Position numbers and translations under genes: made by a program
NCBI GenBank assembly: GCA_964421565.1
Contig: CAYQXJ010000002.1
Location: 193,793-257,792 of the forward strand
Source of the DNA: an uncultured candidatus Brocadiaceae bacterium
Lineage (GTDB): Bacteria; Planctomycetota; Brocadiia; SM23-32
Direction of reading: 5' to 3'
Length of the DNA: 64,000 bases
Part shown: piece by piece, positions 1-64,000 of the stretch
Layout: each line of letters starts with the position of its first letter
How positions within the stretch are numbered: position 1 is the first letter of the stretch
Notes under the pieces: model-generated
Told to the model about the DNA's origin: nothing
The model's database searches: none
Seen by the model: only the letters and a program-made list of their open reading frames with translations

Positions 1-1029
1 CATCGCAGGGGGGTTGCTGTTGTAGCAGTCCAGTATGAAGCGCACGCCGCCGAGTTCGACCCGTTGGTAGCGCAACGCGGGCGGCTCGAAACCGGCCAGG
101 GCGACCGCGGCGGCCCCGGCGGGCACGCCCAGGGCCTGCGCCGCTGCCGCGGCGGCCGTCGCGTTCAGCACGTTGTAGCGGCCCGAACAGGGCAGCAGGT
201 AGCTGGCCGGCCCGATCTCGAAGCCCCAGCCCTCTGCCACGGTTCGGACCTCGCGCGCGCGCACGTCGGCGCCTTCGTCCTCGCCGAAGGTGAGGACCTT
301 GCCGTCGAAGCGCTCCGCCAGGGCGGCGCAGTGTGGGCTGTCGGCGTTCAGGATCAGCATACCGCCCGGCAGGATATGGGGTATGAGTTCCGCCTTGGCC
401 TCGCGCACACCGGCCAGGCTGCCCAGCCCCTCCAGGTGGACCTCGCCGACGGCCGTGATGATTGCCACGTGGGGGCGGGCTGCAGCGGCGAGTTCGTCGA
501 TCTCACCCGGATGGTTGGTGCCCATCTCGAGAACGACGTAATCGTCGCGCGCCGTGGCGGCGAGCAAACTGAGCGCCACGCCGATGCGGTTGTTGTAGCT
601 GGCGGCGGCTACCGTGCAATGCCCCTGGCGCTTGAGTATGGCGCCGAGCATCGCCTTTACGGTGGACTTGCCGTAGCTGCCCGTGACCGCTATGACCTTT
701 GCGCCGAGTCGCCTGCGATGCCATGCGGCCAGGGACAGAAGGGCTGTCCGGGTGTCGGCTACGCGGACGGTTGCCGTGCCCGTGGGCGGGCGCCAGGAGT
801 TTGGCCAGCGACTGATGACGAAGACGGAGGCCCCGCCGTCGGCGGCCATGGGCAGGAAGTCGTGGCCGTCGAAGCGTTCGCCCTCCAGGGCGAAGAAGGC
901 CTGGCCGGGCAGAATGTTCCGGGTGTCGGTACAGACACCGCGCGCCGTGGCCTGTGGCCAGCCGAAGAGGGCTGCGCCATCGCAGGCACGTGCGATCTGG
1001 GAGGATGTGAAGATGTTCTGGGTGTTCAT
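1..1029 (-). CDS. murF: UDP-N-acetylmuramoyl-tripeptide--D-alanyl-D-alanine ligase MurF. It is 5' complete and its C-terminus runs off the window start.
   Basis: Reverse-strand translation from the ATG at 1029 gives MNTQNIFTSSQIARACDG ... VTGSYGKSTVKAM ... DCYNSNPPAM. These are the Mur ligase P-loop and the MurF C-terminal motif. It lies directly downstream of murE in dcw order. The six-frame track lists no minus-strand ORF for 1..1029; the only ORF it lists there is the antisense plus-strand 64..1092. Confidence 0.85.
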   Translation of the reverse strand, partial: MNTQNIFTSSQIARACDGAALFGWPQATARGVCTDTRNILPGQAFFALEGERFDGHDFLPMAADGGASVFVISRWPNSWRPPTGTATVRVADTRTALLSLAAWHRRRLGAKVIAVTGSYGKSTVKAMLGAILKRQGHCTVAAASYNNRIGVALSLLAATARDDYVVLEMGTNHPGEIDELAAAARPHVAIITAVGEVHLEGLGSLAGVREAKAELIPHILPGGMLILNADSPHCAALAERFDGKVLTFGEDEGADVRAREVRTVAEGWGFEIGPASYLLPCSGRYNVLNATAAAAAAQALGVPAGAAAVALAGFEPPALRYQRVELGGVRFILDCYNSNPPAM

Positions 1030-1051
1030 CCGGGGGCCAGGCCCCTTCTGT

Positions 1052-2572
1052 TCAGGCAATCTTCCGCCTGCCGGCGGGCATGTTCTCCATGATCTGCCGG
1101 ACGACGACGCGGTCGTCGAACGGGATCTTCTGTTCTGGGCCGAGGTTGAGGTACCTCTCGCAACCCCGTCCGCAGACGGCGACCATGGCACGCGGCGAGC
1201 CGGCCAGGCGCAGGGCCAGTTCAATGGCGTTGCGGCGGTCGGGCTCCACCAGCACGTTATCGCAGTCGGCGGGCAGGCCGCGGCGCATCTGCTCGATGAT
1301 CTCATTGGTGCTTTCGCTGCGGCTGTTGTCGGCTGTGAAGACCGCCAGGTCAGCGCGTTCGGCCGCGATGCGGCCCATGATGGGGCGCTTGGCGGTGTCG
1401 CGCTCACCGCCGCAGCCGATCACGCACACGAGCCGGCCCCGCACGAGCGGGCGCAGGGTGGTAAGCACCTTCTGCAGCGCATCCGGCGTGTGGGCGAAAT
1501 CCACACAGACGCCGGGCAGGTCGTCTCGGCCCGGCACCTGGATGCGTTCCAGGCGGCCGGGCACGCCGGTGAAACCGCGCAGGGCCTCCTTGACGACTTC
1601 TCCGCCGATACCGTAGGCGAACGCAGCGGTCGCGGCGGCGAGTATGTTCATGCAGTTGAAGGCACCGATCAGGCGCGTGCTGAGGCGATAGCTTTCGAAC
1701 GGTGTGCGCACCAGGATTTCCATGCTCTCCATGTCCATGGAGATGATGCGCCCCTTCACGTCCGCCAGGCTGCCCATGCTGTAGCTGAGCACCTCGGCCC
1801 GCGTGGCCGCTCGGAAGTCCTGAAAGAACTCGCACTCGGCCGGCAGCACGGCCACGCTGCCGGGGGCAAGCCCCTCGAACAGCACGCGCTTCGCCCGTGC
1901 GTATGCCTCGCGCGTGCCGTGCATGTCCAGGTGGTCGCGTGTGATGTTGGTGAGAATGGCGAGGTCGAACTCGACGTCGGCCACTCGATGCTGAACCAGC
2001 GAATGGCTGCTCACCTCCATGCATGCGTCGGTGAGGCCGACCTCGAGCATGCGACGGAAGGTGGAGTGCAGCACGGTGGGATCCGGGGTGGTCAAGTCGC
2101 TGTCAAGCCAGTGGTTGCCGAGGTTGCAGCCCAGTGTGCCGATGCTTCCGGCGGGGCGGCCGGCCTCGTTCAGGATGCTGCGCAGCAGTTCTGTGGTGCT
2201 GGTCTTGCCATCGGTGCCCGTCACGCCGGCCACGTTGAGCCAGCGGCTGGGCGAGCCATTGAATCGGGCGGCCAGCGCGCTGAGCGCGCGCCGCGTGTCG
2301 GCGACCTGGATCACGGGGCAGCGAGGGTCGAAGGGCGGGCAGTCCTCGCAGACCAGTGCCACGGCTCCGTTCTCAAGGGCCGGGCTGATGAAACGGTGGC
2401 CGTCCAGCCGCGTGCCCCGTATGGCGACGTAGAGGGCGCCGGCCGTCGCCTTGCGGCTGTCATTGACGATGGCCGTGATGCGCCGGTCGGCGTAGTGATG
2501 GGTGCGTTGGGGGTTGAGCACCTCCATCAGGCCGCTCAGCGTGGCGTGGGGGGGCATCGGCGAACCGGTCAT
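1052..2572 (-). CDS. murE: UDP-N-acetylmuramoyl-L-alanyl-D-glutamate--2,6-diaminopimelate ligase MurE
   Basis: 506 aa. Motifs AIVNDSRKATAGALYVAIRGTRLDGHRFI, VTGTDGKTSTT and DFAHTPDAL. The start overlaps the ftsI stop by 4 nt. Confidence 0.9.
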   Translation of the reverse strand: MTGSPMPPHATLSGLMEVLNPQRTHHYADRRITAIVNDSRKATAGALYVAIRGTRLDGHRFISPALENGAVALVCEDCPPFDPRCPVIQVADTRRALSALAARFNGSPSRWLNVAGVTGTDGKTSTTELLRSILNEAGRPAGSIGTLGCNLGNHWLDSDLTTPDPTVLHSTFRRMLEVGLTDACMEVSSHSLVQHRVADVEFDLAILTNITRDHLDMHGTREAYARAKRVLFEGLAPGSVAVLPAECEFFQDFRAATRAEVLSYSMGSLADVKGRIISMDMESMEILVRTPFESYRLSTRLIGAFNCMNILAAATAAFAYGIGGEVVKEALRGFTGVPGRLERIQVPGRDDLPGVCVDFAHTPDALQKVLTTLRPLVRGRLVCVIGCGGERDTAKRPIMGRIAAERADLAVFTADNSRSESTNEIIEQMRRGLPADCDNVLVEPDRRNAIELALRLAGSPRAMVAVCGRGCERYLNLGPEQKIPFDDRVVVRQIMENMPAGRRKIA

Positions 2573-4338
2573 GTTCTCGTCTCTCCTTGCCGGGTCAGCG
2601 GCGGTGGCGGCGAAGGCGGCACCCGCATGTAGCGCAGCGTCCTGCGGATGATCTCGCGGACGGCCGGGCCGGCGGCCAGGCCGCCGTAGTAGCCGTTCTT
2701 GCTCGGCGCGCGAAGCGTTACCAGGACCACGATGCGGGGTTTCTCGGCGGGCGCGATGCCGACGAAGCTGGAGACGTAGCGTTCGTCGCTGTATCCGCGA
2801 CCGTCGGCTGTGAGCATCTGGCCGGTGCCCGTTTTGCCCGCCACGCTGTATTCCTGCAGGCGCACGCGCCGGCCCGTTGCGTCCGGCAGCGAGACGACGC
2901 GCTCCAGCATGGCCAGCATCTGGCGTGCGGCGTCGCGGCTCAGGGGATAGCCCTGGACCATCGGCCCGCCGGCCGTGTAGACCGCTTCGCCGCCACTATG
3001 AGGCACGATGCGCTGCACGATGCGCGGCTGCAGCAGGGCGCCGTCTGCGGCGAAGACGCAGAACGCCCGCGCGACGGCGAGGGCGGTGACGGCGAGTTCG
3101 TGCCCGAACGATACGCTCACGACGCTGTAGTTGTTCCACGAGGAGAGCGGACGTACGATGCCGCCGATCTCGCCCGGCAGCGCGATGCCGGTCGGGGCGC
3201 CGAGACCGAACTGGCGCACGGCGCTGTATAGCAGCTCCGCCCCGAGTTCCATGCCGATCTGCGCCATGCCGATGTTGCTGGAATGGGCGATGATGTCGCG
3301 CACGGGCAGCACACCGAACTCGTGCGCGTCGTGAACGGTGCGGGAGCCGATCCGCCACTCGCCGCCGTGGCAATCAAACTCGGTGGCGGGCGTGACTTTG
3401 CCCTGTTCGAGGGCCGCGCCGACCGCGATGGCCTTGAGCACCGAGCCATACTCGTATGCGTCGCTCAGCGCCGTGTTGCGCTGATGGGCGACGGGCGACG
3501 AGGCGGGCCGCTGGGGGTCGAACGACGGCCACGACGCCATGGCGAGAACGGAGCAGTCACGCGCGTCCAGCACGACGACTGCGCCGCTTTCCGGTTCGTG
3601 CTTCTCGACCGCCGCGTCCAGCTCCTGCTCGGCGATGCTCTGCACGTAGGCGTCGAGCGTGAGGTGGATGTCGAACCCGTTGAACGCGGAGCGCTCGACC
3701 CTGTCGGCGGGGGAACGAAAGATGCGTCGGCCGCCGTCGCACAACACGGTCTCCATGCCGGGCCGCCCGCGCAACAGCTCGTCCATGGAGCGCTCGACGC
3801 CGGCCAGACCGCGCCCGTCGATGTCGGTGAACCCGAGAACATGGGCAGCCAGGCGGCCCTGCGGGTAGAGCCGCTTCGGTTCTCTGCGCATGTGCACGCC
3901 GTCGAGGCCGAGACGTCGAACGCGTTGGGCGTCTTCGTCGGAGACCTGGCGCTTGACCCAGACGAAGTAGCAGTCCTTCTGCAGGTCGCGCTCGAGCTTC
4001 GAGCGCGAGGTGCCGAGGGCGCGGGAAAGGGCGGCTGCCACGAGCGTGGGGCTCTGGACGCCCTTGGGGTCGGCGTAGATGCTCCAGCGCTGCACGCTGA
4101 CGGCGAGCAGGCGTCCCGCCCGGTCGTAGATGCGGCCCCGCCGGGCGGCGAGTTCACGGCTGACCATGTGCTGGCGGTCGGCACGCCGCTGATAGTCCTC
4201 AGCCTCGACGATCTGGATTCTGGCGAGCTGACCGACCAGGCCCAACAGGCTGAGCATAATGACGCCGAGCGCGACTGTTGCCTTTATCCTGAGCGCTTTG
4301 CCGGCGCGGAGGTTTCGGCCCGTGGGCTCGTGCGTCAT
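2569..4338 (-). CDS. ftsI: Peptidoglycan D,D-transpeptidase FtsI (PBP3-like class B penicillin-binding protein)
   Basis: 589 aa. N-terminal TM anchor, a SxxK motif (SVLK), an SSN motif and a KTGT motif. Sits between ftsL and murE. Confidence 0.9.
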   Translation of the reverse strand: MTHEPTGRNLRAGKALRIKATVALGVIMLSLLGLVGQLARIQIVEAEDYQRRADRQHMVSRELAARRGRIYDRAGRLLAVSVQRWSIYADPKGVQSPTLVAAALSRALGTSRSKLERDLQKDCYFVWVKRQVSDEDAQRVRRLGLDGVHMRREPKRLYPQGRLAAHVLGFTDIDGRGLAGVERSMDELLRGRPGMETVLCDGGRRIFRSPADRVERSAFNGFDIHLTLDAYVQSIAEQELDAAVEKHEPESGAVVVLDARDCSVLAMASWPSFDPQRPASSPVAHQRNTALSDAYEYGSVLKAIAVGAALEQGKVTPATEFDCHGGEWRIGSRTVHDAHEFGVLPVRDIIAHSSNIGMAQIGMELGAELLYSAVRQFGLGAPTGIALPGEIGGIVRPLSSWNNYSVVSVSFGHELAVTALAVARAFCVFAADGALLQPRIVQRIVPHSGGEAVYTAGGPMVQGYPLSRDAARQMLAMLERVVSLPDATGRRVRLQEYSVAGKTGTGQMLTADGRGYSDERYVSSFVGIAPAEKPRIVVLVTLRAPSKNGYYGGLAAGPAVREIIRRTLRYMRVPPSPPPPLTRQGETRT

Positions 4339-4383
4339 GTGCGCCTCCTCGAGGCGGTGTCAGTGCGTGTTGTTGATGCGGCT

Positions 4384-4710
4384 TTACCAGCCAGGTACGC
4401 GGGCGACGGCCAACGGCGGGTCCTGGGGTTCGGGTTGTGTGGCTTCTGCAAGTGCGCTCTCCGCCAGATGCGGCGGCTGCTCCAGCAGGTCGAGCCCGAG
4501 CCATTCGACCAGGGCCGTGATGCGCTGCGGGCTCTTCAGCTTGCTGAGGTGCGCCCGGTACATGTCGCAACGGTACTGCTGCTGGGCGACGGCTTCCTTC
4601 AGCTCCTGCACGCGGTATCCGGTGCGGCGCAGTCGCGCGCCCTGCCATGCGACGGCGAGGGCGAGCGCCGTGGCCAACGCCAGCACGTAGATTGTCTTGC
4701 CCGTGGTCAT
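4384..4710 (-). CDS. ftsL: Cell division protein FtsL-like (small bitopic coiled-coil protein)
   Basis: 108 aa with an N-terminal TM helix (IYVLALATALALAVAW) and a coiled-coil. It sits between rsmH and ftsI, the canonical ftsL position. Confidence 0.6.
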   Translation of the reverse strand: MTTGKTIYVLALATALALAVAWQGARLRRTGYRVQELKEAVAQQQYRCDMYRAHLSKLKSPQRITALVEWLGLDLLEQPPHLAESALAEATQPEPQDPPLAVARVPGW

Positions 4711-4723
4711 TTGCTCCTCCGTT

Positions 4724-5689
4724 TCATTTGCGACGACATGCGCGCAACTGGGCGCTGCGGGCCCTGGGGTTGCGCGCGACCTCCTGGTCCGTTGGCTTGA
4801 TAGGGGCCGGTCGGATCAGCTCGATCAGGCCCTCGGCGACCTGCTCGGCCCAGGCACGTTTCACGCGTCGGGCCTCGAGGCTGTGATAGGTCAGCACGGC
4901 GGCCCGCCCACCGCTGCTCAGCACGTGGGGGATCATCCGCAGCAGCAGGTCCAGCTCCTCCATCTCGCGGTTGACGCATATCCGCAGCGCCATCATCACC
5001 CGGGTAGCGGGATGGATGCGCCAGCTCTGGCCGCGGCGGCTGCGGCGGGCATATACCTGCTTGACCAGCTCGGCCAGCTCCGTGGTGGTTTCGATCGGCG
5101 CCTGCTCGCGCTGCTCGACGATGCGGGAGGCGATCTGCTCGGCGTAGCGTTCCTCGCCGAATTGCCGGAAGATTCGGGCCAGTTCCTGCTGCGACGCCGA
5201 GTTGACGACCTGGCGCGCGTCCGGCGTGGCGGCGGGGTCGTAGCGCATGTCGAGCGGGGCGGTGACGCCGAAGGAGAAGCCGCGTTCCGGCCGGTCGAGC
5301 TGATGAGTGCCGATGCCGAGGTCGGCGAGCACGATGTCGAACCGGGTCAGCCCTTCGTCGGTGAGCAGGCGGGGCAGTTCGCTGAAGCGAGCCCGCAGCA
5401 GGCGGCAGGGACAGGTTGCGGCGGCCTGTAGCCGGCGGGAGGCTGCCTGCAGCGCCTGGGGGTCGGCGTCCGCGCCGACCAGCAGGCCCTCTTCCCCTAT
5501 CCGCTTACAAAGGGCGAGCGCGTGGCCGGCGGTGCCGAAGGTTACGTCGAGGACGGCATCGCCGGGGCGGGGGTCGAGCACATCGAGGACCTGCCGCACC
5601 ATGACCGGTTCGTGGATGGGTCCGTCCGCCGGTGATGAAGCGTTGAGCAAGGCGGCCATTTTCCGTGACGGCAGCTCAAGGAGAAGCAT
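4724..5689 (-). CDS. rsmH: 16S rRNA (cytosine1402-N4)-methyltransferase RsmH (MraW)
   Basis: Motifs HEPVMVRQVLDVL, DVTFGTAGHA and HPATRVMMALRICVN(R)E fit MraW. The true start may be the internal Met at about 5659. Confidence 0.9.
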   Translation of the reverse strand: MLLLELPSRKMAALLNASSPADGPIHEPVMVRQVLDVLDPRPGDAVLDVTFGTAGHALALCKRIGEEGLLVGADADPQALQAASRRLQAAATCPCRLLRARFSELPRLLTDEGLTRFDIVLADLGIGTHQLDRPERGFSFGVTAPLDMRYDPAATPDARQVVNSASQQELARIFRQFGEERYAEQIASRIVEQREQAPIETTTELAELVKQVYARRSRRGQSWRIHPATRVMMALRICVNREMEELDLLLRMIPHVLSSGGRAAVLTYHSLEARRVKRAWAEQVAEGLIELIRPAPIKPTDQEVARNPRARSAQLRACRRK

Positions 5690-5719
5690 ACGCGATCCCG
5701 TGCGCTACGATGCCTGGTG

Positions 5720-6331
5720 CTACGAGTGTTCATCGCCCTCGGGGGCGTCCTCTGGCTGGGCGGAAGGACCGGCTGTGTAAACCGGGTTCAGCAGGTCCGG
5801 CGCAGCGGCTTCAAATGCCTCCAGGTCCTCCAGCGCCCTGCGTTCCTGCAAGTCACTACGGCTCAGCGCGAGCCAGTGATTCTGCGCGACCAGCGTTACC
5901 TGACCCGCTTGCTCGCCCAGGTCGGCGTGCTCGCGCAGGCCGTCGGGTATGAGGAAGCGGTTCTGCTTGTCGGATTCGACGAAGCGCATCCGGTAGTAGA
6001 AGTAGTCGCGCGCCCTGCGGACCACCCGGGGGTCCATGCCGGGCGGTGGGTTCTCGAAACGGTCGATGGCCAGATGGATGTTGGCGGCGGGGTAGAGGAA
6101 GACGCGCTTCTGAGTGCCGGGCACGAAGTAGAGGGCGAGACGCTCGAACGGAGCGGTTGCGCCGGCCGTGTCGTGAGCCACCCGGCCGATCTCCCGCTGC
6201 AGGGCGCCGGCCAGCTCATCCGGCAGCCGGAAACGCCCGCGCTCGTCGAGACTCAGCGTCTCCTGATAGCCGAACAGCCGCACGAGTTGAGGCTGATCGG
6301 TGTCGCCCATTTGTTTACCTGAAGCGCCCAT
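5720..6331 (-). CDS. mraZ: Transcriptional regulator MraZ, with N- and C-terminal extensions
   Basis: Two MraZ repeats: LSLDERGRFRLPDELAGAL and KQNRFLIPDGLREHADL. It is the first gene of the dcw operon and is divergent from ruvX. At 203 aa it is longer than the usual ~150 aa, so the start may be the internal Met. Confidence 0.8.
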   Translation of the reverse strand: MGASGKQMGDTDQPQLVRLFGYQETLSLDERGRFRLPDELAGALQREIGRVAHDTAGATAPFERLALYFVPGTQKRVFLYPAANIHLAIDRFENPPPGMDPRVVRRARDYFYYRMRFVESDKQNRFLIPDGLREHADLGEQAGQVTLVAQNHWLALSRSDLQERRALEDLEAFEAAAPDLLNPVYTAGPSAQPEDAPEGDEHS

Positions 6332-6339
6332 TGATATAT

Positions 6340-6870
6340 GTATAATCCCCTATCAGCCCCGTTATTCCGGGCAGGATTGCTCATAATCCACTGCTATATA
6401 AGGAGTACCAGCCATCATGTTGTCCATATACCTTACTAAGACGCTAAGAATACTAACCCCTGGTCGGCGGTCTGTCAAGGGGTTTTTTCCCGAAAAGGGT
6501 GGCTTTTTCGGACCGCCGATCCACCGGATGCCTGCCTGGAACGGCACGGAGGCCCCGGACGCAAGTGAAGGGACCCCACGGCCCGGGAACGCCATACATA
6601 TTGAACAAGCCATATGTTCAGTATGATTGAAGGTGGCTTGGAGAATCTGCGGAAAAAGCCGACTCGGGGCAGTTTCAGTTGACGCGAGGTGCGGTTTTCT
6701 GCCTCTCCCGTCGCCACCCATCCGTTGCACATCCGTTTCGGCTGGGCTCCCTTTCCCCCGAGCCGTCGTGCTCGGCCAGGGGTTCGCCGCGAGTGGGCGG
6801 GGCGTGTTACAATCCTGGGAGCGACCTGCCGGGCGATGTGGCCCGGCCCCTCTGCACGAACGGAGCGAAC
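6340..6870. promoter_or_regulatory. Long divergent intergenic/control region between mraZ(-) and ruvX(+). A locally AT-rich block (6340-6480) carries the likely mraZ promoter. There is a long imperfect hairpin (about 6459-6521) and an extended -10 TGtTACAAT (about 6807-6815) upstream of ruvX.
   Basis: TATAAT-like elements (tatataag, tgtataat, ctcataat) are visible in a low-GC block. tggtcggcggtc...ggaccgccgatcca forms a 12-13 bp stem. No credible ORF is present; the 195-aa and 135-aa minus ORFs here have no recognisable motifs. Confidence 0.4.
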
Positions 6871-6880
6871 CGTGATCATC

Positions 6881-7270
6881 ATGGCCCTGGACTACGGGGA
6901 ACGGCGGATCGGTGCGGCCGTCTGCGACGAACTCCAGGTCGCCGCTCACCCCTTGCCGACCATTGAGCGCACCGGCGCGGAGATGGAGCAGATACGCTCA
7001 GTGGTGGAGGAACGGGGCATCCAACGGATTGTCGTCGGCCTGCCCATACGCATGGACGGCACGGAGGGACGGGCTGCGAGGAAGGTGCGGGGCTTTGTGA
7101 AGGGGCTGCGCAAGGAACTGCCGGACGTGGAGATCGTCACGGTGGATGAACGCCTGAGTTCGGCGCAGGCCCATCGCGCGCTCAGCGAGATGGGGGCAGG
7201 CATGCGTCAGAGGCGCGACAGCGTCGACGGCATGGCGGCGCAGATCATTCTGCAGCGTTACCTCCGGTGA
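6881..7270 (+). CDS. ruvX: Putative pre-16S rRNA nuclease / Holliday-junction-resolvase-like YqgF (RuvX)
   Basis: MALDYGERRIGAAVCDE...AHPLPTI...RIVVGLP. This is the YqgF fold signature with the DxGxxRIG motif. The listed ORF 6689..7270 has a 64-codon upstream extension, which I rejected. Confidence 0.8.
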   Translation: MALDYGERRIGAAVCDELQVAAHPLPTIERTGAEMEQIRSVVEERGIQRIVVGLPIRMDGTEGRAARKVRGFVKGLRKELPDVEIVTVDERLSSAQAHRALSEMGAGMRQRRDSVDGMAAQIILQRYLR

Positions 7271-7726
7271 GGCCATAATCAACTGACCGTACACAAAGTG
7301 CGTAGGTGCGCACGTACCCCTACAGTGGGCGTAGACGCAGGAGGTGAGGGCCGTGCAGATTTCCGAGTTTGAGTAGTGCCGACCGAAGCTGTGCGACGAG
7401 CACTGCGACGGGAGGCAATGCGAAGAAATCGGGAAAGCGGCTTGACATTGCCTCGACGCTCTGGGGGTGGATGACTTGGAGCTGCCATGACCGCAGACTG
7501 GCTGCGCGGCGCGTGTCCTCGCTCGACGTACTCTCACTCGCACAGTCTCGCTCTTCCCCGCGTTGCTCGCTTACGTCTGCGGCCCCGGAGGCTTCGGGCT
7601 GCACAGGTTCCACTATACGCACGGCATGTTTGATATGTAGTCTCACGGTGGTCAAGGCGCGCTCTGCGCAGCCCTCGCCTGGGCGCCTGGAGGCTCGGGG
7701 TTGCTGAGCGGGCGAGAGTTGTCCCT

Positions 7727-8674
7727 TCAGCCGAGCATGGCGCAGCGGGCGGCGCCGATGATGCCGGCGTCGTCGGGAAGCTCGGACACTCGGACCCTGA
7801 CCTCTCGTTGGGAGGCCGCCATGGTGCGCTTGCGCGCCTCCTGTCTCAGGGGGGTCATCAGCATTTCGCCGGCTGCCGTGACTCCGCCGCTGAAGGCGAT
7901 GATGGCCGGGTTGAGCAGATGCATCAGGTTGCTGACGGCCACCCCAAGATATCGGCCGGTCTGCTCTATGTTCTGCCGGGCGACTGCGTCGCCGTCGAGG
8001 GCGGCCCGATAGATGTCGGCGGCCGTCAACTCGTCCAGTATGCCGGCAAGTGAGGAGTCAGCGCCCCCGCGCACGGTCTCTCGCAGACGGCGCACCATTG
8101 CCGTGGCGCTGGCGTATGCTTCTATGCACCCGTGGTTGCCGCAGCCGCAGAGCGGGCCGTCTGGATTGATGCTGACGTGGCCGAGTTCCCCCGCCACGCC
8201 GCTGACGCCGTGCCAGACCCTTCCGTCGAGCACGATGCCGCCGCCGATGCCTGTCCCCAGGGTAAGCAGCACCAGCGACGTGGCCTGGCGTCCTGCGCCG
8301 AGCCAGCTCTCGGCGAGCGCGGCGGCGTTGGCGTCGTTCTCCAGTGCGACGGGCAGCTGCAGCCGATCGCTGACCATCTGCCTGAGCGGCGCGTTGTTGA
8401 GCAGCGGCAGATTCGGCGAGAACTCGACCACGCCGGCGCGCAGGTTCAGGGTGCCCGGGCTGCCCACACCGACGCCGCTCAGCTCGTGCGGGCGGAGGTC
8501 TGCCCCCTGGGCACATTCGATCACGCCGCGGCAGACTCTGTCGGCGACGGCCTCGGCGCCGCGCTCGGCGTGGGTGGCGAGCCGGTGCCGGCGCACCACC
8601 TGCCCTGTGGTTGTGACGAGGCCGACTTTGATGTAGGTGCCGCCGAGGTCCACACCGGCGGTCAGTGTCGCCAT
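7727..8674 (-). CDS. ROK-family sugar kinase (glucokinase-like)
   Basis: VDLGGTYIKVGL ATP-binding start. LGHVSINPDGPLCGCGNHGCIEAYAS is the ROK zinc motif. No N-terminal HTH is present, so kinase is more likely than repressor. I chose the start at Met51 of the listed ORF. Confidence 0.75.
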   Translation of the reverse strand: MATLTAGVDLGGTYIKVGLVTTTGQVVRRHRLATHAERGAEAVADRVCRGVIECAQGADLRPHELSGVGVGSPGTLNLRAGVVEFSPNLPLLNNAPLRQMVSDRLQLPVALENDANAAALAESWLGAGRQATSLVLLTLGTGIGGGIVLDGRVWHGVSGVAGELGHVSINPDGPLCGCGNHGCIEAYASATAMVRRLRETVRGGADSSLAGILDELTAADIYRAALDGDAVARQNIEQTGRYLGVAVSNLMHLLNPAIIAFSGGVTAAGEMLMTPLRQEARKRTMAASQREVRVRVSELPDDAGIIGAARCAMLG

Positions 8675-8860
8675 GGCAGCCTCCCCTTTATGTATGTACT
8701 GTAATGAATATGCGGGCGGGGCGCGCGCGGGCATCGCCCGCAGGCCGGCGCATTGAACCTTCGGCTCCTGCCATTTAGGGTAAATGCGCGGGCGGATTGT
8801 AGAGTTCGCCGCCTGCACTGTCAACGCCGATTACGGCAGCAACGTGGGCTAGCGAGGATC

Positions 8861-9811
8861 ATGAACGCAGAACGCGACCCTGGCGGACAGCCTGTCTGTT
8901 GGGCTCTGATCGGCCCGACCGCGAGTGGCAAGAGCGCCGTTGCCATGGCACTGGCGCAGGGGCAGCCGGTCGAGATCCTCTCGGTCGACAGCATGCAGGT
9001 CTACCGCGGCATGGACATCGGCACGGCGAAGCCCTCTGCCGAGGAGCGTCGTCGCGTGCGGCACCACATGATCGACGTGCTGGACCCTTCCGAGAGCTGT
9101 AACGTGGGGCGCTTCTGCGCGATGGCGGAGCAGGCGATCGCTGAGATCCACGCCCGCGGCAACAGGCCGTTACTGGTCGGGGGGACGGCCCTCTACTTCA
9201 AGGGGCTGCTGTGGGGTCTGGCCGATGCGCCGAGCCGTGACCCCGAGCTGCGCCGACGGCTGAGGGCCGAGCTGCGGGAAGTAGGCAAGGAGCGAATGCA
9301 CGCGCGTCTGGAGCGGCTCGATCCGGAGGCGGCGGCACGGATTCATCCCAATGATGTACAACGGCTTGTGCGCGCGCTGGAGGTCTGTGAGCTTACCGGC
9401 GAAGCCTTCTCGGCCGGGCAGGGGCAGTTCGACTCGGCGCCGATCCGCCCCCACCGGATGGTGGGGCTGCGCATGGAGCGATCGGCCCTCTACCGCCGGA
9501 TAGACCGGCGCGTGGACAGTATGATGGAGGCCGGCCTGCTGGAGGAGTTGAAGGCCCTGCGCGGGCAACTCGGCCCTCAGAGCCGCCAAGCGCTGGGATA
9601 CAAAGAGCTTATGCAGCATCTGGACGGCGAGGTCTCGCTCGCTGAGGCGGTGGACAGGATCAAGCGCAACACGCGGCGGTTTGCCAAGCACCAGTTGACG
9701 TGGTTCCGTCACTTCCCTCAGGTGGACTGGGTGCAGAGGGCGGGCGGGCAGGACGTGGTGGAGACGGCGCGCCGGTGCGAAGAGCGGCTGATGCGGCTTG
9801 ACACCTTGTAG
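8861..9811 (+). CDS. miaA: tRNA dimethylallyltransferase MiaA
   Basis: LIGPTASGKSAVAMALA...EILSVDSMQVYRGMDIGTAKP. This is the P-loop and the classic MiaA motif. The chosen start is the MNAERD Met; the listed ORF extends upstream through the divergent promoter region. Confidence 0.85.
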   Translation: MNAERDPGGQPVCWALIGPTASGKSAVAMALAQGQPVEILSVDSMQVYRGMDIGTAKPSAEERRRVRHHMIDVLDPSESCNVGRFCAMAEQAIAEIHARGNRPLLVGGTALYFKGLLWGLADAPSRDPELRRRLRAELREVGKERMHARLERLDPEAAARIHPNDVQRLVRALEVCELTGEAFSAGQGQFDSAPIRPHRMVGLRMERSALYRRIDRRVDSMMEAGLLEELKALRGQLGPQSRQALGYKELMQHLDGEVSLAEAVDRIKRNTRRFAKHQLTWFRHFPQVDWVQRAGGQDVVETARRCEERLMRLDTL

Positions 9812-9861
9812 GGCAGTCGCTATCATAGCGCCGGCGCAGGGATTAAGGAGGCATTCAATCC

Positions 9862-11601
9862 ATGGCGAAGACAGTCTGGGGACTGGATTTCGGCAACTGG
9901 AGCCTGAAGGTCGTGAGGGCGGCCTGTGACCGCAAGAGTGAAACCATCACGGTGGACCTCTACGATGAGTTCGTATACGGCGAACTGCCCTGCGGCTACG
10001 AAGCCGGCCCGGTGGAGAAGCATCGCGAGAGCGTCATCGCCTTCCAGAACAAGTACAGCATCGAAAGCGGCGAGGACCTGTGCGTCTCGGTAACCGGCAA
10101 CGAGGTCTTCAGCCGGTTCATCAACCTGCCTCCGGTGCCTGAGAACCTGGACCAGATCATCCGCTACGAGGCCCGCCAGCAGATCCCCTTCGACGTGAAC
10201 GACGTCGTCTGGGACTACCAGCCCGTCAAGGAGGAGCACGAGCTGGGGGAGGAGATTGAGGTCGGCCTGTTCGCCCTGAAGAAGGAGACGGTCAGCGAAC
10301 TGGTGGACCTGCTGGAGCCCTGGCGCGCGAACCTGCGCGTGGTGCAGAACGCGCCCCTCGCCGTCTATAACTTCCTGCATTACGAGGGCATGGCGGACTC
10401 CCCCCTCGTCGTGCTGGACATCGGCGCGGCCGCCACGGACGTGGTAGTGCTGAACCCCCCGCGTTTCTGGATGCGCAGCCTGCTGGTGGCCGGCAACGAT
10501 CTGACCAGCGCCCTGGTGGAGCGGCTCGGCGTCAGTGTCGAGGAGGCCGAGAAGATCAAGCAGCGCGTCGGCCGCAGCGCACACCGGGAGCAGATTCTGC
10601 GCACCCTCCAGCCGGTCTTCGACGACATTACCAACGAGGTGCAGCGCTCCCTCGGCTACTACAAGAGCCTGGCGCGCGACGTGCGCTTTGAGCGCATCAT
10701 GGTGCTGGGCAACGCCGTGCGACTGAAGGGCATGGAGCAGGCTCTCGGCGCGGGACTGCAGTACGAAGTGGTCACCATGCCTGCGCCCAAGAGGCTCCAG
10801 GTGGCCCCCAGCGTGGAGCGCGAGCGTTTCGAAGCGGCGCTGCCAGGCGCGTGCGCCGCCCTCGGGCTGATCGTGCAGGGCGCGCAGTTGGGCAGGATCG
10901 AGATCAACATGGTGCCGGAGGAGATCGCCTTCGCCGGTGCCATGGCGAAAAAGCGCGGCTGGCTTCTGAGCGCCGCCGCCGGACTGCTGGTCGCCGTGCT
11001 GCTGCTTGTCGGCGGGGAAAGGCTCTACGCGGGCGACATCCAGCGAGTCGAACAAAACGCACCCTGGGGCGTGGTGGATCAGGTAAAGCGGTTGGAAGAG
11101 GATTTCACGGCCGAGATGCAGAAAACCCGAGAACTAAGGACGCAGATCCAGCAGCTCATCGCGGGCGGCGTGGACTCGGGCATCTACCTGGACCTGTTGG
11201 CCGTTCTGAGCCAGACGCTGCCGAGCGATGTCTATCTGACTTCGCTGAGTATCAATTGGGGGCCGGAGCCCACCCCCGGCGGGCGCAGCCCGGTCGGCGG
11301 CGGCGATAAGCTCATTGTACGGTTCGGGGCCGAGTCGCACCGCATACGGGGCGGCAAGGAATACATAGAGGGCGTGCTGGAAAGCTTGCGAGAGGCCACG
11401 TATCCCGGCACCGACAGGCAGGTCTTCTCGAAGGTCCAGATGATCGGCGAACGGCGGGACATCTGGCGCAATGCGGCAACGGGCGCGGAGACCCAGCCGC
11501 CGGTAGGCGGCGCCCTGCAGGGCACCGGCGAGGTGCTGCGGTTCAACGCCTTCGAGGCGTACGCCGTTGTGAACACAAGCGGGCAGTCCACACAGCCGTA
11601 G
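9862..11601 (+). CDS. PilM-PilN fusion: actin-like ATPase fold, then a TM helix, then a PilN-like periplasmic domain. Architecture is GspL-like.
   Basis: N-terminal VWGLDFGNWSLKVV and IIRYEARQQIPFDVNDVVWDYQ fit PilM. VVLDIGAAATDVVVL is the second phosphate motif. A TM helix WLLSAAAGLLVAVLLLVGG lies at about aa 355-375, followed by a coiled-coil and PilN-like region. The upstream RBS is AGGAGG. Confidence 0.7.
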   Translation: MAKTVWGLDFGNWSLKVVRAACDRKSETITVDLYDEFVYGELPCGYEAGPVEKHRESVIAFQNKYSIESGEDLCVSVTGNEVFSRFINLPPVPENLDQIIRYEARQQIPFDVNDVVWDYQPVKEEHELGEEIEVGLFALKKETVSELVDLLEPWRANLRVVQNAPLAVYNFLHYEGMADSPLVVLDIGAAATDVVVLNPPRFWMRSLLVAGNDLTSALVERLGVSVEEAEKIKQRVGRSAHREQILRTLQPVFDDITNEVQRSLGYYKSLARDVRFERIMVLGNAVRLKGMEQALGAGLQYEVVTMPAPKRLQVAPSVERERFEAALPGACAALGLIVQGAQLGRIEINMVPEEIAFAGAMAKKRGWLLSAAAGLLVAVLLLVGGERLYAGDIQRVEQNAPWGVVDQVKRLEEDFTAEMQKTRELRTQIQQLIAGGVDSGIYLDLLAVLSQTLPSDVYLTSLSINWGPEPTPGGRSPVGGGDKLIVRFGAESHRIRGGKEYIEGVLESLREATYPGTDRQVFSKVQMIGERRDIWRNAATGAETQPPVGGALQGTGEVLRFNAFEAYAVVNTSGQSTQP

Positions 11602-11671
11602 GCGCAGATCGCCGCGGCCGCCCCTTCGGCTGAGCGCGCGGGGGCTGGGCCGAGGCCGGAGGTCGAAAACT

Positions 11672-12811
11672 ATGGGACGAATAATCGACGCGGTGAAGTT
11701 GAACAAGTTCTGGGTGGCCGTAGCACTGCTTGTTGTGGTCTCGGGGGTGACCTTCGCTGCGGTCTTCATCCCTCTGCGTAAGAAGAATGCGCAGGAAGCC
11801 GCCGAGCTGGAACAGCAGGTGGGAGCCCTGTCAGAATACGAAACCAAGCAGTTGAGAAACCAGCAGGCTATCGAGCGGGCGAAAGAGATACAGCAGTTCT
11901 ACCACCAGCAGCTTCAGAGGGTTCGCGCCCACCTGGAAAACCAGGATGCGGCCATTGAGCAGTACTTCGAAGAACCGGGACGGGAGGGGGCGGGCCCCCT
12001 GGACGGCAGCGTGTGGAAGATGGTCTATGCCGATAGGATGGACGCGCTGCAGCAGGAACTGGAGGAAGGCTTCCTGGTGGTGGGTTCGAACCCGATAGTG
12101 CGTCGGGAATACGTGACCGCCATTCCGAACCGGGAGGAAATGCGCCAGCAGGAGAAGCTCTACTGGGTGCAGAAGTATGCCGTGGATGCCATCTCGTCCG
12201 TCAACGAGGCCGCTGACCAGCAGGCCGTGCCCGTCTTTCAGGGCTTCGCCTTCCTTGAACAGCCCGAACACCTGCTGAACCCCAGCCATTCGCGCGAGTT
12301 TCAGCCGCTGGCCTTCGAGCTGTCCGTCTCGTTGCAGTTCAAGTACCTGCCGCGGGTGCTGAGCAACCTGCTGGCAAGCCCGGCCAACTTCCAGATAACG
12401 GGCGTGCACATCAACCGCCCCCAGGTCTTGGACCGCCAGGCCGACCGGCGCGGCAGCTCACTGGTGGGTGGTCGCACCGCGAGGGCGGCGCGCACGCCGA
12501 CAACCCGGCAGCCGAGCAGGCCGTCCACGGGCCCCGGCATGGGCGGTGATATGGATGATCTGCCACCGGCAGCCCAGGATATGATGAAGATGCTCGAACA
12601 GATGGGGATCGGCCCCGGGACGGGCGCCGGACCCGGCGCAGGTATGCCCACGCCGACTCAGCCGACTCAGCGCCCCGGCCGACCCAGCCCTACTCGCAGG
12701 CCGGCACAGATAGAGGACGAGGTAAGGGCCAGGCTGCCCAAGAACCTCGTGGACGTCGTCATCAGGGGCTATGTTGCAGATTACGTCGGTGCGGACAAAG
12801 AGGCGGGCTAA
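11672..12811 (+). CDS. PilO/GspM-like bitopic inner-membrane assembly protein with a C-terminal Pro/Thr/Arg/Gly-rich low-complexity tail
   Basis: N-terminal TM (FWVAVALLVVVSGVTFAAVFI), then a long coiled-coil, then a ~120-aa globular part. It immediately follows the PilM-N gene. The tail contains TTRQPSRPSTGPGMGG...MMKMLEQMGIGPG. Confidence 0.5.
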   Translation: MGRIIDAVKLNKFWVAVALLVVVSGVTFAAVFIPLRKKNAQEAAELEQQVGALSEYETKQLRNQQAIERAKEIQQFYHQQLQRVRAHLENQDAAIEQYFEEPGREGAGPLDGSVWKMVYADRMDALQQELEEGFLVVGSNPIVRREYVTAIPNREEMRQQEKLYWVQKYAVDAISSVNEAADQQAVPVFQGFAFLEQPEHLLNPSHSREFQPLAFELSVSLQFKYLPRVLSNLLASPANFQITGVHINRPQVLDRQADRRGSSLVGGRTARAARTPTTRQPSRPSTGPGMGGDMDDLPPAAQDMMKMLEQMGIGPGTGAGPGAGMPTPTQPTQRPGRPSPTRRPAQIEDEVRARLPKNLVDVVIRGYVADYVGADKEAG

Positions 12812-12866
12812 GGCGAAGTAGAACCTACATGCTACGAAGCAACTGACCCAGGCAGGAGAATCAGGG

Positions 12867-14312
12867 ATGCCTTTTGCGAAACGAGGCTTTCTGTTCAACT
12901 ACTTCGACAAGGCCGTCTGCGTGCTCGTGGGCCTGGTGCTGCTGGCGGGCGTCTATTACACCGTACGCAGGGCCGGCGGCCTGCCGCAGCGGCTCTCGCT
13001 GCAAAGCATCCAGCAGAAGGTGGACCGGATAAGGGGCCGCCTCGGCAGCGCCGAGGTGCCGGGTGCTCCCACAGCCGTCTCCATACCGGGAGAGGGCGAG
13101 GACGTCGAACCCGAACCCGTGCGCTCACATGTGTTCATATGGCCTCTGCCGGTTGAGTACCCCAAGATTAAGATCGGCACCGCGAAGGACTACGTGCTGG
13201 AGTTCGAAGCCCCGATCGGCGAAGGCACCGTGACCGTGCAGGGCAACGAAGCATTGCTGGACGTAGTGGCCCACCCCGTAGAGGGCGACTACTCCAAAGT
13301 GCAGATCCGCACCCGGGCGTGGGAAGGCGAAGCGGCAGTTGTCGGCAAATCGGGCGAGGTGGCCCATATCTATAGGGTCGAGGTGGACAGCCAACTGGAC
13401 AAGATCGCCTACCCGCCGCTCAGCGTCGAAGCGACACCACAGGGCGCCGGCAGCATACGGGTCGCTTTCGAGTCGGATCCCAGAATTGACACCGAACAGG
13501 TCGAAGTTGCGTCGTACGAAATCTGGCGCCGTGACTGGAGCGACCCCACGACGGGCTATGCCTTTGTCGGAGACGTCGGCCTGGGGCAGACGGGCACGCG
13601 CCCGACTACCCGCCAGCCGAGGACGGAGCCGGCCCCTGGCGATCTCACTCCCGAAGGAATGCCCGAGGGAATCCCCGAGGACGCGCTGCGGATAATGCGT
13701 GAGATGGGGATGGGAGGGCCGGGAATGCCCGGCACCCGCGGCACCACGACCCGGCGGCAGCGCACCACCCGCCCGACCACGACCAGGCAACCCGAAACCC
13801 AAGCGGGGCGGCTCTGGTGGGAGGATATCCAGGCACAGCCCGGCAACCGTTACAGCTATAAGGCCCGCACCGTCGCCACTAACGCCTTCCCCAGTCGGGG
13901 CGAGTTCACGGCCCCGACCGAACCCGTGCTCGCCGTGGGGAGCGTTGACTTCCGCTTCACCCTCGCTGCCAGAGGGCGCGTGCGGTTCGAAGTGGTCAAT
14001 TACTCCCCCCAGACCCGTCAGGTGAACAAGAAGACCTACTGGGTTGAGGTAGGGGAAGAGATCGGCGGCGTGGAGACCGACGCCAGAACGGGCGAGTCGA
14101 TCAACTATCTGACCGGCGCCACTCTGGTGGGATACCAGCAGGGCGTGCCCCGGCCGGGCACGAGAATGCTCTCCGACAGGATCATCTACTCCGACGCCGA
14201 GGGCAACCTGCGTGTGCTGTGGCGGGGCGAGACGCGCGCCGAGCCGCTCTGGGAGCGAGCCGTCTCCGCCGCCGAAGACAACGCTTCCCTGTTGATCGCG
14301 AGCTACCGTTGA
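12867..14312 (+). CDS. Hypothetical membrane-anchored periplasmic protein of the pilus/secretion cluster
   Basis: N-terminal signal-anchor (AVCVLVGLVLLAGVYY). A beta-rich body. An internal TTRQP / MREMGMGGPG low-complexity module resembles the upstream gene's tail. Coding-like codon usage. No family recognised. Confidence 0.5.
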   Translation: MPFAKRGFLFNYFDKAVCVLVGLVLLAGVYYTVRRAGGLPQRLSLQSIQQKVDRIRGRLGSAEVPGAPTAVSIPGEGEDVEPEPVRSHVFIWPLPVEYPKIKIGTAKDYVLEFEAPIGEGTVTVQGNEALLDVVAHPVEGDYSKVQIRTRAWEGEAAVVGKSGEVAHIYRVEVDSQLDKIAYPPLSVEATPQGAGSIRVAFESDPRIDTEQVEVASYEIWRRDWSDPTTGYAFVGDVGLGQTGTRPTTRQPRTEPAPGDLTPEGMPEGIPEDALRIMREMGMGGPGMPGTRGTTTRRQRTTRPTTTRQPETQAGRLWWEDIQAQPGNRYSYKARTVATNAFPSRGEFTAPTEPVLAVGSVDFRFTLAARGRVRFEVVNYSPQTRQVNKKTYWVEVGEEIGGVETDARTGESINYLTGATLVGYQQGVPRPGTRMLSDRIIYSDAEGNLRVLWRGETRAEPLWERAVSAAEDNASLLIASYR

Positions 14313-14328
14313 CGGCCTCGGGCCATCG

Positions 14329-14390
14329 GCGCCCGGAAACGGGCGCGCGGCGTCTTCCGCTTGACACTGCTGCCGCTTCGGCAATAAGCT
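14329..14390 (+). promoter_or_regulatory. Hairpin (gcgcccg-GAAA-cgggcgc, 14329-14346) followed by a sigma70-like promoter: TTGACA (14361-14366), 17-18 nt spacer, TAAGCT.
   Basis: Perfect 7-bp stem with a GAAA tetraloop just after the stop at 14312. A -35 consensus hexamer with a plausible -10 sits about 80 nt upstream of the lipoprotein ATG. Confidence 0.4.
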
Positions 14391-14469
14391 CTGGGCTGCC
14401 GGCGACCTGGCCAAAGAACCGCTGCCGGCTGTTGCGCGGCCACTAAAGTCAACTGTTTGAGGGACTGTC

Positions 14470-16839
14470 ATGGAGCAAATCAAGAACCTTACTCTGTTGC
14501 TGCTGATGGCCTTGCTCGTGGGTGTTGGCTTCTCGGTGGGCTGCGCGGCCGGGCCGGAGGCCCCCCCGGCGCCCGTGATGGATGCGGCGGACGCCATGCG
14601 CCAGGCGGAACTCGCCTTCCAGGAAGAGGACTACGCGCGAGCGCGCGCCCTCTACCAGGCCCTCGAGGAGAACGCCGACGAACTGAGCAATGAACAGCTC
14701 GAGCTGGTGACCACCCAACTGGCACGTCTCGACAGCATCGATCACGAGGCCCGCATCGCCCCCGAGGGCGCCGAGATGGCGCAAGCGGAAATGGCGGAGC
14801 ACCCAGCACCTGAAGCACCCGCGGAAGAGGCGGCTCCGGCTGCGGAGGAAGAAGCCGCCGAGGCGCCCGCTGAACCCGCGGAACCCGAGGTCGACGTGGC
14901 GGAGCAGGCCGAACGCATGGTCGCCGAAGCCGAACGGCTCATCGAAGCACAGACGCAGGCCCGCGCGCTGGCCGAAAGGGCGGCTCTCGCCCTGGAGCAA
15001 CAGGACTTCGAGCGCGCCCAGGCACTCTATACTCAGACACTCGAGCGACTGAATGAGCCCGACCTGGCCGCAGTGCCGAGCATGGTCGCGCTGGCCGCCC
15101 ACGTGCAGGAGCAATTGGGCCTTCTGGAGCAACGATTCGCCGAGCAGGAACGCTTGGCTCGTGTTCAGAGCGAACTGCAGCAGATGGTTGCGGAGGCGGC
15201 CCGGCTCGCCGAGTCCGACTTGCTGGCCGCCGAAGTGCAGGCCCTGCGCGCGCAGCAGTACGCACAGCGGCAGGGAGTGCCCCCCACGCCCGAGCAGCAG
15301 CAGACTCTGCGCGGCGTGATGCGGGCCGTCGAGGCCGAATATGGCGCCATCCGCGAGGCGCGCCAGGACCTCTACGTCTGGGCCAGGGCCTTCGTCGACC
15401 AGTACCAGTCGGCCGGCGAATACGGCAAGGCCGCCCAGCTCTACGCCCTGCTGGAGAGCGCCCCCCCCGACATGGTGCAGGACTCCGTGAAACAGTGGGC
15501 CAGCGATAAATACCTGACGCTGAAGCAGGCCGCCGAAGAACAGGTGCGGCAGGCCCGACAGCTCGCCGAGGTGTTCGCCGACGCCCGCCAGGCCGTTGCC
15601 AAGAACCTGCAGCACGGGCTGGCCACGAGGCAGGAGATCATACGCGCGGCCAATGAGGCCGACCTGAGCACCGACCAGGCTGCGGCCATCTTCCTGGAAG
15701 CCGACCTGGACTTCTTGACAACGGCCGTGCCGGAAGCACTGGCCGCGGCCGAAGAGCAAGTCACCGCCATGATAGGCGAGATGTTGCCGAGGGCAGTTGA
15801 CAGGGCGCGCGCGGCCGTGACGACGCCGCCACCGCTCGACCTGGAGCGGGAAAGCGAGCAACTGTTTGAGCTGGCGAAGCGCCTGCATGAGCTGGCCGCC
15901 GAGGGTGACCTGCAGGAAGCTGCAGAGGTCCGTCGGCAGATTGATGATCTGAAGGTGCAGATGGCCGCCAGGCAGGCGAGCCGTGCGCTGGCAGCCGGCG
16001 AGTACGCGGAAGCGCGGGAGTTGCTGGCGCAGGCGCCGGCGGATGCGGCTTCTGCGCGAGCACGGGAGACGATTCTGGAGCCGGCTCGGGCGAGGCTGGA
16101 GACGGTGGCGGCTGCCGAAGCCGCGCTGGACGCCGCTCAACTTGCCCTGGCGTCGCACCAGATGCAGCAGGCCGCAGAGCATCTGAATCAGGTGGACGAT
16201 GTCGGCTCGCTGCCCGCTGCCGTGCAGGCGCGGGTGAAGGCGCTCTCCGGTGTGCTGGAGTCCGTGCGCGAGGCCCGCGCCGCCGTGGAGGCGCTGCGCG
16301 CGGAGAACCAGCGAGCCATCGAGCAGGCGCACCGGCAACTGGAGCAAGTGCGACGGCGCATGGCGTCGTGGGATGCCTACCACGCCGCGCTGCAGGAGAC
16401 ACTTCAAACCGAACCGGAGCAGGCGCTGGAGGCGCTGGGGAACGCAATGTCCCACGGCGAGGGCCTGATGCCGTTTGAGAAGGAGAACCTCAACGCCCTT
16501 GCCTCCGTCCTCAGCGAGGCGGACGAGAAGGCGCTTGCCATGGCGCAGGACATGCTGCGCGAGGCGGCAGATCTGTTCGCCCGCAGGGACTACGTGGGCG
16601 CCGCCCGGGTTCTGGCAGAAGTTGAGAAGACCGGAGCGTACAAGACGAGCGCCGAGGTGCGCGAGCGCGCGCAATCACTGGCGCAGCAGATAGAGCAGAA
16701 AGAACATGAGGCCCGTCGGCTCTATGCGCAGGCCGTCGATGCGTACGAAGCCGGTAACCCTGAGCGCGTGCGCGAACTGATGCTGGAGCTGAAAGCCGGC
16801 TACAAGCAGACTCAGGCCTACATGAGCGCCAGCAAATAG
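14470..16839 (+). CDS. Large Ala/Glu-rich alpha-helical (TPR/coiled-coil-like) lipoprotein; candidate secretin-associated pilotin-like factor
   Basis: Signal peptide LLLLMALLVGVGFSVGC with a lipobox Cys, then about 760 aa of AE/AR-rich helical repeats. It lies immediately upstream of the secretin. Confidence 0.5.
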   Translation: MEQIKNLTLLLLMALLVGVGFSVGCAAGPEAPPAPVMDAADAMRQAELAFQEEDYARARALYQALEENADELSNEQLELVTTQLARLDSIDHEARIAPEGAEMAQAEMAEHPAPEAPAEEAAPAAEEEAAEAPAEPAEPEVDVAEQAERMVAEAERLIEAQTQARALAERAALALEQQDFERAQALYTQTLERLNEPDLAAVPSMVALAAHVQEQLGLLEQRFAEQERLARVQSELQQMVAEAARLAESDLLAAEVQALRAQQYAQRQGVPPTPEQQQTLRGVMRAVEAEYGAIREARQDLYVWARAFVDQYQSAGEYGKAAQLYALLESAPPDMVQDSVKQWASDKYLTLKQAAEEQVRQARQLAEVFADARQAVAKNLQHGLATRQEIIRAANEADLSTDQAAAIFLEADLDFLTTAVPEALAAAEEQVTAMIGEMLPRAVDRARAAVTTPPPLDLERESEQLFELAKRLHELAAEGDLQEAAEVRRQIDDLKVQMAARQASRALAAGEYAEARELLAQAPADAASARARETILEPARARLETVAAAEAALDAAQLALASHQMQQAAEHLNQVDDVGSLPAAVQARVKALSGVLESVREARAAVEALRAENQRAIEQAHRQLEQVRRRMASWDAYHAALQETLQTEPEQALEALGNAMSHGEGLMPFEKENLNALASVLSEADEKALAMAQDMLREAADLFARRDYVGAARVLAEVEKTGAYKTSAEVRERAQSLAQQIEQKEHEARRLYAQAVDAYEAGNPERVRELMLELKAGYKQTQAYMSASK

Positions 16840-17038
16840 CCGGGCGCGCCGGACGCGATGGGCCGGATGAGTTAGCGCATCGCCGAGACAGTGGGTTTTG
16901 CTTGACAACCGGTCGCCTTTGGTACGTAATACTGACCATCCGAGCCAGAGCAGCGGCAGATACAGGGAGGATAACCACTCGATGGAGCAGGCAAAGAGCC
17001 GCGCCACCACGTCCGCACATGATATCCGGAGGCCGAAG

Positions 17039-20000
17039 ATGCTTAGGAAACTCGGGGTGTTTTCTCTGAGCTTGCTGGGTCTGGTTGGTATCTCCTCGTT
17101 CGTCTACTGTGCCGAAGCCCCGCAGCCCGAGGCAGGCCCCACCATTGGAGAGCTGGAGGAGTTCGCCGCAGCGGACGTCGATACCAGCCTGCAGCAGGCC
17201 GCCGAAAGCCTGTCCGAGGGTAAGCCCTTCGTGGCTAAGGAGATCCTGAACGATCTCATGGACGAGGAGCTTACCGACGCGCAGGCGGCCAGGATGGCCG
17301 AGCTGCTGCCGAAGGTCGATGCCGCCGTTGCGGAGGCGGAGGGCCGCGTCGTTCAGGCGGTCGCCCCCAGGGAAACCGCTGAACAGGAGGCCGCTCGCCA
17401 GCTTCTCGAACAGTATAGAAGGAAGTGGGCGGTCGAGCAGCAATTGGAAAAGGCCAGGGCCGGGGAACTGGTCAAGGAAGCGAAACAACTGCTCTACTTC
17501 GAGAATCGCGCGCAGGAGGCCTACGATCTTGCGTCGAAGGCCCTGCAGCTCGACCCTGAGAATACCGAAGCCGAAGACATCCACACCGAGGCCGGCCTGC
17601 TCCTCGACAAGGAACCCGCCAGGCGGAAGTTCCTCATCGAGAAGGGGATCCAACTGCCTCAGGTGCGCATCCGGCGCGGCTTCCAGACCCTGGAGAACTC
17701 GCTGAACAAGGCCAGGCGCTCCTACTCGGAAGGTGAGTACGAGCAGGCGCTTGAGCAACTGCGCAACGCTCGCTTTTACGTCGAGCTGCTCAGCGTCCAT
17801 ATGGACGTCAGCAGTGAGCGCAAGGAAGTCGCGAACCTGATCGCCCGCGTGCAGAAGGACTACCAGGAACACCTGCGCCGCACCGCCGCTGAGCGCCAGG
17901 CCGAGGCCAGGAGGGAAGCCGGACAGTGGCGCAGCAAGATTGAGGAAGAGGCAGAGAAGAGAAACGTGCGCGTGGTGGAGGAGATCACCGAACTGCTGGA
18001 AGATAAGGAGTTCGATGCGGCCGAAATGGTCGTTGAAGATATGGCCGTCTCCGACCCTGGTGATGAACTGGTGCCGATGCTCCGCAAGCAGGTGAGCGAA
18101 GCGAGGTACGAGCACAAGATCCGAGGCATCAATGCGGCCCGCGAACGCGGAGATTTGAGTTTCGACCTGCGCGAGGGAGAAAGGGAGCTGATCCCCGAGC
18201 GGCTCTACAACTACCCGGACAAGAAGTTCTGGCAGCAAGTCGTGGAGCAGCGTCCGTCGGAGATCTACCCCTCGGAGATAGCAGCGCGGGGCCGCACACC
18301 AGCCGATCAGCAGGTCTGGGACCAGCTCGGACAGTCCCTGCCCCTTCAGTTTGACGAAACCCCGCTGCCTCAGGTGGTGGAGTTCCTGCAGCAGGTGACC
18401 GACATCAACTTCCTGGTGCTGCGACGCGACCTGCCCCCCGACCAGGCGCCGGTCTCGCTGATGATCGAGACCACTCTGGAGAACGGGCTCGACCAGATTG
18501 CCGACCTGACCGGCATGGCGTGGAAGGTGGAGAACGGCCTGGTGAAGATCGGCGCTCCCGAGTCCCTGCGCGACTATGAAATGCGCATATATCCGGTGCG
18601 CGACTTGCTGGTCAGCACCGAGGATACCGGTCAGGCACAGGGCGCCCGCGGCGGCGGTGCTGCTGGTGGTGGCGGCGGCGGCGGTGGTTTTGGGCCACAG
18701 TACACCGCGGCTTCCGCCGGCCAGATCAGCCCGCAGTTTGGGGTCGGCACGGGCGGCGGCGGTGGTGGGGGTGCGGGTCAGCAGGCTGCTAATGTGTTGG
18801 CCAACCGCGCCAACGATATCATCACCCTGATCCGCCAGTCGTGCGGCCAGGACACGTGGCTTGATCCCACCGGCACTGCATTAATCGGCGGCACCGGCCC
18901 GCAGGGCGGGGGCGGTGGTGGCCCGGCGGGCTTTGGCGATGGCCAGGGCGCGGGGGGGTTCGGTGGTTTCCCCGGTGGTTTCGGCGCAGAGGGAGGAACA
19001 GCCCAGCAGGCCATGCCGCAAGGACGGGCCTTCGTGCTGGCGAGCGACCCCGGCTCCATAGTCGTCGTACAGACACAGCAGGTTCATGGCTGTATCGAAT
19101 CCCTGCTGAAGGGGCTGCGGGCGCAGATGCGCATCCAGGTCTACGTCGACGTGCGGTTCCTGTCAGTAAGCAACAACTTCTTCCGTGAGGTCGGCTTCCA
19201 GTGGAATGACTTCATGTGGGACGGCCAGGGGCTCGACGGCGACTTCGGAACTCTGGACGGTTTCGGCGTCACCGGCCCGTCGGTGCCGTTCGACCTGCAG
19301 GTCGAGCCTAGCATCGAGCCCTTCTCGATCTTCGTTCCCGACCCGGCCAACCCGGGCGAGGGTGAGTTCGTCGAGGTGCCGAGGGGCTTCTGGCCTCTGA
19401 GCATCGGCTCGCCGATCGGAGATCCCGAATGGGAAGTGGACAACGAAACCGGCACGATCACGTTTGACAAGCTGTTCACCACGGGTGATCCGGTGATTGG
19501 CACGGGCCTGCCGGTCTTCTCCGACAAGAGTAACCGTGGGCTGAACTTGAACCTGGCATGGTCGAACTCGGCGTTCAACCTGAACGGCATGTTCCGCCTG
19601 GCTCATGAGCGTAACGAGGTGCGCACGCTTAGCGCGCCGCAGATCATGCTTACCAACGGTCAGCAGGGCTTCCTGACCGTGTCGACGGACTTCGATTACG
19701 TCTCGACCTTCGAGGTCGATGAAAGTGTGCTGGTGCCGGAAGTGGAGACCGTGACCGACGAGATCACTCTACAGGTGCGTCCCGTGGTCGCGGCGGACCG
19801 GCGTTATGTCTTCATGGAACTGGCGCCCATCATCACGCAGAACGACCTGACGAGCACGGCCCAGTTCGCCACGTTCGTCGGTCAGCCCGGCGGCGGCGAC
19901 GGCAGTGCGGCCGGCGCCGAGGTCAGCAACTTCATCACCCTGCCGGAGACTACGTCGCAGAGCCTGGCCACGACAGTCGGCGTTCCTGACCGGGGCGTCG

Positions 20001-20188
20001 TGCTGGTCGGCGGCCTGAGCCGAGGCACCCGCCGCCACAACGAAGCCGGTGTGCCCATACTGGACAAGATACCGATCATCAAGCGGCTTTTCTCGTCCGA
20101 GGGTCGGCGGCTCGACCGCAGTACCCTGTTTGTGCTGGCCAAGCCGACGATTCTGATACTGTCCGAACAAGAAGAGCGGATGCAGTAG
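17039..20188 (+). CDS. Secretin of the GspD/PilQ family, with a long N-terminal coiled-coil extension and glycine-rich linkers
   Basis: C-terminal secretin domain: RTLSAPQIMLTNGQQGFL...GVPILDKIPIIKRLFSS...TLFVLAKPTILI. Signal peptide MLRKLGVFSLSLLGLVGISSFVYCAEA. Poly-Gly tracts run from about 18640 to 19010. The start is chosen at Met48 of the listed ORF. An upstream TTGACA at 16903 could be a promoter. Confidence 0.85.
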   Translation: MLRKLGVFSLSLLGLVGISSFVYCAEAPQPEAGPTIGELEEFAAADVDTSLQQAAESLSEGKPFVAKEILNDLMDEELTDAQAARMAELLPKVDAAVAEAEGRVVQAVAPRETAEQEAARQLLEQYRRKWAVEQQLEKARAGELVKEAKQLLYFENRAQEAYDLASKALQLDPENTEAEDIHTEAGLLLDKEPARRKFLIEKGIQLPQVRIRRGFQTLENSLNKARRSYSEGEYEQALEQLRNARFYVELLSVHMDVSSERKEVANLIARVQKDYQEHLRRTAAERQAEARREAGQWRSKIEEEAEKRNVRVVEEITELLEDKEFDAAEMVVEDMAVSDPGDELVPMLRKQVSEARYEHKIRGINAARERGDLSFDLREGERELIPERLYNYPDKKFWQQVVEQRPSEIYPSEIAARGRTPADQQVWDQLGQSLPLQFDETPLPQVVEFLQQVTDINFLVLRRDLPPDQAPVSLMIETTLENGLDQIADLTGMAWKVENGLVKIGAPESLRDYEMRIYPVRDLLVSTEDTGQAQGARGGGAAGGGGGGGGFGPQYTAASAGQISPQFGVGTGGGGGGGAGQQAANVLANRANDIITLIRQSCGQDTWLDPTGTALIGGTGPQGGGGGGPAGFGDGQGAGGFGGFPGGFGAEGGTAQQAMPQGRAFVLASDPGSIVVVQTQQVHGCIESLLKGLRAQMRIQVYVDVRFLSVSNNFFREVGFQWNDFMWDGQGLDGDFGTLDGFGVTGPSVPFDLQVEPSIEPFSIFVPDPANPGEGEFVEVPRGFWPLSIGSPIGDPEWEVDNETGTITFDKLFTTGDPVIGTGLPVFSDKSNRGLNLNLAWSNSAFNLNGMFRLAHERNEVRTLSAPQIMLTNGQQGFLTVSTDFDYVSTFEVDESVLVPEVETVTDEITLQVRPVVAADRRYVFMELAPIITQNDLTSTAQFATFVGQPGGGDGSAAGAEVSNFITLPETTSQSLATTVGVPDRGVVLVGGLSRGTRRHNEAGVPILDKIPIIKRLFSSEGRRLDRSTLFVLAKPTILILSEQEERMQ

Positions 20189-20205
20189 GGCCGCTCTGGG
20201 GGTGA

Positions 20206-20556
20206 ATGATGGCTGCACGTGATTGGAAGATGGTGGTGGTCGCGCTGGGTGCGCTGACTGTCGGCCTCGTGCTCGGCGGCAACAATCGGTTCGAGCGAGC
20301 CCAGGCGGCCACCCAGGGCCAGTCGGGGGGGGTGATCGCGCTGATCGGCGATGAGGCCAGTCAGCGAGCTCCGATCGTTTTGGTGGACGTGCCGGACCAA
20401 TCAGTCATAGTCTACGAATACAACTACCTGAACGATGAGATTGAACTGACCAGCGTGCGTAGCTTCGAGTACGACAAGCTGCTCAAGGAGTGGCAGACTG
20501 GCGGGCCCACGGTGGAGGAAGTACGGGAGTACGTGACGCAGGCCCGAGAGCGCTGA
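20206..20556 (+). CDS. Small hypothetical signal-anchored protein downstream of the secretin
   Basis: 116 aa. N-terminal TM (MVVVALGALTVGLVLGG). It starts 17 nt after the secretin stop with a GGGGGTGA RBS. Codon usage is coding-like. Confidence 0.4.
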   Translation: MMAARDWKMVVVALGALTVGLVLGGNNRFERAQAATQGQSGGVIALIGDEASQRAPIVLVDVPDQSVIVYEYNYLNDEIELTSVRSFEYDKLLKEWQTGGPTVEEVREYVTQARER

Positions 20557-20711
20557 GCCACGCCGCGAGGTCACGCAGGGGCTACAGGCCGTCGCTGCGA
20601 CGCAGCGGCGGCCGTTTTATCTGCCGCAGTGGGCTTGCGGTTGCCGGTTCTTTGCTCGGGTCCGACGCCCGGCAGAGCGCGGGCAGGATGGATGGCGGCC
20701 CGGAAGGGGGC

Positions 20712-22472
20712 ATGGTGAACACGCTGCGAATGAAGTGTGCCCTGTTGTTGTTCCTTCTGCTGACGACGGCGGCCGGCTCCGCCGAGCGCACTGTTCGCTA
20801 TGCACGCGTTGAGCTGCGGGGCGCATTGGCGGACGCACGGCCGGCGGTGTTTGTGCTGGGATCGCCGAGACCTGCGCTGCACGAGTTCATGGCGTGCCTG
20901 GATGGCGCAAGGCGTGACGAGGCGACCGACGGCGTTCTGGTGAAAGTCTCCGGCACGGGCGGATGGGCCCAGGTGCAGGAGATACGCGGCGCGTTGCAAC
21001 GCATCCGGCGCGACGGCAAGCCGGTGGTCTGCATGCTACAGTCCGCCGGTAACCGGGCCTACTACCTGGCCACGGCGGCCGACCACATCTACATGCTGCC
21101 GACCGGCACCCTTATGCTGACCGGACTTCGCGGCGAGGTGCTGTTCGCGCGGGATATGCTGGACCGAATCGGCGTCCGAGCCGATTTTGTGCAGGTTGGG
21201 CAATACAAGGGCGCCGCAGAACCCCTTACCCGTTCGCGGGCGTCTGCCCCGCTGCGAGAGTCGCTCGAGGCGCTTCTACAGGATTACTTCGATCAGTTGG
21301 TGACCGGGATTGTCGACGGACGCGAGCTGCCTATCAGCCGCGTGAACGTTCTGATCCGCCGTGGCCCCTTCACAGCAAAGGAGGCTCTCGAGGCCGGGCT
21401 GATCGACGGGGTGATGTTCCCCGACGAAGTGGGCGCGGAGCTGAGCAGTCGGCATCGGGCGTCCGTGCAGATGCAGGATGCCTGCCCGCCACCAACGGCG
21501 CCGGGAAGAGGACCCGACGCCGGTGCTCTTTTCCGCATGCTGATGGGGGTCGGACCGTCGGGGGAAGGTCGCCGGGCGGGCGGACCCACCATAGCCGTAA
21601 TACACGCTATGGGTCCCATCGTCAGCGCCGAACCGACCAGTTTGCTGCTGGGGGAGCCGATGACCAGCGCCGAACGCTTGGTGCGCACTATCAGGCGGGC
21701 CGCTGACGATGAAGACGTGCGGGCCATCGTTCTGCGCGTCGACAGCCCGGGAGGCAGCATGACGGCGAGCGACCTGATCTGGCGCCAGTTGCGTCTGGCC
21801 GACCGAAAGAAGCCGGTCGTGGCCTCGCTGGGCGAGACGGCAGCGTCCGGCGGGTATTACCTGGCCTGCGGGGCGCGCAGAATCTACGCCGAGCCGGGCA
21901 CGCTCACCGGTTCTATCGGCGTTTTCGGGGGGAAGCTGGCATTGGGTGGGCTGTTCGAAAAGCTCGGTCTGCACGTGGAAGCCATCGAGCGGGGTGGCGG
22001 GAGCAGTCTGGCTTCAGTCAGCGAGCCGCTCTCCGAACATGACCGCCAGAGGCTGGAGCACATTCTTAACGACGCTTACGAAACCTTCCTGGATCGCGTA
22101 GCAGAGACGCGGCCCGGCATGGCTGCCCACGAGGTCGAACGGGTTGCCCAGGGCCGCGTGTGGACGGGCGCGCAGGCTTTGCTCCGGGGGCTGGTCGACG
22201 AGTTGGGCGGGCTCAAGGCGGCGGTCGACGGCGCCAGGGAAGCAGCCGGTATCGGGCCGGAGGAGTCAGTGAGGGTCGAGCACCTGCCGAAGCCGCGCAA
22301 CGTGTTGGAGGAGTTGCTTCTCGGCAGCGGTCAGGGGGCTGCGCTGCCGCTGAGCGGGCTTGGCCTACAGGCGCTGCCCGATGCCGAGGTTCGCCGCTAT
22401 GTGGCGGGGCTGCTGGCGCTGCGCGACGAATGGGCGTTGTGCATGATGCCGGCGGCCGTGAGCGTGCGCTGA
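20712..22472 (+). CDS. sppA: Signal peptide peptidase SppA, 67K type (protease IV), two-domain ClpP/crotonase-fold
   Basis: Signal peptide MVNTLRMKCALLLFLLLTTAAGSA. A duplicated S49 domain: KPVVCMLQSAGNRAYYLA... and KPVVASLGETAASGGYYLACGA. The listed ORF begins 74 codons upstream. Confidence 0.8.
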   Translation: MVNTLRMKCALLLFLLLTTAAGSAERTVRYARVELRGALADARPAVFVLGSPRPALHEFMACLDGARRDEATDGVLVKVSGTGGWAQVQEIRGALQRIRRDGKPVVCMLQSAGNRAYYLATAADHIYMLPTGTLMLTGLRGEVLFARDMLDRIGVRADFVQVGQYKGAAEPLTRSRASAPLRESLEALLQDYFDQLVTGIVDGRELPISRVNVLIRRGPFTAKEALEAGLIDGVMFPDEVGAELSSRHRASVQMQDACPPPTAPGRGPDAGALFRMLMGVGPSGEGRRAGGPTIAVIHAMGPIVSAEPTSLLLGEPMTSAERLVRTIRRAADDEDVRAIVLRVDSPGGSMTASDLIWRQLRLADRKKPVVASLGETAASGGYYLACGARRIYAEPGTLTGSIGVFGGKLALGGLFEKLGLHVEAIERGGGSSLASVSEPLSEHDRQRLEHILNDAYETFLDRVAETRPGMAAHEVERVAQGRVWTGAQALLRGLVDELGGLKAAVDGAREAAGIGPEESVRVEHLPKPRNVLEELLLGSGQGAALPLSGLGLQALPDAEVRRYVAGLLALRDEWALCMMPAAVSVR

Positions 22473-22474
22473 AG

Positions 22475-23590
22475 TCAGGCGGCGCCCTGTGCCATCGCCT
22501 CCAGGCGGCGTTCCCTGTCCCTGAGGGCCAACGCGTCGAACATTGGATCGCAGTCCCCCTGCATGAAGCCCTCGATCCCGAACAGGTCGAGCGCTATCCT
22601 GTGATCAGTTATCCGGTCCTGGGGGAAGTTGTACGTGCGTATGCGCTCATTGCGGTCGCCGGTGCCCACCTGTGAGCGTCGCACGGCGTCGCGTCTCTGC
22701 TGTCGTTCGGACTCCATCTTCTCGTAGAGCTTCGCCCTCAGTATCTTCATTGCCTTCTTACGGTTGGCACGCTGCGACTTCTCGTCCTGACAGCGCACGG
22801 ATATTCCGCTCGGCTCATGCACGATGCGCACGCAGGAGCTGGTCTTGTTCACTGATTGGCCGCCCGGCCCGCTGGAGCGCATGAACGAGACATCGAGGTC
22901 GTTGGGGTCGATCTCGACCTCCACCTCACGTGCCTCCGGCAGCACGGCGACGGTGGCCAGGCTGGTGTGGATGCGGCCCTGTGACTCCGTCTCCGGCACG
23001 CGCTGCACCCGGTGGCCTCCGCTTTCGTAGCGCAGCTTGCCCCAGGCGCCGCTGCCCGAGATGTTGAGCACGGCCTCGCGGACGCCGCCCAGGTCGGTCA
23101 CGCTCAGGTTCATGGTATCTACACGCCAGCCTTGCTTCTGTGCGTAGCGGGTGTACATCTCCACCAGGTCGCGCGCAAAGAGTGCGGCCTCTTCGCCACC
23201 GGTGCCGGGGCGCACTTCCAGTATCACGTTACGGTCGGCGTCTTCCTCGTCGGAGACCAGCAGGTCCACCAGTTCGCTCACCAGTCGGTCGATATCCTCT
23301 TGCGCCTGTTGCAGCTCCTCGCGCGCCAGTTGCTGCATCTCCGGTTCGTCAGCGAACTCCTCCAGGGCGGCTTGTGCTTCGTGTCGTTGTTGGCGCAGTT
23401 CCTGCAGACGACGGTGCATTTGCGCGAAGCGGGCCAGGCGGGCGTGTTCCTGGGCGAGGGCGGCCAGACGCGCATTGTCGGCCAACACCTCCGGGTCAGC
23501 GAGTTGTTGCTCCACCTCGGAGTGAGCCTTGCTCAGATGGGCCAGCTTCTCCAGCAGCCGTTGGCGAGTCTTTTCGCTGATATCAACCAT
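22475..23590 (-). CDS. prfA: Peptide chain release factor 1
   Basis: RVPETESQGRIHTSLATVAV is RF1-type with a PxT-like tripeptide, here PET. SGPGGQSVNKT is the GGQ motif. The start is chosen at MVDISEKTRQ; the listed ORF extends 84 codons upstream across the rpmE terminator. Confidence 0.85.
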   Translation of the reverse strand: MVDISEKTRQRLLEKLAHLSKAHSEVEQQLADPEVLADNARLAALAQEHARLARFAQMHRRLQELRQQRHEAQAALEEFADEPEMQQLAREELQQAQEDIDRLVSELVDLLVSDEEDADRNVILEVRPGTGGEEAALFARDLVEMYTRYAQKQGWRVDTMNLSVTDLGGVREAVLNISGSGAWGKLRYESGGHRVQRVPETESQGRIHTSLATVAVLPEAREVEVEIDPNDLDVSFMRSSGPGGQSVNKTSSCVRIVHEPSGISVRCQDEKSQRANRKKAMKILRAKLYEKMESERQQRRDAVRRSQVGTGDRNERIRTYNFPQDRITDHRIALDLFGIEGFMQGDCDPMFDALALRDRERRLEAMAQGAA

Positions 23591-23623
23591 CGCGTTTGCT
23601 CTCGCGTTGTGGTGCTGGCCGAC

Positions 23624-23660
23624 GGCATAAAGAGAGCCCCCATCGCTCAGACGGGGGCTC
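23624..23660 (-). terminator. Intrinsic terminator downstream of rpmE
   Basis: Perfect 8-bp stem gagccccc / gggggctc (23634-23641 and 23653-23660) with an 11-nt loop. On the minus strand it is followed by a UCUCUUUAU tract. Confidence 0.65.
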
Positions 23661-23669
23661 GCGTGAACT

Positions 23670-23936
23670 CTATTCGCCAGTGGGGGGCTGCTCGTCGACC
23701 TCTTCGGGCCCGCTGATCGCTGCGAGCCGCTCCTCGATGTGTTTTCCCCAGCGTTTCTGGAAGCGCTCGACGCGCCCGGTGCTGTCCACCAGCTTCTGCT
23801 TGCCGGTGTAGAAGGGATGGCACTTCGAGCAGACTTCCACACGGATGCTCGGCACGGTGGCGCGGGTGGTGAAGGTCTCGCCGCAACCGCAGGTTACTTC
23901 ACACTCCACATAATCGGGGTGTATCTGTTGCTTCAT
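23670..23936 (-). CDS. rpmE: 50S ribosomal protein L31 (zinc-binding type)
   Basis: [22 protein letters not shown]...[12 protein letters not shown] closely matches the L31 consensus, including the C-x-C ... C-x-x-C zinc ligands. At 88 aa it carries an acidic C-terminal extension. Confidence 0.9.
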
Positions 23937-24088
23937 GGTTCCGGTTTCCGGGCAGATGCAGGTGGGTTAGATTACCGCAACTACAACGCTTATTATACAG
24001 AATCTGCCCGGGAGTTCAACCTCGCGCCGGGCAGCCGCTCCCTGTAGAATGCCCTGCTCACACCGCGAGTGGAGAGGCGAACCACACC

Positions 24089-24526
24089 ATGCCGGAGACC
24101 GAAGCTTACGAGGCTGCCCTGCGCGAACATGGTCTGAGCGTGACCAGGCTGCGGTTGGCTATCATGGGCGCGTTGCATCAACGGCGTGGCGCCGCGTCGG
24201 CTGCAGATGTGCTGGCGCGCCTGCGTCGCGGCGATCGGGCCGTCCACAAGACCACGGTCTACCGCAACCTGGCCAGTCTGGAGGCGGCCGGGCTGTTGCG
24301 GGTTGTGCCCTCGGGCGGGCGGAGCGTGCTGTATGAACTTGCTTGCGACCATCGTGCGCCCGTGCATCCCCATTTTACCTGTCGCCAGTGCGGGGGCATG
24401 GTCTGCCTGGAGCCGGTTGACCTGTCGTCCGTCTGGGCGTTGCTGACCCAGAACAGCGGCCTGCGCCCGGAAACTGCGGAGATCACCCTCGTGGGGCTCT
24501 GCGGCAGTTGCTCGGCCGACGACTGA
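24089..24526 (+). CDS. Fur-family metalloregulator (Fur/Zur/PerR-like)
   Basis: 145 aa. A winged-helix N-terminus, then HPHFTCRQCGG ... GLCGSC metal-site motifs typical of the Fur family. Confidence 0.75.
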   Translation: MPETEAYEAALREHGLSVTRLRLAIMGALHQRRGAASAADVLARLRRGDRAVHKTTVYRNLASLEAAGLLRVVPSGGRSVLYELACDHRAPVHPHFTCRQCGGMVCLEPVDLSSVWALLTQNSGLRPETAEITLVGLCGSCSADD

Positions 24527-24543
24527 AAGGCCGCCCCCCGTTG

Positions 24544-26244
24544 TCAAGCCGGCTCGGCGCTCTGGCCCCGGCGACCGCCGGGGGCCTGCCCATCGCGCAG
24601 GTGGCGCACGGCCGTGGCCAGGCCCTGCCAGGCAACGAACAGTCCGAGGATGATCAGCACGACCGCCACACTCGCCAGCAGCGGCCTGGGTTCGGTGTCG
24701 GCCGGAACCCCAAGGAACTCAAGCAGCTTGTACACGAGTGCCCCGATCGTGGTAACGAAGACCAGCACCGCCGGCACGGCGGTGAAGAGCCAGAACCGGT
24801 TGCGCACCAGCAGGTAGGAAGTGGCTACGATCAGGACCATGGCTGCTATGAGCTGGTTCGCCGAACCGAACACCGGCCATATGGCCTGCCAGTTGCCCAG
24901 GGCCAGAGCCCCGGCGCAGACGCCGATGAACGCAGTGGTGAAGTAGCGGTTCCTGAAAACACGTATGCCGAACGTGTCTGCTATGAGTTCGCTGCAGATG
25001 TAGCGCGTGATGCGTGTTGCACTGTCCAGGGTCGTCATCACAAAGGTCTTCAGCATGGTCACACCGATCAGCATCCCCAGGGCGCCGAAGATCGGCTCGG
25101 TCAGCCGGCCGTAACCGGCGCCGAACGTGCCGATCCAGCCCTTTTCGGCCATCAGTTCCTGATAGACCGGACCTGTCACCCCTGCGGGCGGGCTCGACCA
25201 GTAGAGCCCGGCGCACACGCAAATGACGGCGAGCACGGCCAACGCGGACTCCGTGATCATTGCGCCGAACCCGATGCGGCGAGCGTCGCGCCCCCGGGGC
25301 AGTTGCTTGGACGTGGTGCCGCTGGCCACCAGGCTGTGGAAACCCGAGATGGCCCCGCACGCGATCACGACGAACAGCATCGGCCAGAGCCAGCCCTGCG
25401 AGCCGCCCTTGAAGGCGATGAATGCGGGGCTCTGCATCGTCGGCCGGGAGAGCAGGATGCCTGCGAAGCCGAAAAACATGCCCGCGAACAGAACGCCCGC
25501 CGCCAGATGGTCGCGCGGCTGCAACAGCACGGTGACCGGTAGCACGGCCGCTACCATGCCGTAGAGCAGCAGGACCACCGTCCACCACTTCGCCGGCGCG
25601 CTGACTGGCAGGCTGACCGGCACGTGGTAGCCAAGCACGATGAGAGCGAGGAGCAAAACCAGGCCGATCAGAGTGTTGACGCCGAGGGGCAGGGCAGTCC
25701 TGTAGACCAGGAACCCGACCAACAGGGCGACAAGGATAAGACCGAAGGTGGGGATGACCACCTGCGGCGTTTCAGCGAGAGTTTTGCCGGCCACGGCGGC
25801 GAAGACGGCCACGACGAGTATAAGCGCCAGGAAGACGAACAGGCTGAAGACGATCTTCGCCGGCTTGCCGAGCACAGACTCGCTCAGGTCGCCGACGCTG
25901 CGCCCGCGGTTCTCGACACTGGTGACCAGGGCGCAGTAGTCGTGCACCGCGCCGAAGAAAACGCCGCCCAGGACGATCCACAGCAGGGCGGGCAACCAGC
26001 CCCAGACCATGCAGGCGATCACGGGCCCGATGATGGGGGCTGCGCCCGCGATGGAGGCGAAATGGTGGCCGAACAGAATGGACCAATGCTTCGCTGGCAC
26101 GTAATCCACCCCGTCATTGAGCTCGACGGCGGGCGTGGGCTCTGTCTCGTCAAGCCCGGCCCATTGGGCCACCTTCCTGCCGTAGAAGGCATAGCCTGCG
26201 GCGAGCGCGCTCAGGGCGATGGCAGCCAACAGCAGGGCGTTCAT
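24544..26244 (-). CDS. cstA: Carbon starvation protein CstA family transporter (peptide/pyruvate uptake family)
   Basis: 566 aa, polytopic. Motifs HHFASIAGAAPIIGP, FHSLVASGTTSKQL and TTLDSATRITRY are CstA signatures. Confidence 0.9.
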   Translation of the reverse strand: MNALLLAAIALSALAAGYAFYGRKVAQWAGLDETEPTPAVELNDGVDYVPAKHWSILFGHHFASIAGAAPIIGPVIACMVWGWLPALLWIVLGGVFFGAVHDYCALVTSVENRGRSVGDLSESVLGKPAKIVFSLFVFLALILVVAVFAAVAGKTLAETPQVVIPTFGLILVALLVGFLVYRTALPLGVNTLIGLVLLLALIVLGYHVPVSLPVSAPAKWWTVVLLLYGMVAAVLPVTVLLQPRDHLAAGVLFAGMFFGFAGILLSRPTMQSPAFIAFKGGSQGWLWPMLFVVIACGAISGFHSLVASGTTSKQLPRGRDARRIGFGAMITESALAVLAVICVCAGLYWSSPPAGVTGPVYQELMAEKGWIGTFGAGYGRLTEPIFGALGMLIGVTMLKTFVMTTLDSATRITRYICSELIADTFGIRVFRNRYFTTAFIGVCAGALALGNWQAIWPVFGSANQLIAAMVLIVATSYLLVRNRFWLFTAVPAVLVFVTTIGALVYKLLEFLGVPADTEPRPLLASVAVVLIILGLFVAWQGLATAVRHLRDGQAPGGRRGQSAEPA

Positions 26245-26366
26245 CGTGTCTTCCTCCTCACTGGGGGCTTGAGGACGAACGACACGCTTAATATACCGGG
26301 GGGTGGCGCGCTTTCAAAGCACCGGTCTCACCGCAAGATCATTGCGCCTTCTTCTGTTCGCCGCCG

Positions 26367-26394
26367 TTGTCACGGCGCCGCAGCGTGCTATAAT
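26367..26394 (+). promoter_or_regulatory. Near-consensus sigma70 promoter: TTGTCA, 16 nt, TATAAT.
   Basis: ccgTTGTCAcggcgccgcagcgtgcTATAATcagagg. It sits in the cstA-degP intergenic region, oriented toward the small ORF at 26409. Confidence 0.5.
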
Positions 26395-26408
26395 CAGAGG
26401 ATGGCTAT

Positions 26409-26609
26409 TTGCCTCCCCGGCTGCCTTTCGGTCTGCCCGTGAACCCCGCACGTATACCTACCATTCCCGACGCCCCCGCCGAGGAGTACGGTGCATGGGC
26501 CACGTTCGTCTGGGTCGCCGTCTACGCGCTGTTCATAGGCGGGCTGGTAGGCTACCTGCTGTGGAAGCTGCCGCGGCAGGACAACGGCGATGACGCGGGG
26601 GGCGAGTGA
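26409..26609 (+). CDS. Candidate small membrane protein (66 aa, single TM); TTG start
   Basis: Lies downstream of the consensus promoter. The TM segment is WATFVWVAVYALFIGGLVGYLLW. GC3 is high and consistent with coding. No homology is recognised, and an alternative overlapping frame exists. Confidence 0.3.
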   Translation: MPPRLPFGLPVNPARIPTIPDAPAEEYGAWATFVWVAVYALFIGGLVGYLLWKLPRQDNGDDAGGE

Positions 26610-26666
26610 GCCGCTTCCACAGTTCACCCCTCCCCGCGCAATTCCCCTGCCCCGTGGCGTAGCTGC

Positions 26667-28145
26667 TCAGCGGACCGGGCGGCGGGCCGTGATCCATGTG
26701 CCGACGCCCCGTTCAGGGTCGTACACGCGCAACAGCACACGGCTGCCGGGTGCCACGGCGCTCAGCTTGCGGCGGTAGTCCTCCACGGACGCGACTCTCT
26801 GGCGGTTGACGCTCTCGATGACCTGTCCGGGCTTCAGGTAGCGCGCGGGGGGGCTCTCCGGGTCGACATCCGCTATGATGACGCCCTCCATCTGCGGCCT
26901 GCCCATCTGCTTGGCCATCTCGGGTGTCAGGTTCCGCACGGTCAGCCCCAGCCAGTCCTCGGCGAGGGCGGAGGAAGCCAGGTCGCCGACTTTCACCTTC
27001 AAAGTTTTGCGAGCGCCCTCGCGCCAGACCACGATCTTGGCGGTGGTGTTCGGTTCTGTGGCAGTGACTCTCTGCTGGAGCTGGTCGATGGTGGATAGTG
27101 ATTTGCCGTTGTATTCCATGATGATGTCTCCCGCCTTGAGTCCCGCTTCTTCGGCGGGGGAGCCTTCGACGACGTGGTCCACGAGCACTCCGTCAGTGCC
27201 TTCGTAGTCGAACATTTCGGCCATCTCGGGCGTGAGGTTCCTGATGCTGACGCCCAGCCAGCCGCGGACGGGTTCTCGGCCAGCGATCAGGTCGTCCAGT
27301 ATGCCTCTTGCCATGTTGATGGGAATGGCGAATCCGATACCCATATAGCCGCCTGTGCGGCTGTAGATAGCCGTGTTGATGCCGACTACTTCGCCGCGCA
27401 GGTTGATCAGCGGGCCGCCGCTGTTGCCCGGGTTGATGGCTGCGTCGGTCTGGATCATGCTCTCGTAGTCGAGCTTGGTGATGCCGCTGCGTCCCTTAGC
27501 GCTCACGATGCCGGCGCTGACGGTCTGCGTCAGGCCGAAAGGGCTTCCCACGGCGAGCACCCACTGCGCGACTTGCAGCGTCTCGCTGTCACCCAGTTCG
27601 CCCGTGGGCAGGTCTCCGAACTCGCCGTCCAGCCTGATGACGGCCAGGTCGGTCTTGGGGTCGGAGCCGATAACCTCGGCGGCGAATCGGCGTCCGTCGG
27701 CAAGCTGGACCTCCAGCTCGTCCGCTTCGGCCACTACATGATTGTTGGTCAGGATGTTCCCGTCCTGGTCCAGGATGACGCCTGAGCCGAGCCCGGGGAT
27801 GCGCCTCTCGCGTTGTCCGCCGCCGAAGAACTCCTCCATCTCCGGCATCTGGCGACGGAAGAACTCGTCGAAAGGGCTATCGAAGAAGCGCGGTGTGCGC
27901 TGCACGACAACCCTTGTGGACTGGATGGAGACGACGGCAGGCTTCACTCGGGCGGCGGCGTGCTGGAACAGCCGCTCCAGCCTGCCGGCGAACTCGGCAA
28001 GCTCCTCTACCTCGGCGCTGTCTTCGATACGGTCACCGGCAGCTACGGGGGCCGGCCCCGGTGGGCTCACAACGCCGTTGAGCGCCAGGCCGACCGCAAG
28101 GCCCACTGCGACGAGCACCACCGCTCCCACTCTCTTCACACGCAT
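26667..28145 (-). CDS. degP: Periplasmic serine endoprotease DegP/HtrA (Do family) with two PDZ domains
   Basis: His/Asp/Ser triad context: NNHVV, DLAVIRL, GNSGGPL. Two PDZ-like segments. Signal anchor MRVKRVGAVVLVAVGLAVGLA. The start is chosen at Met80 of the listed ORF. Confidence 0.85.
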   Translation of the reverse strand: MRVKRVGAVVLVAVGLAVGLALNGVVSPPGPAPVAAGDRIEDSAEVEELAEFAGRLERLFQHAAARVKPAVVSIQSTRVVVQRTPRFFDSPFDEFFRRQMPEMEEFFGGGQRERRIPGLGSGVILDQDGNILTNNHVVAEADELEVQLADGRRFAAEVIGSDPKTDLAVIRLDGEFGDLPTGELGDSETLQVAQWVLAVGSPFGLTQTVSAGIVSAKGRSGITKLDYESMIQTDAAINPGNSGGPLINLRGEVVGINTAIYSRTGGYMGIGFAIPINMARGILDDLIAGREPVRGWLGVSIRNLTPEMAEMFDYEGTDGVLVDHVVEGSPAEEAGLKAGDIIMEYNGKSLSTIDQLQQRVTATEPNTTAKIVVWREGARKTLKVKVGDLASSALAEDWLGLTVRNLTPEMAKQMGRPQMEGVIIADVDPESPPARYLKPGQVIESVNRQRVASVEDYRRKLSAVAPGSRVLLRVYDPERGVGTWITARRPVR

Positions 28146-28380
28146 TTCCCTTCTCCCTTCGTCTTTATGTCCATTATTCGCCGTTCGAGTGCGGTCCCTC
28201 AGCGGCAATGCGCAGAGAGTACCTTTGGTAGCCGGACCGTGGTGTTTGTTCACGCGTAACCCCACATGCATTATAGGGATGGCAGGTCGGCCCGTAAAGC
28301 CGCGGGACTTTGCGCACCTCGGCGCGCGGGCTATACTGGAGCGTCCGAAACGGCCCAACCGAACCGGGAGCACCCAACGC

Positions 28381-29460
28381 ATGGAGCAAGAGAGCCTGAA
28401 GATGCTGCAGGAGCTGAGCCAGCTGGACGGCGTGCCCGGCTGCGAACAGCACGTGCGCGCCTACATCCGCGAGCGGCTCGAGGGCGTCGCCGAGTTCGAC
28501 ACCGACAACCTGGGTAGCCTCGTGTGCACGAAGAGGGGGCAGAGCGACGGCCCACGGGTTATGCTGCCCGCCCACATGGACGAGGTCGGTTTCATCGTGA
28601 AGGACATAACCGAGGAGGGATACATCCGCTTCGCGCCGCTTGGCGGCTGGCTGGACCAGGTGCTGCTCGGCCATACCGTGCGGGTCGGGGCCCGCAACGG
28701 TGACCGAACAGGCGTCATCGGCTGCACCCCTCCGCACATGATGCCGAAGGAACAGCGCGACAAGGTGATTCAGCGCAAGAAGATGTTCATCGACATCGGC
28801 GCCGACGATAAGGAACAGGCGACCGAGGTGTTCGGCGTGCGGATAGGCGACCCCATCGTGCCCGTTCAGCCCTTTGAAGCGCTGGGCGAAGGGGGCGAAT
28901 ACCTGCTCTCAAAGGCGTGGGACGACCGCGTCGGCTGCGCGCTGATGATCGACACGCTGCGCAGGCTGCAGGACGTGGAGCATCCGAACACTGTCTGCGC
29001 CGTGGGCACTACGCAGGAGGAAGTAGGCACGCGGGGGGCCGAGACCGCCGCGGACGTGGTGAACCCGGACCTCTGCGTGGTGCTCGACGTCGGCCTCGGC
29101 ACCGACATGCCCGGCGTGGAGAACGAGGTCAAGGTGAAGCTCGGCAAGGGCCCGGCCATCTACGTGCTCGACGCCGGCACCATCGCCCACCGGCGCTTCA
29201 ACGACTTCCTGGTCGAGGTGGCCGAGCAGAATGACGTGCCATACCAGATGAGCCTGATCGAAGGGGGCGCCACCGACGCCCGCGCCATCGGCGTGCACGG
29301 CCGCGGTGTGCCGAGCGTGCTGGTCGGAATACCGGCCCGCTACATCCACAGCCACGCCGGCATCATCCATGCGGACGACTACGACGCCACGCTCAGCCTT
29401 CTGGTGTCCCTGATGCAGGCCCTCTCGCAGCAGAAGGCGGACGAGTTCATCGGGGGATGA
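28381..29460 (+). CDS. M42 family metallo-aminopeptidase (FrvX/YsdC/glutamyl aminopeptidase-like)
   Basis: LPAHMDEVGFIV, AWDDRVGCA, GTTQEEVGTRGAE and IPARYIHS are M42 signatures. The start is chosen at MEQESLKM; the listed 572-aa ORF extends far upstream and is antisense to degP. Confidence 0.75.
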   Translation: MEQESLKMLQELSQLDGVPGCEQHVRAYIRERLEGVAEFDTDNLGSLVCTKRGQSDGPRVMLPAHMDEVGFIVKDITEEGYIRFAPLGGWLDQVLLGHTVRVGARNGDRTGVIGCTPPHMMPKEQRDKVIQRKKMFIDIGADDKEQATEVFGVRIGDPIVPVQPFEALGEGGEYLLSKAWDDRVGCALMIDTLRRLQDVEHPNTVCAVGTTQEEVGTRGAETAADVVNPDLCVVLDVGLGTDMPGVENEVKVKLGKGPAIYVLDAGTIAHRRFNDFLVEVAEQNDVPYQMSLIEGGATDARAIGVHGRGVPSVLVGIPARYIHSHAGIIHADDYDATLSLLVSLMQALSQQKADEFIGG

Positions 29461-30428
29461 AGCGAGTGAGTGCGAGTGCAGGCGCGAATCCCCCCCTACG
29501 AGAGATCCTGCTGGGCCTGGAGCGCGACGGACCGTCGGCCGGGACCTTGCGCTCGCTGAGGAGGCGGATGGCCGGCGACCCGGCGAGCCTCGCTCTGCTT
29601 GGGATCGGATGGGATGCCGCCTGGGATGTTGTCGGCAGGGCAACGCTCTACCGGGCTTGTGCCGACCTCTGCCCATCCGTTCAGATGGAGGTGGCGGGTC
29701 ACCCGGTTCGGGCGCAACTGGCACGGGAGGGGCTCTGGTGCTGCTACCTGCCCCTCGTCCAGGTAGCGCTAAGCCGATGGTCGCGGCTGCAGCGGCGCGT
29801 GCTGGTCGGGATTGCCGGGGCGGGGGCTTCCGGCAAATCTGTCTTCGCCGCTCTGATCAGTCGCATCCTGAACCGCGTGGGCGGAATCCGGGCGGCGGTC
29901 TGTGCCCTGGACGGTTTTCACTATCCCAACGCCTACCTCGATGCCCATCACACCACGCTGGAGGACGGCGAACGCGTGCCGCTGCGGCGCGTGAAGGGCT
30001 CGCCTGCGAGCTTCGACGTCGGGGCGTTCGTGCAGGCGCTGCGAGATCTGAGAGAACAGGAAGAGGTGCGGCTGCCGCGCTACGACCGGAAGATCCATGA
30101 CCCGGTGCCGGACGCCGTCCGCATCGGCACGGAGGTCGGCATCGTGCTGGTTGAGGGCAACTACCTGTTGCTGGATGACGGGCAGTGGTCGCAGATCGGA
30201 GACCTGCTCGACATGAGGCTCTTCATTGATGTGCCGCAGCAGGAGCTCCGGCGGGCGATGGTGGAGCGCCACGTGGCCGGTGGGAGGTCGGCGCAGGAGG
30301 CCCGCCGGTATTACGAGCGCGTTGATCGGCGCAACGCCGAACTTATCCTGCTGACGGCCGTGCGCGCTGACATCGTGCTGCACCGAGACGCACGGCAACG
30401 GCTTGTGGGCATGACGCCGGCCCCGTAA
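29457..30428 (+). CDS. P-loop kinase of the phosphoribulokinase / uridine kinase / pantothenate kinase (FrcK-like) family
   Basis: Walker A VLVGIAGAGASGKS, then DGFHYPN and LVEGNYLL lid-like motifs. The ATGA start overlaps the previous stop. Confidence 0.55.
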   Translation: MKRVSASAGANPPLREILLGLERDGPSAGTLRSLRRRMAGDPASLALLGIGWDAAWDVVGRATLYRACADLCPSVQMEVAGHPVRAQLAREGLWCCYLPLVQVALSRWSRLQRRVLVGIAGAGASGKSVFAALISRILNRVGGIRAAVCALDGFHYPNAYLDAHHTTLEDGERVPLRRVKGSPASFDVGAFVQALRDLREQEEVRLPRYDRKIHDPVPDAVRIGTEVGIVLVEGNYLLLDDGQWSQIGDLLDMRLFIDVPQQELRRAMVERHVAGGRSAQEARRYYERVDRRNAELILLTAVRADIVLHRDARQRLVGMTPAP

Positions 30429-30498
30429 CGGTTTGCGGTGCGCCCTGCCCTGTGATATAAGACATCGCCACTGGATAGCCCCCTGGCGGAGATGCCCC

Positions 30499-31470
30499 AT
30501 GGCGCTGGAGATAGGTTTCATCGGTTGCGGTTGGGTTGCGGGCCAACACGTGGAGGCGCTCAGCAAGATACCTGACGCCCAGATCACGGCCTTCTGCGAC
30601 GTGGACGAGGAGCGCGCCGTCGAGGCAGCGGCGCATCACGCCGGGGCTGGCGCCTATGTCGACTACCACGACATGCTCGCCGACGCAGCCCCAGACGCCG
30701 TCTACGTCTGCGTCCCCCCCCACGCGCACGGCGAAATAGAGGCGGCCCTCATCGAGCGCCGGGTTCCCTTCTTCCTGGAGAAGCCGCTCGCCAACGACCT
30801 GGCCACCGCGCAGAACGTGCTGGAACAGCTCGAAGGGGCGGACCTCATCACGGGCGTCGGCTACTTGATGCGCTGGCAGCAGAACGTGGCCCGAGTGAAG
30901 GAGTTCCTGACTGACCGCGAGCCGGTGGTGGCGCGGGGAACCTATCTGTGCAGCGTGCCGCCGCCCCCGTGGTGGCGCCGCAAGGAACAGAGCGGCGGCC
31001 AGATCGTCGAACAATCGACCCACATCTACGACCTGACTCGTTACCTGTTCGGGGATGTGGAGACCGTATTCTGCCGCGGCCGTCGGGGCCTGATCACCGA
31101 GATGGACGGCTACACGGTGGACGACGCGAGCGTCTGCACCCTGCAGTTCGCCAGCGGCGTGCTGTGCGAGATCACCAGCAGTTGCGCATGCCAGATGACC
31201 AACATCTCGCTGGAGGTCTTCACCCGCGACGGGCGGGCATTGCTCAGTGAATGGCCGTTTGGGCTGACGATTGAGACCGCCTCGCAGACACGCTCCTATC
31301 CGCAGGGGGGGTGCGGTTTCCTGGAGGAGGATCAGGCGTTCGTCGCCGCCGTTCTGGCAGGGGACGCCTCCGGCATCCGGAGCACATACCGGGATGCCTT
31401 CCGAACGCACGCGGTCACTTGCGCGGCGGAGCAGTCCATGAGCACCGGCGAACCGGTGCAGGTCGGTTGA
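30499..31470 (+). CDS. Gfo/Idh/MocA family NAD(P)-dependent oxidoreductase
   Basis: Rossmann start MALEIGFIGCGWVAGQH and the EKPLA motif. The start is chosen at Met23 of the listed ORF. Confidence 0.75.
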   Translation: MALEIGFIGCGWVAGQHVEALSKIPDAQITAFCDVDEERAVEAAAHHAGAGAYVDYHDMLADAAPDAVYVCVPPHAHGEIEAALIERRVPFFLEKPLANDLATAQNVLEQLEGADLITGVGYLMRWQQNVARVKEFLTDREPVVARGTYLCSVPPPPWWRRKEQSGGQIVEQSTHIYDLTRYLFGDVETVFCRGRRGLITEMDGYTVDDASVCTLQFASGVLCEITSSCACQMTNISLEVFTRDGRALLSEWPFGLTIETASQTRSYPQGGCGFLEEDQAFVAAVLAGDASGIRSTYRDAFRTHAVTCAAEQSMSTGEPVQVG

Positions 31471-31471
31471 T

Positions 31472-32011
31472 ATGACGGCACCTGAGAGAGAGCAGCACGG
31501 CGGCCCATTGACCGGCAGCGCGCTGTGCCTGGGGCTGGGGGCGCTGGTCGGGGTATACGGGCTGGGGGCTCTGGTGATGGGGCGGGCTTACCTGCCGGGT
31601 CTCTGGAGGCCGCGCTGGATGGTGACCGGAGCGGACGGGGTGGCTCTGGCCCTCGTGTACGTGGTTCTCGGGCTGCTGCTTGCTTTTCGATGGTCGTTCT
31701 TCCGACAGTACGTCGCGGGGGTGGGACTGGCGGTGTTCGGGGTGTTCTACGGCGCCTATGCGCTTTTGGTGGGTGAGAGCTACTTGCCGGGCCTGCGGGG
31801 CGGCACCTCGGCCGTTACCGGCACGCACGGACGCGGTGTGGCGATCGCCTACCTGGCGGGGGGGCTTTTTCTGTTTTCGCGGTTCTTCGCGGAGCAACGC
31901 GTCCATCGGGAGGGCAACCGCGCGCAGCTCTACTTCGTGCAGATCGTTCTGCTGCTGGTGTTGATCGCGGCGCTCATTTATGTGCTGCTGAACGTGGGCA
32001 CGGCGGGCTAA
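31472..32011 (+). CDS. Hypothetical polytopic membrane protein
   Basis: 179 aa with 4-5 hydrophobic helices. It starts 2 nt after the upstream stop. No family recognised. Confidence 0.45.
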   Translation: MTAPEREQHGGPLTGSALCLGLGALVGVYGLGALVMGRAYLPGLWRPRWMVTGADGVALALVYVVLGLLLAFRWSFFRQYVAGVGLAVFGVFYGAYALLVGESYLPGLRGGTSAVTGTHGRGVAIAYLAGGLFLFSRFFAEQRVHREGNRAQLYFVQIVLLLVLIAALIYVLLNVGTAG

Positions 32012-32751
32012 TGCGTCTCCTGCAGGATGCGCCGCAGGTAGTCCTCCACGGATCGGCCAGCCGGCGCCGACTCTCTGATTACTATGCTCTGCGGCGCGCC
32101 GGTGTTCTCCTCGTGCATCTTCGCCACGCGCGCGAAGTTGAAGCCGGGCTGGTAGTAACGCAGGCGCAGGCGGCGGTCGACGATTAAGATGGCCGGCACG
32201 GCGGCTGGCTCCCGCGCGCCGATGGCTTTGGCCAGTTTGCGCAGCGCGTTTTGGGACAGGTCGTCGTAATAGAGCGGCGCGGCGATCCGCTGCTGGGCGG
32301 CGAAGACGGGGGCGTAATCAGCCCCGCGTGTCCTCTGCACCAGCCCTACCGCGCGCACACGCACCCGGCCATAGTGGCGAGCGAGGTCGCTGGCATGCTG
32401 CATCGCCGCCTGGCCCTCCGGCGTCTCGACGCTCCAGGCTACCAGCAGCGTCACGAACCCCGCCTTGCCGGGCTGGATCGTCTGTTCGCGCCCCTCCCTG
32501 GTCGTGACCCGGATCTGGGGCGTCTCCGGCGCCTGTTCCCCCTTCAAGAAGCGTGGCTCTGAATCCCTGGAAACGGCGCTGAGCGCATCGAAAAGGTCGC
32601 CTTCGGGTGCCTGACTTTGGGAGGCGGCCGGCAACTCGGGCAGCTCGGCGGTGGCTGGCGCCGGACGGATGGGCACGGTCTGCGGTTTCCCGCTGCAGCC
32701 GAAGGCGAGCAGGATGAGGGGCACGATGAGGGCCTTGCGTGCGGTGTTCAT
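32008..32751 (-). CDS. Hypothetical lipoprotein
   Basis: Signal peptide with a lipobox (LILLAFGCSG). Soluble body. It shares a 4-nt overlap with tmk upstream. Confidence 0.5.
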   Translation of the reverse strand: MNTARKALIVPLILLAFGCSGKPQTVPIRPAPATAELPELPAASQSQAPEGDLFDALSAVSRDSEPRFLKGEQAPETPQIRVTTREGREQTIQPGKAGFVTLLVAWSVETPEGQAAMQHASDLARHYGRVRVRAVGLVQRTRGADYAPVFAAQQRIAAPLYYDDLSQNALRKLAKAIGAREPAAVPAILIVDRRLRLRYYQPGFNFARVAKMHEENTGAPQSIVIRESAPAGRSVEDYLRRILQETH

Positions 32752-33488
32752 CTCTCCTCCCCGCTGGTGGGCATGTTCTGCACAGTATTGTCATTAGTAT
32801 ACAGCACCCGGCGGGCTGCCTCCCAGACGCGGGCTGCGATCCGCCGGGGCGGCAGCAGTTGGTTCTGTTCTGTGCAACTGACGGTGGCCCACCTCTCGGG
32901 CGTCTCGCGCGCAATCTCCCGATACGCCTGGCCGGTCGCGCTCAGGTATTGCGCGTCCGCCTCATGGATGTCGTGGTTTTCAGCCGCGCCGGTCTCGGCG
33001 TTGCGCCTGCGCACGAGTTCGAGGGCGAGTTCGCTCGGCATGTCGAGCAGAACGTTCAGGTCGGCGCTGGGGAGTCCGAAGACCTCGTGCTCAAGCTCCA
33101 GGTTCCAGCGGTAGAACTGCCGCCGTTCGTCCGGGCGGGTCAGTTTGCTGCCCTGGTGGGCCAGGTTGGCCGCCACGTAGCGGTTGCAGAGCACCACGCG
33201 GCCGGCCTGCAGCCAGGCGCGCAGTTGGGGGGCGGCCTGCCAGCGGTCGCAGGCGTAGGGCAGGGCGGCCAGGTATGGGCTCACTTTGCCGGCTTCGGCT
33301 GCGAACTCGCCTCTCAGGTAGCGCTCGATCAGGTCGGCGAAGAAGCTCTGTCCGTAGCGGGGGAAGGAGACCTGCTCCACTGAGAAGCCCTCCGCCGTCA
33401 GGCGTTCCCGCAGCAGGTCCGTCTGCGTCGTCTTGCCGCTGGCGTCGATGCCACAGAGTGCGATCAGTCGACCGATTCCTGTGGGCAT
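32748..33488 (-). CDS. tmk: Thymidylate kinase-like P-loop kinase
   Basis: IALCGIDASGKTTQ P-loop and the NRY motif. The start is chosen at Met28 (MPTGIGRL). Confidence 0.6.
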   Translation of the reverse strand: MPTGIGRLIALCGIDASGKTTQTDLLRERLTAEGFSVEQVSFPRYGQSFFADLIERYLRGEFAAEAGKVSPYLAALPYACDRWQAAPQLRAWLQAGRVVLCNRYVAANLAHQGSKLTRPDERRQFYRWNLELEHEVFGLPSADLNVLLDMPSELALELVRRRNAETGAAENHDIHEADAQYLSATGQAYREIARETPERWATVSCTEQNQLLPPRRIAARVWEAARRVLYTNDNTVQNMPTSGEER

Positions 33489-33507
33489 GCCGGGCTCCCT
33501 TGCTTCT

Positions 33508-34791
33508 TTATAGGCCGAAGATGCGCACGGCGTTGTCGTGCAGCAGCAACCGGGCCAGCTCGACCGCATCGACCTCCGTGCCGAGCCCGACCTCCACGAA
33601 ATCGCTCGCCAGCACGCGGGCCAGCACGCGGCGGTACATGTTGAACTTCGACAGCCCGAACTCCAGCTTGTACATGTCGCTGTAATAGCCGATGAGCTTG
33701 TTCTTCGGCACGCTCTGCAGTCGCGCCGCCAGGTCGGGGGCGATGTATGCCGGCACGTTCAGATACCACCAATGGCCGCTCAGAACGGCGTTCTGCACGA
33801 TCCAGCCGTAGCTGTTCAGCTCCTGTGTCTGGCTGGCGCTGAGCACGGACAGGCAGAAGGTCACTTCCGGGTAATAGTTCAGCAGCGGCAGCAGACCGTG
33901 CAGCGTATCGCCGGAGTGGGGCAGGTCGGTGCCCTGCGGCACACCGTGCGCGTAGGCGCCCCGCAGAGCGCCGCACATGACCTGGAAAGGCAGGTGGCAG
34001 TCGGCACATAGCTCGCTCAGCGAGTAGAGCACGGCAGAGTGCACGGCCGAGGCCGTGTCGGGGTCCAGCTCGTCGGCTGCAAGCATTGCCTCCACGGCGA
34101 TCTCGAAGTCCACCTCGTCGGGGCTCCAGACCATGAAGTGCGGGGGCAGCGATATGGCCAGGCTCCGGGCGCCATGTGCGCGAAAGCGCTCCACGATCCG
34201 GCCCAGGGCGTCTCGCAGCGAGGCCAGGTCGGCTATGTTCACGCCGCTCGCCTCTTCGACCGAGGCCCGCATCTGGCTGCGCGGCAGGTCGAAGACCAGG
34301 TTGTCCGCCCGCAGCGAGGGGACGAACAGGTCCGTGTCGATCGCCTCCAGGTCTTCATCGAAGCTGTTTGTGAGGAATACCTTCTCGATGTGCGAGAGCT
34401 CCAGCACCTGGGCGGCGCGCTCCGGGCGTGCGCCGCATTCCTCGACGGCGTCCGCGAGTCGTTCCCAGTTGTCGGGGGTCAGCCGAGGATGCGGGAACCC
34501 GAACAGCGCCTGGGCCAGCTCGATCAGCCAGCTATACTGCACCGTGTTGTCGATGTTGCGCATGGCCTCCAGCAGGCCGGGTATCATGCGCTCTGCAGGT
34601 CGCCTGGCGACGATCTCCTCGCGGTCCATGCCGCTGCTGTGCGCCAGCTCGGTATAGTAGTGATACCCGAGCAGGTCGCCGAGGTTCTCGGCAACGGGCG
34701 CCTGAGCGGGCACGTGCGAGTGCACGTCGACCACGGGGATGGTCATTATCTCTTCGAGCAGGCGTTCTTCGAGCAGCCGGGATGCCGTCAT
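33508..34791 (-). CDS. Glucuronate isomerase (UxaC)-like amidohydrolase-fold protein
   Basis: N-terminal IPVVDVHSHVPAQAPVAENLGDLLGYHYYTELAHSSGM parallels UxaC IIDYHCHLPPQQIAEN...GDHYKWRAMR. It is 427 aa. The listed 851-aa ORF is a read-through of this gene plus the next one. Confidence 0.55.
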   Translation of the reverse strand: MTASRLLEERLLEEIMTIPVVDVHSHVPAQAPVAENLGDLLGYHYYTELAHSSGMDREEIVARRPAERMIPGLLEAMRNIDNTVQYSWLIELAQALFGFPHPRLTPDNWERLADAVEECGARPERAAQVLELSHIEKVFLTNSFDEDLEAIDTDLFVPSLRADNLVFDLPRSQMRASVEEASGVNIADLASLRDALGRIVERFRAHGARSLAISLPPHFMVWSPDEVDFEIAVEAMLAADELDPDTASAVHSAVLYSLSELCADCHLPFQVMCGALRGAYAHGVPQGTDLPHSGDTLHGLLPLLNYYPEVTFCLSVLSASQTQELNSYGWIVQNAVLSGHWWYLNVPAYIAPDLAARLQSVPKNKLIGYYSDMYKLEFGLSKFNMYRRVLARVLASDFVEVGLGTEVDAVELARLLLHDNAVRIFGL

Positions 34792-34811
34792 GGTTTCTTT
34801 CTCTTTCGCGT

Positions 34812-36185
34812 TCAGTTGTTCAACGATTGCAGCGGGGCCGGTATGCGCCCGCCCCGGCGCACGAGCTTCGATGCGGCGCCCACTCCCCGCACGGGCAGAA
34901 TGACGCTGCGCCCGAAGAGCCCTCCGAACACCGCCATCTGCCCGGCCTGCTTGCCGGGAACCGGTATCAGGCGCACGGCGGTCGTCTTGCGGTTGATGAC
35001 TCCGATGCTCGCCTCGTCCGCTATCAGCGCAGCAATGGTCTCGGCATCCACGTCGCCAGGCACCGCGATCATGTCGAGCCCGACCGAACAGACGCTCGTC
35101 ATCGCCTCCAGCTTCTCCAGTGTCAGCTCGCCGGCGCCGGCCGCATCGGCCAGGGCGCTGTCTTCGCTGACGGGTATGAAGGCGCCGCTGAGCCCCCCGA
35201 CGGAACTGCTGGCGAACATGCCGCCTTTCTTCACCGCGTCGTTGAGCATTGCCACGGCGGCCGTGGAGCCGGGAGCCCCGATCCGCGTGACACCCATCGC
35301 CTGCAGAATCTCCCCGACGCTGTCGCCGACTGTTGGCGTCGGGGCGAGGGAAAGGTCGACGATGCCGAACTCGACCCCGAGGCGAGCGGCCACCTCGCGC
35401 CCGATCAGCTCCCCCACGCGGGTGACGCGGAACGAGGTCTTCTTCACGTGTTCGGCGATCTCGCCGAGGTCGGCATCGGGCCTCTCTTCGCACAGCCTTT
35501 CCACGGCGCGCTTGACGACGCCCGGGCCGCTGACACCGATGTTGACCACGCTGTCGGCTTCGCCGTAGCCGAGGTAGGCGCCGGCCATGAAGGGGTTGTC
35601 CTCCGGGATATTGGCAAACACCACCAGCTTGGCGCAACCGAAACCGTCCCGCTCGGCCGTGCGGCGCGATAGCTCCAGTATGCGAGCGGCAACCAGGTTG
35701 ATGGCGTCGACGTTGATGCCCGCCGCCGTGCTCGCCACGTTGACCGAGGCGCAGACGCGCTCGGTCTCGCTCAACGCGCGGGGGATGGCATTGATGAGCG
35801 CATGCTCCGACGGCGTCATGCCCTTCTGCACCAGCGCGGTGAAGCCGCCCACCAGGTCCACCCCGACCTCGGCGGCCGACTCGTCGAGCGTGTGGGCCAC
35901 GCGGCGGAACGCCTCCTCCTTGCCCCCGGCCGCCAGGGCGCTCACCGGGCTGAGGGCGATCCGCTTGTTGACGATGGGTATGCCATATCTGTGACCCACT
36001 TCCCGGCAGACCTTCACCATGTCGCCCGCCCGGCTGCGGATCTTCATGGATACCTTGCGGCACAGCCGGTGCACGTCCGGATCGGCGCAGTCCAGCAGGT
36101 TGATGCCGAGGGTCACGGTGCGCACGTCCAGGTGTTCCTCGCGGAACATGCGCAACGTAGTCATAATGTCTTCGGTGCGCAGCAT
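34812..36185 (-). CDS. UPF0210 (DUF711) family protein
   Basis: LRMFREEHLDVRTVTLGINLLDC ... LVVFANIPEDNPFMAGA ... GLSGAFIPVSED ... GGRIPAPLQS matches the UPF0210 family end to end. Confidence 0.8.
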   Translation of the reverse strand: MLRTEDIMTTLRMFREEHLDVRTVTLGINLLDCADPDVHRLCRKVSMKIRSRAGDMVKVCREVGHRYGIPIVNKRIALSPVSALAAGGKEEAFRRVAHTLDESAAEVGVDLVGGFTALVQKGMTPSEHALINAIPRALSETERVCASVNVASTAAGINVDAINLVAARILELSRRTAERDGFGCAKLVVFANIPEDNPFMAGAYLGYGEADSVVNIGVSGPGVVKRAVERLCEERPDADLGEIAEHVKKTSFRVTRVGELIGREVAARLGVEFGIVDLSLAPTPTVGDSVGEILQAMGVTRIGAPGSTAAVAMLNDAVKKGGMFASSSVGGLSGAFIPVSEDSALADAAGAGELTLEKLEAMTSVCSVGLDMIAVPGDVDAETIAALIADEASIGVINRKTTAVRLIPVPGKQAGQMAVFGGLFGRSVILPVRGVGAASKLVRRGGRIPAPLQSLNN

Positions 36186-36203
36186 GTCTCTCCCCTCGGC
36201 GGC

Positions 36204-36767
36204 TCAGAGCGCTCCATGGCGGAAGTCGACCTGGTTGGTGGCCAGAAAGATGTTCTCGTGCTGCAGCGCGACCTCCATCTCGTCCGGCGGCCAGAGGCCC
36301 TCCACGTCCATCTGCAACCGCTCCACTTCGAGGCCAGGCGGCACCTGGAGTTGGGCGATCAGCACGAAGCGCTCGCCCTCCCGGTAGGCGTACAGGTCCT
36401 CCAGGTTCACCCCGCGGCTGGCGAGGTAGCTGCTGATGCGGTGTATCACGCCCTTCTGGTCCGCGCCGCTCAGGGTCAGGATGAACCTCTGCGCCTCGCT
36501 CACCACGGGTTCGGGCTGCACCACCTGACGCTGCTGAACGCTCACCGCCAGCTCGCCGCCGCTCTTGGCGCCAACGGCCGCGGCCAGTTGCTCGCCGCTC
36601 ACCGGGACCTCGAAGCGGACCGTCACGATGATGGTGAAGTAGCCCTGCAGCACCGTCTGGCTGATGGCCTCGATGTTGCCACCCAGTTCGACGATCGCCT
36701 CGGTCATGCCGGCGACGATCCCGACCCGGTCCAGGGCCATTACCGATAGCACATAGTCTGTGGGCAT
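36204..36767 (-). CDS. Tandem ACT-domain protein (UPF0237-like), partner of UPF0210
   Basis: Two repeats of the UPF0237 signature: DRVGIVAGMTEAIVELGGNIEAISQTVLQGYFT and DQKGVIHRISSYLASRGVNLEDL. It is immediately upstream of, and co-oriented with, the UPF0210 gene. Confidence 0.7.
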   Translation of the reverse strand: MPTDYVLSVMALDRVGIVAGMTEAIVELGGNIEAISQTVLQGYFTIIVTVRFEVPVSGEQLAAAVGAKSGGELAVSVQQRQVVQPEPVVSEAQRFILTLSGADQKGVIHRISSYLASRGVNLEDLYAYREGERFVLIAQLQVPPGLEVERLQMDVEGLWPPDEMEVALQHENIFLATNQVDFRHGAL

Positions 36768-36788
36768 TGCCTTAACCGGGGCAAGCGA

Positions 36789-37826
36789 TTAGTGATCGTG
36801 GCGGTCATGCTCCGCGCGGGGGGCGCGCTCCATCAGCGACATGCCCGCCTGCATCGGGTCCTCGTCCTCGAACAGCACGCGGTAAACGGCCCGGCAGATC
36901 GGCATCTCCACGCTGTGCCGTTTCGCCAGGGCACAGGCGGACCGCGTCGTCCGCACGCCTTCGGCCACCTGGGCCATGCTGTCCAGCACCTGTCGCAGGG
37001 TTTCGCCGCGGCCGATGCGCACACCGACCGTGCGGTTGCGCCCGTAGGGGCTCACGCAGGTCGTGATCAGGTCGCCGAGGCCGGTCAGGCCGGCGAACGT
37101 CTCGGGCCGCGCCCCCATGGCGACCCCCAGGCGCGTGATCTCCGCCAGGCCGCGCGTCAGCAGGGCGCTCTTAGCGTTGTCGCCGAACCCCAGCCCGTCG
37201 CACACCCCCGCCGCAATGGCGATAACGTTCTTCAGGGCTGCGCCAAGCTCCACGCCGACAACGTCCGGATTCGTATACACGCGGAAAGTAGGGGACATGA
37301 ACGCAGCCTGCACCATCTCGGCAAGGGCCGGCTCACGGCTTGTCACCACGACCGTCGTGGGCAGCTCGCGCGCCACCTCCTCGGCGTGGCTCGGCCCGTA
37401 GAGGCCGGCCAGCGGCGTCTGCGCGCCGCAGACGTCGGCGATCACCTCGCTGCCGCGCAGCAATGTCTCCTCCTCGATCCCCTTCGAGACGTTCAGCACC
37501 GGCTGTGCCTCACCCAGGTGCGCCCTGACGCGTTCGCACACGCTGCGCAGGTAGATCGTCGGCGTTGCCATTACCACCAGGTCGGCCCCCGGCACGCAGG
37601 CGCCTGCCTGCGAAGTCAGAGTCAGGGACTCGGGCAGTGCCACCTGCGGCAGGTAACGCGGATTGCGCCGCGTGCGCCGCATCTGTTCCACGTAGTCGGG
37701 TTCCACCCCCCAGAGGGTGACCCCGTGGCCGTTGCGCTCCAGCAACAGGGCCAGGGCGGTGCCCCACCCGCCGCAGCCAATGACCGCGATGTGGAGTGCT
37801 GCGCTCTCGATGGGCTCGGTGGTCAT
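36789..37826 (-). CDS. gpsA: NAD(P)H-dependent glycerol-3-phosphate dehydrogenase
   Basis: IAVIGCGGWGTALA Rossmann start, with GLGDLITTC and KGIEEETL motifs. The start is chosen at MTTEPIES. The listed ORF's 154-codon upstream extension runs antisense through the promoter/repeat region and is rejected. Confidence 0.85.
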   Translation of the reverse strand: MTTEPIESAALHIAVIGCGGWGTALALLLERNGHGVTLWGVEPDYVEQMRRTRRNPRYLPQVALPESLTLTSQAGACVPGADLVVMATPTIYLRSVCERVRAHLGEAQPVLNVSKGIEEETLLRGSEVIADVCGAQTPLAGLYGPSHAEEVARELPTTVVVTSREPALAEMVQAAFMSPTFRVYTNPDVVGVELGAALKNVIAIAAGVCDGLGFGDNAKSALLTRGLAEITRLGVAMGARPETFAGLTGLGDLITTCVSPYGRNRTVGVRIGRGETLRQVLDSMAQVAEGVRTTRSACALAKRHSVEMPICRAVYRVLFEDEDPMQAGMSLMERAPRAEHDRHDH

Positions 37827-37927
37827 GCGCTCAGTCCGCCGGCGTGGGCGTGCTTGGGAATCGCGCGCATTATACAGCCGGCCGCCGCGAACGCAACCGC
37901 GCCGGGGGGGCACTGCGGCCGTCTGCT

Positions 37928-38220
37928 GCGCCGCATGGCCCGGCGGTTTTTCTGCTTGACAGTGCGGATGGGCTGTGGTAATATCGCGGCGTTCTGATGG
38001 CACAGTCACGTGAGTGGAGAGGATATACGGAGTAGCGGATGAGAGGAGGTGAGGCACCGAAGGGCGTAGAGGACGAGAGGTGCGACCTGAACAGAGGTCA
38101 TGACGGAGACGTCTATTCTTGTGGGAGGATGTGAAGATGAAAAAGGCGTTTACGCTGATTGAGCTACTGGTCGTAATAGCTATCATTGCTATTCTGGCCG
38201 CTATGCTGATGCCGGCGCTG
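37928..38220 (+). repeat. Copy 1 of a 293-bp perfect direct repeat. It covers the promoter, the ~155-nt leader, the RBS and the first 28 codons of a DUF1559 gene.
   Basis: Identical nucleotide for nucleotide to 39570-39862, at an offset of 1642 bp. The antisense ORFs at 39415..39936 and 36789..38288 have identical translated segments. Confidence 0.9.
37956..37984 (+). promoter_or_regulatory. Consensus sigma70 promoter: TTGACA, 17 nt, TAATAT.
   Basis: cTTGACAgtgcggatgggctgtggTAATATcgcgg. It lies about 155 nt upstream of the ATG at 38137. Confidence 0.6.
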
Positions 38221-39387
38221 GAGAAGGCGCGCCGCCAGGCGGAAGGCGCTGCCTGTCGGTCGAACCTGCACAACCTGGGCCTCGCCATGCAGGCCTACCG
38301 GATCGACAGCGACGGGCTGTATTTGGGGTGGGTCGGCTTCGCTGCGAAAGAAGACGCCCACTATCGACAGAACCAGAGCTACACGGCCGTGGACGGCAGT
38401 TCCGGCTATCAGGATTACCTGGGCCCGAACGTGCCGACCGAGCCGTGGGTCCGTAACGAAGGCGGCCCGATGTGGCAGCTCTACAAGGGCGGCTACATGG
38501 GCGATATCGATCTGCTGCAAGACCCGGCCATCAAAATAGGTGAAGAGCACACCTATGGGTTCGGCAGGCCCCAGTTGCAGCCCTGCGCCCCGGCTGATGA
38601 TCGGAGCGTGGACATCCCGCTCTTTCACAGAGAGCCCCAAATACGTAATGACACCGATTGCGATCAGACCGATCCCATGCACCGGGCCACGGCCGACGTG
38701 ATTCTGGCGTGGGATTACGCCTACGACACCGGTCGCATCGACAAGAACTCGTACGCCGGCCGTGTCATAATGGGCTGCCTGATCGAAAACGCCTGGGGAC
38801 TGCCCGAGAACTACAGCATCTCCAGCGGTGCGCACGCCGGCGGTGCCAACGTGCTGGCGACAGACGGCGCCGTATCGTGGGCGTCGAAGGATTTCGCCGA
38901 CGTGACGTGGGAGGTCACCCAGAACAACGGCGGCAACATCTATGCCGAAGCCATCTGGCGCAACGGCTACGTGCCGAACCCGCGCATGGACGAGGACTCC
39001 TACTACGACCCTTCCGACACCTGGCTGGAGATCGATATCGACGATATCTACATGTGGGAGCAGGCGAGCACCGGCGGTCCGTTCGGCGCCGCCCGCATGC
39101 AGGACCCGAACCTCGATCCCGACCAGCAGGTGACCCCGGGCAACCTGAGCCCGAGTGCGCAGTCGGTCATCGGCAACTGGCAGGATCTGCAGTCCGCTCC
39201 CTTTGCGGACCAGTGGCGCGCGTGGGGCAGCAACTATGGCGACCCGTACTACTATCCACAGCGCGGCGTCTACGCCGGCGAACGGCGTTGGAGTCGTCAC
39301 GACGCCCGTATCGTGACGAACATGCCGCAGTGGATGGCAGGCGTGGGCGGTGTCGGCGAAGACAAGTTCAACATGCTGCCTGACTGA
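38137..39387 (+). CDS. DUF1559 / H-X9-DG prepilin-type N-terminal cleavage/methylation domain protein (pseudopilin-like), paralog A
   Basis: [28 protein letters not shown] type IV pilin-like N-terminus. C-terminal [16 protein letters not shown] is the H-X9-DG motif. RBS GGGAGG. The listed ORF's TTG start gives an 'MWEDVK' prefix, which I rejected. Confidence 0.85.
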
Positions 39388-39419
39388 TCGGCGCGTGTAT
39401 CATCACTCAGACGTTCAGC

Positions 39420-39443
39420 GGGGCCGGCCACCAGGTCGGCCCC
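39420..39443 (+). terminator. Stem-loop after paralog A: ggggccg ... cggcccc.
   Basis: 7-bp GC stem with a 10-nt loop, 33 nt after the stop. The U-tract is weak (gattcat). Confidence 0.35.
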
Positions 39444-39569
39444 GATTCATGTACGGCCGCCGCCATGAGGACAGCCCGGCGCCCGAGTCGCACGTTTCGC
39501 ACACGCCGCAGTGGGCCGGCCGCGCCTTCCCGATCCTTGCGGGCGCGACGGCCGCTGGACGGCGTTGGC

Positions 39570-39862
39570 GCGCCGCATGGCCCGGCGGTTTTTCTGCTTG
39601 ACAGTGCGGATGGGCTGTGGTAATATCGCGGCGTTCTGATGGCACAGTCACGTGAGTGGAGAGGATATACGGAGTAGCGGATGAGAGGAGGTGAGGCACC
39701 GAAGGGCGTAGAGGACGAGAGGTGCGACCTGAACAGAGGTCATGACGGAGACGTCTATTCTTGTGGGAGGATGTGAAGATGAAAAAGGCGTTTACGCTGA
39801 TTGAGCTACTGGTCGTAATAGCTATCATTGCTATTCTGGCCGCTATGCTGATGCCGGCGCTG
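39570..39862 (+). repeat. Copy 2 of the 293-bp perfect direct repeat (promoter, leader, N-terminal coding)
   Basis: Identical to 37928-38220. Confidence 0.9.
39598..39626 (+). promoter_or_regulatory. Consensus sigma70 promoter: TTGACA, 17 nt, TAATAT. Copy 2.
   Basis: Same sequence as the promoter at 37956, lying inside the repeat. Confidence 0.6.
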
Positions 39863-40795
39863 AACCGGGCGCGGCTGTCTGCACGCGTGGCCGCGTGTAG
39901 CCACAATATCCATAACCTGGGGCTGGGCATCTCCATGATGCGCCAGCAACTTAATGAGAACTACCCCAGGGCCTACTACCCCGACGCGTTCACGAACCAG
40001 TACTGCAACGTCTGGGGTCGGCTCTCTGACGGTGGCTATGTCGAGGATCAGGACGTCTTCGCCTGTCCGGTCTCCGGCAGCCAGCTTCAGCGCGATGACA
40101 TCACCCCCGATTGGTACACCGGGCCCGAGGACCTGAACGAGCCCGGCAGCGACGTGGGCGATTACCGCGACGTTCTGAACGCGGGCTACGGCTACGACAA
40201 CGGCCGCATCCCGAAGACAGCGAACCCCGCGCGCGCTATCGCGGCGGACCGGCTGGAAACCATGTGGGACCAGGACGCCCAGCCCTCCGGCGGCATGCCG
40301 CAGGACGTGGCGCACCCCGACGGCAGCGCCAATATCCTGTTCGTCGACGGCGCAGTGCGCGGCGTGCTGCCCAGCCGACCGGACATGGTCTGGAACGTGG
40401 CACCCTATAACAACGTGCCCATAGACCCGGCCAACCCGACCTACCTGATCTCGGAAATCGTCCGCGTGGGCTTCGTGCAGAACCCGCGGCTCGATGTCCA
40501 TCACAAGCAGGACAGGTTCGCCGGCAGCGGACCCGGCACGAACGGCAGCAACCTGGACAACGGCGGCGCGGGCAACGACTACGATGACATCTACGCCATC
40601 GATAGCCCCACGGCCTCGCAACTGTTCAACCTGCACAACAACGAGCGGTTCGAGCGCTACGGCGCCACGGCCGAAAACGCCGTGATGGACCGCGAAGATG
40701 CCGCCATTCAGCCTACTCGTGACTACGACCACATGACGGGCTGGACCGAAGACCAGCGCACGGTTAACTGGACGAGCACGGAGACCGGCTGGTAA
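39779..40795 (+). CDS. DUF1559 / H-X9-DG prepilin-like protein, paralog B
   Basis: The same 28-aa N-terminus as paralog A, then a divergent body. C-terminal motif [18 protein letters not shown]. Confidence 0.85.
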
Positions 40796-41071
40796 GGTCC
40801 CGTTCCGCCAACGCATGCTGGCACCTTGCGGGGACGGCGCCCACCGGGCGTCGGCCCCGCCTGCTTGTACGGACCCTGCGCTTCCGTCAGCCCCGCTGCG
40901 GTGCGCTCAGGCGGGCACGTGGAGCCCGCTACAGGACGTGGACCGGAAGCGACAACAAGCGACGCGGCCAACACAGGGCGCACGCATGGAGTCGGCCTTG
41001 CTGCAGCGCGGGACGCAGCGGCTGAGGGCCTCTGGCGGTCCGGTAGTGGTACCCCCGAAGGGAAGCGGCGA

Positions 41072-41109
41072 GGCCCGTTGACGCGCCTGTTCAGGGCCAC
41101 GCTTTTTTT
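41072..41109 (+). terminator. Intrinsic terminator-like hairpin (ggccc...gggcc) with a T7 tract immediately before the third promoter
   Basis: ggcccgttgacgcgcctgttcagggcc then acgcTTTTTTTc, followed directly by the TTGACA of promoter C. Confidence 0.5.
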
Positions 41110-41110
41110 C

Positions 41111-41139
41111 TTGACAGCACGGCAGGGCTGTGGTAGCAT
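41111..41139 (+). promoter_or_regulatory. Sigma70 promoter: TTGACA, 17 nt, TAGCAT.
   Basis: cTTGACAgcacggcagggctgtggTAGCATgcc. It is a diverged copy of the promoters at 37956 and 39598. Confidence 0.55.
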
Positions 41140-41288
41140 GCCGGGCGTACGCGAGCATGAAGACCGTAGTCATACGCATACGAGCTGAGGGCGAAAGGAG
41201 GTGGTGAGGGACAGCGGGCGAATAGACACGATGCATGCGCTGTGAAGCGTCAGAATGAAGGCGTTCATACTTGTGGGAGGATGTGGAG

Positions 41289-42440
41289 ATGAAGAAGGCG
41301 TTTACGCTGATTGAACTACTGGTCGTAATAGCGATCATAGCTATTCTGGCCGCCATGCTGATGCCCGCGCTCGAGAAGGCGCGAACACGGGCTCGACAGG
41401 CTACCTGTCGCAGCAACGTGCACGAGCTTGGCCTTTCGCTGGCCATGTTCCGAAATGACTTCAACCAGCAGTACCGTTTGGGTTCCTGCACGTTCGTGGA
41501 CGGTAGCTGTCAGGTCGTCGCGTTCCTGATGGCCGATGGCTATGTCGGCGACCGCGAACTGCTGGTCTGCCCGAACCTGGACACCCCGTACAGCCGCGAG
41601 CCGGACCTGAACTGGCATAGCGGGTACATGATATGTGGCTATCCCTACGGTAGTTGGGCCTCGCAGAAGTGGGTGGGCCCGCGGGAGTTCGCCTACTTTT
41701 ACGACGAGGATCGCATCGCGGCCACGGCACCGCCCACGCGCGTGATCATGGCCGACGGGATCGAGATGGCCACCAGCTTCGGCGTTGAGCCGCCGAACCA
41801 CTTCGATGGCGCCAACCTGCTGTTCGTGGACGGCGCCGTGCAGTGGCAGAACAAAGAGTACGCCGACGAGCGCTGGGAGAAGACGGAGGCCGGTGGCGGC
41901 TGGGGCCAGCCATCGCTGGACATGGACCATAAAATCAGTGTTGACTTTATGGTATGGATGGGCGACCAGACCCCTTGGGTCCGTTACGGCGTGATCCCGA
42001 ACCCGCGCCTGAACGAGGACCCGCGCGACGGCGACCTGGACGATATCTACGAGGTGGAAGGGCGTCACGGGCCCGACGGCTACGACCCCGAGTACGACCA
42101 GGGCCCGACCATCGCCGCCGGGCAGAAGGACGTCACCTTTACCTCCTATAACCCGCCCGGACGCTGCGGCGCCGAGGATTTCAGCGGCAAGGTCTCGGAG
42201 ATCGACGCTTCCCTCGGCGGCGGCAGCTACGTTGCCGCATGGGCCAACTGGGGCTTCGATGCCGCCTGGCGCGGCTCCAACGCGGGCAACGACTGGAACA
42301 CGGCGAACGACCACGCTCCGAACAATCCGTCCATCGGCCCCCCGAGCTTCCTGGCGGGATGGGGAGCCGGCGAAGGCGACGGTTGGCAGGGCTGGACGTG
42401 GGGTGTTCCCGAGCCGTGGGAAGACCGCATCTATCCGTGA
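41289..42440 (+). CDS. DUF1559 / H-X9-DG prepilin-like protein, paralog C
   Basis: [32 protein letters not shown], with synonymous differences from A and B. Motif [25 protein letters not shown], part of a conserved ttgtgggaggatgtgRagATG context. Confidence 0.85.
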
Positions 42441-42496
42441 CCCTGAGGCGAGGGACTGGCGCTTCGGCGTGAGTTCACTCGTGTAAGACGAACAGA

Positions 42497-42533
42497 GCGG
42501 GGCAGGGCTTTCGGCCCTGCCCCGCTTCTTTTC
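42497..42533 (+). terminator. Strong intrinsic terminator after paralog C
   Basis: Perfect 12-bp stem gcggggcagggc / gccctgccccgc with a tttcg loop, followed by TTCTTTT. Confidence 0.8.
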
Positions 42534-42606
42534 CGCAGTGCTTCGCCCCTCCCCGCTGTGCGGGCAGCCACCAGCGCGCCGCTGAGCGGCGGCGCCGGAG
42601 GGCTGC

Positions 42607-45603
42607 ATGGCCAGGCACCCCAGGCGGGAGTTTGCAATGACCTCATCGGAACCGTTGCAGGGCCGGGCGACGGCAGACGGGCCGACGCTGCGCGGCGGCA
42701 GGTGGGGCGTGTTGGTGCTGTTCGGCCTGTCGGGGGCGGCGGCGCTCACCTATCAGGTGGTGTGGGTGCGCATGCTGGGGCTGGTGTTCGGGGTTACTAC
42801 CCTCGCCGTCAGCACGGTGCTGACGGCGTTCATGGCCGGGCTGGCGCTGGGCAGCCTGCTGGGGGGCAGGTTCGTCGACCGTCGCTCTGATCCGCTGCGG
42901 GTCTTCGGCGTCCTGCAGTTGGGGATCGCCGTATTTGCACTCTGTTTTCCGTTCATCCTGGATGTGTTGACCGCCGTTTACGTGCAGGTCTACCGTGATT
43001 GGGCGCCGGACCCTTACGTGTTCAGCCTGTTCCGGTTTGGGCTTGCTTTCGCCGTGCTGCTGGTGCCGACCAGCCTGATGGGGGCGACTCTGCCCGCGGT
43101 GAGCCGTTACTTCGTGCGCCGTGCCCGCGACGTCGGTGCCGACATGGGCGCCCTGTACGGAGCGAACAACCTGGGTGCTGTAGTGGGGGCGTTGGCGACG
43201 GGCTTCGTGCTGGTGGAATTCCTGGGGGTGCATGAGTCCGCCTGGCTGGCGGCGGCTGTCAGTGCGGGCGTGGGGCTGGCGGCGTTCGCATTGCACGGCC
43301 GCGGCTCTGCGCGGACTGCCGGGGCTATGCGGCCGGCGGTGGTGCTCGGCCGGCGGGGTGACGTTGCCGACGACGTCGACCCCTTGCCGCGCCACGTTGT
43401 GTGGGTCTGCCTGGTTGTTTTCGGCCTGGAAGGGTTCACATCGCTGGCGTACGAGGTGGTGTGGGTGCGCATCCTCAGCGCGATGGGGTTGGTGAGCACG
43501 CTCTACACTTACAGCCTTGTCGTGGCGACCTTTATCGCGGGTTTGAGTGTTGGCAGCTTCGTAGCGGCGCGACTGCTCAGGCGCAGGCGCGACCTGCTGC
43601 TGTTGCTGGCGGCGCTGGAGGTGGCGATCGGGCTCTCGGTGCTGGCCCTGCTGCCGCTGTTCCGGGAGTTCGGGGACATGGCGTTCTCCGTTAAGGTCGG
43701 CGGGTGGCCGGCGCTTGTGGTTCTGAGCGCTCTGTGGATCGGGGGATTGCTGCTGGTGCCGACCACTCTGATGGGGGCCACCTTCCCGGTGGTCAGCCGC
43801 ATCTATGCCGTGCGCCTTTCCGACTTGGGCACGCGCGTGGGGCGGGTGGGTTTCCTGGACACGGTGGGCTCCATCTTCGGCGCCTTCGCGGGCGGCTTCG
43901 TGCTTATACCGCTGTTGGGCATGCAGGCCAGCGTCATCGCGCTGGCCCTGGTGAACCTGGGGCTCGGGGCGCTGGTGGTGCTGGTGCACCCGGCATGGGG
44001 CAGGGGGCGCAAGGCGGCTGTCGTGGCGCTGACTGTGGCGCTCGGGGCCGGCGCCTGGCTGGCGTTGCCGCATCGGGTTTTCTACTCCCCGCGAGAGGAG
44101 ATCGGCTCGTACCTGCTCTACTACGAGGAAGACGTGGACGCGACGATCACCGTGCGGCGTATCTTCAACGGCGAGAAGGTGCTCGAGGTCAACCGTGTGA
44201 ACGTTGCGGGCACGGGCCCTTCGCTGCTGCCCAGCCAGGTGCTGCAGGGGCACGTGCCGGTGATGATCTACGAGTCCGTCAACGGCAGCTTGCCCGAACG
44301 CGTGCTCCAGGTCGGGCTGGGCAGCGGGCATACCTTTTGGTGTTTGAGCCAGCACGCGTTGCAGGAGATTCACTGCGTGGAGTTGGTGCCCGGCGTGCTG
44401 CGGGCTGCGCGAAAGCACTTCGGCGATCTGAACCACGACGTGTTCGAGGACCTGCGCACGAGGGTGTTCTTCCAGGACGCTCGCACGCACATACTGGCTA
44501 CGGAACGGAAGTACGACCTGATCATGGACGACTCCATCCACCCCTCGCACACGGGCAGCGCGAGCCTGTACAGCCGGGACTTCTTCGCGCACTGCCGCGA
44601 TCGGCTGCGCGACGGGGGCGTGATGTCCGTCTGGCTTCCGCTGTATAAGATGACGGGGCGCGACCTGGCCATGGTCTGCAAGGCATTTCAGGCGGTGTAT
44701 CCGCACGCCAGCCTCTGGTTCTCTGCGCAGCCGTTCAACATGCAAGCGCTCCTGGTCGGGTCCACTCGCCCGATGCGGATGGACTTCGGGCTGTTGCGGT
44801 CGCGGTTTGCGCAGCCCGCCGTCCAGCGCGAACTGGCATCCGTCGGCATCGGCAACGTGTGGGAGTTGCTGGCGTGTATGATGCTGGATGAAGAGGCGAT
44901 GCGCGCCTATACGCTGGGCGCGCCGTGGCATACGGACGCGCACCCGCGGCTGGCGTTCTCCGCCCCGCGGGCGCGGGTGCTGGGCTATGCGACCTTCGCG
45001 CGCAACCTTGGGGGCCTGCTGGCGGAGCGGGGCGACGTGCTGCCCTACGTGAGCGGGCTGGAGTCCGGGCAAGATGGTGACGCGCCAGCAGGAGCGGACT
45101 TGCTGACGCGTTACCGCCGGGTGAACGATATGCTGGTGCGGGCGATGATGGCGCACCGGGTGATGGAGTTTCGCGAGGCGATACGGCTGGCGGAGGAGGC
45201 ATTGTCGCTCGCCCCCCGCAGTGATGCCGCGCGCAGCATGCTGAGCACGGCGCATCTGGACGAGGCGCGCCGGCTGTACTACGAGACTGGGGCGATCGGG
45301 CCCGCCATGCGAGAATGCCTGGCCAGCCTGCGCTACGACGCGCAGAACGTGCAGGCCCTGACCCTGAAGGGGCGGATCCACGCCGCGAACGGTGAGCTGA
45401 GCGAAGCGGTGGAAGCGCTGAAGGCGGCAGTGGCGGCCAAGCCCACCTACGTGGACGGGCGGATGATGCTGGCTGGGTGGCTGGGCCGGATGGGTCGAGG
45501 CGGCGAGGCCCGTGCGCAGGTCGAGGCCGTGTTGCGGGAACTGCCCGAGAACTCACCGGACAGGGGGCCTTTGGAGCGGCTTGCGGGCCAGCTCGGGCGC
45601 TGA
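42607..45603 (+). CDS. Fused polytopic membrane domain, spermidine synthase-like (PABS) aminopropyltransferase and C-terminal TPR protein
   Basis: About 480 aa of N-terminal TM helices, rich in G/A/L/V. The PABS core is VLQVGLGSGHTFW ... ELVPGVLRAARKHF ... RTRVFFQDARTHIL ... YDLIMDDSIHPSHTGSASLYSRDFF, compared with SpeE DVIIVDSSDP...LFT.EFY. The C-terminus carries TPR-like repeats. A Met at 42637 (MTSSEPL) is an alternative start. Confidence 0.7.
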   Translation: MARHPRREFAMTSSEPLQGRATADGPTLRGGRWGVLVLFGLSGAAALTYQVVWVRMLGLVFGVTTLAVSTVLTAFMAGLALGSLLGGRFVDRRSDPLRVFGVLQLGIAVFALCFPFILDVLTAVYVQVYRDWAPDPYVFSLFRFGLAFAVLLVPTSLMGATLPAVSRYFVRRARDVGADMGALYGANNLGAVVGALATGFVLVEFLGVHESAWLAAAVSAGVGLAAFALHGRGSARTAGAMRPAVVLGRRGDVADDVDPLPRHVVWVCLVVFGLEGFTSLAYEVVWVRILSAMGLVSTLYTYSLVVATFIAGLSVGSFVAARLLRRRRDLLLLLAALEVAIGLSVLALLPLFREFGDMAFSVKVGGWPALVVLSALWIGGLLLVPTTLMGATFPVVSRIYAVRLSDLGTRVGRVGFLDTVGSIFGAFAGGFVLIPLLGMQASVIALALVNLGLGALVVLVHPAWGRGRKAAVVALTVALGAGAWLALPHRVFYSPREEIGSYLLYYEEDVDATITVRRIFNGEKVLEVNRVNVAGTGPSLLPSQVLQGHVPVMIYESVNGSLPERVLQVGLGSGHTFWCLSQHALQEIHCVELVPGVLRAARKHFGDLNHDVFEDLRTRVFFQDARTHILATERKYDLIMDDSIHPSHTGSASLYSRDFFAHCRDRLRDGGVMSVWLPLYKMTGRDLAMVCKAFQAVYPHASLWFSAQPFNMQALLVGSTRPMRMDFGLLRSRFAQPAVQRELASVGIGNVWELLACMMLDEEAMRAYTLGAPWHTDAHPRLAFSAPRARVLGYATFARNLGGLLAERGDVLPYVSGLESGQDGDAPAGADLLTRYRRVNDMLVRAMMAHRVMEFREAIRLAEEALSLAPRSDAARSMLSTAHLDEARRLYYETGAIGPAMRECLASLRYDAQNVQALTLKGRIHAANGELSEAVEALKAAVAAKPTYVDGRMMLAGWLGRMGRGGEARAQVEAVLRELPENSPDRGPLERLAGQLGR

Positions 45604-45630
45604 AGGTGGCTCGTAGCGACCAGGCCGTGC

Positions 45631-45659
45631 TTGACGCAGCCGGTTGGCGAGCATAGAAT
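45631..45659 (+). promoter_or_regulatory. Sigma70 promoter: TTGACG, 17 nt, TAGAAT.
   Basis: gcTTGACGcagccggttggcgagcaTAGAATacgg, about 75 nt upstream of the ATG at 45738. Confidence 0.5.
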
Positions 45660-45737
45660 ACGGTTTGGAAAGCTCTGGCACCGAGTAAAGACTCGTTGCG
45701 TGAGTACGGTACTTATCCTGTCAGGAGGGTTGAGGGC

Positions 45738-46241
45738 ATGAACACGAAGGCTGTTGTGCTGTTGGTTGTCTTCGTCGTGATAGTGGTGGTGGTGGCGGTG
45801 CTCGCCATGGGGGGCAAGGAGGCGGAGAAGGGGGCGCAACAGGCCGCGGGACCCGCTACGCAGGTGGCGCGCTTCGGCGTGGCGTACGAGGATATCGAGA
45901 AGCCCCCCATCCCCGAGGAGGCCAAGGCTTTTATGGGTGAGGACTTCGACCCGGTCAAGGGGCGCGCGTCCGGCGGCGAAGGCTGGGTGACGCAGGTGAG
46001 CCAGACGGCTACGGGTTACGAGTTCGCCATTGATGTGGACGAGCCCGGCAGCGTGGACGACGGCCCGGAGATCGTGAGCCTGCAGGTGCGCCGAGCGGAC
46101 ATGTTGGCGCCGGAGCTGCCCAAAGAGGGCGAGAAAGTGTATTACATGGGCCGGATTGCCGACTACACGGATGAAGAGAAGCCCGATGTGTGGTTGACCG
46201 ACGGCAAGATCGATACCGAGCGTCCGCCGTGGGCGCGATAG
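45738..46241 (+). CDS. Hypothetical signal-anchored acidic protein
   Basis: MNTKAVVLLVVFVVIVVVVAVLAMGG TM helix, then an acidic, Pro/Glu-rich soluble region. No family recognised. Confidence 0.5.
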   Translation: MNTKAVVLLVVFVVIVVVVAVLAMGGKEAEKGAQQAAGPATQVARFGVAYEDIEKPPIPEEAKAFMGEDFDPVKGRASGGEGWVTQVSQTATGYEFAIDVDEPGSVDDGPEIVSLQVRRADMLAPELPKEGEKVYYMGRIADYTDEEKPDVWLTDGKIDTERPPWAR

Positions 46242-46269
46242 GGCTGTAGTTGCGAGTTTCGCACGCATG

Positions 46270-46308
46270 GGGCCGCGTCGCTGAGCGATGCGGCCCTTTC
46301 TGTCTCTT
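46270..46308 (+). terminator. Intrinsic terminator: gggccgc ... gcggccc, then TTTCTGTCTCTT.
   Basis: 7-bp GC stem with a 13-nt loop and a T-rich tail. It sits between convergent genes (45738..46241 on plus, 46318..47424 on minus). Confidence 0.6.
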
Positions 46309-46317
46309 GCCCGCCGT

Positions 46318-47424
46318 CTACAGTTCCAGCGCAGTTGACTGTGAGCGCTCGGCCACTTGCCGTGCCGTCACTTCACACCCTTGCTGGTGGGAGAGGTAGA
46401 CGCCCTCGCTGATGAGCATAGTGTTCAGCCCGATCTCGGCCGTCGGCAGCAGTGGCGTGCGCCCCAGCAAGGCGGCGACCCAGTGGTGCTGGGGGCTGCG
46501 CAGCGCGTCGGTGCGCTGTGGGAAGACGCGCGACCAGCGAGTCTGCGCGCCGCCGACGTCGAACGAAGCGTCCATCTCCATGTCGCTGAGCGTCGTGTGG
46601 AACTGGAAGGGGTTCAGCGAGAGGCCGCCCTTGTCGCCGACGATCTTGCTGCCATCGGTGCCGGCCAGGTGGATGGCCCATGCTTCCTCGATGAAGAAGG
46701 TAACGTCGCCGGCGAGCCGCACCAGGGCGATGCCAAGCTCTTCCACGTCGTAGCGGCTTTCCTGGCGGCGCTGTTCGTACATGGGGACCTCCTGGTGGGT
46801 GGCGCCGCTGACGGTGAGCACCTCGGGATTGTCGAGCAGGTAGAGTATTTGGGAGATGTGGTAGACGCCCATGTCGAACAGCGCGCCGCCGGCGGCGGTC
46901 TGCTTGCGCACGAAGGAGCTGGTGCCGTAGCCGTCCACGAAGGGGCGGCCCCGGCGGCGGTAGTAGCTGCTTTTGGCGTAGTAAGGCGTGCCCAGGTGGC
47001 CATCGTCGATCAGGCGGCGGGCTGCGGCAGTGCTCTGGCCGAACAGGCTGCCGAGCTGCATGGAGAGCATACGGCCAAGCTCCTTCGACTTCTCCACCAT
47101 GCTGTGGGCGTCGGCATAGGAGCCGGCCAGCGGCTTCTCGCAGTAGACGTGTTTGCCGGCCTCCATGGCGGCGATGCTGACCGGGGCGTGCAGGTTGTTG
47201 TGCAGGCAGACGTCCACGGCGGCTATCTCGCCCATGGCGAGCAGCTCACGGAAGTCGGTGAACGTGTGGGGTATGTCGTATTGCTTCGCGACGCGCTGCA
47301 GCTCCTGTTCGTCGAGGTCGCAGGCGGCGATCATCTGCGCGCCGGGTATCTCCTGGTAGCGCTGCAGGTGCCGTTTGCCGATCTGGCCTGTGCCAATGAT
47401 GCCCAGCTTCACTGTGTCCGACAT
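46318..47424 (-). CDS. Gfo/Idh/MocA family oxidoreductase
   Basis: MSDTVKLGIIGTGQIGKRHL Rossmann start and the EKPLA motif. A GGAGA RBS lies 5 nt upstream of the chosen ATG (Met69 of the listed ORF). Confidence 0.75.
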   Translation of the reverse strand: MSDTVKLGIIGTGQIGKRHLQRYQEIPGAQMIAACDLDEQELQRVAKQYDIPHTFTDFRELLAMGEIAAVDVCLHNNLHAPVSIAAMEAGKHVYCEKPLAGSYADAHSMVEKSKELGRMLSMQLGSLFGQSTAAARRLIDDGHLGTPYYAKSSYYRRRGRPFVDGYGTSSFVRKQTAAGGALFDMGVYHISQILYLLDNPEVLTVSGATHQEVPMYEQRRQESRYDVEELGIALVRLAGDVTFFIEEAWAIHLAGTDGSKIVGDKGGLSLNPFQFHTTLSDMEMDASFDVGGAQTRWSRVFPQRTDALRSPQHHWVAALLGRTPLLPTAEIGLNTMLISEGVYLSHQQGCEVTARQVAERSQSTALEL

Positions 47425-47626
47425 GTGAGTCTCCATTGCTGCGGGTGTCTGAGTGCGCGGCCCGACGGGTGGCCGACCGCGCCCCGTTGGATTGGGCGGC
47501 CATTGTAGTGCAGGCGTGGCCCGGTGCAAGAGCGGCCCGGGCAAGTCTGGCGCGCTCTTGTCTTGCGCGTGGCGCGCCGGTAACATGGCGCTTCTCGAAC
47601 CCCTGCGCGTCGATTGGAGGCGGGGC

Positions 47627-48643
47627 ATGATGCCGGTGCTGAAGCGCTATGAAGACAATCCCGTGCTGGAGCCGCGGCCGGATGAGTGGGACGCCGTGAG
47701 CACCTTCAATCCCGGGGCCATCCTGGTGGACGGACGGGTGCACATGCTCTACCGCGCGGTGAGCGACATACGCCACTACATCTCCCGGTTCGGCCTGGCG
47801 GTAAGCGACGACGGGCGCGAGTTTGAGCGCCTGGAGGGTCCCGTGCACGGCCCCCGTGGCGAATGGGAGGTCGGCGGGGTGGAAGACGCTCGGATCACGC
47901 CCGACGGCGACGACTACCTGGTCACCTATGCGGCGGTCTCAAAGGTGCCCGGACCCATCTACGAGGAGATGGCCTTCTTCGAGCGCGCGCGCGAAGACCC
48001 CTTCATCGATCGGCCGGGTATGCCGCCCATGGGCGAGAGCTACACCGGCCTGCTGCGCTCCCGCGACCTGTGCAGGTTCTCGTTCGAAGGTCTGCTGACA
48101 CCGTCCGACACCGATGATCGCGATGGAGTGCTGTTTCCCGAGAAGATCGGCGGGCGCTACGCAATGCTGCACCGCCCGTCGAGCTGGGTCGGGCCGGGCT
48201 GGGGAACGGAGCAGCCGTCCATCTGGCTGGCGTTCTCCGACGACTTGGTCGCGTGGGACTACGGCGAGGGGGCCGGCTACATGCTGATCTCGCCGCAGAC
48301 CGAGTGGGAGGGCGCCAAGATCGGCGCCGGGCCGCCCCCGGTGCGCACCCAGGCCGGCTGGCTGGTGATCTACCACGGCGTGGACACGCGCCACGTCTAC
48401 CGGGTCGGGGCGGCCCTGCTCGACCTGCACGACCCCCTGAGGGTGCTGGCGCGGACCGAAGACTTCCTGATGGAGCCGGTGGAAGAGTGGGAGCGCGTCG
48501 GCGTCATCCCCAACGTGGTCTTTCCAACCGCCGCCGTGCCGACTGCCGAGGGTGAACTGCTGATTTACTACGGCGCCGCCGATCGAGTCGTCGGGCTTGC
48601 AGTTGCCCGACTTGACGAACTGCTGAACTACCTGTCTGACTGA
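47627..48643 (+). CDS. GH130 family glycoside phosphorylase (beta-mannoside phosphorylase-like)
   Basis: VLEPRPDEWDAVSTFNPGAILVDGRVHMLYRA is the GH130 N-terminal signature, with a 5-bladed beta-propeller body. GGAGG RBS. The start is at Met59 of the listed ORF. Confidence 0.7.
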   Translation: MMPVLKRYEDNPVLEPRPDEWDAVSTFNPGAILVDGRVHMLYRAVSDIRHYISRFGLAVSDDGREFERLEGPVHGPRGEWEVGGVEDARITPDGDDYLVTYAAVSKVPGPIYEEMAFFERAREDPFIDRPGMPPMGESYTGLLRSRDLCRFSFEGLLTPSDTDDRDGVLFPEKIGGRYAMLHRPSSWVGPGWGTEQPSIWLAFSDDLVAWDYGEGAGYMLISPQTEWEGAKIGAGPPPVRTQAGWLVIYHGVDTRHVYRVGAALLDLHDPLRVLARTEDFLMEPVEEWERVGVIPNVVFPTAAVPTAEGELLIYYGAADRVVGLAVARLDELLNYLSD

Positions 48644-48685
48644 GGTAACACTGCGAAGATCGCTCCCTGCCGACCCCCAACCAGG

Positions 48686-51556
48686 TTGCAAGCCCTCCTA
48701 TCAGCAGCGCTTGTCCTGTGTGCGTTGTCGGCCAGGCCTGTGTGGAGCGAAGTCACCATCGAAGGAGCCACTCTCGTGACGGCCGAGCGGGCGCGCTATA
48801 TCTGGGTGGACGAGCACGGGACAGGTCGCAATGTCTACGCCCTGTTCCGTCGCCGCGTGAGTCTGGGGCCCGGGCCGCACGAGGGAACGCTTCATCTCTT
48901 TGCCGATACTCGCTACCGGCTTTTGGTCAATGGCCATACCGTCGGGCACGGGCCGGCGCGTTTCGCGGTAAGCCGGCCGGAATACGATACGTGGCACCTG
49001 GGCGAGTATCTGTGCGCGGGCGAGAACATCGTCGCCATCGTCGTGAACAACTACGGATGTTCCTGCATGCACGCCGAGTTGAGCATCGGCGGGTTGATTG
49101 CCTGGGGGCAGTTCAGAGACAGCGCAGGCGAGGCCACGGCCGTCTGGACCGGCGACGGCGAGTGGAAAGGCATCCAGGCCCCCGGGTTTCAGCGCGAGAC
49201 CCCGAAGCTCTCCTTCGCCCTAAACCCCGGCGAGGTGCTGGACGCCCGCAAATCGCCGTCCGGATGGGCGGCCCCGGGTTTTGACGCCTCGCTCTGGCCG
49301 TCTGCGGTGCCCCTGGCGAGGCAGGAGCACTGGGGTGAGCTGCACCCGCGATCGATTCCGCCCCTGGATGAGCAATACATGCCGGCAGTGGAGTTGCGGA
49401 GCGCCTGGAAGGCGTTTTACCCCGATCGGGAGGAGCGGTACTCGTTCGTTCTGCCGATGCAGGGCACACCGGCCATGGAGCCGAGCGCTCCCGCCCTGGC
49501 GATGACCTATCTCTACTCCCCCCGGCCTCAGACGGTAACGATGGGGGCCTTCTGGGGCGTTTACTGGCTCAACGGTGAGCGACTGCAGCCCCGGCCTCGC
49601 CGGGACGTCGACTTGCGTCGAGACTACGGGCTGCAGCTACATGCCGGGTGGAATGTCCTGATGGTATCTGAAAGCACCCGACACGGCGCATGGGAGTTCG
49701 TCATGGGGCTGCCGGCAGCAGCGGGCATCCAGGTAAGCGCCGAGAGGGCGGTGGCATCGCCCAACACGTTCCTGCTCGCCGGCCCGTGGCCGGGCGAACT
49801 GCAGAGGCGCGCACGAGAGATGGCGCTGCCGCTGGAAGGTCCGGAAGGGCTGCCCGAGCAGCTCGGGCCGTGGGGCAGATGGCCGAGGGACAGGGGCGCC
49901 AACTCCGCCTACGTTGAGATGTGCTGGAAACACCACGAAGCCATGGGGCTGGAGGGCCCTGGCCTGCAGATCGCGGGGGCTGACTACGCGGAGCGCGTCG
50001 GCGATGCGAGCCTCTCCCTCATCTACGACTTCGGCACCGAGGTGCTCGGGCGCCCCATGCTCGAGTTCGAAGCTGCGGCCGGCACAAAGGTTGACCTCGC
50101 CTACTCCGAGATGCTGCAGGGTGGGTTGCCTGCCGATCACGGGGCTCACCACATACGCATGGCTGAGCGCTACATCGCCCGGGAGGGCGAGCAGACCGTT
50201 CACACCTTCCACCCTCGCGGGTTCCGCTACCTGCAGGTGACGGTGAGCGGCGACCTGCGCGCCTTTCGGCTGCGCGAGGTCGGCCTGACCCGAGCTACCT
50301 ATCCGGCCCGACCGATCGGCGAGTTCGAGTGCTCCGACCCCTTGCTCAACCGCATATGGACTCTTGGCCGCGACACGCAACTGGCGTGCATGGAAGATGC
50401 CTACCTGGACTGCCCCCGTCGCGAGCGCGGTTGCTACGCGGGCGACATGCTGGTGCAGTTCTACACGAACCTCGCCGCCTTCGGAGATACCGACCTCATG
50501 CGCCGCTGCGTGGAGTTGTTCTTCCTGGCGCAGGGCGACGAGGGGCTGCTGCCGCCGGCGGCGCACGGCCTGGAAGCCGGCAGACACCCTGATTACTCGG
50601 CAATAATGGTACAGGCGCTCTGGCACTACTACGCCCGCACTGGCGACATGGCGTTCCTGCGGCGGATGAAGCCGCACCTGGTCCGGCTGATGGGGGGCCT
50701 GGGCGCGCTTGAAGTGGAAAGTGCCGACCTGCTCGATGGCAGCCACCTGAACCCCTACCTCGACCGCCAACGCATGGACCGACGGGGCATCACCTGCGCG
50801 CTCAACTGCTTCTACCAGAGGGCTTTCCACGACGCTGCGAGGATCATGGGGGTGCTGGACGACGTGCACCGCCAGACGGAGTACGCCATACGGGCGCAGG
50901 GCCTGGCGGAAGCGATCAGGCGCGAGTTCTGGGATGCCACGAGGCAAGTATTCGTGGATCGCCGTGTCACGGAGGTCAGCGACGGCTATCCGTCTGCTGC
51001 CGCCAACACGCTCCCGCTGCTCTACGATATCGCTGCCCCGCCGCAAGTTCCGGGAGCGCTGGAGCATCTGAGGGAGCTGATGCGAAATAACTTCCAGCGC
51101 ATGCCGCCCCGGCGCGACTGGCACTGCAACGTGATGCCCTATTTCTCCTTTTACTCCGTCGGCGCGCTCTGCGAACATGGCCGAACGGAGGAGGCGCTGC
51201 AGTTTATCCGCGAGTGCTGGGGGCTCTGGCTGCGACAGGGGGCGTGGACCTGCTGGGAGACGTGGCCGGGCGGCAGTCGATGCCACGCGTGGTCCAGCTG
51301 CCCCACCCACTACCTGTCCAGCCGGGTTCTGGGCGTCAGGTTCCCCGAGCCTGGACGCCCCGACCGTGTGCTGCTGGCGCCGGAGCCGGGCGGCCTGGAG
51401 TGGGCGAGAGGCACCTATCCGCACGCCAGGGGGCCCCTGCGGGTCGAATGGCGTCTCAAGGAGGGCCGCTTATCCCTGACTTACGAGGCGCCGCAGGGCG
51501 TAGAGGTCACGGTGGACGAGGCGGTGCAGCTTACACATGAAGACAAGGCTTGGTGA
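48686..51556 (+). CDS. GH78-like alpha-L-rhamnosidase family protein
   Basis: 956 aa. The catalytic (alpha/alpha)6 region has the LDCPRRERGCYAGD motif (DCPxRER...GD), as in rhamnosidases. A weak N-terminal signal peptide is present. Confidence 0.6.
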   Translation: MQALLSAALVLCALSARPVWSEVTIEGATLVTAERARYIWVDEHGTGRNVYALFRRRVSLGPGPHEGTLHLFADTRYRLLVNGHTVGHGPARFAVSRPEYDTWHLGEYLCAGENIVAIVVNNYGCSCMHAELSIGGLIAWGQFRDSAGEATAVWTGDGEWKGIQAPGFQRETPKLSFALNPGEVLDARKSPSGWAAPGFDASLWPSAVPLARQEHWGELHPRSIPPLDEQYMPAVELRSAWKAFYPDREERYSFVLPMQGTPAMEPSAPALAMTYLYSPRPQTVTMGAFWGVYWLNGERLQPRPRRDVDLRRDYGLQLHAGWNVLMVSESTRHGAWEFVMGLPAAAGIQVSAERAVASPNTFLLAGPWPGELQRRAREMALPLEGPEGLPEQLGPWGRWPRDRGANSAYVEMCWKHHEAMGLEGPGLQIAGADYAERVGDASLSLIYDFGTEVLGRPMLEFEAAAGTKVDLAYSEMLQGGLPADHGAHHIRMAERYIAREGEQTVHTFHPRGFRYLQVTVSGDLRAFRLREVGLTRATYPARPIGEFECSDPLLNRIWTLGRDTQLACMEDAYLDCPRRERGCYAGDMLVQFYTNLAAFGDTDLMRRCVELFFLAQGDEGLLPPAAHGLEAGRHPDYSAIMVQALWHYYARTGDMAFLRRMKPHLVRLMGGLGALEVESADLLDGSHLNPYLDRQRMDRRGITCALNCFYQRAFHDAARIMGVLDDVHRQTEYAIRAQGLAEAIRREFWDATRQVFVDRRVTEVSDGYPSAAANTLPLLYDIAAPPQVPGALEHLRELMRNNFQRMPPRRDWHCNVMPYFSFYSVGALCEHGRTEEALQFIRECWGLWLRQGAWTCWETWPGGSRCHAWSSCPTHYLSSRVLGVRFPEPGRPDRVLLAPEPGGLEWARGTYPHARGPLRVEWRLKEGRLSLTYEAPQGVEVTVDEAVQLTHEDKAW

Positions 51557-51566
51557 GGTTTGGCAG

Positions 51567-52523
51567 ATGATCAAGATCGGAGTCATAGGTGCCGGAGGCA
51601 ACGGAAGCGGGCATGCGCGCTATTACAGCGAGAGCGAGCGGGCAGAGGTGATCGCGGTGGCCGATCCCGATAAGTCGCGCGCCTACGCGCTCGCGCGAGA
51701 GATCGACGCGGAAGCCTTCGGCAACTACCGCGACTTTCTGGACATGGTGGACGCGGTCGTAATCTCATCGCCGAACTTTCTGCATCGCGACCACGCCGTA
51801 GAGTGCGCCGAGGCGGGCAAGCACGTCTTCTGCGAGAAGCCGATGGGCCTGAGCGCGGAGCAGGCGGAGGAGATCGCAGCGGCCGTCCGAGACGCCGGCG
51901 TGCAGTCCTTCGTGGGCTTCAGCGTGCGTTTCGGGGCGCAGGTGCAAACGATGCAGGCGTACAAGGACGAGGGGCGGCTCGGGCGCGTGTTTTCCGTCTG
52001 GTCGCGCAGGCTCACGTACATGGACCCGGCCAAGCGTGAAGGCTGGCGCGTGGATCACATGTTGAGCGGCGGGTTGCTCTACGAGATCAACATCCATGAG
52101 CTGGAATGGATGATGGCACTCGGCGGTAAGGTGAAGTCCGTCTTCGGCCGCCGGATGGCCCGCGAGCAACAGACACCGCGCGCGAACGACCACATCTGGT
52201 TCATGCTCAACTTCGGCGACGATGCGGTAGGGATGCACGAAGGTAGCTGGTGCACCGCGTGCGGCGAATACCGCAGGGGCGTCATCGGTACGGCGGGAGC
52301 GCTGACCACGGAACGGTGGGGCCAGAAGCTTTTCCATGCGCGCAACGGCGAGAAGGAGACGCAGGCCGAGATGTGCCCCCGCTTCGACAAGCGGGCGCAC
52401 TTCCTCGACGTGGTCGAAGGCACAGCCGAGTCCAGGGCCGACGCCCAATGGGGCCTTGAGGTGATGAGAGCGGCGGAGGCCGTGATAGTAAGCGCCAACA
52501 CCGGCCAGGTGGTGCCCCTTTGA
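51567..52523 (+). CDS. Gfo/Idh/MocA family oxidoreductase
   Basis: MIKIGVIGAGGNGSGH Rossmann start and the EKPM motif. The start is chosen at Met11 of the listed ORF. Confidence 0.75.
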   Translation: MIKIGVIGAGGNGSGHARYYSESERAEVIAVADPDKSRAYALAREIDAEAFGNYRDFLDMVDAVVISSPNFLHRDHAVECAEAGKHVFCEKPMGLSAEQAEEIAAAVRDAGVQSFVGFSVRFGAQVQTMQAYKDEGRLGRVFSVWSRRLTYMDPAKREGWRVDHMLSGGLLYEINIHELEWMMALGGKVKSVFGRRMAREQQTPRANDHIWFMLNFGDDAVGMHEGSWCTACGEYRRGVIGTAGALTTERWGQKLFHARNGEKETQAEMCPRFDKRAHFLDVVEGTAESRADAQWGLEVMRAAEAVIVSANTGQVVPL

Positions 52524-52558
52524 GCGACAACGAGTGAGATGGCCAGGGACGCCCAACG

Positions 52559-53797
52559 ATGAGGATACTGGTCGACGAGAACATCCCGATGGCGTACGAA
52601 CTGTTCGGGAGCCTGGGGGAAGTTGTGCTCGTGCCCGGACGCGACGTGGACGCCGGCTTCCCGGGCCTGGAGGACTTCGACGCCCTCGCCATCCGTAGCG
52701 TGACCGCCGTGACTCCCGACCTGGTGGACCGGGCGAAGCGCTGTCGCTTCATCGGCACCGCCACGATCGGCACAGATCACATCGATGATGCTTACATAAA
52801 GGAGGTCAATGCCCGGCGCGCCTGCCGGATAACGGTCGCTTCGGCTCCGGGCTCTAACGCCGCGTCCGTGGCCGACTACGTCTTCTACTCGCTGGCATGG
52901 GTTACGGCTTTGCGTAACGAACCGCTCGGGCAGCGCAGCCTCGGCATCATCGGTCACGGCAACTGCGGGAGCCGCGTGGCAAGGCGCGCGAGGGGGTTCG
53001 GGATGCGAGTTCTGCGGCACGACCCGCCGCTCCAGGAGCGCGAGCCGGCATTCCATTCCGACGGTCTCAAACAGGTGTTGGCCGCCGACTTCATCACCTG
53101 TCACGTGCCACTCACCGGGGCGGGTGAAAGCGAGCATCCCACCTTCCACATGATCGGTGCAGACGCCCTCGCCCTGATGCGGCCTGGCTCCCTGCTGATC
53201 AACAGCTCGCGTGGTGCCGTGGTGGACTCTCGCGCCCTGATCGCCGCCCTCGCGAACGGGCGCATCGATGCCGTGCTGGATGTCTTCGAGGGCGAGCCGA
53301 GGCCTGCGCCGGAGCTGCTGCAATTGCCTCTGATCGCCACCCCACACATCGCGGGCTACGCCGTTGAGGCCAAACGTCGCGGTGCCATTGTCATCTACGA
53401 GGCCCTGTGTCGGGCCTTCGGCGAGGAGCCGATGGACACGGCGCCGCTGCTGATGCAGGGATTCGCCCCGCCCCATGGCCAACAGGTGCGTTTCGACGCG
53501 GCAGGGCCGATGCTGCCCGCGGCGGACAGGGCGGTGTGGGCCCTGTTCGCCCTGCTCCACGACATAGGCCGGACTAGCGACGAGCTGAAGGCGACAATCG
53601 GCGAAGCCGACCGCGGCGCCCTGTTCGACCGGATGCGAAAGCTTTACGCGGAGAACCAGGCGCGGCATGAACTGGCATCGTACAGGGTGCGCGTGGCGGT
53701 CGGCGGCGATCTCGGCCGGGCTGTTGCGCGGCGTCTGGCAGGCTTCGGGACAGTCGTAAAGGACGAGCGCCCGCACTATGTTTTGACGGCGGATTGA
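52559..53797 (+). CDS. pdxB: Erythronate-4-phosphate dehydrogenase (PdxB)-like D-2-hydroxyacid dehydrogenase
   Basis: MRILVDENIPMAYELFGSLGEVVLVPGR parallels E. coli PdxB [22 protein letters not shown]. The GxGxxG motif is GIIGHGNCG, and the catalytic HIAGY motif is present. Confidence 0.7.
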   Translation: MRILVDENIPMAYELFGSLGEVVLVPGRDVDAGFPGLEDFDALAIRSVTAVTPDLVDRAKRCRFIGTATIGTDHIDDAYIKEVNARRACRITVASAPGSNAASVADYVFYSLAWVTALRNEPLGQRSLGIIGHGNCGSRVARRARGFGMRVLRHDPPLQEREPAFHSDGLKQVLAADFITCHVPLTGAGESEHPTFHMIGADALALMRPGSLLINSSRGAVVDSRALIAALANGRIDAVLDVFEGEPRPAPELLQLPLIATPHIAGYAVEAKRRGAIVIYEALCRAFGEEPMDTAPLLMQGFAPPHGQQVRFDAAGPMLPAADRAVWALFALLHDIGRTSDELKATIGEADRGALFDRMRKLYAENQARHELASYRVRVAVGGDLGRAVARRLAGFGTVVKDERPHYVLTAD

Positions 53798-53853
53798 GCA
53801 TCGCCCGTCGGCTCTTGGCTGCCCGACGGGTCAAGCGTTGCGACGCAGCGGGC

Positions 53854-55140
53854 TCATTCGAACTTGTCCCTTGTCGCCCAGAGGCCGAGGGCCGGGTTGC
53901 CGATGTAGAAGAACCCGTCGCTCGGCCCGTCGGGCAGGTTCTCCACGTCGTACTCGCGGATCGCTTCGTGCACGTCGCGCCATTCAAAACCGACGCCTTC
54001 CACCTCCTGCCTCGAAAGCAGAGAAGGGTCGGTTGCGTACACTATGCGGAAACGCCCTTCCGATGAACCGTGGATCAGGTGCGCCGCCGCTGACAGATTG
54101 GCGCGCAGTTCGGCATGTGTGGCGACGGCCCTTAGCGTTGCCGGCGTGCCGCGATACCCGAACCGCCGGATGAGGCGGTCGATCTCAGGGTCCTCGCCGA
54201 ACGTCTTGACGCCCGGGGCGACCACGGTCAGCGTGCCGCCGTCGGCCATGGCCATGCGGGTGCGATAGATCGCCTTGTTCCCTATCCACGTGCTCTTGAA
54301 CTCAGCCGGTTCCAGGTAGGTGACCATCTGCTGCTGCGGTTCCTCGAGCAGCTCGATGTTCACCTGCTGGCTGAGTTCGGCTGCCTGCAGGAAGGTCTGG
54401 TGGTCGTCGCCCACGTAAATGCCGCGCATCACGAGCTTTCCCCCGGCGTCGCGCGCCATGACGGTGAGCACGAAGATGACCCCAAGCTCGCCCAGGTAGT
54501 GCTCAAAGCCCCAGTTGAACACGTCGCGAACGGGCGTTTCGGCGCGGCCCATAATGCGCTCCATGCCGTAGGCCGCGCCCAGGAAATGCGTCCTGTTGAT
54601 GGTATTCTGCCCGCCGGCGCCGACCATGACGTTCTTCACGCCGTTGGCCATGCCCACAACTTCGTGCGGCACCACCTGCCCGATGGAGAAGATGGCCGTG
54701 TAATCGCCCTCGATCAACCGCAGGTTGATCTCCACCGGGATGCCGCAATCCGGCAGATGCTCGCGCAGAACGCCGTCGGAGACCTGGTGCACGTAGTCGG
54801 CGGGCACCACTCCGAGCCGAATCAAGTCCTCGCGCCAGCGATGTTCCTTGAATTGATCGAAGGGGATTTGCGTGCCGAACATCCGCTCCAGAGCGGGCCA
54901 TTCCATGGGGAAATGCGTGCCGAGGGCGGGCATAACGTGGAAGCGCTCGGCCCCCGCCGTCTGCCGGTACAGGATACGGGTCAGGTTGCCGGCGTCGCTG
55001 TAGATGCGTGTGCCGTCCGGCGGCAGGGCGAGAGTGCGCGACGTATCACCCGCCATGTCAATGGCGGCTACAATGGCCTCCGTCTTGGTCTTCTGGGATA
55101 TGACCCGATCGGGCGCGCCTTCGGCGAATATGGTCGTCAT
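53854..55140 (-). CDS. LarA-like (DUF2088 / lactate racemase N-terminal domain) protein
   Basis: 428 aa. VVPHEVVGMANGVKNVMVGAGG resembles the LarA PHxxAGFSGGxK region that carries the cofactor-binding Lys. The call is from memory of that motif only. Confidence 0.45.
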   Translation of the reverse strand: MTTIFAEGAPDRVISQKTKTEAIVAAIDMAGDTSRTLALPPDGTRIYSDAGNLTRILYRQTAGAERFHVMPALGTHFPMEWPALERMFGTQIPFDQFKEHRWREDLIRLGVVPADYVHQVSDGVLREHLPDCGIPVEINLRLIEGDYTAIFSIGQVVPHEVVGMANGVKNVMVGAGGQNTINRTHFLGAAYGMERIMGRAETPVRDVFNWGFEHYLGELGVIFVLTVMARDAGGKLVMRGIYVGDDHQTFLQAAELSQQVNIELLEEPQQQMVTYLEPAEFKSTWIGNKAIYRTRMAMADGGTLTVVAPGVKTFGEDPEIDRLIRRFGYRGTPATLRAVATHAELRANLSAAAHLIHGSSEGRFRIVYATDPSLLSRQEVEGVGFEWRDVHEAIREYDVENLPDGPSDGFFYIGNPALGLWATRDKFE

Positions 55141-55182
55141 AGCGGCTCCTGGTAGTGCGCAGGTCAGGTCCTGGTCTCTGCT

Positions 55183-57756
55183 TCATTCCACTGTGCGGGC
55201 GGTGGCGCGGTTCAGCACGATGCGGCGGCTCGTGGTGACCAGCCCACCTTGCCGAACGCTGGCCATGGGCTCGCCGGTCAGCACGTAGTTGTTAGTCTCA
55301 CGGGTCCATTCCAGCCGGTCGCCGCTTGCTTCCGTCGCCTGCTGTTGCTGCCAGACGACACGTACGGCCCCCTCCGCGACGAGTCTTTCGATCACCGGTT
55401 CCTCATCCTCCTGGCCAGCCTTCATCGTCAATGTAAGTTTCTCGCAGTTCAGCCTTCGCTGCTCGTCGGACACTGCGACGTTTCCCCAGGCCAGGAACTG
55501 GCGGAGCTGGTTGCCTGGGCCGAACACCGCCTCTGCCGACTCGGCATCAAGGCTCCAGGCCTCTTCGCCCGTTGCGCGGAAGGTCACCTCGCCGTCCGAA
55601 CGCGCGTGCCGCAGCTCCCCCGCGTCGTTGACATGTAGCACGAGCTGGGCGCAGTTCATATCCGCCCCCTCCACCTTCACCTCAACGTCTCCCGAGAAGA
55701 CTCCCCGTTGCTCGCCGGAGTCCAGCTCCATCCTGTCTGCCCACCGGATCACGCCCAGGGCGGGCTGGCCTTCAGGCTGGTTGACTTCGAGGTCGCCCGG
55801 CGTCTCGCAGACCACGCGTTGCTCATGGGTCAGTATGCTGATTTCCTCGCCTCTGAGCTGCCATGTGGTGGCTTCGTCGCCTTCGGCCGCCGGCAACGCC
55901 GCTCCGCTCAGCGCCGCGCTGCCTCCCTTGATGCGGACTACTGCCCCGCCGGCCGCCTCCACAACCTTCGGCGCCATCTCGTTGTCGAACCGGATGATGA
56001 CCTCCTCGCCCCGAATGGACTGCTCCCCTTGGGCGGCGGCCACCGAGCCGAGGAAACGGGCTTCTGCGGTTTTACCGGGGCTGTAGTGCATGCTGCGTTC
56101 CCAGCGGACGGTCGTGGTGGTTGCGTCCACGTCGGCGCTCTGCATGCTCAAGGTCCCTGCTGCGGGGCAGCTTAGTGAGCCGTCGGCGTTGTTGAACAAC
56201 ACGCGCGGGGAGACTATGGTGCGGTTGTCCTCAGTGACTGTGACGCTGCCGCCCTCGGAGCCGAGCAGTTGCACGCTCTGCTGAACAGCGTCCCAGACGA
56301 AGCGGTGGCAGTCGGCTGTCCGTTCGTTCGCGCCGTGCGAGTCGTGCAAGAGCACGTTGCCCTCGGCGACGATCTGCTCGATGTCGCCGCCACCCTCGGC
56401 GAAACTCAACTCCAAAGAGTCGCACTCAAGACTGCTGGTCCGCTGTTCGACCACGACATCGCCCGCGAAGCTGGCAAATCGCGACTCGAGGTCGTACGTC
56501 ATGGACTCCGACCACGCTATGCGCACCGGTTCATGGGTGCTCAGCGTCAATGAGCCTTGAGGCAACATCTGTGGCGTCTGTTCGCTCGAGTCTTCCGGGG
56601 GGGACTGTGGCGTCGACCAGAACAACGTGCCGGCGCCTTCGGCATCGAATCGTGTGTTGAGGCGGTAGAATGTGAGGCTCTGCCCCGTGATGCGGAAGTC
56701 CGGGGTCTGCAGGTCGCAGGGGTCCCCGGTCAGAGTGCCCGTCTGCAGCACGTTGTGCCACTCCAGATGCTCGCCCTGCACGATCTGCTCCCTGTACGTC
56801 AGCACGACATCGCGGTCAGCGACGATCCGCGTCACCTCCACGCTGGTTCGACCATTGCTTTCACTGAGCAGCAGCGTCAACTGCTCACAGGACAGCGTGC
56901 GCTCACCGTCGGCGGCTTCGGCGTTGTCGTGGAACACCACCTTGCCAGCGGTATGCTCGTAGGTCATGCGCCCGTCGCATGTTATGACGACGTCGCGGAC
57001 TTGCGAGGCTCCGGCGCTCGCCTCCGGACCGGCGGCCAGGAACTCCGGCGACACGTCATTGAGCCGCGTCTCCACGTTCGAGTGAATGGTCATTGTGCGG
57101 AGGCCGATGTCCACTGAAAGCCCCTGTCCGGTGACGAGCATGTCCGGGGCCGACTGCTCGCGGCCGGCTCCGCGGCGGGTGCGGATCTGCACGGGAGCGT
57201 CAGATGCCAGCGACCCGTCGCCCACATTGTAGACGACTCTGTCCGTGCGCACCTCAAAGCCTTCGCCGGCGGCTCGCACATTCTCCGACAGCCAGACGAC
57301 GCCCCGGTCACGGTCCACGCGCGCTTGGTCGGCCGTCAGCCTCACGTCGCCGAACTGCACGTCGAGCCCTTCGCTGCCCCCCTCGGAGAAGATGGTCGCC
57401 ACGGGCTGAAGGAGGTTGTAGATGTTGCTCTCGGTGTTCACCGACGCGCTTTCCCACCGGATCACCGCCTCTTTGCTCTTCGTCTGCTGGTTGAAGAGCG
57501 GTAGCTCCGACTCGGCGAGCACCAGATGGCTCTCCAGCCCCTCGCCCTGTTCTTCCGGTTCGGCGCGCGTGTCGTCGGCCGTCTCTTGATCGCTTGGCGG
57601 CCGGTTCGCCACACCCGTGGTCGGCACAGGGCGAACCGGCGTGCCGGGTTTTACGATGGAGTATGTGAGCAACATGACTCCTGCCAGCACGCAAACCACA
57701 AGCGCGCCACGCAGAGATATGTGAAAGGCTCTATCGGTCATGCCGGTTACTTTCAC
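55183..57756 (-). CDS. Large hypothetical membrane-anchored periplasmic protein with repeated OstA/LptA-like beta-jellyroll-type segments (inferred)
   Basis: N-terminal TM (ALVVCVLAGVMLLTYSIV). About 800 aa of beta-rich repeats with recurring V..DG.L..D..V motifs. It is the last gene of the tilS / AsmA-like operon. No firm family call. Confidence 0.45.
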   Translation of the reverse strand: MKVTGMTDRAFHISLRGALVVCVLAGVMLLTYSIVKPGTPVRPVPTTGVANRPPSDQETADDTRAEPEEQGEGLESHLVLAESELPLFNQQTKSKEAVIRWESASVNTESNIYNLLQPVATIFSEGGSEGLDVQFGDVRLTADQARVDRDRGVVWLSENVRAAGEGFEVRTDRVVYNVGDGSLASDAPVQIRTRRGAGREQSAPDMLVTGQGLSVDIGLRTMTIHSNVETRLNDVSPEFLAAGPEASAGASQVRDVVITCDGRMTYEHTAGKVVFHDNAEAADGERTLSCEQLTLLLSESNGRTSVEVTRIVADRDVVLTYREQIVQGEHLEWHNVLQTGTLTGDPCDLQTPDFRITGQSLTFYRLNTRFDAEGAGTLFWSTPQSPPEDSSEQTPQMLPQGSLTLSTHEPVRIAWSESMTYDLESRFASFAGDVVVEQRTSSLECDSLELSFAEGGGDIEQIVAEGNVLLHDSHGANERTADCHRFVWDAVQQSVQLLGSEGGSVTVTEDNRTIVSPRVLFNNADGSLSCPAAGTLSMQSADVDATTTTVRWERSMHYSPGKTAEARFLGSVAAAQGEQSIRGEEVIIRFDNEMAPKVVEAAGGAVVRIKGGSAALSGAALPAAEGDEATTWQLRGEEISILTHEQRVVCETPGDLEVNQPEGQPALGVIRWADRMELDSGEQRGVFSGDVEVKVEGADMNCAQLVLHVNDAGELRHARSDGEVTFRATGEEAWSLDAESAEAVFGPGNQLRQFLAWGNVAVSDEQRRLNCEKLTLTMKAGQEDEEPVIERLVAEGAVRVVWQQQQATEASGDRLEWTRETNNYVLTGEPMASVRQGGLVTTSRRIVLNRATARTVE

Positions 57757-57769
57757 TGAGTGCGGATGT

Positions 57770-60544
57770 TCAGGGGGCTACCTGCGTCGGCCCTTCCGGC
57801 CGGCCGTCGCCCAGAATGGGACTGAAGAGCACGGTTCTCAGGCTCCGGATGGGCCAGGTGATCGTGCTGAGCACCTGGGAGCTGAACTGCGGATCATTCC
57901 ACGTGCCGGTGACGTCCACTCGAACCAACTGGCTCTCGATGCCGCGCAGGACCCAGTCTACCAGGGAACTGAGGATGGGTATACCTCGGCCCTCTTCCGG
58001 AGCGCCGAAAGCAACCAGTGTCAGCTTGAGACTTGTGTCGAACCCTATCGTACCGTAGCCACTGATGTTCAGACCGCCTCCCGTGAGCTCGAACTCCTTG
58101 ACCTGGAGCTCCTGACGGTCGATGTCGAAGACAAGGCGGCCTTTCTGGCCCGAGCGCTTGCCGCCTGGGATCTGCAGTCGGAGCACGCCCAGCAGCCTGC
58201 CGAAGAAGGGGGCGTCGAGCAGTTGGCCCTGCTGCAGTTCCACCTGTCCGCGCGCCGTGAAGGAGCGCGCCTGGCCCATGATGCCGCCCACATCCACTGT
58301 GCCGGATATCAGACCGGCCGGCAGCTTCCCGGTGCTCTGCTGAGCTTCAGAGAGTTGCCCGGCCAGGCGTTCCAGGTCCACGTCATGGAACTCGACCGAC
58401 GCCGCGTAGCTGGGGAAATCTGTAGCCGGGCGGAAGTGCGCGACGGCCTGCGCCAGGACCCGCCCGCCGCAGACTATGCCGGAAAGCTCGTTGCTGAACA
58501 TGCGCTCGCCGGTAGCCAGCACAGTCCCCGAGACGGCGCTGATCGGCAGGGGCACCGCCGCCGGCTCCAGGGCGATGTCGAGTAAATCTACGTTCAGAAA
58601 GCAACGAAACGGCTGCGGGTGAGAGCTGTCGTAAAGCACCTGGCCGCCGAACGATGCAACCCCCGCAGGGCGGAACTGCTCCCACAGGCGGTCGCCGATG
58701 CCGGGCACCGATCGGAGCAAGCGCTCGGTGAGCACCACCTCGTGCCCGTCCAGGTGTACGCTCGCATTGCCGTCGGCCAGATCGACTCGGCCGTTCACGC
58801 GCAGAGGGCTCTCCGTGGGCGGCTCCTCTCGCCATTCGTCCCTGACGCGAACGATTCCTCCGACGTCGTCGAACAAAAGCTCGGTGCCCTCCAGGTGCAG
58901 GTTGCCGCTCAGGCCATGGATAACGACGGGCATGAAGTCGAGTTGGCTGCTGCCGTCGAGAACTTGCACCTGGACGGAGGACGGCACAAGGCTGCCGCCT
59001 CCTGCGCTCTCCAGCACGACGTCCGCGTTGATCAGCGCACGGGGACGCACCGATTGCCACACCCGCTCGCCGTATTCCGGTATGGCGAGGATCAGCGATT
59101 CGCTGGTGCGCAGATTCCGCACGGACACCGCCAGTTCGCCGGTAGATTGCGTCAGACTCAGCCGACCGTTGGCGGAGACGTGAGCTGCCGAGGATGCCCC
59201 ATTCTTCTCGCCCGGCTGCACGATCACGCCGTGCACGTTCTGCAGCTCAACCGCCCGCGGATCCACCGCGAGTGTGCCGGCGACCTGCTGCAGCGGCAGC
59301 GGCAATTCCTTCGGGCGCAACGTAGCCGACCGTATGTCGGCCAGCGCTTCGTATGTGAGCTGCTTGGAGCCATCCCTGCGACGGACCATCACGTCCAACC
59401 GGCACATTCCGCTCGGGTTGAGGCGCTCCCACAGGGCCGGTCCGACCTCGGGCACGCCCGCAACGGTCTGCTCGCAGATAGGAACGTCGTCCGCCGAGAT
59501 CTTCAGCGCAACGGGACCGCTGTTCCACAAGTACGTTCCGTCCACGGCTACGTGCGCATGTACAGCCTCGCCCGACTCGTCGCCGAACGCATCGGCCCGC
59601 ACGATGCCTTTGACGCCGCGGAGCGTGATGCCGGAATCGTCGATGATGATGTTGCCCCCGGCGGACTCGACGGGCAGGGGATAGTGCTTGACGGTGGCTG
59701 AGCAGTCGAGCGCGTTGATGACGACGGCCCAGCTCAGCTTACCCTCTTCGCTGCTCGCCACGTGTGCGTCCACCGAAGCGAGTCCGCTCAGCCTGAAGTC
59801 GCGCCATAGCTTGTTGCCACTCGGCACGTAGGGCCACAGGGCCTCGCCCACCTGCATGGCGGAGTTCGCTATGCGCAAATCCATCTGCGGCGGACCGCCC
59901 GGGCGCAGCCATCCGCTCAGCCGCGTGCCACGCAACATCCCGCCCGTGCATTCCCCCTCCAGGCGCCACGTGCCTGCCTCGGGCGTTGCCCGCAGGTGCA
60001 GATGCTCGAAGCGTCTTGCCTGCTGGTTGCCGAAGACCTCGGGCATCACGACCGACAGCGCGGCGTCCTGCAGGGTCACGCCACGGCGCAGCAGGTCGAG
60101 GGCAGGGGCCGCGCCGGCGCCGTCACCTTCGCCGTTCTTCAGACCCAGCTTGTCGAAGTTCCAGGCCCCGCTGTCGTCGTCGCGCACCAGCCGGATCGCG
60201 GGCCGCACCAGCGTTACCTGCTCGGGCACCACCTCTCCGCTGAGCAGGCGGCCGATGTCGATGTCCACGCGCATCCGGTCGACGGTCAACAGCGGTTCCT
60301 GCGTGCCGGGCGGGGATATGCTGATTCCCCAGACGTGCAGCGCGCCAGCGAAGTCCAGCTCTGCGCGTTCGATGGCCAGTTCCGCGTCCACTGACCGGGC
60401 GAACTCGGCCAGGAGTGCCTGGCGCACGTTCTCGGGTGCCACCACGATGCACACGGTCCTCAGCAGCACTCCTGCGACAAGCAGCAGCAGCCCGAGCACG
60501 ATCAGTTTGGTGGCTGTCCAGATGCGCATGGTAGGGGCCTCCAC
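57770..60544 (-). CDS. AsmA/TamB-like giant envelope-biogenesis protein
   Basis: N-terminal TM (LIVLGLLLLVAGVLL), then LTVDRMRVDIDIGRLLSGEV..RPAIRLVRDDDSGAWNF, typical of the AsmA N-terminal region. It is 924 aa and beta-rich, ending in a repetitive C-terminal region. It starts 49 nt after the tilS stop. Confidence 0.5.
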   Translation of the reverse strand: MEAPTMRIWTATKLIVLGLLLLVAGVLLRTVCIVVAPENVRQALLAEFARSVDAELAIERAELDFAGALHVWGISISPPGTQEPLLTVDRMRVDIDIGRLLSGEVVPEQVTLVRPAIRLVRDDDSGAWNFDKLGLKNGEGDGAGAAPALDLLRRGVTLQDAALSVVMPEVFGNQQARRFEHLHLRATPEAGTWRLEGECTGGMLRGTRLSGWLRPGGPPQMDLRIANSAMQVGEALWPYVPSGNKLWRDFRLSGLASVDAHVASSEEGKLSWAVVINALDCSATVKHYPLPVESAGGNIIIDDSGITLRGVKGIVRADAFGDESGEAVHAHVAVDGTYLWNSGPVALKISADDVPICEQTVAGVPEVGPALWERLNPSGMCRLDVMVRRRDGSKQLTYEALADIRSATLRPKELPLPLQQVAGTLAVDPRAVELQNVHGVIVQPGEKNGASSAAHVSANGRLSLTQSTGELAVSVRNLRTSESLILAIPEYGERVWQSVRPRALINADVVLESAGGGSLVPSSVQVQVLDGSSQLDFMPVVIHGLSGNLHLEGTELLFDDVGGIVRVRDEWREEPPTESPLRVNGRVDLADGNASVHLDGHEVVLTERLLRSVPGIGDRLWEQFRPAGVASFGGQVLYDSSHPQPFRCFLNVDLLDIALEPAAVPLPISAVSGTVLATGERMFSNELSGIVCGGRVLAQAVAHFRPATDFPSYAASVEFHDVDLERLAGQLSEAQQSTGKLPAGLISGTVDVGGIMGQARSFTARGQVELQQGQLLDAPFFGRLLGVLRLQIPGGKRSGQKGRLVFDIDRQELQVKEFELTGGGLNISGYGTIGFDTSLKLTLVAFGAPEEGRGIPILSSLVDWVLRGIESQLVRVDVTGTWNDPQFSSQVLSTITWPIRSLRTVLFSPILGDGRPEGPTQVAP

Positions 60545-60592
60545 CCCTCGTCCATGGTAAACCAGCGCCCCTTCTCAAAGCAAGCTGCCGCT

Positions 60593-62041
60593 CTACTCAG
60601 CGGGCAGTTGCCGAGCGCTCAGCCGGACGGCCTCGGCGCCCTGCTGTGGGATGCGGAAGGCGTCTGCCATCCGATATCCCACAACCCATACGATGGTCCC
60701 CTGCGCCGTGACCACCACGGGAACGCGGTCACGAATGTGCAGCGGCACCTTGCAGTCGATGAAGAACTCCTTGAGCCGTCGCGTGCCCGGAGCGCCGAGC
60801 GGGTGGAAGCGGTCCCCCGTCTGGCGAGAGCGCACGAGGAGCCGCTCGCCCAGGAGGTCGCCCCGGGCGTAGATTGTCCGTTCGTCCGACCGGCACTCCG
60901 CCTGTACGGGCGTTATGATGCCGTCAGTGCGCCGGCACTCGATCTGCATCCCTGCTTCCGGCACGGTGACCCGGCCGGGCACAGGCAGCGGCCGCTCCGG
61001 CACACGCCTGCGGGCTTCGGCGCGCCCAAACCAGATGACACCGTGTTCGCGTCGCGCGCGCAGTCCGTGCGGCAGGTCGACGGCATCGCCGACATCCGCT
61101 TCCGCCATGGTGGCGAGCTGGCCGTAGTGCTCTGCGCGCAGCGTGACAGGGCCTGCCGTCAGGTGCCTCAGGGCGTGCTCGCACGCTGCCTTGCGCACTG
61201 CATGTGGTAAGGCCGCGAACCTTTGCGCATCCAGAACCGTTTCGTCCTGCGTCTGCCGCACCAGCAGTTGCAGCCATTGCTCGTCCACGAGCCGTTCAAG
61301 CAGCCGGCGGACTTCGAGGGCGGACTGATTGAGATGGGCGAGGGATTCCGCCGCGAAGGTCGGGAATTCGGCTTCGAGCAGGGGGATGAGCCAGTGTCGG
61401 ACGCGGTTCCGCGTGTGCCGTTCGCTGCGGTTGGTGGCATCCTGTTGGAAGTCCTGACCTACCTGTGCCAGATAGTGCAGCACCTGCTCGCGCCGCACGC
61501 CGAGCAGGGGGCGGATCAGCCGCACGGGCGGTTCGCGGTTGTCGATCGGCCGACTCGGGGGGATGGCGCCGAGCCCGCGTAAGGCCGCCCCTCGCAGCAG
61601 TCGCATCAGGACGGTCTCGGCCACGTCGTCCGCCTGGTGGCCGGTGGCCACGGCGCGGGCGCCGACCTTGCGGGCCAGGCCGGCCAGGAAGCCGTAGCGA
61701 AGCCGTCGCGCCACTTCCTCCTCGCAGCCGCCGTCGCACTCCCTGCTGGCGGCCACGTCGGCATGCTCCACCTCGATGGGCAGGCCGAACTTCTCCGCCA
61801 GCCGCCGACAGAACGCCTCGTCGCGGTCGGCCTCGGCGCCGCGGAGGCCGTGGTTCAGGTGGGCGGCGTGCAGCCGGACGTCGAGCGTCCGGCTATCGCG
61901 CAGCTCGAGGAGCAGACGCAGCAGGGCGACGGAATCTGGCCCGCCGCTGAGGGCGACGAGGACGAGGCCCCCTTCAGAAAGCAACTGATGGCGCCGCAAG
62001 AACTGCGCGACTGTCTCGGCTAACCGGCTCATCTCTGGCAC
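60593..62041 (-). CDS. tilS: tRNA(Ile)-lysidine synthetase
   Basis: PP-loop LVALSGGPDSVALL (SGGxDS), with central and C-terminal TilS domains. 482 aa. Confidence 0.85.
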   Translation of the reverse strand: MPEMSRLAETVAQFLRRHQLLSEGGLVLVALSGGPDSVALLRLLLELRDSRTLDVRLHAAHLNHGLRGAEADRDEAFCRRLAEKFGLPIEVEHADVAASRECDGGCEEEVARRLRYGFLAGLARKVGARAVATGHQADDVAETVLMRLLRGAALRGLGAIPPSRPIDNREPPVRLIRPLLGVRREQVLHYLAQVGQDFQQDATNRSERHTRNRVRHWLIPLLEAEFPTFAAESLAHLNQSALEVRRLLERLVDEQWLQLLVRQTQDETVLDAQRFAALPHAVRKAACEHALRHLTAGPVTLRAEHYGQLATMAEADVGDAVDLPHGLRARREHGVIWFGRAEARRRVPERPLPVPGRVTVPEAGMQIECRRTDGIITPVQAECRSDERTIYARGDLLGERLLVRSRQTGDRFHPLGAPGTRRLKEFFIDCKVPLHIRDRVPVVVTAQGTIVWVVGYRMADAFRIPQQGAEAVRLSARQLPAE

Positions 62042-62045
62042 ACCG

Positions 62046-63644
62046 TCAGGGGCTGGTCGGAGCGGTCAGCGGCGCTGCAGGTTGGGCGGGCGCCGATACG
62101 GGCGCCGCCGGGGCAGAAACCAGCGGGAGCATCTGCGCCGCCCTCAGCGCGCCATAGTGCCTGCGGGGCGGCGGCAGGTCGCGCCAGATGGCGAGCGCGG
62201 CATCCGAGCGTGCCTGTGCCGCCAGCGAGTCCGCCAGCAGCACGCGGACCGTCAGTTGCCACGTCCCGGCGGGGTAGTCCTCCAGATACTGCGTGAGCAA
62301 CTGCTCTGCACGCTCGTAATCGCCCGTTTCGTGGGCATTCGCGGCGCGGACGAAGAGCAGGTTCTGCAGAGCATCGGCGACGATCCGGCGCGTTTCAGCG
62401 ACCTCCGTATCGTCGGCCGCCTGCTCCAGTTGGACGGCCGCGTCGAGCGCGGCCTCCTCCACGCCCGGACCGGGCGCCATGAGCAGCAACTCGAACAGCG
62501 AACCCACCGTCGCGATCGGCTGGTGCTGCTTCTGCAGGTTCTCCAGGTGAGCGGGCTCCTGCAGGCTCATGTGTGTCTGCACCGGCAGGGCCCAGATGGG
62601 GTCGGGCTCCCCGTCCGGCAGCAGGTCGGCCAGCAGGCACACGTGGGGGTGCTGCGGGAGGACGGCGAGCAGCTTCTCGAGGCCGAGAGCCGGTGGGAAG
62701 ATCATGAACGGGTGGACCGCCACCCGTGCCGTGACGGCATCTGGTGAAAGGCCGTCGTAGGGCTCGGCGACCCCGGCCTCGGCCGGCAGGTCGCGCAGGG
62801 CCAGCAGGGCGCCGTTAGTGTCCGTCACCGGCACTCCGCGGTAGGGGTCGACGAGGAAGGGAGGCGTATCGGCCGGGGTCACTTCCACGAGTATAGCCTC
62901 TGTTCCGTCGACGTCCGGGCCGATCACCACCCGGCAGGGCAGGTCGGCCTGCAGGGCCAGTTCTGCGTAAGTCCATGCAAGCTGCGGCGCGGAGCCGTAG
63001 CGCCGCCAGAGCACCAGTTCGGGCCCGACGGCGAGGCCGGCCTCGTCGCCCGGCCGCATATGCAGGGCGAACCAGCGGCAGAGCAGCAGCGCCTTCTGCC
63101 GCTGGGATTCGGTGCCTGCGGTGAGCCTTTGGGCGACGCGCCAGAGCCAGCCGCGCGTGCGCAGGAAGTCCACGTCCGGCGTGCCCAGCAGGGCCCGGCT
63201 CTCGCCCCGCAATGCCTCTTCCAGCGAGCCGCCGAGGGCACGGAGGACCTCCAGGTTTCGCGCATCCGCCGGCGGCAGGGCGCGGGCGTCGGTCAGTTGG
63301 CGGAAACGCTTCATAGCCATGTCGAGCCGCCCTCCCGCGTAGGCCAACGGCACTGAGAGCCAGGCGGCCTGCAGGTTCTCCGGCGCCATTTCCTGCAGCC
63401 GGCTCCAGCGCATTTCCGCTCTGATCAGGTCCATCTGCTGAAGCGCCTGGTGCAGCGCGGCGATGTTCTGCTGAATCTCGCGGCGCTCTTGCGCCTCTTC
63501 GTTTTTCCTGTGCAGGTATGCCAGGGCGGCGATGAATGCGAGCAGAAACAGCAGGGCCAGCAGGCCGAGCAGTCGGATCTTGCGGCCCCTGCTCACCGCG
63601 CCGGCGTCAGGCTCTGGCGTCGTGTTCTGATTTCTGTCGGTCAC
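62046..63644 (-). CDS. Hypothetical membrane-anchored protein, possibly transglutaminase-like
   Basis: N-terminal TM (LLGLLALLFLLAFIAALAYL). LLCRWFALHMR resembles the transglutaminase-core Cys motif C-R-D-F-A. It lies between the ftsH 3' end and tilS. Weak call. Confidence 0.4.
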   Translation of the reverse strand: MTDRNQNTTPEPDAGAVSRGRKIRLLGLLALLFLLAFIAALAYLHRKNEEAQERREIQQNIAALHQALQQMDLIRAEMRWSRLQEMAPENLQAAWLSVPLAYAGGRLDMAMKRFRQLTDARALPPADARNLEVLRALGGSLEEALRGESRALLGTPDVDFLRTRGWLWRVAQRLTAGTESQRQKALLLCRWFALHMRPGDEAGLAVGPELVLWRRYGSAPQLAWTYAELALQADLPCRVVIGPDVDGTEAILVEVTPADTPPFLVDPYRGVPVTDTNGALLALRDLPAEAGVAEPYDGLSPDAVTARVAVHPFMIFPPALGLEKLLAVLPQHPHVCLLADLLPDGEPDPIWALPVQTHMSLQEPAHLENLQKQHQPIATVGSLFELLLMAPGPGVEEAALDAAVQLEQAADDTEVAETRRIVADALQNLLFVRAANAHETGDYERAEQLLTQYLEDYPAGTWQLTVRVLLADSLAAQARSDAALAIWRDLPPPRRHYGALRAAQMLPLVSAPAAPVSAPAQPAAPLTAPTSP

Positions 63645-63707
63645 CTGATCCGCCTCACGAGCCGTTGGGGGTTGGTCCGACTATCTTCATCTTTTGGGTG
63701 AGTCCTT

Positions 63708-64000
63708 CTACGCATCCGCCGGGTCCTGTCCGGTGGCGACCACGTCTCCTTCGGCCATGGGTTCCTCACCGGTGCCGATGCTGGGCTCGCGCACCTCGAT
63801 GTCGTGCCGGGCCAGCAGTCCGCGCAGTTCGTCCTCCTCGACGACCTCCTTCTCCTTCAGCAAGGACGCCAGCGCCTCCAGCGCGCCCTTATGTCCGGCC
63901 AGCAGGCGGCTGGCGCGCTCGTGCGCGCTCTGCACCAGGGAGCGGACCGCATCGTCTATCTGCAGCATCGTCCGTTCGCTCCATTCGCGTCGCGCCGGAA
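63708..64000 (-). CDS. ftsH: ATP-dependent zinc metalloprotease FtsH, C-terminal fragment only (the gene starts beyond the window end)
   Basis: ...ERTMLQIDDAVRSLVQSAHERASRLLAGHKGALEALASLLKEKEVVEEDELRGLL matches the FtsH C-terminal helical region (compare E. coli [49 protein letters not shown]). The frame stays open upstream of the listed Met to the window edge. Confidence 0.7.
   Translation of the reverse strand, partial: PARREWSERTMLQIDDAVRSLVQSAHERASRLLAGHKGALEALASLLKEKEVVEEDELRGLLARHDIEVREPSIGTGEEPMAEGDVVATGQDPADA

Follow-up and report, generated by a model that had tools for sequence, protein, structure and literature searches.

In Neisseria, a single expressed pilin locus, pilE, is accompanied by promoterless silent partial copies, pilS, and the variable part of the gene is what is transferred. 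Ectopic gene conversion causes segmental concerted evolution of tufA and tufB in Salmonella, and gene conversion similarly keeps the 5' and 3' segments of the bab/hop outer-membrane paralogs of Helicobacter pylori under concerted evolution. The rRNA operons provide another example of segmental concerted evolution via ectopic gene conversion between bacterial paralogs (PMC8022953), and segmental gene conversion between paralogs is already known as a phenomenon. Planctomycetes have large families of pilin-like paralogs that combine N_methyl and SBP_bac_10 (DUF1559) domains: at least 41 genes per genome, with 91 in Tuwongella immobilis (PMC8567305). In Planctopirus limnophila, this family is the largest paralog group, with 68 genes (PMC10632474).

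Three tandem pilin-like genes and their 5' modules

The 64-kb stretch of DNA analyzed here (the window) contains three tandem paralogs on the forward strand, A (38137-39387, 416 aa), B (39779-40795, 338 aa) and C (41289-42440, 383 aa), with positions and lengths that match the initial annotation. As it had also proposed, their prepilin-type N-termini are invariant: residues 1-28 are identical in all three. The bodies that follow share 29-37% amino acid identity in any pair (~34% for A and B). All three had been labeled DUF1559 (H-X9-DG) proteins. This label holds for A, which has the H-X9-DG motif and scores 33.3 bits against Pfam PF07596 (cutoff 23.3). B and C score below the cutoff, at 17-18 bits; C retains H-X9-DG, and B has H-X10-DG in its place. 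Like members of the published planctomycete family, the three proteins have a class III (prepilin) signal, a hydrophobic alpha-1 helix and an H-X9-DG region. In both cases there is no adjacent pilus machinery. By contrast, the genes studied here form a small subfamily, with 2-3 genes per related genome examined, have extended C-terminal regions with only marginal DUF1559 HMM scores, and occupy a conserved tandem locus adjoining gpsA, whereas the published family is described as evenly distributed around the genome.

Each gene is preceded by a 5' module on the same strand (37928-38220 for A, 39570-39862 for B and 41103-41372 for C) that consists of a T-run, a promoter, a leader, a ribosome-binding site (RBS) and codons 1-28. 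The predicted promoters A (37956-37984) and B (39598-39626) are identical and have TTGACA, a 17-nt spacer and an extended -10, TGgTAATAT. Promoter A lies downstream of a T5 run (37947-37951) and is followed by a GC-rich discriminator, CGCGGCG. Promoter C (41111-41139) has the same -35 and spacing, TGgTAGCAT at the -10, and a T7 run upstream. The pattern TTGACA-N14-TGNTANNNT has three matches in the 64 kb, which are promoters A, B and C, against an expectation of 0.00, consistent with the earlier proposal of a consensus promoter for each gene. The transcription starts and terminators, like the promoters, are predictions from consensus matches. The leaders are ~145 nt long, close to the ~150 nt first described, and the expected GGGAGG-type RBS is present in all three as GGGAGGA, 7 nt before each ATG (38123-38129, 39765-39771 and 41275-41281). 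RBS A lies within a block, TGTGGGAGGATGTGRAGATGAARAAGGC, that was the search pattern by which most related loci were retrieved, and its conservation among these loci is therefore partly by construction. Two loci that were found via protein homology instead (L017 and L018) keep a close variant of the block. GC3 in codons 1-28 is 0.61-0.68 compared to 0.82-0.86 in the remainder of each gene. Judged from their sequences, A, B and C appear to be type IV pilin-like genes (N_methyl + DUF1559/H-X9-DG) that diverged long ago and are each transcribed independently. The best explanation overall, which we consider probable as a whole, is that of tandem pilin-like genes with high-expression front ends and gene conversion between the paralogs.

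Origin of the 293-nt repeat

Modules A and B are direct repeats, spaced 1642 nt apart, that are identical along their full 293 nt, with 0 mismatches, as the initial annotation reported. Identity falls off sharply on either side, at codon 28 downstream and, upstream, 28 nt before the -35. Even if the expected identity of the modules were 80-92%, the probability of such a run would be 10^-28 to 10^-11. Module C has the same architecture and a diverged sequence. Its leader is ~66-68% identical to those of A and B, and its first 84 coding nucleotides are 92% identical to those of A; all 7 differences are in third positions and synonymous. The earlier description of copy C, in which the promoter, RBS and N-terminal codons are kept with synonymous drift, was therefore accurate.

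The sequence evidently comes from a metagenome-assembled genome (MAG) and an exact repeat of 293 nt exceeds typical short-read k-mers, so we considered whether a binner or assembler had joined the front end of one copy to the other gene. Logan contigs are independent k=31 assemblies, and those that cover this locus derive from at least 7 sequencing runs. Their breakpoints lie within the repeat, exactly 30 nt from its ends, as predicted for a true repeat. One contig, present in 4 samples, corresponds exactly to window positions 38191-39599, that is, the A body with k-1 = 30 nt of the repeat on each side, and in three runs a contig begins at 39833, again 30 nt in from the 3' boundary of the repeat (module B). 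These breaks in independent runs indicate a genuine repeat rather than a MAG artefact. Equivalent homogenization in an independently assembled genome (L001, below) also argues against an assembly error, which we regard as very improbable.

Two related loci, L001 and L017, are syntenic with the window: gpsA on the reverse strand is followed by three pilin-like genes. The bodies in the window and L001 are 1:1 orthologs in the same order, with amino acid identities of 55% (A-A'), 58% (B-B') and 62% (C-C') compared to 29-37% for paralog pairs. The 5' modules of these two genomes, by contrast, cluster by genome and not by body ortholog. Leaders are 100% identical within the window (A and B) and within L001 (B' and C') but 62-74% identical between genomes. 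Similarly, identity over the first 84 coding nucleotides is 90-100% within a genome but 83-87% when the two genomes are compared, although they encode an identical protein segment. In L001, the tract shared by B' and C' (11544-11814) spans 271 nt with one mismatch and ends at codon 28, as it does in the window. Collectively, these data strongly support repeated ectopic gene conversion that is limited to the promoter, the leader and the sequence encoding the N-terminus, and they bear out the initial proposal of a recent conversion: the front ends of A and B would be identical because they were recently copied between the two genes, whereas the bodies are old.

A plain recent tandem duplication, in which B arose from A not long ago and the 293-nt identity is left over from that event, would account for the tandem arrangement and the perfect repeat. 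Such a case exists in another MAG (L006), in which two adjacent genes are 76-89% identical over their full length. However, the bodies of A and B are only ~34% identical and each has a clear ortholog in the corresponding place of the L001 locus, the gene order is the same in L017, identity ends abruptly on both sides of the module, and a different pair is homogenized in L001. We therefore think it highly unlikely that the repeat is the remnant of a young duplication. An assembly artefact and a plain duplication were the two outcomes that the initial annotation had named as counting against its proposal, and neither holds.

The layout of the genes also brings to mind programmed pilin variation, either in the manner of Neisseria pilE/pilS, with a constant expression front end and bodies shuffled from silent cassettes, or by deletion and amplification between the 293-nt direct repeats that would switch the expressed body. 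As in Neisseria, these are pilin-type genes with constant N-terminal and variable C-terminal parts in which gene conversion is implicated, and perfect repeats at this spacing would suit unequal crossing-over that deletes or duplicates the A body. As a description, the constant promoter, leader and N-terminus with a variable body proposed in the initial annotation holds for 17/17 genes in the 8 loci with enough upstream sequence for a full promoter. As programmed recombination, it is not supported. Unlike pilE and its silent copies, A, B and C are each complete, with a promoter, an RBS and a full-length ORF of their own, and the segment that is transferred is the constant part. A tblastn search of the 64 kb with the three bodies (E<0.1) returned no silent C-domain fragments. 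In a scan of the whole collection, matches to the module in the three related representative genomes inspected were restricted to such pilin-gene clusters, with 2-3 per genome. Furthermore, the window and L001 share stably inherited bodies, orthologous 1:1 and unchanged in order, the three-gene layout recurs in L017, and Logan contigs from several runs have the junctions found in the window. Both versions of programmed variation taken together are quite improbable, and the homogenization of A and B reads as ordinary bacterial gene conversion, not a pilin-switching system.

We attribute the constant/variable design to selective pressure acting on a handful of expression motifs and on the alpha-1 helix of the pilin. 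Homogenization is absent from the leaders of L017, L018 and L004, whose identity outside the motifs is near the shuffle baseline of 54 +/- 2.6%. All three loci nonetheless keep the T-run, TTGACA-17-TGnTAnnAT, GAAAGGAGGTGA and a GGGAGGATG RBS. The leaders of 20-21 genes, drawn from 12 loci, are unconserved and without common structure except for the T-run, the same promoter pattern, GAAAGGAGGTGA and the GGGAGGA RBS, and GAAAGGAGGTGA is positioned 48-56 nt after the -10 in 15/17.

We read the 5' module as a high-expression module. It begins with a T-run, followed by a consensus -35 that a 17-nt spacer separates from the TG-extended -10, and then by a GC-rich discriminator. The leader comes next; it is rich in purines, lacks structure and bears a non-initiating 12-nt complement of the 16S 3' end. 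A strong RBS and 28 invariant codons of reduced GC content complete the module, the codons specifying the prepilin signal and alpha-1 helix. Selection would keep two blocks nearly identical among paralogs, one comprising the promoter and the other the RBS and N-terminal codons, and the homology of these blocks could therefore anchor RecA-type ectopic recombination; we infer a RecA-dependent mechanism. Occasionally, one paralog's front end would overwrite that of its neighbor in its entirety, fast-evolving leader included, with the tract stopping where homology collapses, a few nucleotides before the T-run on one side and at codon 28 on the other. The latest event in the window genome would have homogenized A and B, in either direction, and that in L001 B' and C'. 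As in the rRNA operons, the tuf genes and bab/hop, paralogs are closer within a genome than orthologs between genomes, and the tract is sharp-ended, bounded by loss of homology and recurs independently across lineages. Unlike in those systems, the tract here is an expression front end (promoter, 5' UTR and 28 codons) rather than a whole gene or coding segment, and a non-coding leader appears to hitch-hike between two selected anchors.

Leaders and downstream hairpins

All three leaders contain an SD-like motif, which reads GAGAGGAGGTGAG in leaders A (38041-38053) and B (39683-39695) and GAAAGGAGGTGGT in leader C (41193-41205). In leader A it lies 56 nt past the -10 and 84 nt ahead of the ATG. 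The motif is a 12-nt complement of a typical 16S 3' end, the reference being the generally conserved anti-SD tail rather than the host's own 16S. No start codon follows the motif in leader A, and ATG, GTG or TTG was found 4-12 nt downstream in 0/20 leaders. STAB-SD elements are established in Firmicutes, which have RNase J. The described example is the 5' mRNA stabilizer of Bacillus thuringiensis cry3A (Agaisse & Lereclus 1996 and Mathy et al. 2007, as summarized in PMC4113751). The leader motif resembles STAB-SD in being a strong SD-like sequence (GAAAGGAGG...) in the 5' UTR, ~85-125 nt upstream of the real start, that is non-initiating and belongs to a gene for which very high expression is expected. 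The likeness is one of sequence and concerns Planctomycetota rather than Firmicutes, and the motif lies ~45-50 nt from the predicted 5' end whereas STAB-SD is at the 5' end. The upstream motif may bind 30S subunits, as an mRNA stabilizer or a standby site, a role that we propose tentatively.

Alternatively, the leader could be a regulatory RNA: a platform for a CsrA-type GGA-binding repressor, formed by the upstream AAGGAGG and the RBS, an sRNA target or a uORF. Its length is great for a simple mRNA, and two conserved GGA-containing motifs lie 73-144 nt apart, one of them overlapping the RBS. However, these motifs lack conserved presenting hairpins and covariation: RNAalifold assigned 0 pairs to the leader consensus, and the single-sequence fold had a z of -0.77. 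The upstream motif is a full 12-nt anti-SD complement, more than a CsrA site requires, a uORF start is lacking, and the leader had no match in Rfam even at E<=1. A regulatory role is accordingly unlikely; if it existed, the identity of A and B would mean co-regulation. This alternative touches the role of the leader only and is compatible with gene conversion. The purine content of the leaders is 60-68%, compared to 51% window-wide.

Finally, the initial annotation had assigned each gene its own terminator. A GC-rich hairpin does lie downstream of each on the forward strand, but a proper U tail is found only after C, where a canonical intrinsic terminator is predicted (42495-42535; hairpin 42495-42527) with a stem of ~15 bp followed by UUCUUUUCC (z -5.24). 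The hairpin after A (39419-39444) has a stem of 11 bp with a poor U tail (z -3.17), and that after B (40828-40860) has no clear U tail (z -1.67). Since two of the three hairpins lack U tails, some read-through between the genes may occur.

Three pilin-like genes and their common front end

Gene A (38137-39387, an ORF of 416 aa), gene B (39779-40795, 338 aa) and gene C (41289-42440, 383 aa) follow one another on the plus strand. As the initial annotation had proposed, the first 28 residues are the same in all three, and A and B share an exact direct repeat of 293 nt, with 37928-38220 equal to 39570-39862. The repeat spans a T-run, the promoter, the entire leader, the ribosome-binding site (RBS) and codons 1-28, a segment that we refer to as the front end or 5' module, the rest of each gene being its body; directly beyond the ends of the repeat, A/B identity collapses. 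Each gene has its own consensus promoter, consisting of TTGACA, 17 nt and a TG-extended -10 (at 37956, 39598 and 41111), and these are the only 3 matches to the pattern in 64 kb, compared to 0.00 expected. GGGAGGA lies 7 nt ahead of the ATG in A, B and C. Copy C keeps this layout, and its drift is synonymous as claimed: the first 84 coding nt contain 7 differences from A, all at third codon positions. The further claim that each gene has its own terminator held in part, since a GC-rich hairpin follows each of them but a canonical intrinsic terminator follows only C (42495-42535).

The N-termini read MKKA up to the prepilin cleavage site. All three proteins display the features of prepilins, which are a short basic leader, G or A at -1, F and E at +1 and +5, respectively, and ~20 residues of hydrophobic helix, and they score above the cutoffs of PF07963 (29.2-29.5 bits; cutoff 21.2) and TIGR02532 (29.7-30 bits; cutoff 16.3). 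The labels DUF1559 and H-X9-DG, which had been applied to the whole set, fit less evenly. Gene A reaches 33.3 bits against PF07596 (cutoff 23.3) but B and C reach 17.3 and 18.3, and the X9 spacing is found in A and C but is H-X10-DG in B. With TIGR04294 (cutoff 19), C scored 15.9 bits and A and B had no match. Among database homologs PF07596 is annotated only intermittently, and the closest relatives, from Planctomycetota metagenome-assembled genomes (MAGs) labelled Brocadiia or Brocadiaceae, are unnamed or called [quoted passage not shown]. A Foldseek search of the PDB returned no solved relative of the globular body. Planctomycetes have a hugely expanded N_methyl plus SBP_bac_10 family of unknown function (PMC8567305, PMC10632474), and the relatives of A, B and C match this family.

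Because the source is a MAG, we checked whether the repeat was an assembly artefact. Several sequencing runs have Logan (k=31) assemblies that contain protein C. The contigs from SRR7048218, SRR7048227 and SRR7048228 match the window at 99.9-100% identity and all start at 39833, so that each retains exactly the last 30 nt (k-1) of the repeat. A contig carrying the A body and covering 38191-39599 was predicted beforehand and was found by lookup of its expected truncated protein product; it is 1409 nt long, is present in 4 samples and matches the window at 100%, and both of its 30-nt ends map to both repeat copies. Since the read graphs behave exactly as a true repeat predicts, the exact 293-nt repeat and both of its boundaries are fixed independently of the MAG, and the possibility of an artefact, raised in the initial annotation, does not hold.

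Evolution of front ends and bodies

The minus-strand gpsA gene followed by three pilin-like genes is also present in two related loci, L001 (GCA_964510315.1) and L017 (GCA_964655775.1). The bodies in the window and in L001, whose genes we call A', B' and C', pair one to one (A-A' 55%, B-B' 58% and C-C' 62% identity), compared to 29-37% for every pair of paralogs. The triplication therefore predates the split between the two. By contrast, the leaders are 100% identical between A and B within the window and between B' and C' within L001, and only 62-74% identical between genomes. Similarly, over the first 84 coding nt identity is 90-100% within a genome and 83-87% between genomes, yet the peptide that they encode is identical everywhere despite the nucleotide differences. 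The B'/C' tract in L001 (11544-11814, one mismatch) begins at the T-run, and it stops at the same codon, 28, as the A/B tract in the window. As in concerted evolution, paralogs are closer inside the tract and orthologs closer outside it, the boundaries are sharp and the event has recurred independently. Such a pattern is what textbooks describe for gene conversion that is segmental and recurrent. Because a different pair is affected in each lineage, with sharp, coincident tract ends and bodies that are still orthologous, the recent gene conversion suggested earlier is upheld, and a plain recent tandem duplication is excluded. A contrasting case is found in another MAG (L006:1-2240, JASFTU010000154.1), where two adjacent pilin-like genes are 76-89% identical over their full length and, judged from this identity, represent a genuine recent tandem duplication. 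One of these two copies begins with MKKG and differs in its RBS context.

The last A/B conversion cannot be younger than the ~0.1% strain divergence among the Logan samples, all of which share the junctions. Donor and recipient are not separable, as the leaders match those of other genomes at identities too near the shuffle baseline. The 293-nt direct repeats could allow the A body to be deleted or amplified, a process outside the reach of short-read data.

The other reading offered initially was a pilin variation cassette. In systems of the pilE/pilS type, a single expression locus is accompanied by promoterless, silent partial copies, and the variable region moves into the expressed gene. 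Here, by contrast, A, B and C are all full-length, each with a promoter and an RBS, and a tblastn search of the 64-kb window with the three bodies found no silent body fragments beyond the genes themselves. Moreover, it is the constant front end that moves, whereas the variable bodies are stable orthologs in the window and L001. In the 3 related representative genomes inspected, the module was found only in pilin-gene clusters of this type, 2-3 per genome. The cassette reading is accordingly not supported, and the locus serves as a warning that perfect non-coding identity beside diverged coding bodies need not mean a programmed cassette system.

We propose that gene conversion at this locus would work as follows. 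A, B and C would be independent units, probably very strongly expressed, in which the promoter block and the block comprising the RBS and alpha-1 differ very little between paralogs because of selection. Both could then act as homology anchors for ectopic recombination, such that a tract starting in one anchor and resolving in the other would carry the intervening leader along, its extension stopped by the 30-37%-identical bodies on one side and unrelated upstream DNA on the other. The latest such event in the window lineage made the front ends of A and B identical. On this account, the locus is a clean natural example in which two short selected anchors allow an entire regulatory front end to be homogenised by conversion, time and again, among paralogs otherwise only 30-37% identical. 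The evolutionary process itself is well established, and this case adds an instance of it in a protein family that is likewise known, though functionally obscure; the most interesting by-product is a conserved expression module with an anti-Shine-Dalgarno (anti-SD) complement.

A conserved expression module and its leader

Protein look-ups, together with searches for the nucleotide block that is invariant at the RBS and N-terminus, yielded 21 genes from 12 loci, to which a metagenome scan contributed 4 short contigs. In all 17 genes with full-promoter sequence, a run of T5-T8 lies directly against the -35, and TTGACA is followed by a 17-nt spacer and a TG-extended -10, usually with a GC-rich discriminator. 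An upstream SD-like motif, GAAAGGAGGTGA or a one-mismatch variant, occurs in each of the 20 leaders for which sufficient sequence was available, 73-144 nt ahead of the ATG; of the 17 genes with a full promoter, 15 have the motif 48-56 nt past the -10. The RBS of all these leaders is GGGAGGATG. The composite signature of the module is T5-8 / TTGACA / N17 / TGNTANNNT / N45-60 / GAAAGGAGGTGA. The leaders of L017 and of two further related loci, L018 and L004, have not been homogenised, and outside the conserved blocks they are near the shuffle baseline of 54 +/- 2.6%. That the blocks are kept in such leaders indicates that they are held by selection and that the perfect A/B identity is a separate, recent feature. 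Leaders are 60-68% purine with GC below that of the genome, and GC3 is depressed in codons 1-28 (0.61-0.68 versus 0.82-0.86 in the rest of each gene).

Several other readings of the front end were considered and rejected. For a structured cis-regulatory RNA, such as a riboswitch or Rfam leader, there was neither a curated-model match nor a consensus structure: across the whole window no Rfam model passed its gathering threshold, in 37800-42700 none was hit even at E<=1, RNAalifold placed 0 pairs in an alignment of 11 leaders, and the fold of leader A, tested as a single sequence, had no excess stability over shuffles (z = -0.77). An upstream ORF served by the SD-like motif is contradicted by the lack of ATG, GTG or TTG 4-12 nt behind it in 20 leaders. 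The in-frame codon 18 nt before the ATG (38119 in the window, 9983 in L001) is TTG in most copies and ATG in A' of L001. Its use as the true start was ruled out because three related genes, in L017 and L018, have an in-frame TAG there; in addition, the spacing of GGGAGGA is ideal for the ATG. The invariant "WEDVK" frame ahead of the start is only the translated RBS, and automated callers may pick the longer ORF. Finally, we considered whether the T-run and the hairpin ahead of each -35 form a terminator. Against this, the hairpin is a weak one (z +1.48), and the T-run is conserved before 17 of 17 promoters, including that of gene A, which has a divergent upstream neighbour. The T-run is more likely UP-element-like.

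The 3' tail of 16S rRNA, ...UCACCUCCUUUC, is generally conserved. We take GAAAGGAGGUGA to be the 12-nt complement of this widely conserved tail, using the general sequence rather than the host's own 16S; a mutant form of GAAAGGAGGTGA would read GAAACCTCCTGA. A non-initiating SD in the 5' UTR defines STAB-SD, the stabiliser of cry3A mRNA (PMC4113751). The leaders of the module resemble it in sequence, with an SD-like element that is far from the start and non-initiating, its complementarity being to the general 16S tail. Elements of the STAB-SD type bind 30S subunits and block 5'-3' decay (RNase J), which extends the half-life of the mRNA. The likeliest of the roles considered for the upstream SD-like motif would be to dock 30S subunits, as an mRNA stabiliser or a standby site, although we would give this somewhat less than an even chance; a target for a CsrA-type protein or an sRNA is a weaker alternative. 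If the motif does act like STAB-SD, the mechanism extends beyond Gram-positive bacteria. A broader reading, which we regard as unlikely on balance, is that the front end is a portable super-expression module of this planctomycete clade. On this reading GAAAGGAGGTGA, ~45-50 nt from the mRNA 5' end, would be a STAB-SD-like 30S dock (stabiliser or standby site) outside Firmicutes, A, B and C would be among the most abundant envelope proteins, and repeated conversion would be favoured as it keeps all three at matched expression levels. Genetic tools for Planctomycetota might take a strong promoter and its 5' UTR from the conserved module, whose parts are the T-run, TTGACA-17-TGnTAnnAT, the leader with its full anti-SD complement and the GGGAGGA RBS, and this small, syntenic and probably highly expressed DUF1559 pilin-like subfamily is a good entry point for functional work.

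Genes surrounding the cluster

Around the cluster lie gpsA, an ACT/DUF711 pair, a UxaC-like gene, an MFS-spermidine-synthase-TPR fusion, GFO/IDH/MocA oxidoreductases, a GH130 gene and a rhamnosidase. A scan of 20 neighbouring genes found no PilD, PilB, PilC, secretin or other pilus or type II secretion (T2SS) machinery. The pair of an ACT-domain protein (187 aa) and a DUF711 protein (457 aa; 34812-36767, minus strand) is conserved beside gpsA, with synteny in both L001 and L017. Further along, a large envelope-biogenesis pair (55183-60544, minus strand) encodes an 838-aa LptC-like plus LptA/LptD-N protein and a 924-aa AsmA/DUF748-like protein. In the locus L018 (GCA_003551305.1), the 1.3-kb spacer between two pilin-like genes is filled with nested direct repeats (7269-7979), comprising 110-nt units with 97% identity at 601-nt spacing and families of 70, 51 and 48 nt; these are candidates for a REP/MITE-like or degenerate array.

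The fusion gene (42607-45603, plus strand) encodes a protein of ~982-998 aa that combines an MFS-like membrane region with a spermidine/spermine-synthase domain and TPRs at its C-terminus. Its membrane part is internally duplicated, with direct repeats at 43055-43106 and 43748-43799 and at 43186-43211 and 43879-43904, both pairs at 693-nt spacing. The gene is syntenic in L001 and in the Logan contig L013 and is absent from L017. Of the Logan contigs, the independent L011 and L014 (SRR7048218 and SRR7048227) both end within it at window position 43084, where L013 reads through; at this position the read graph probably branches between strain variants.
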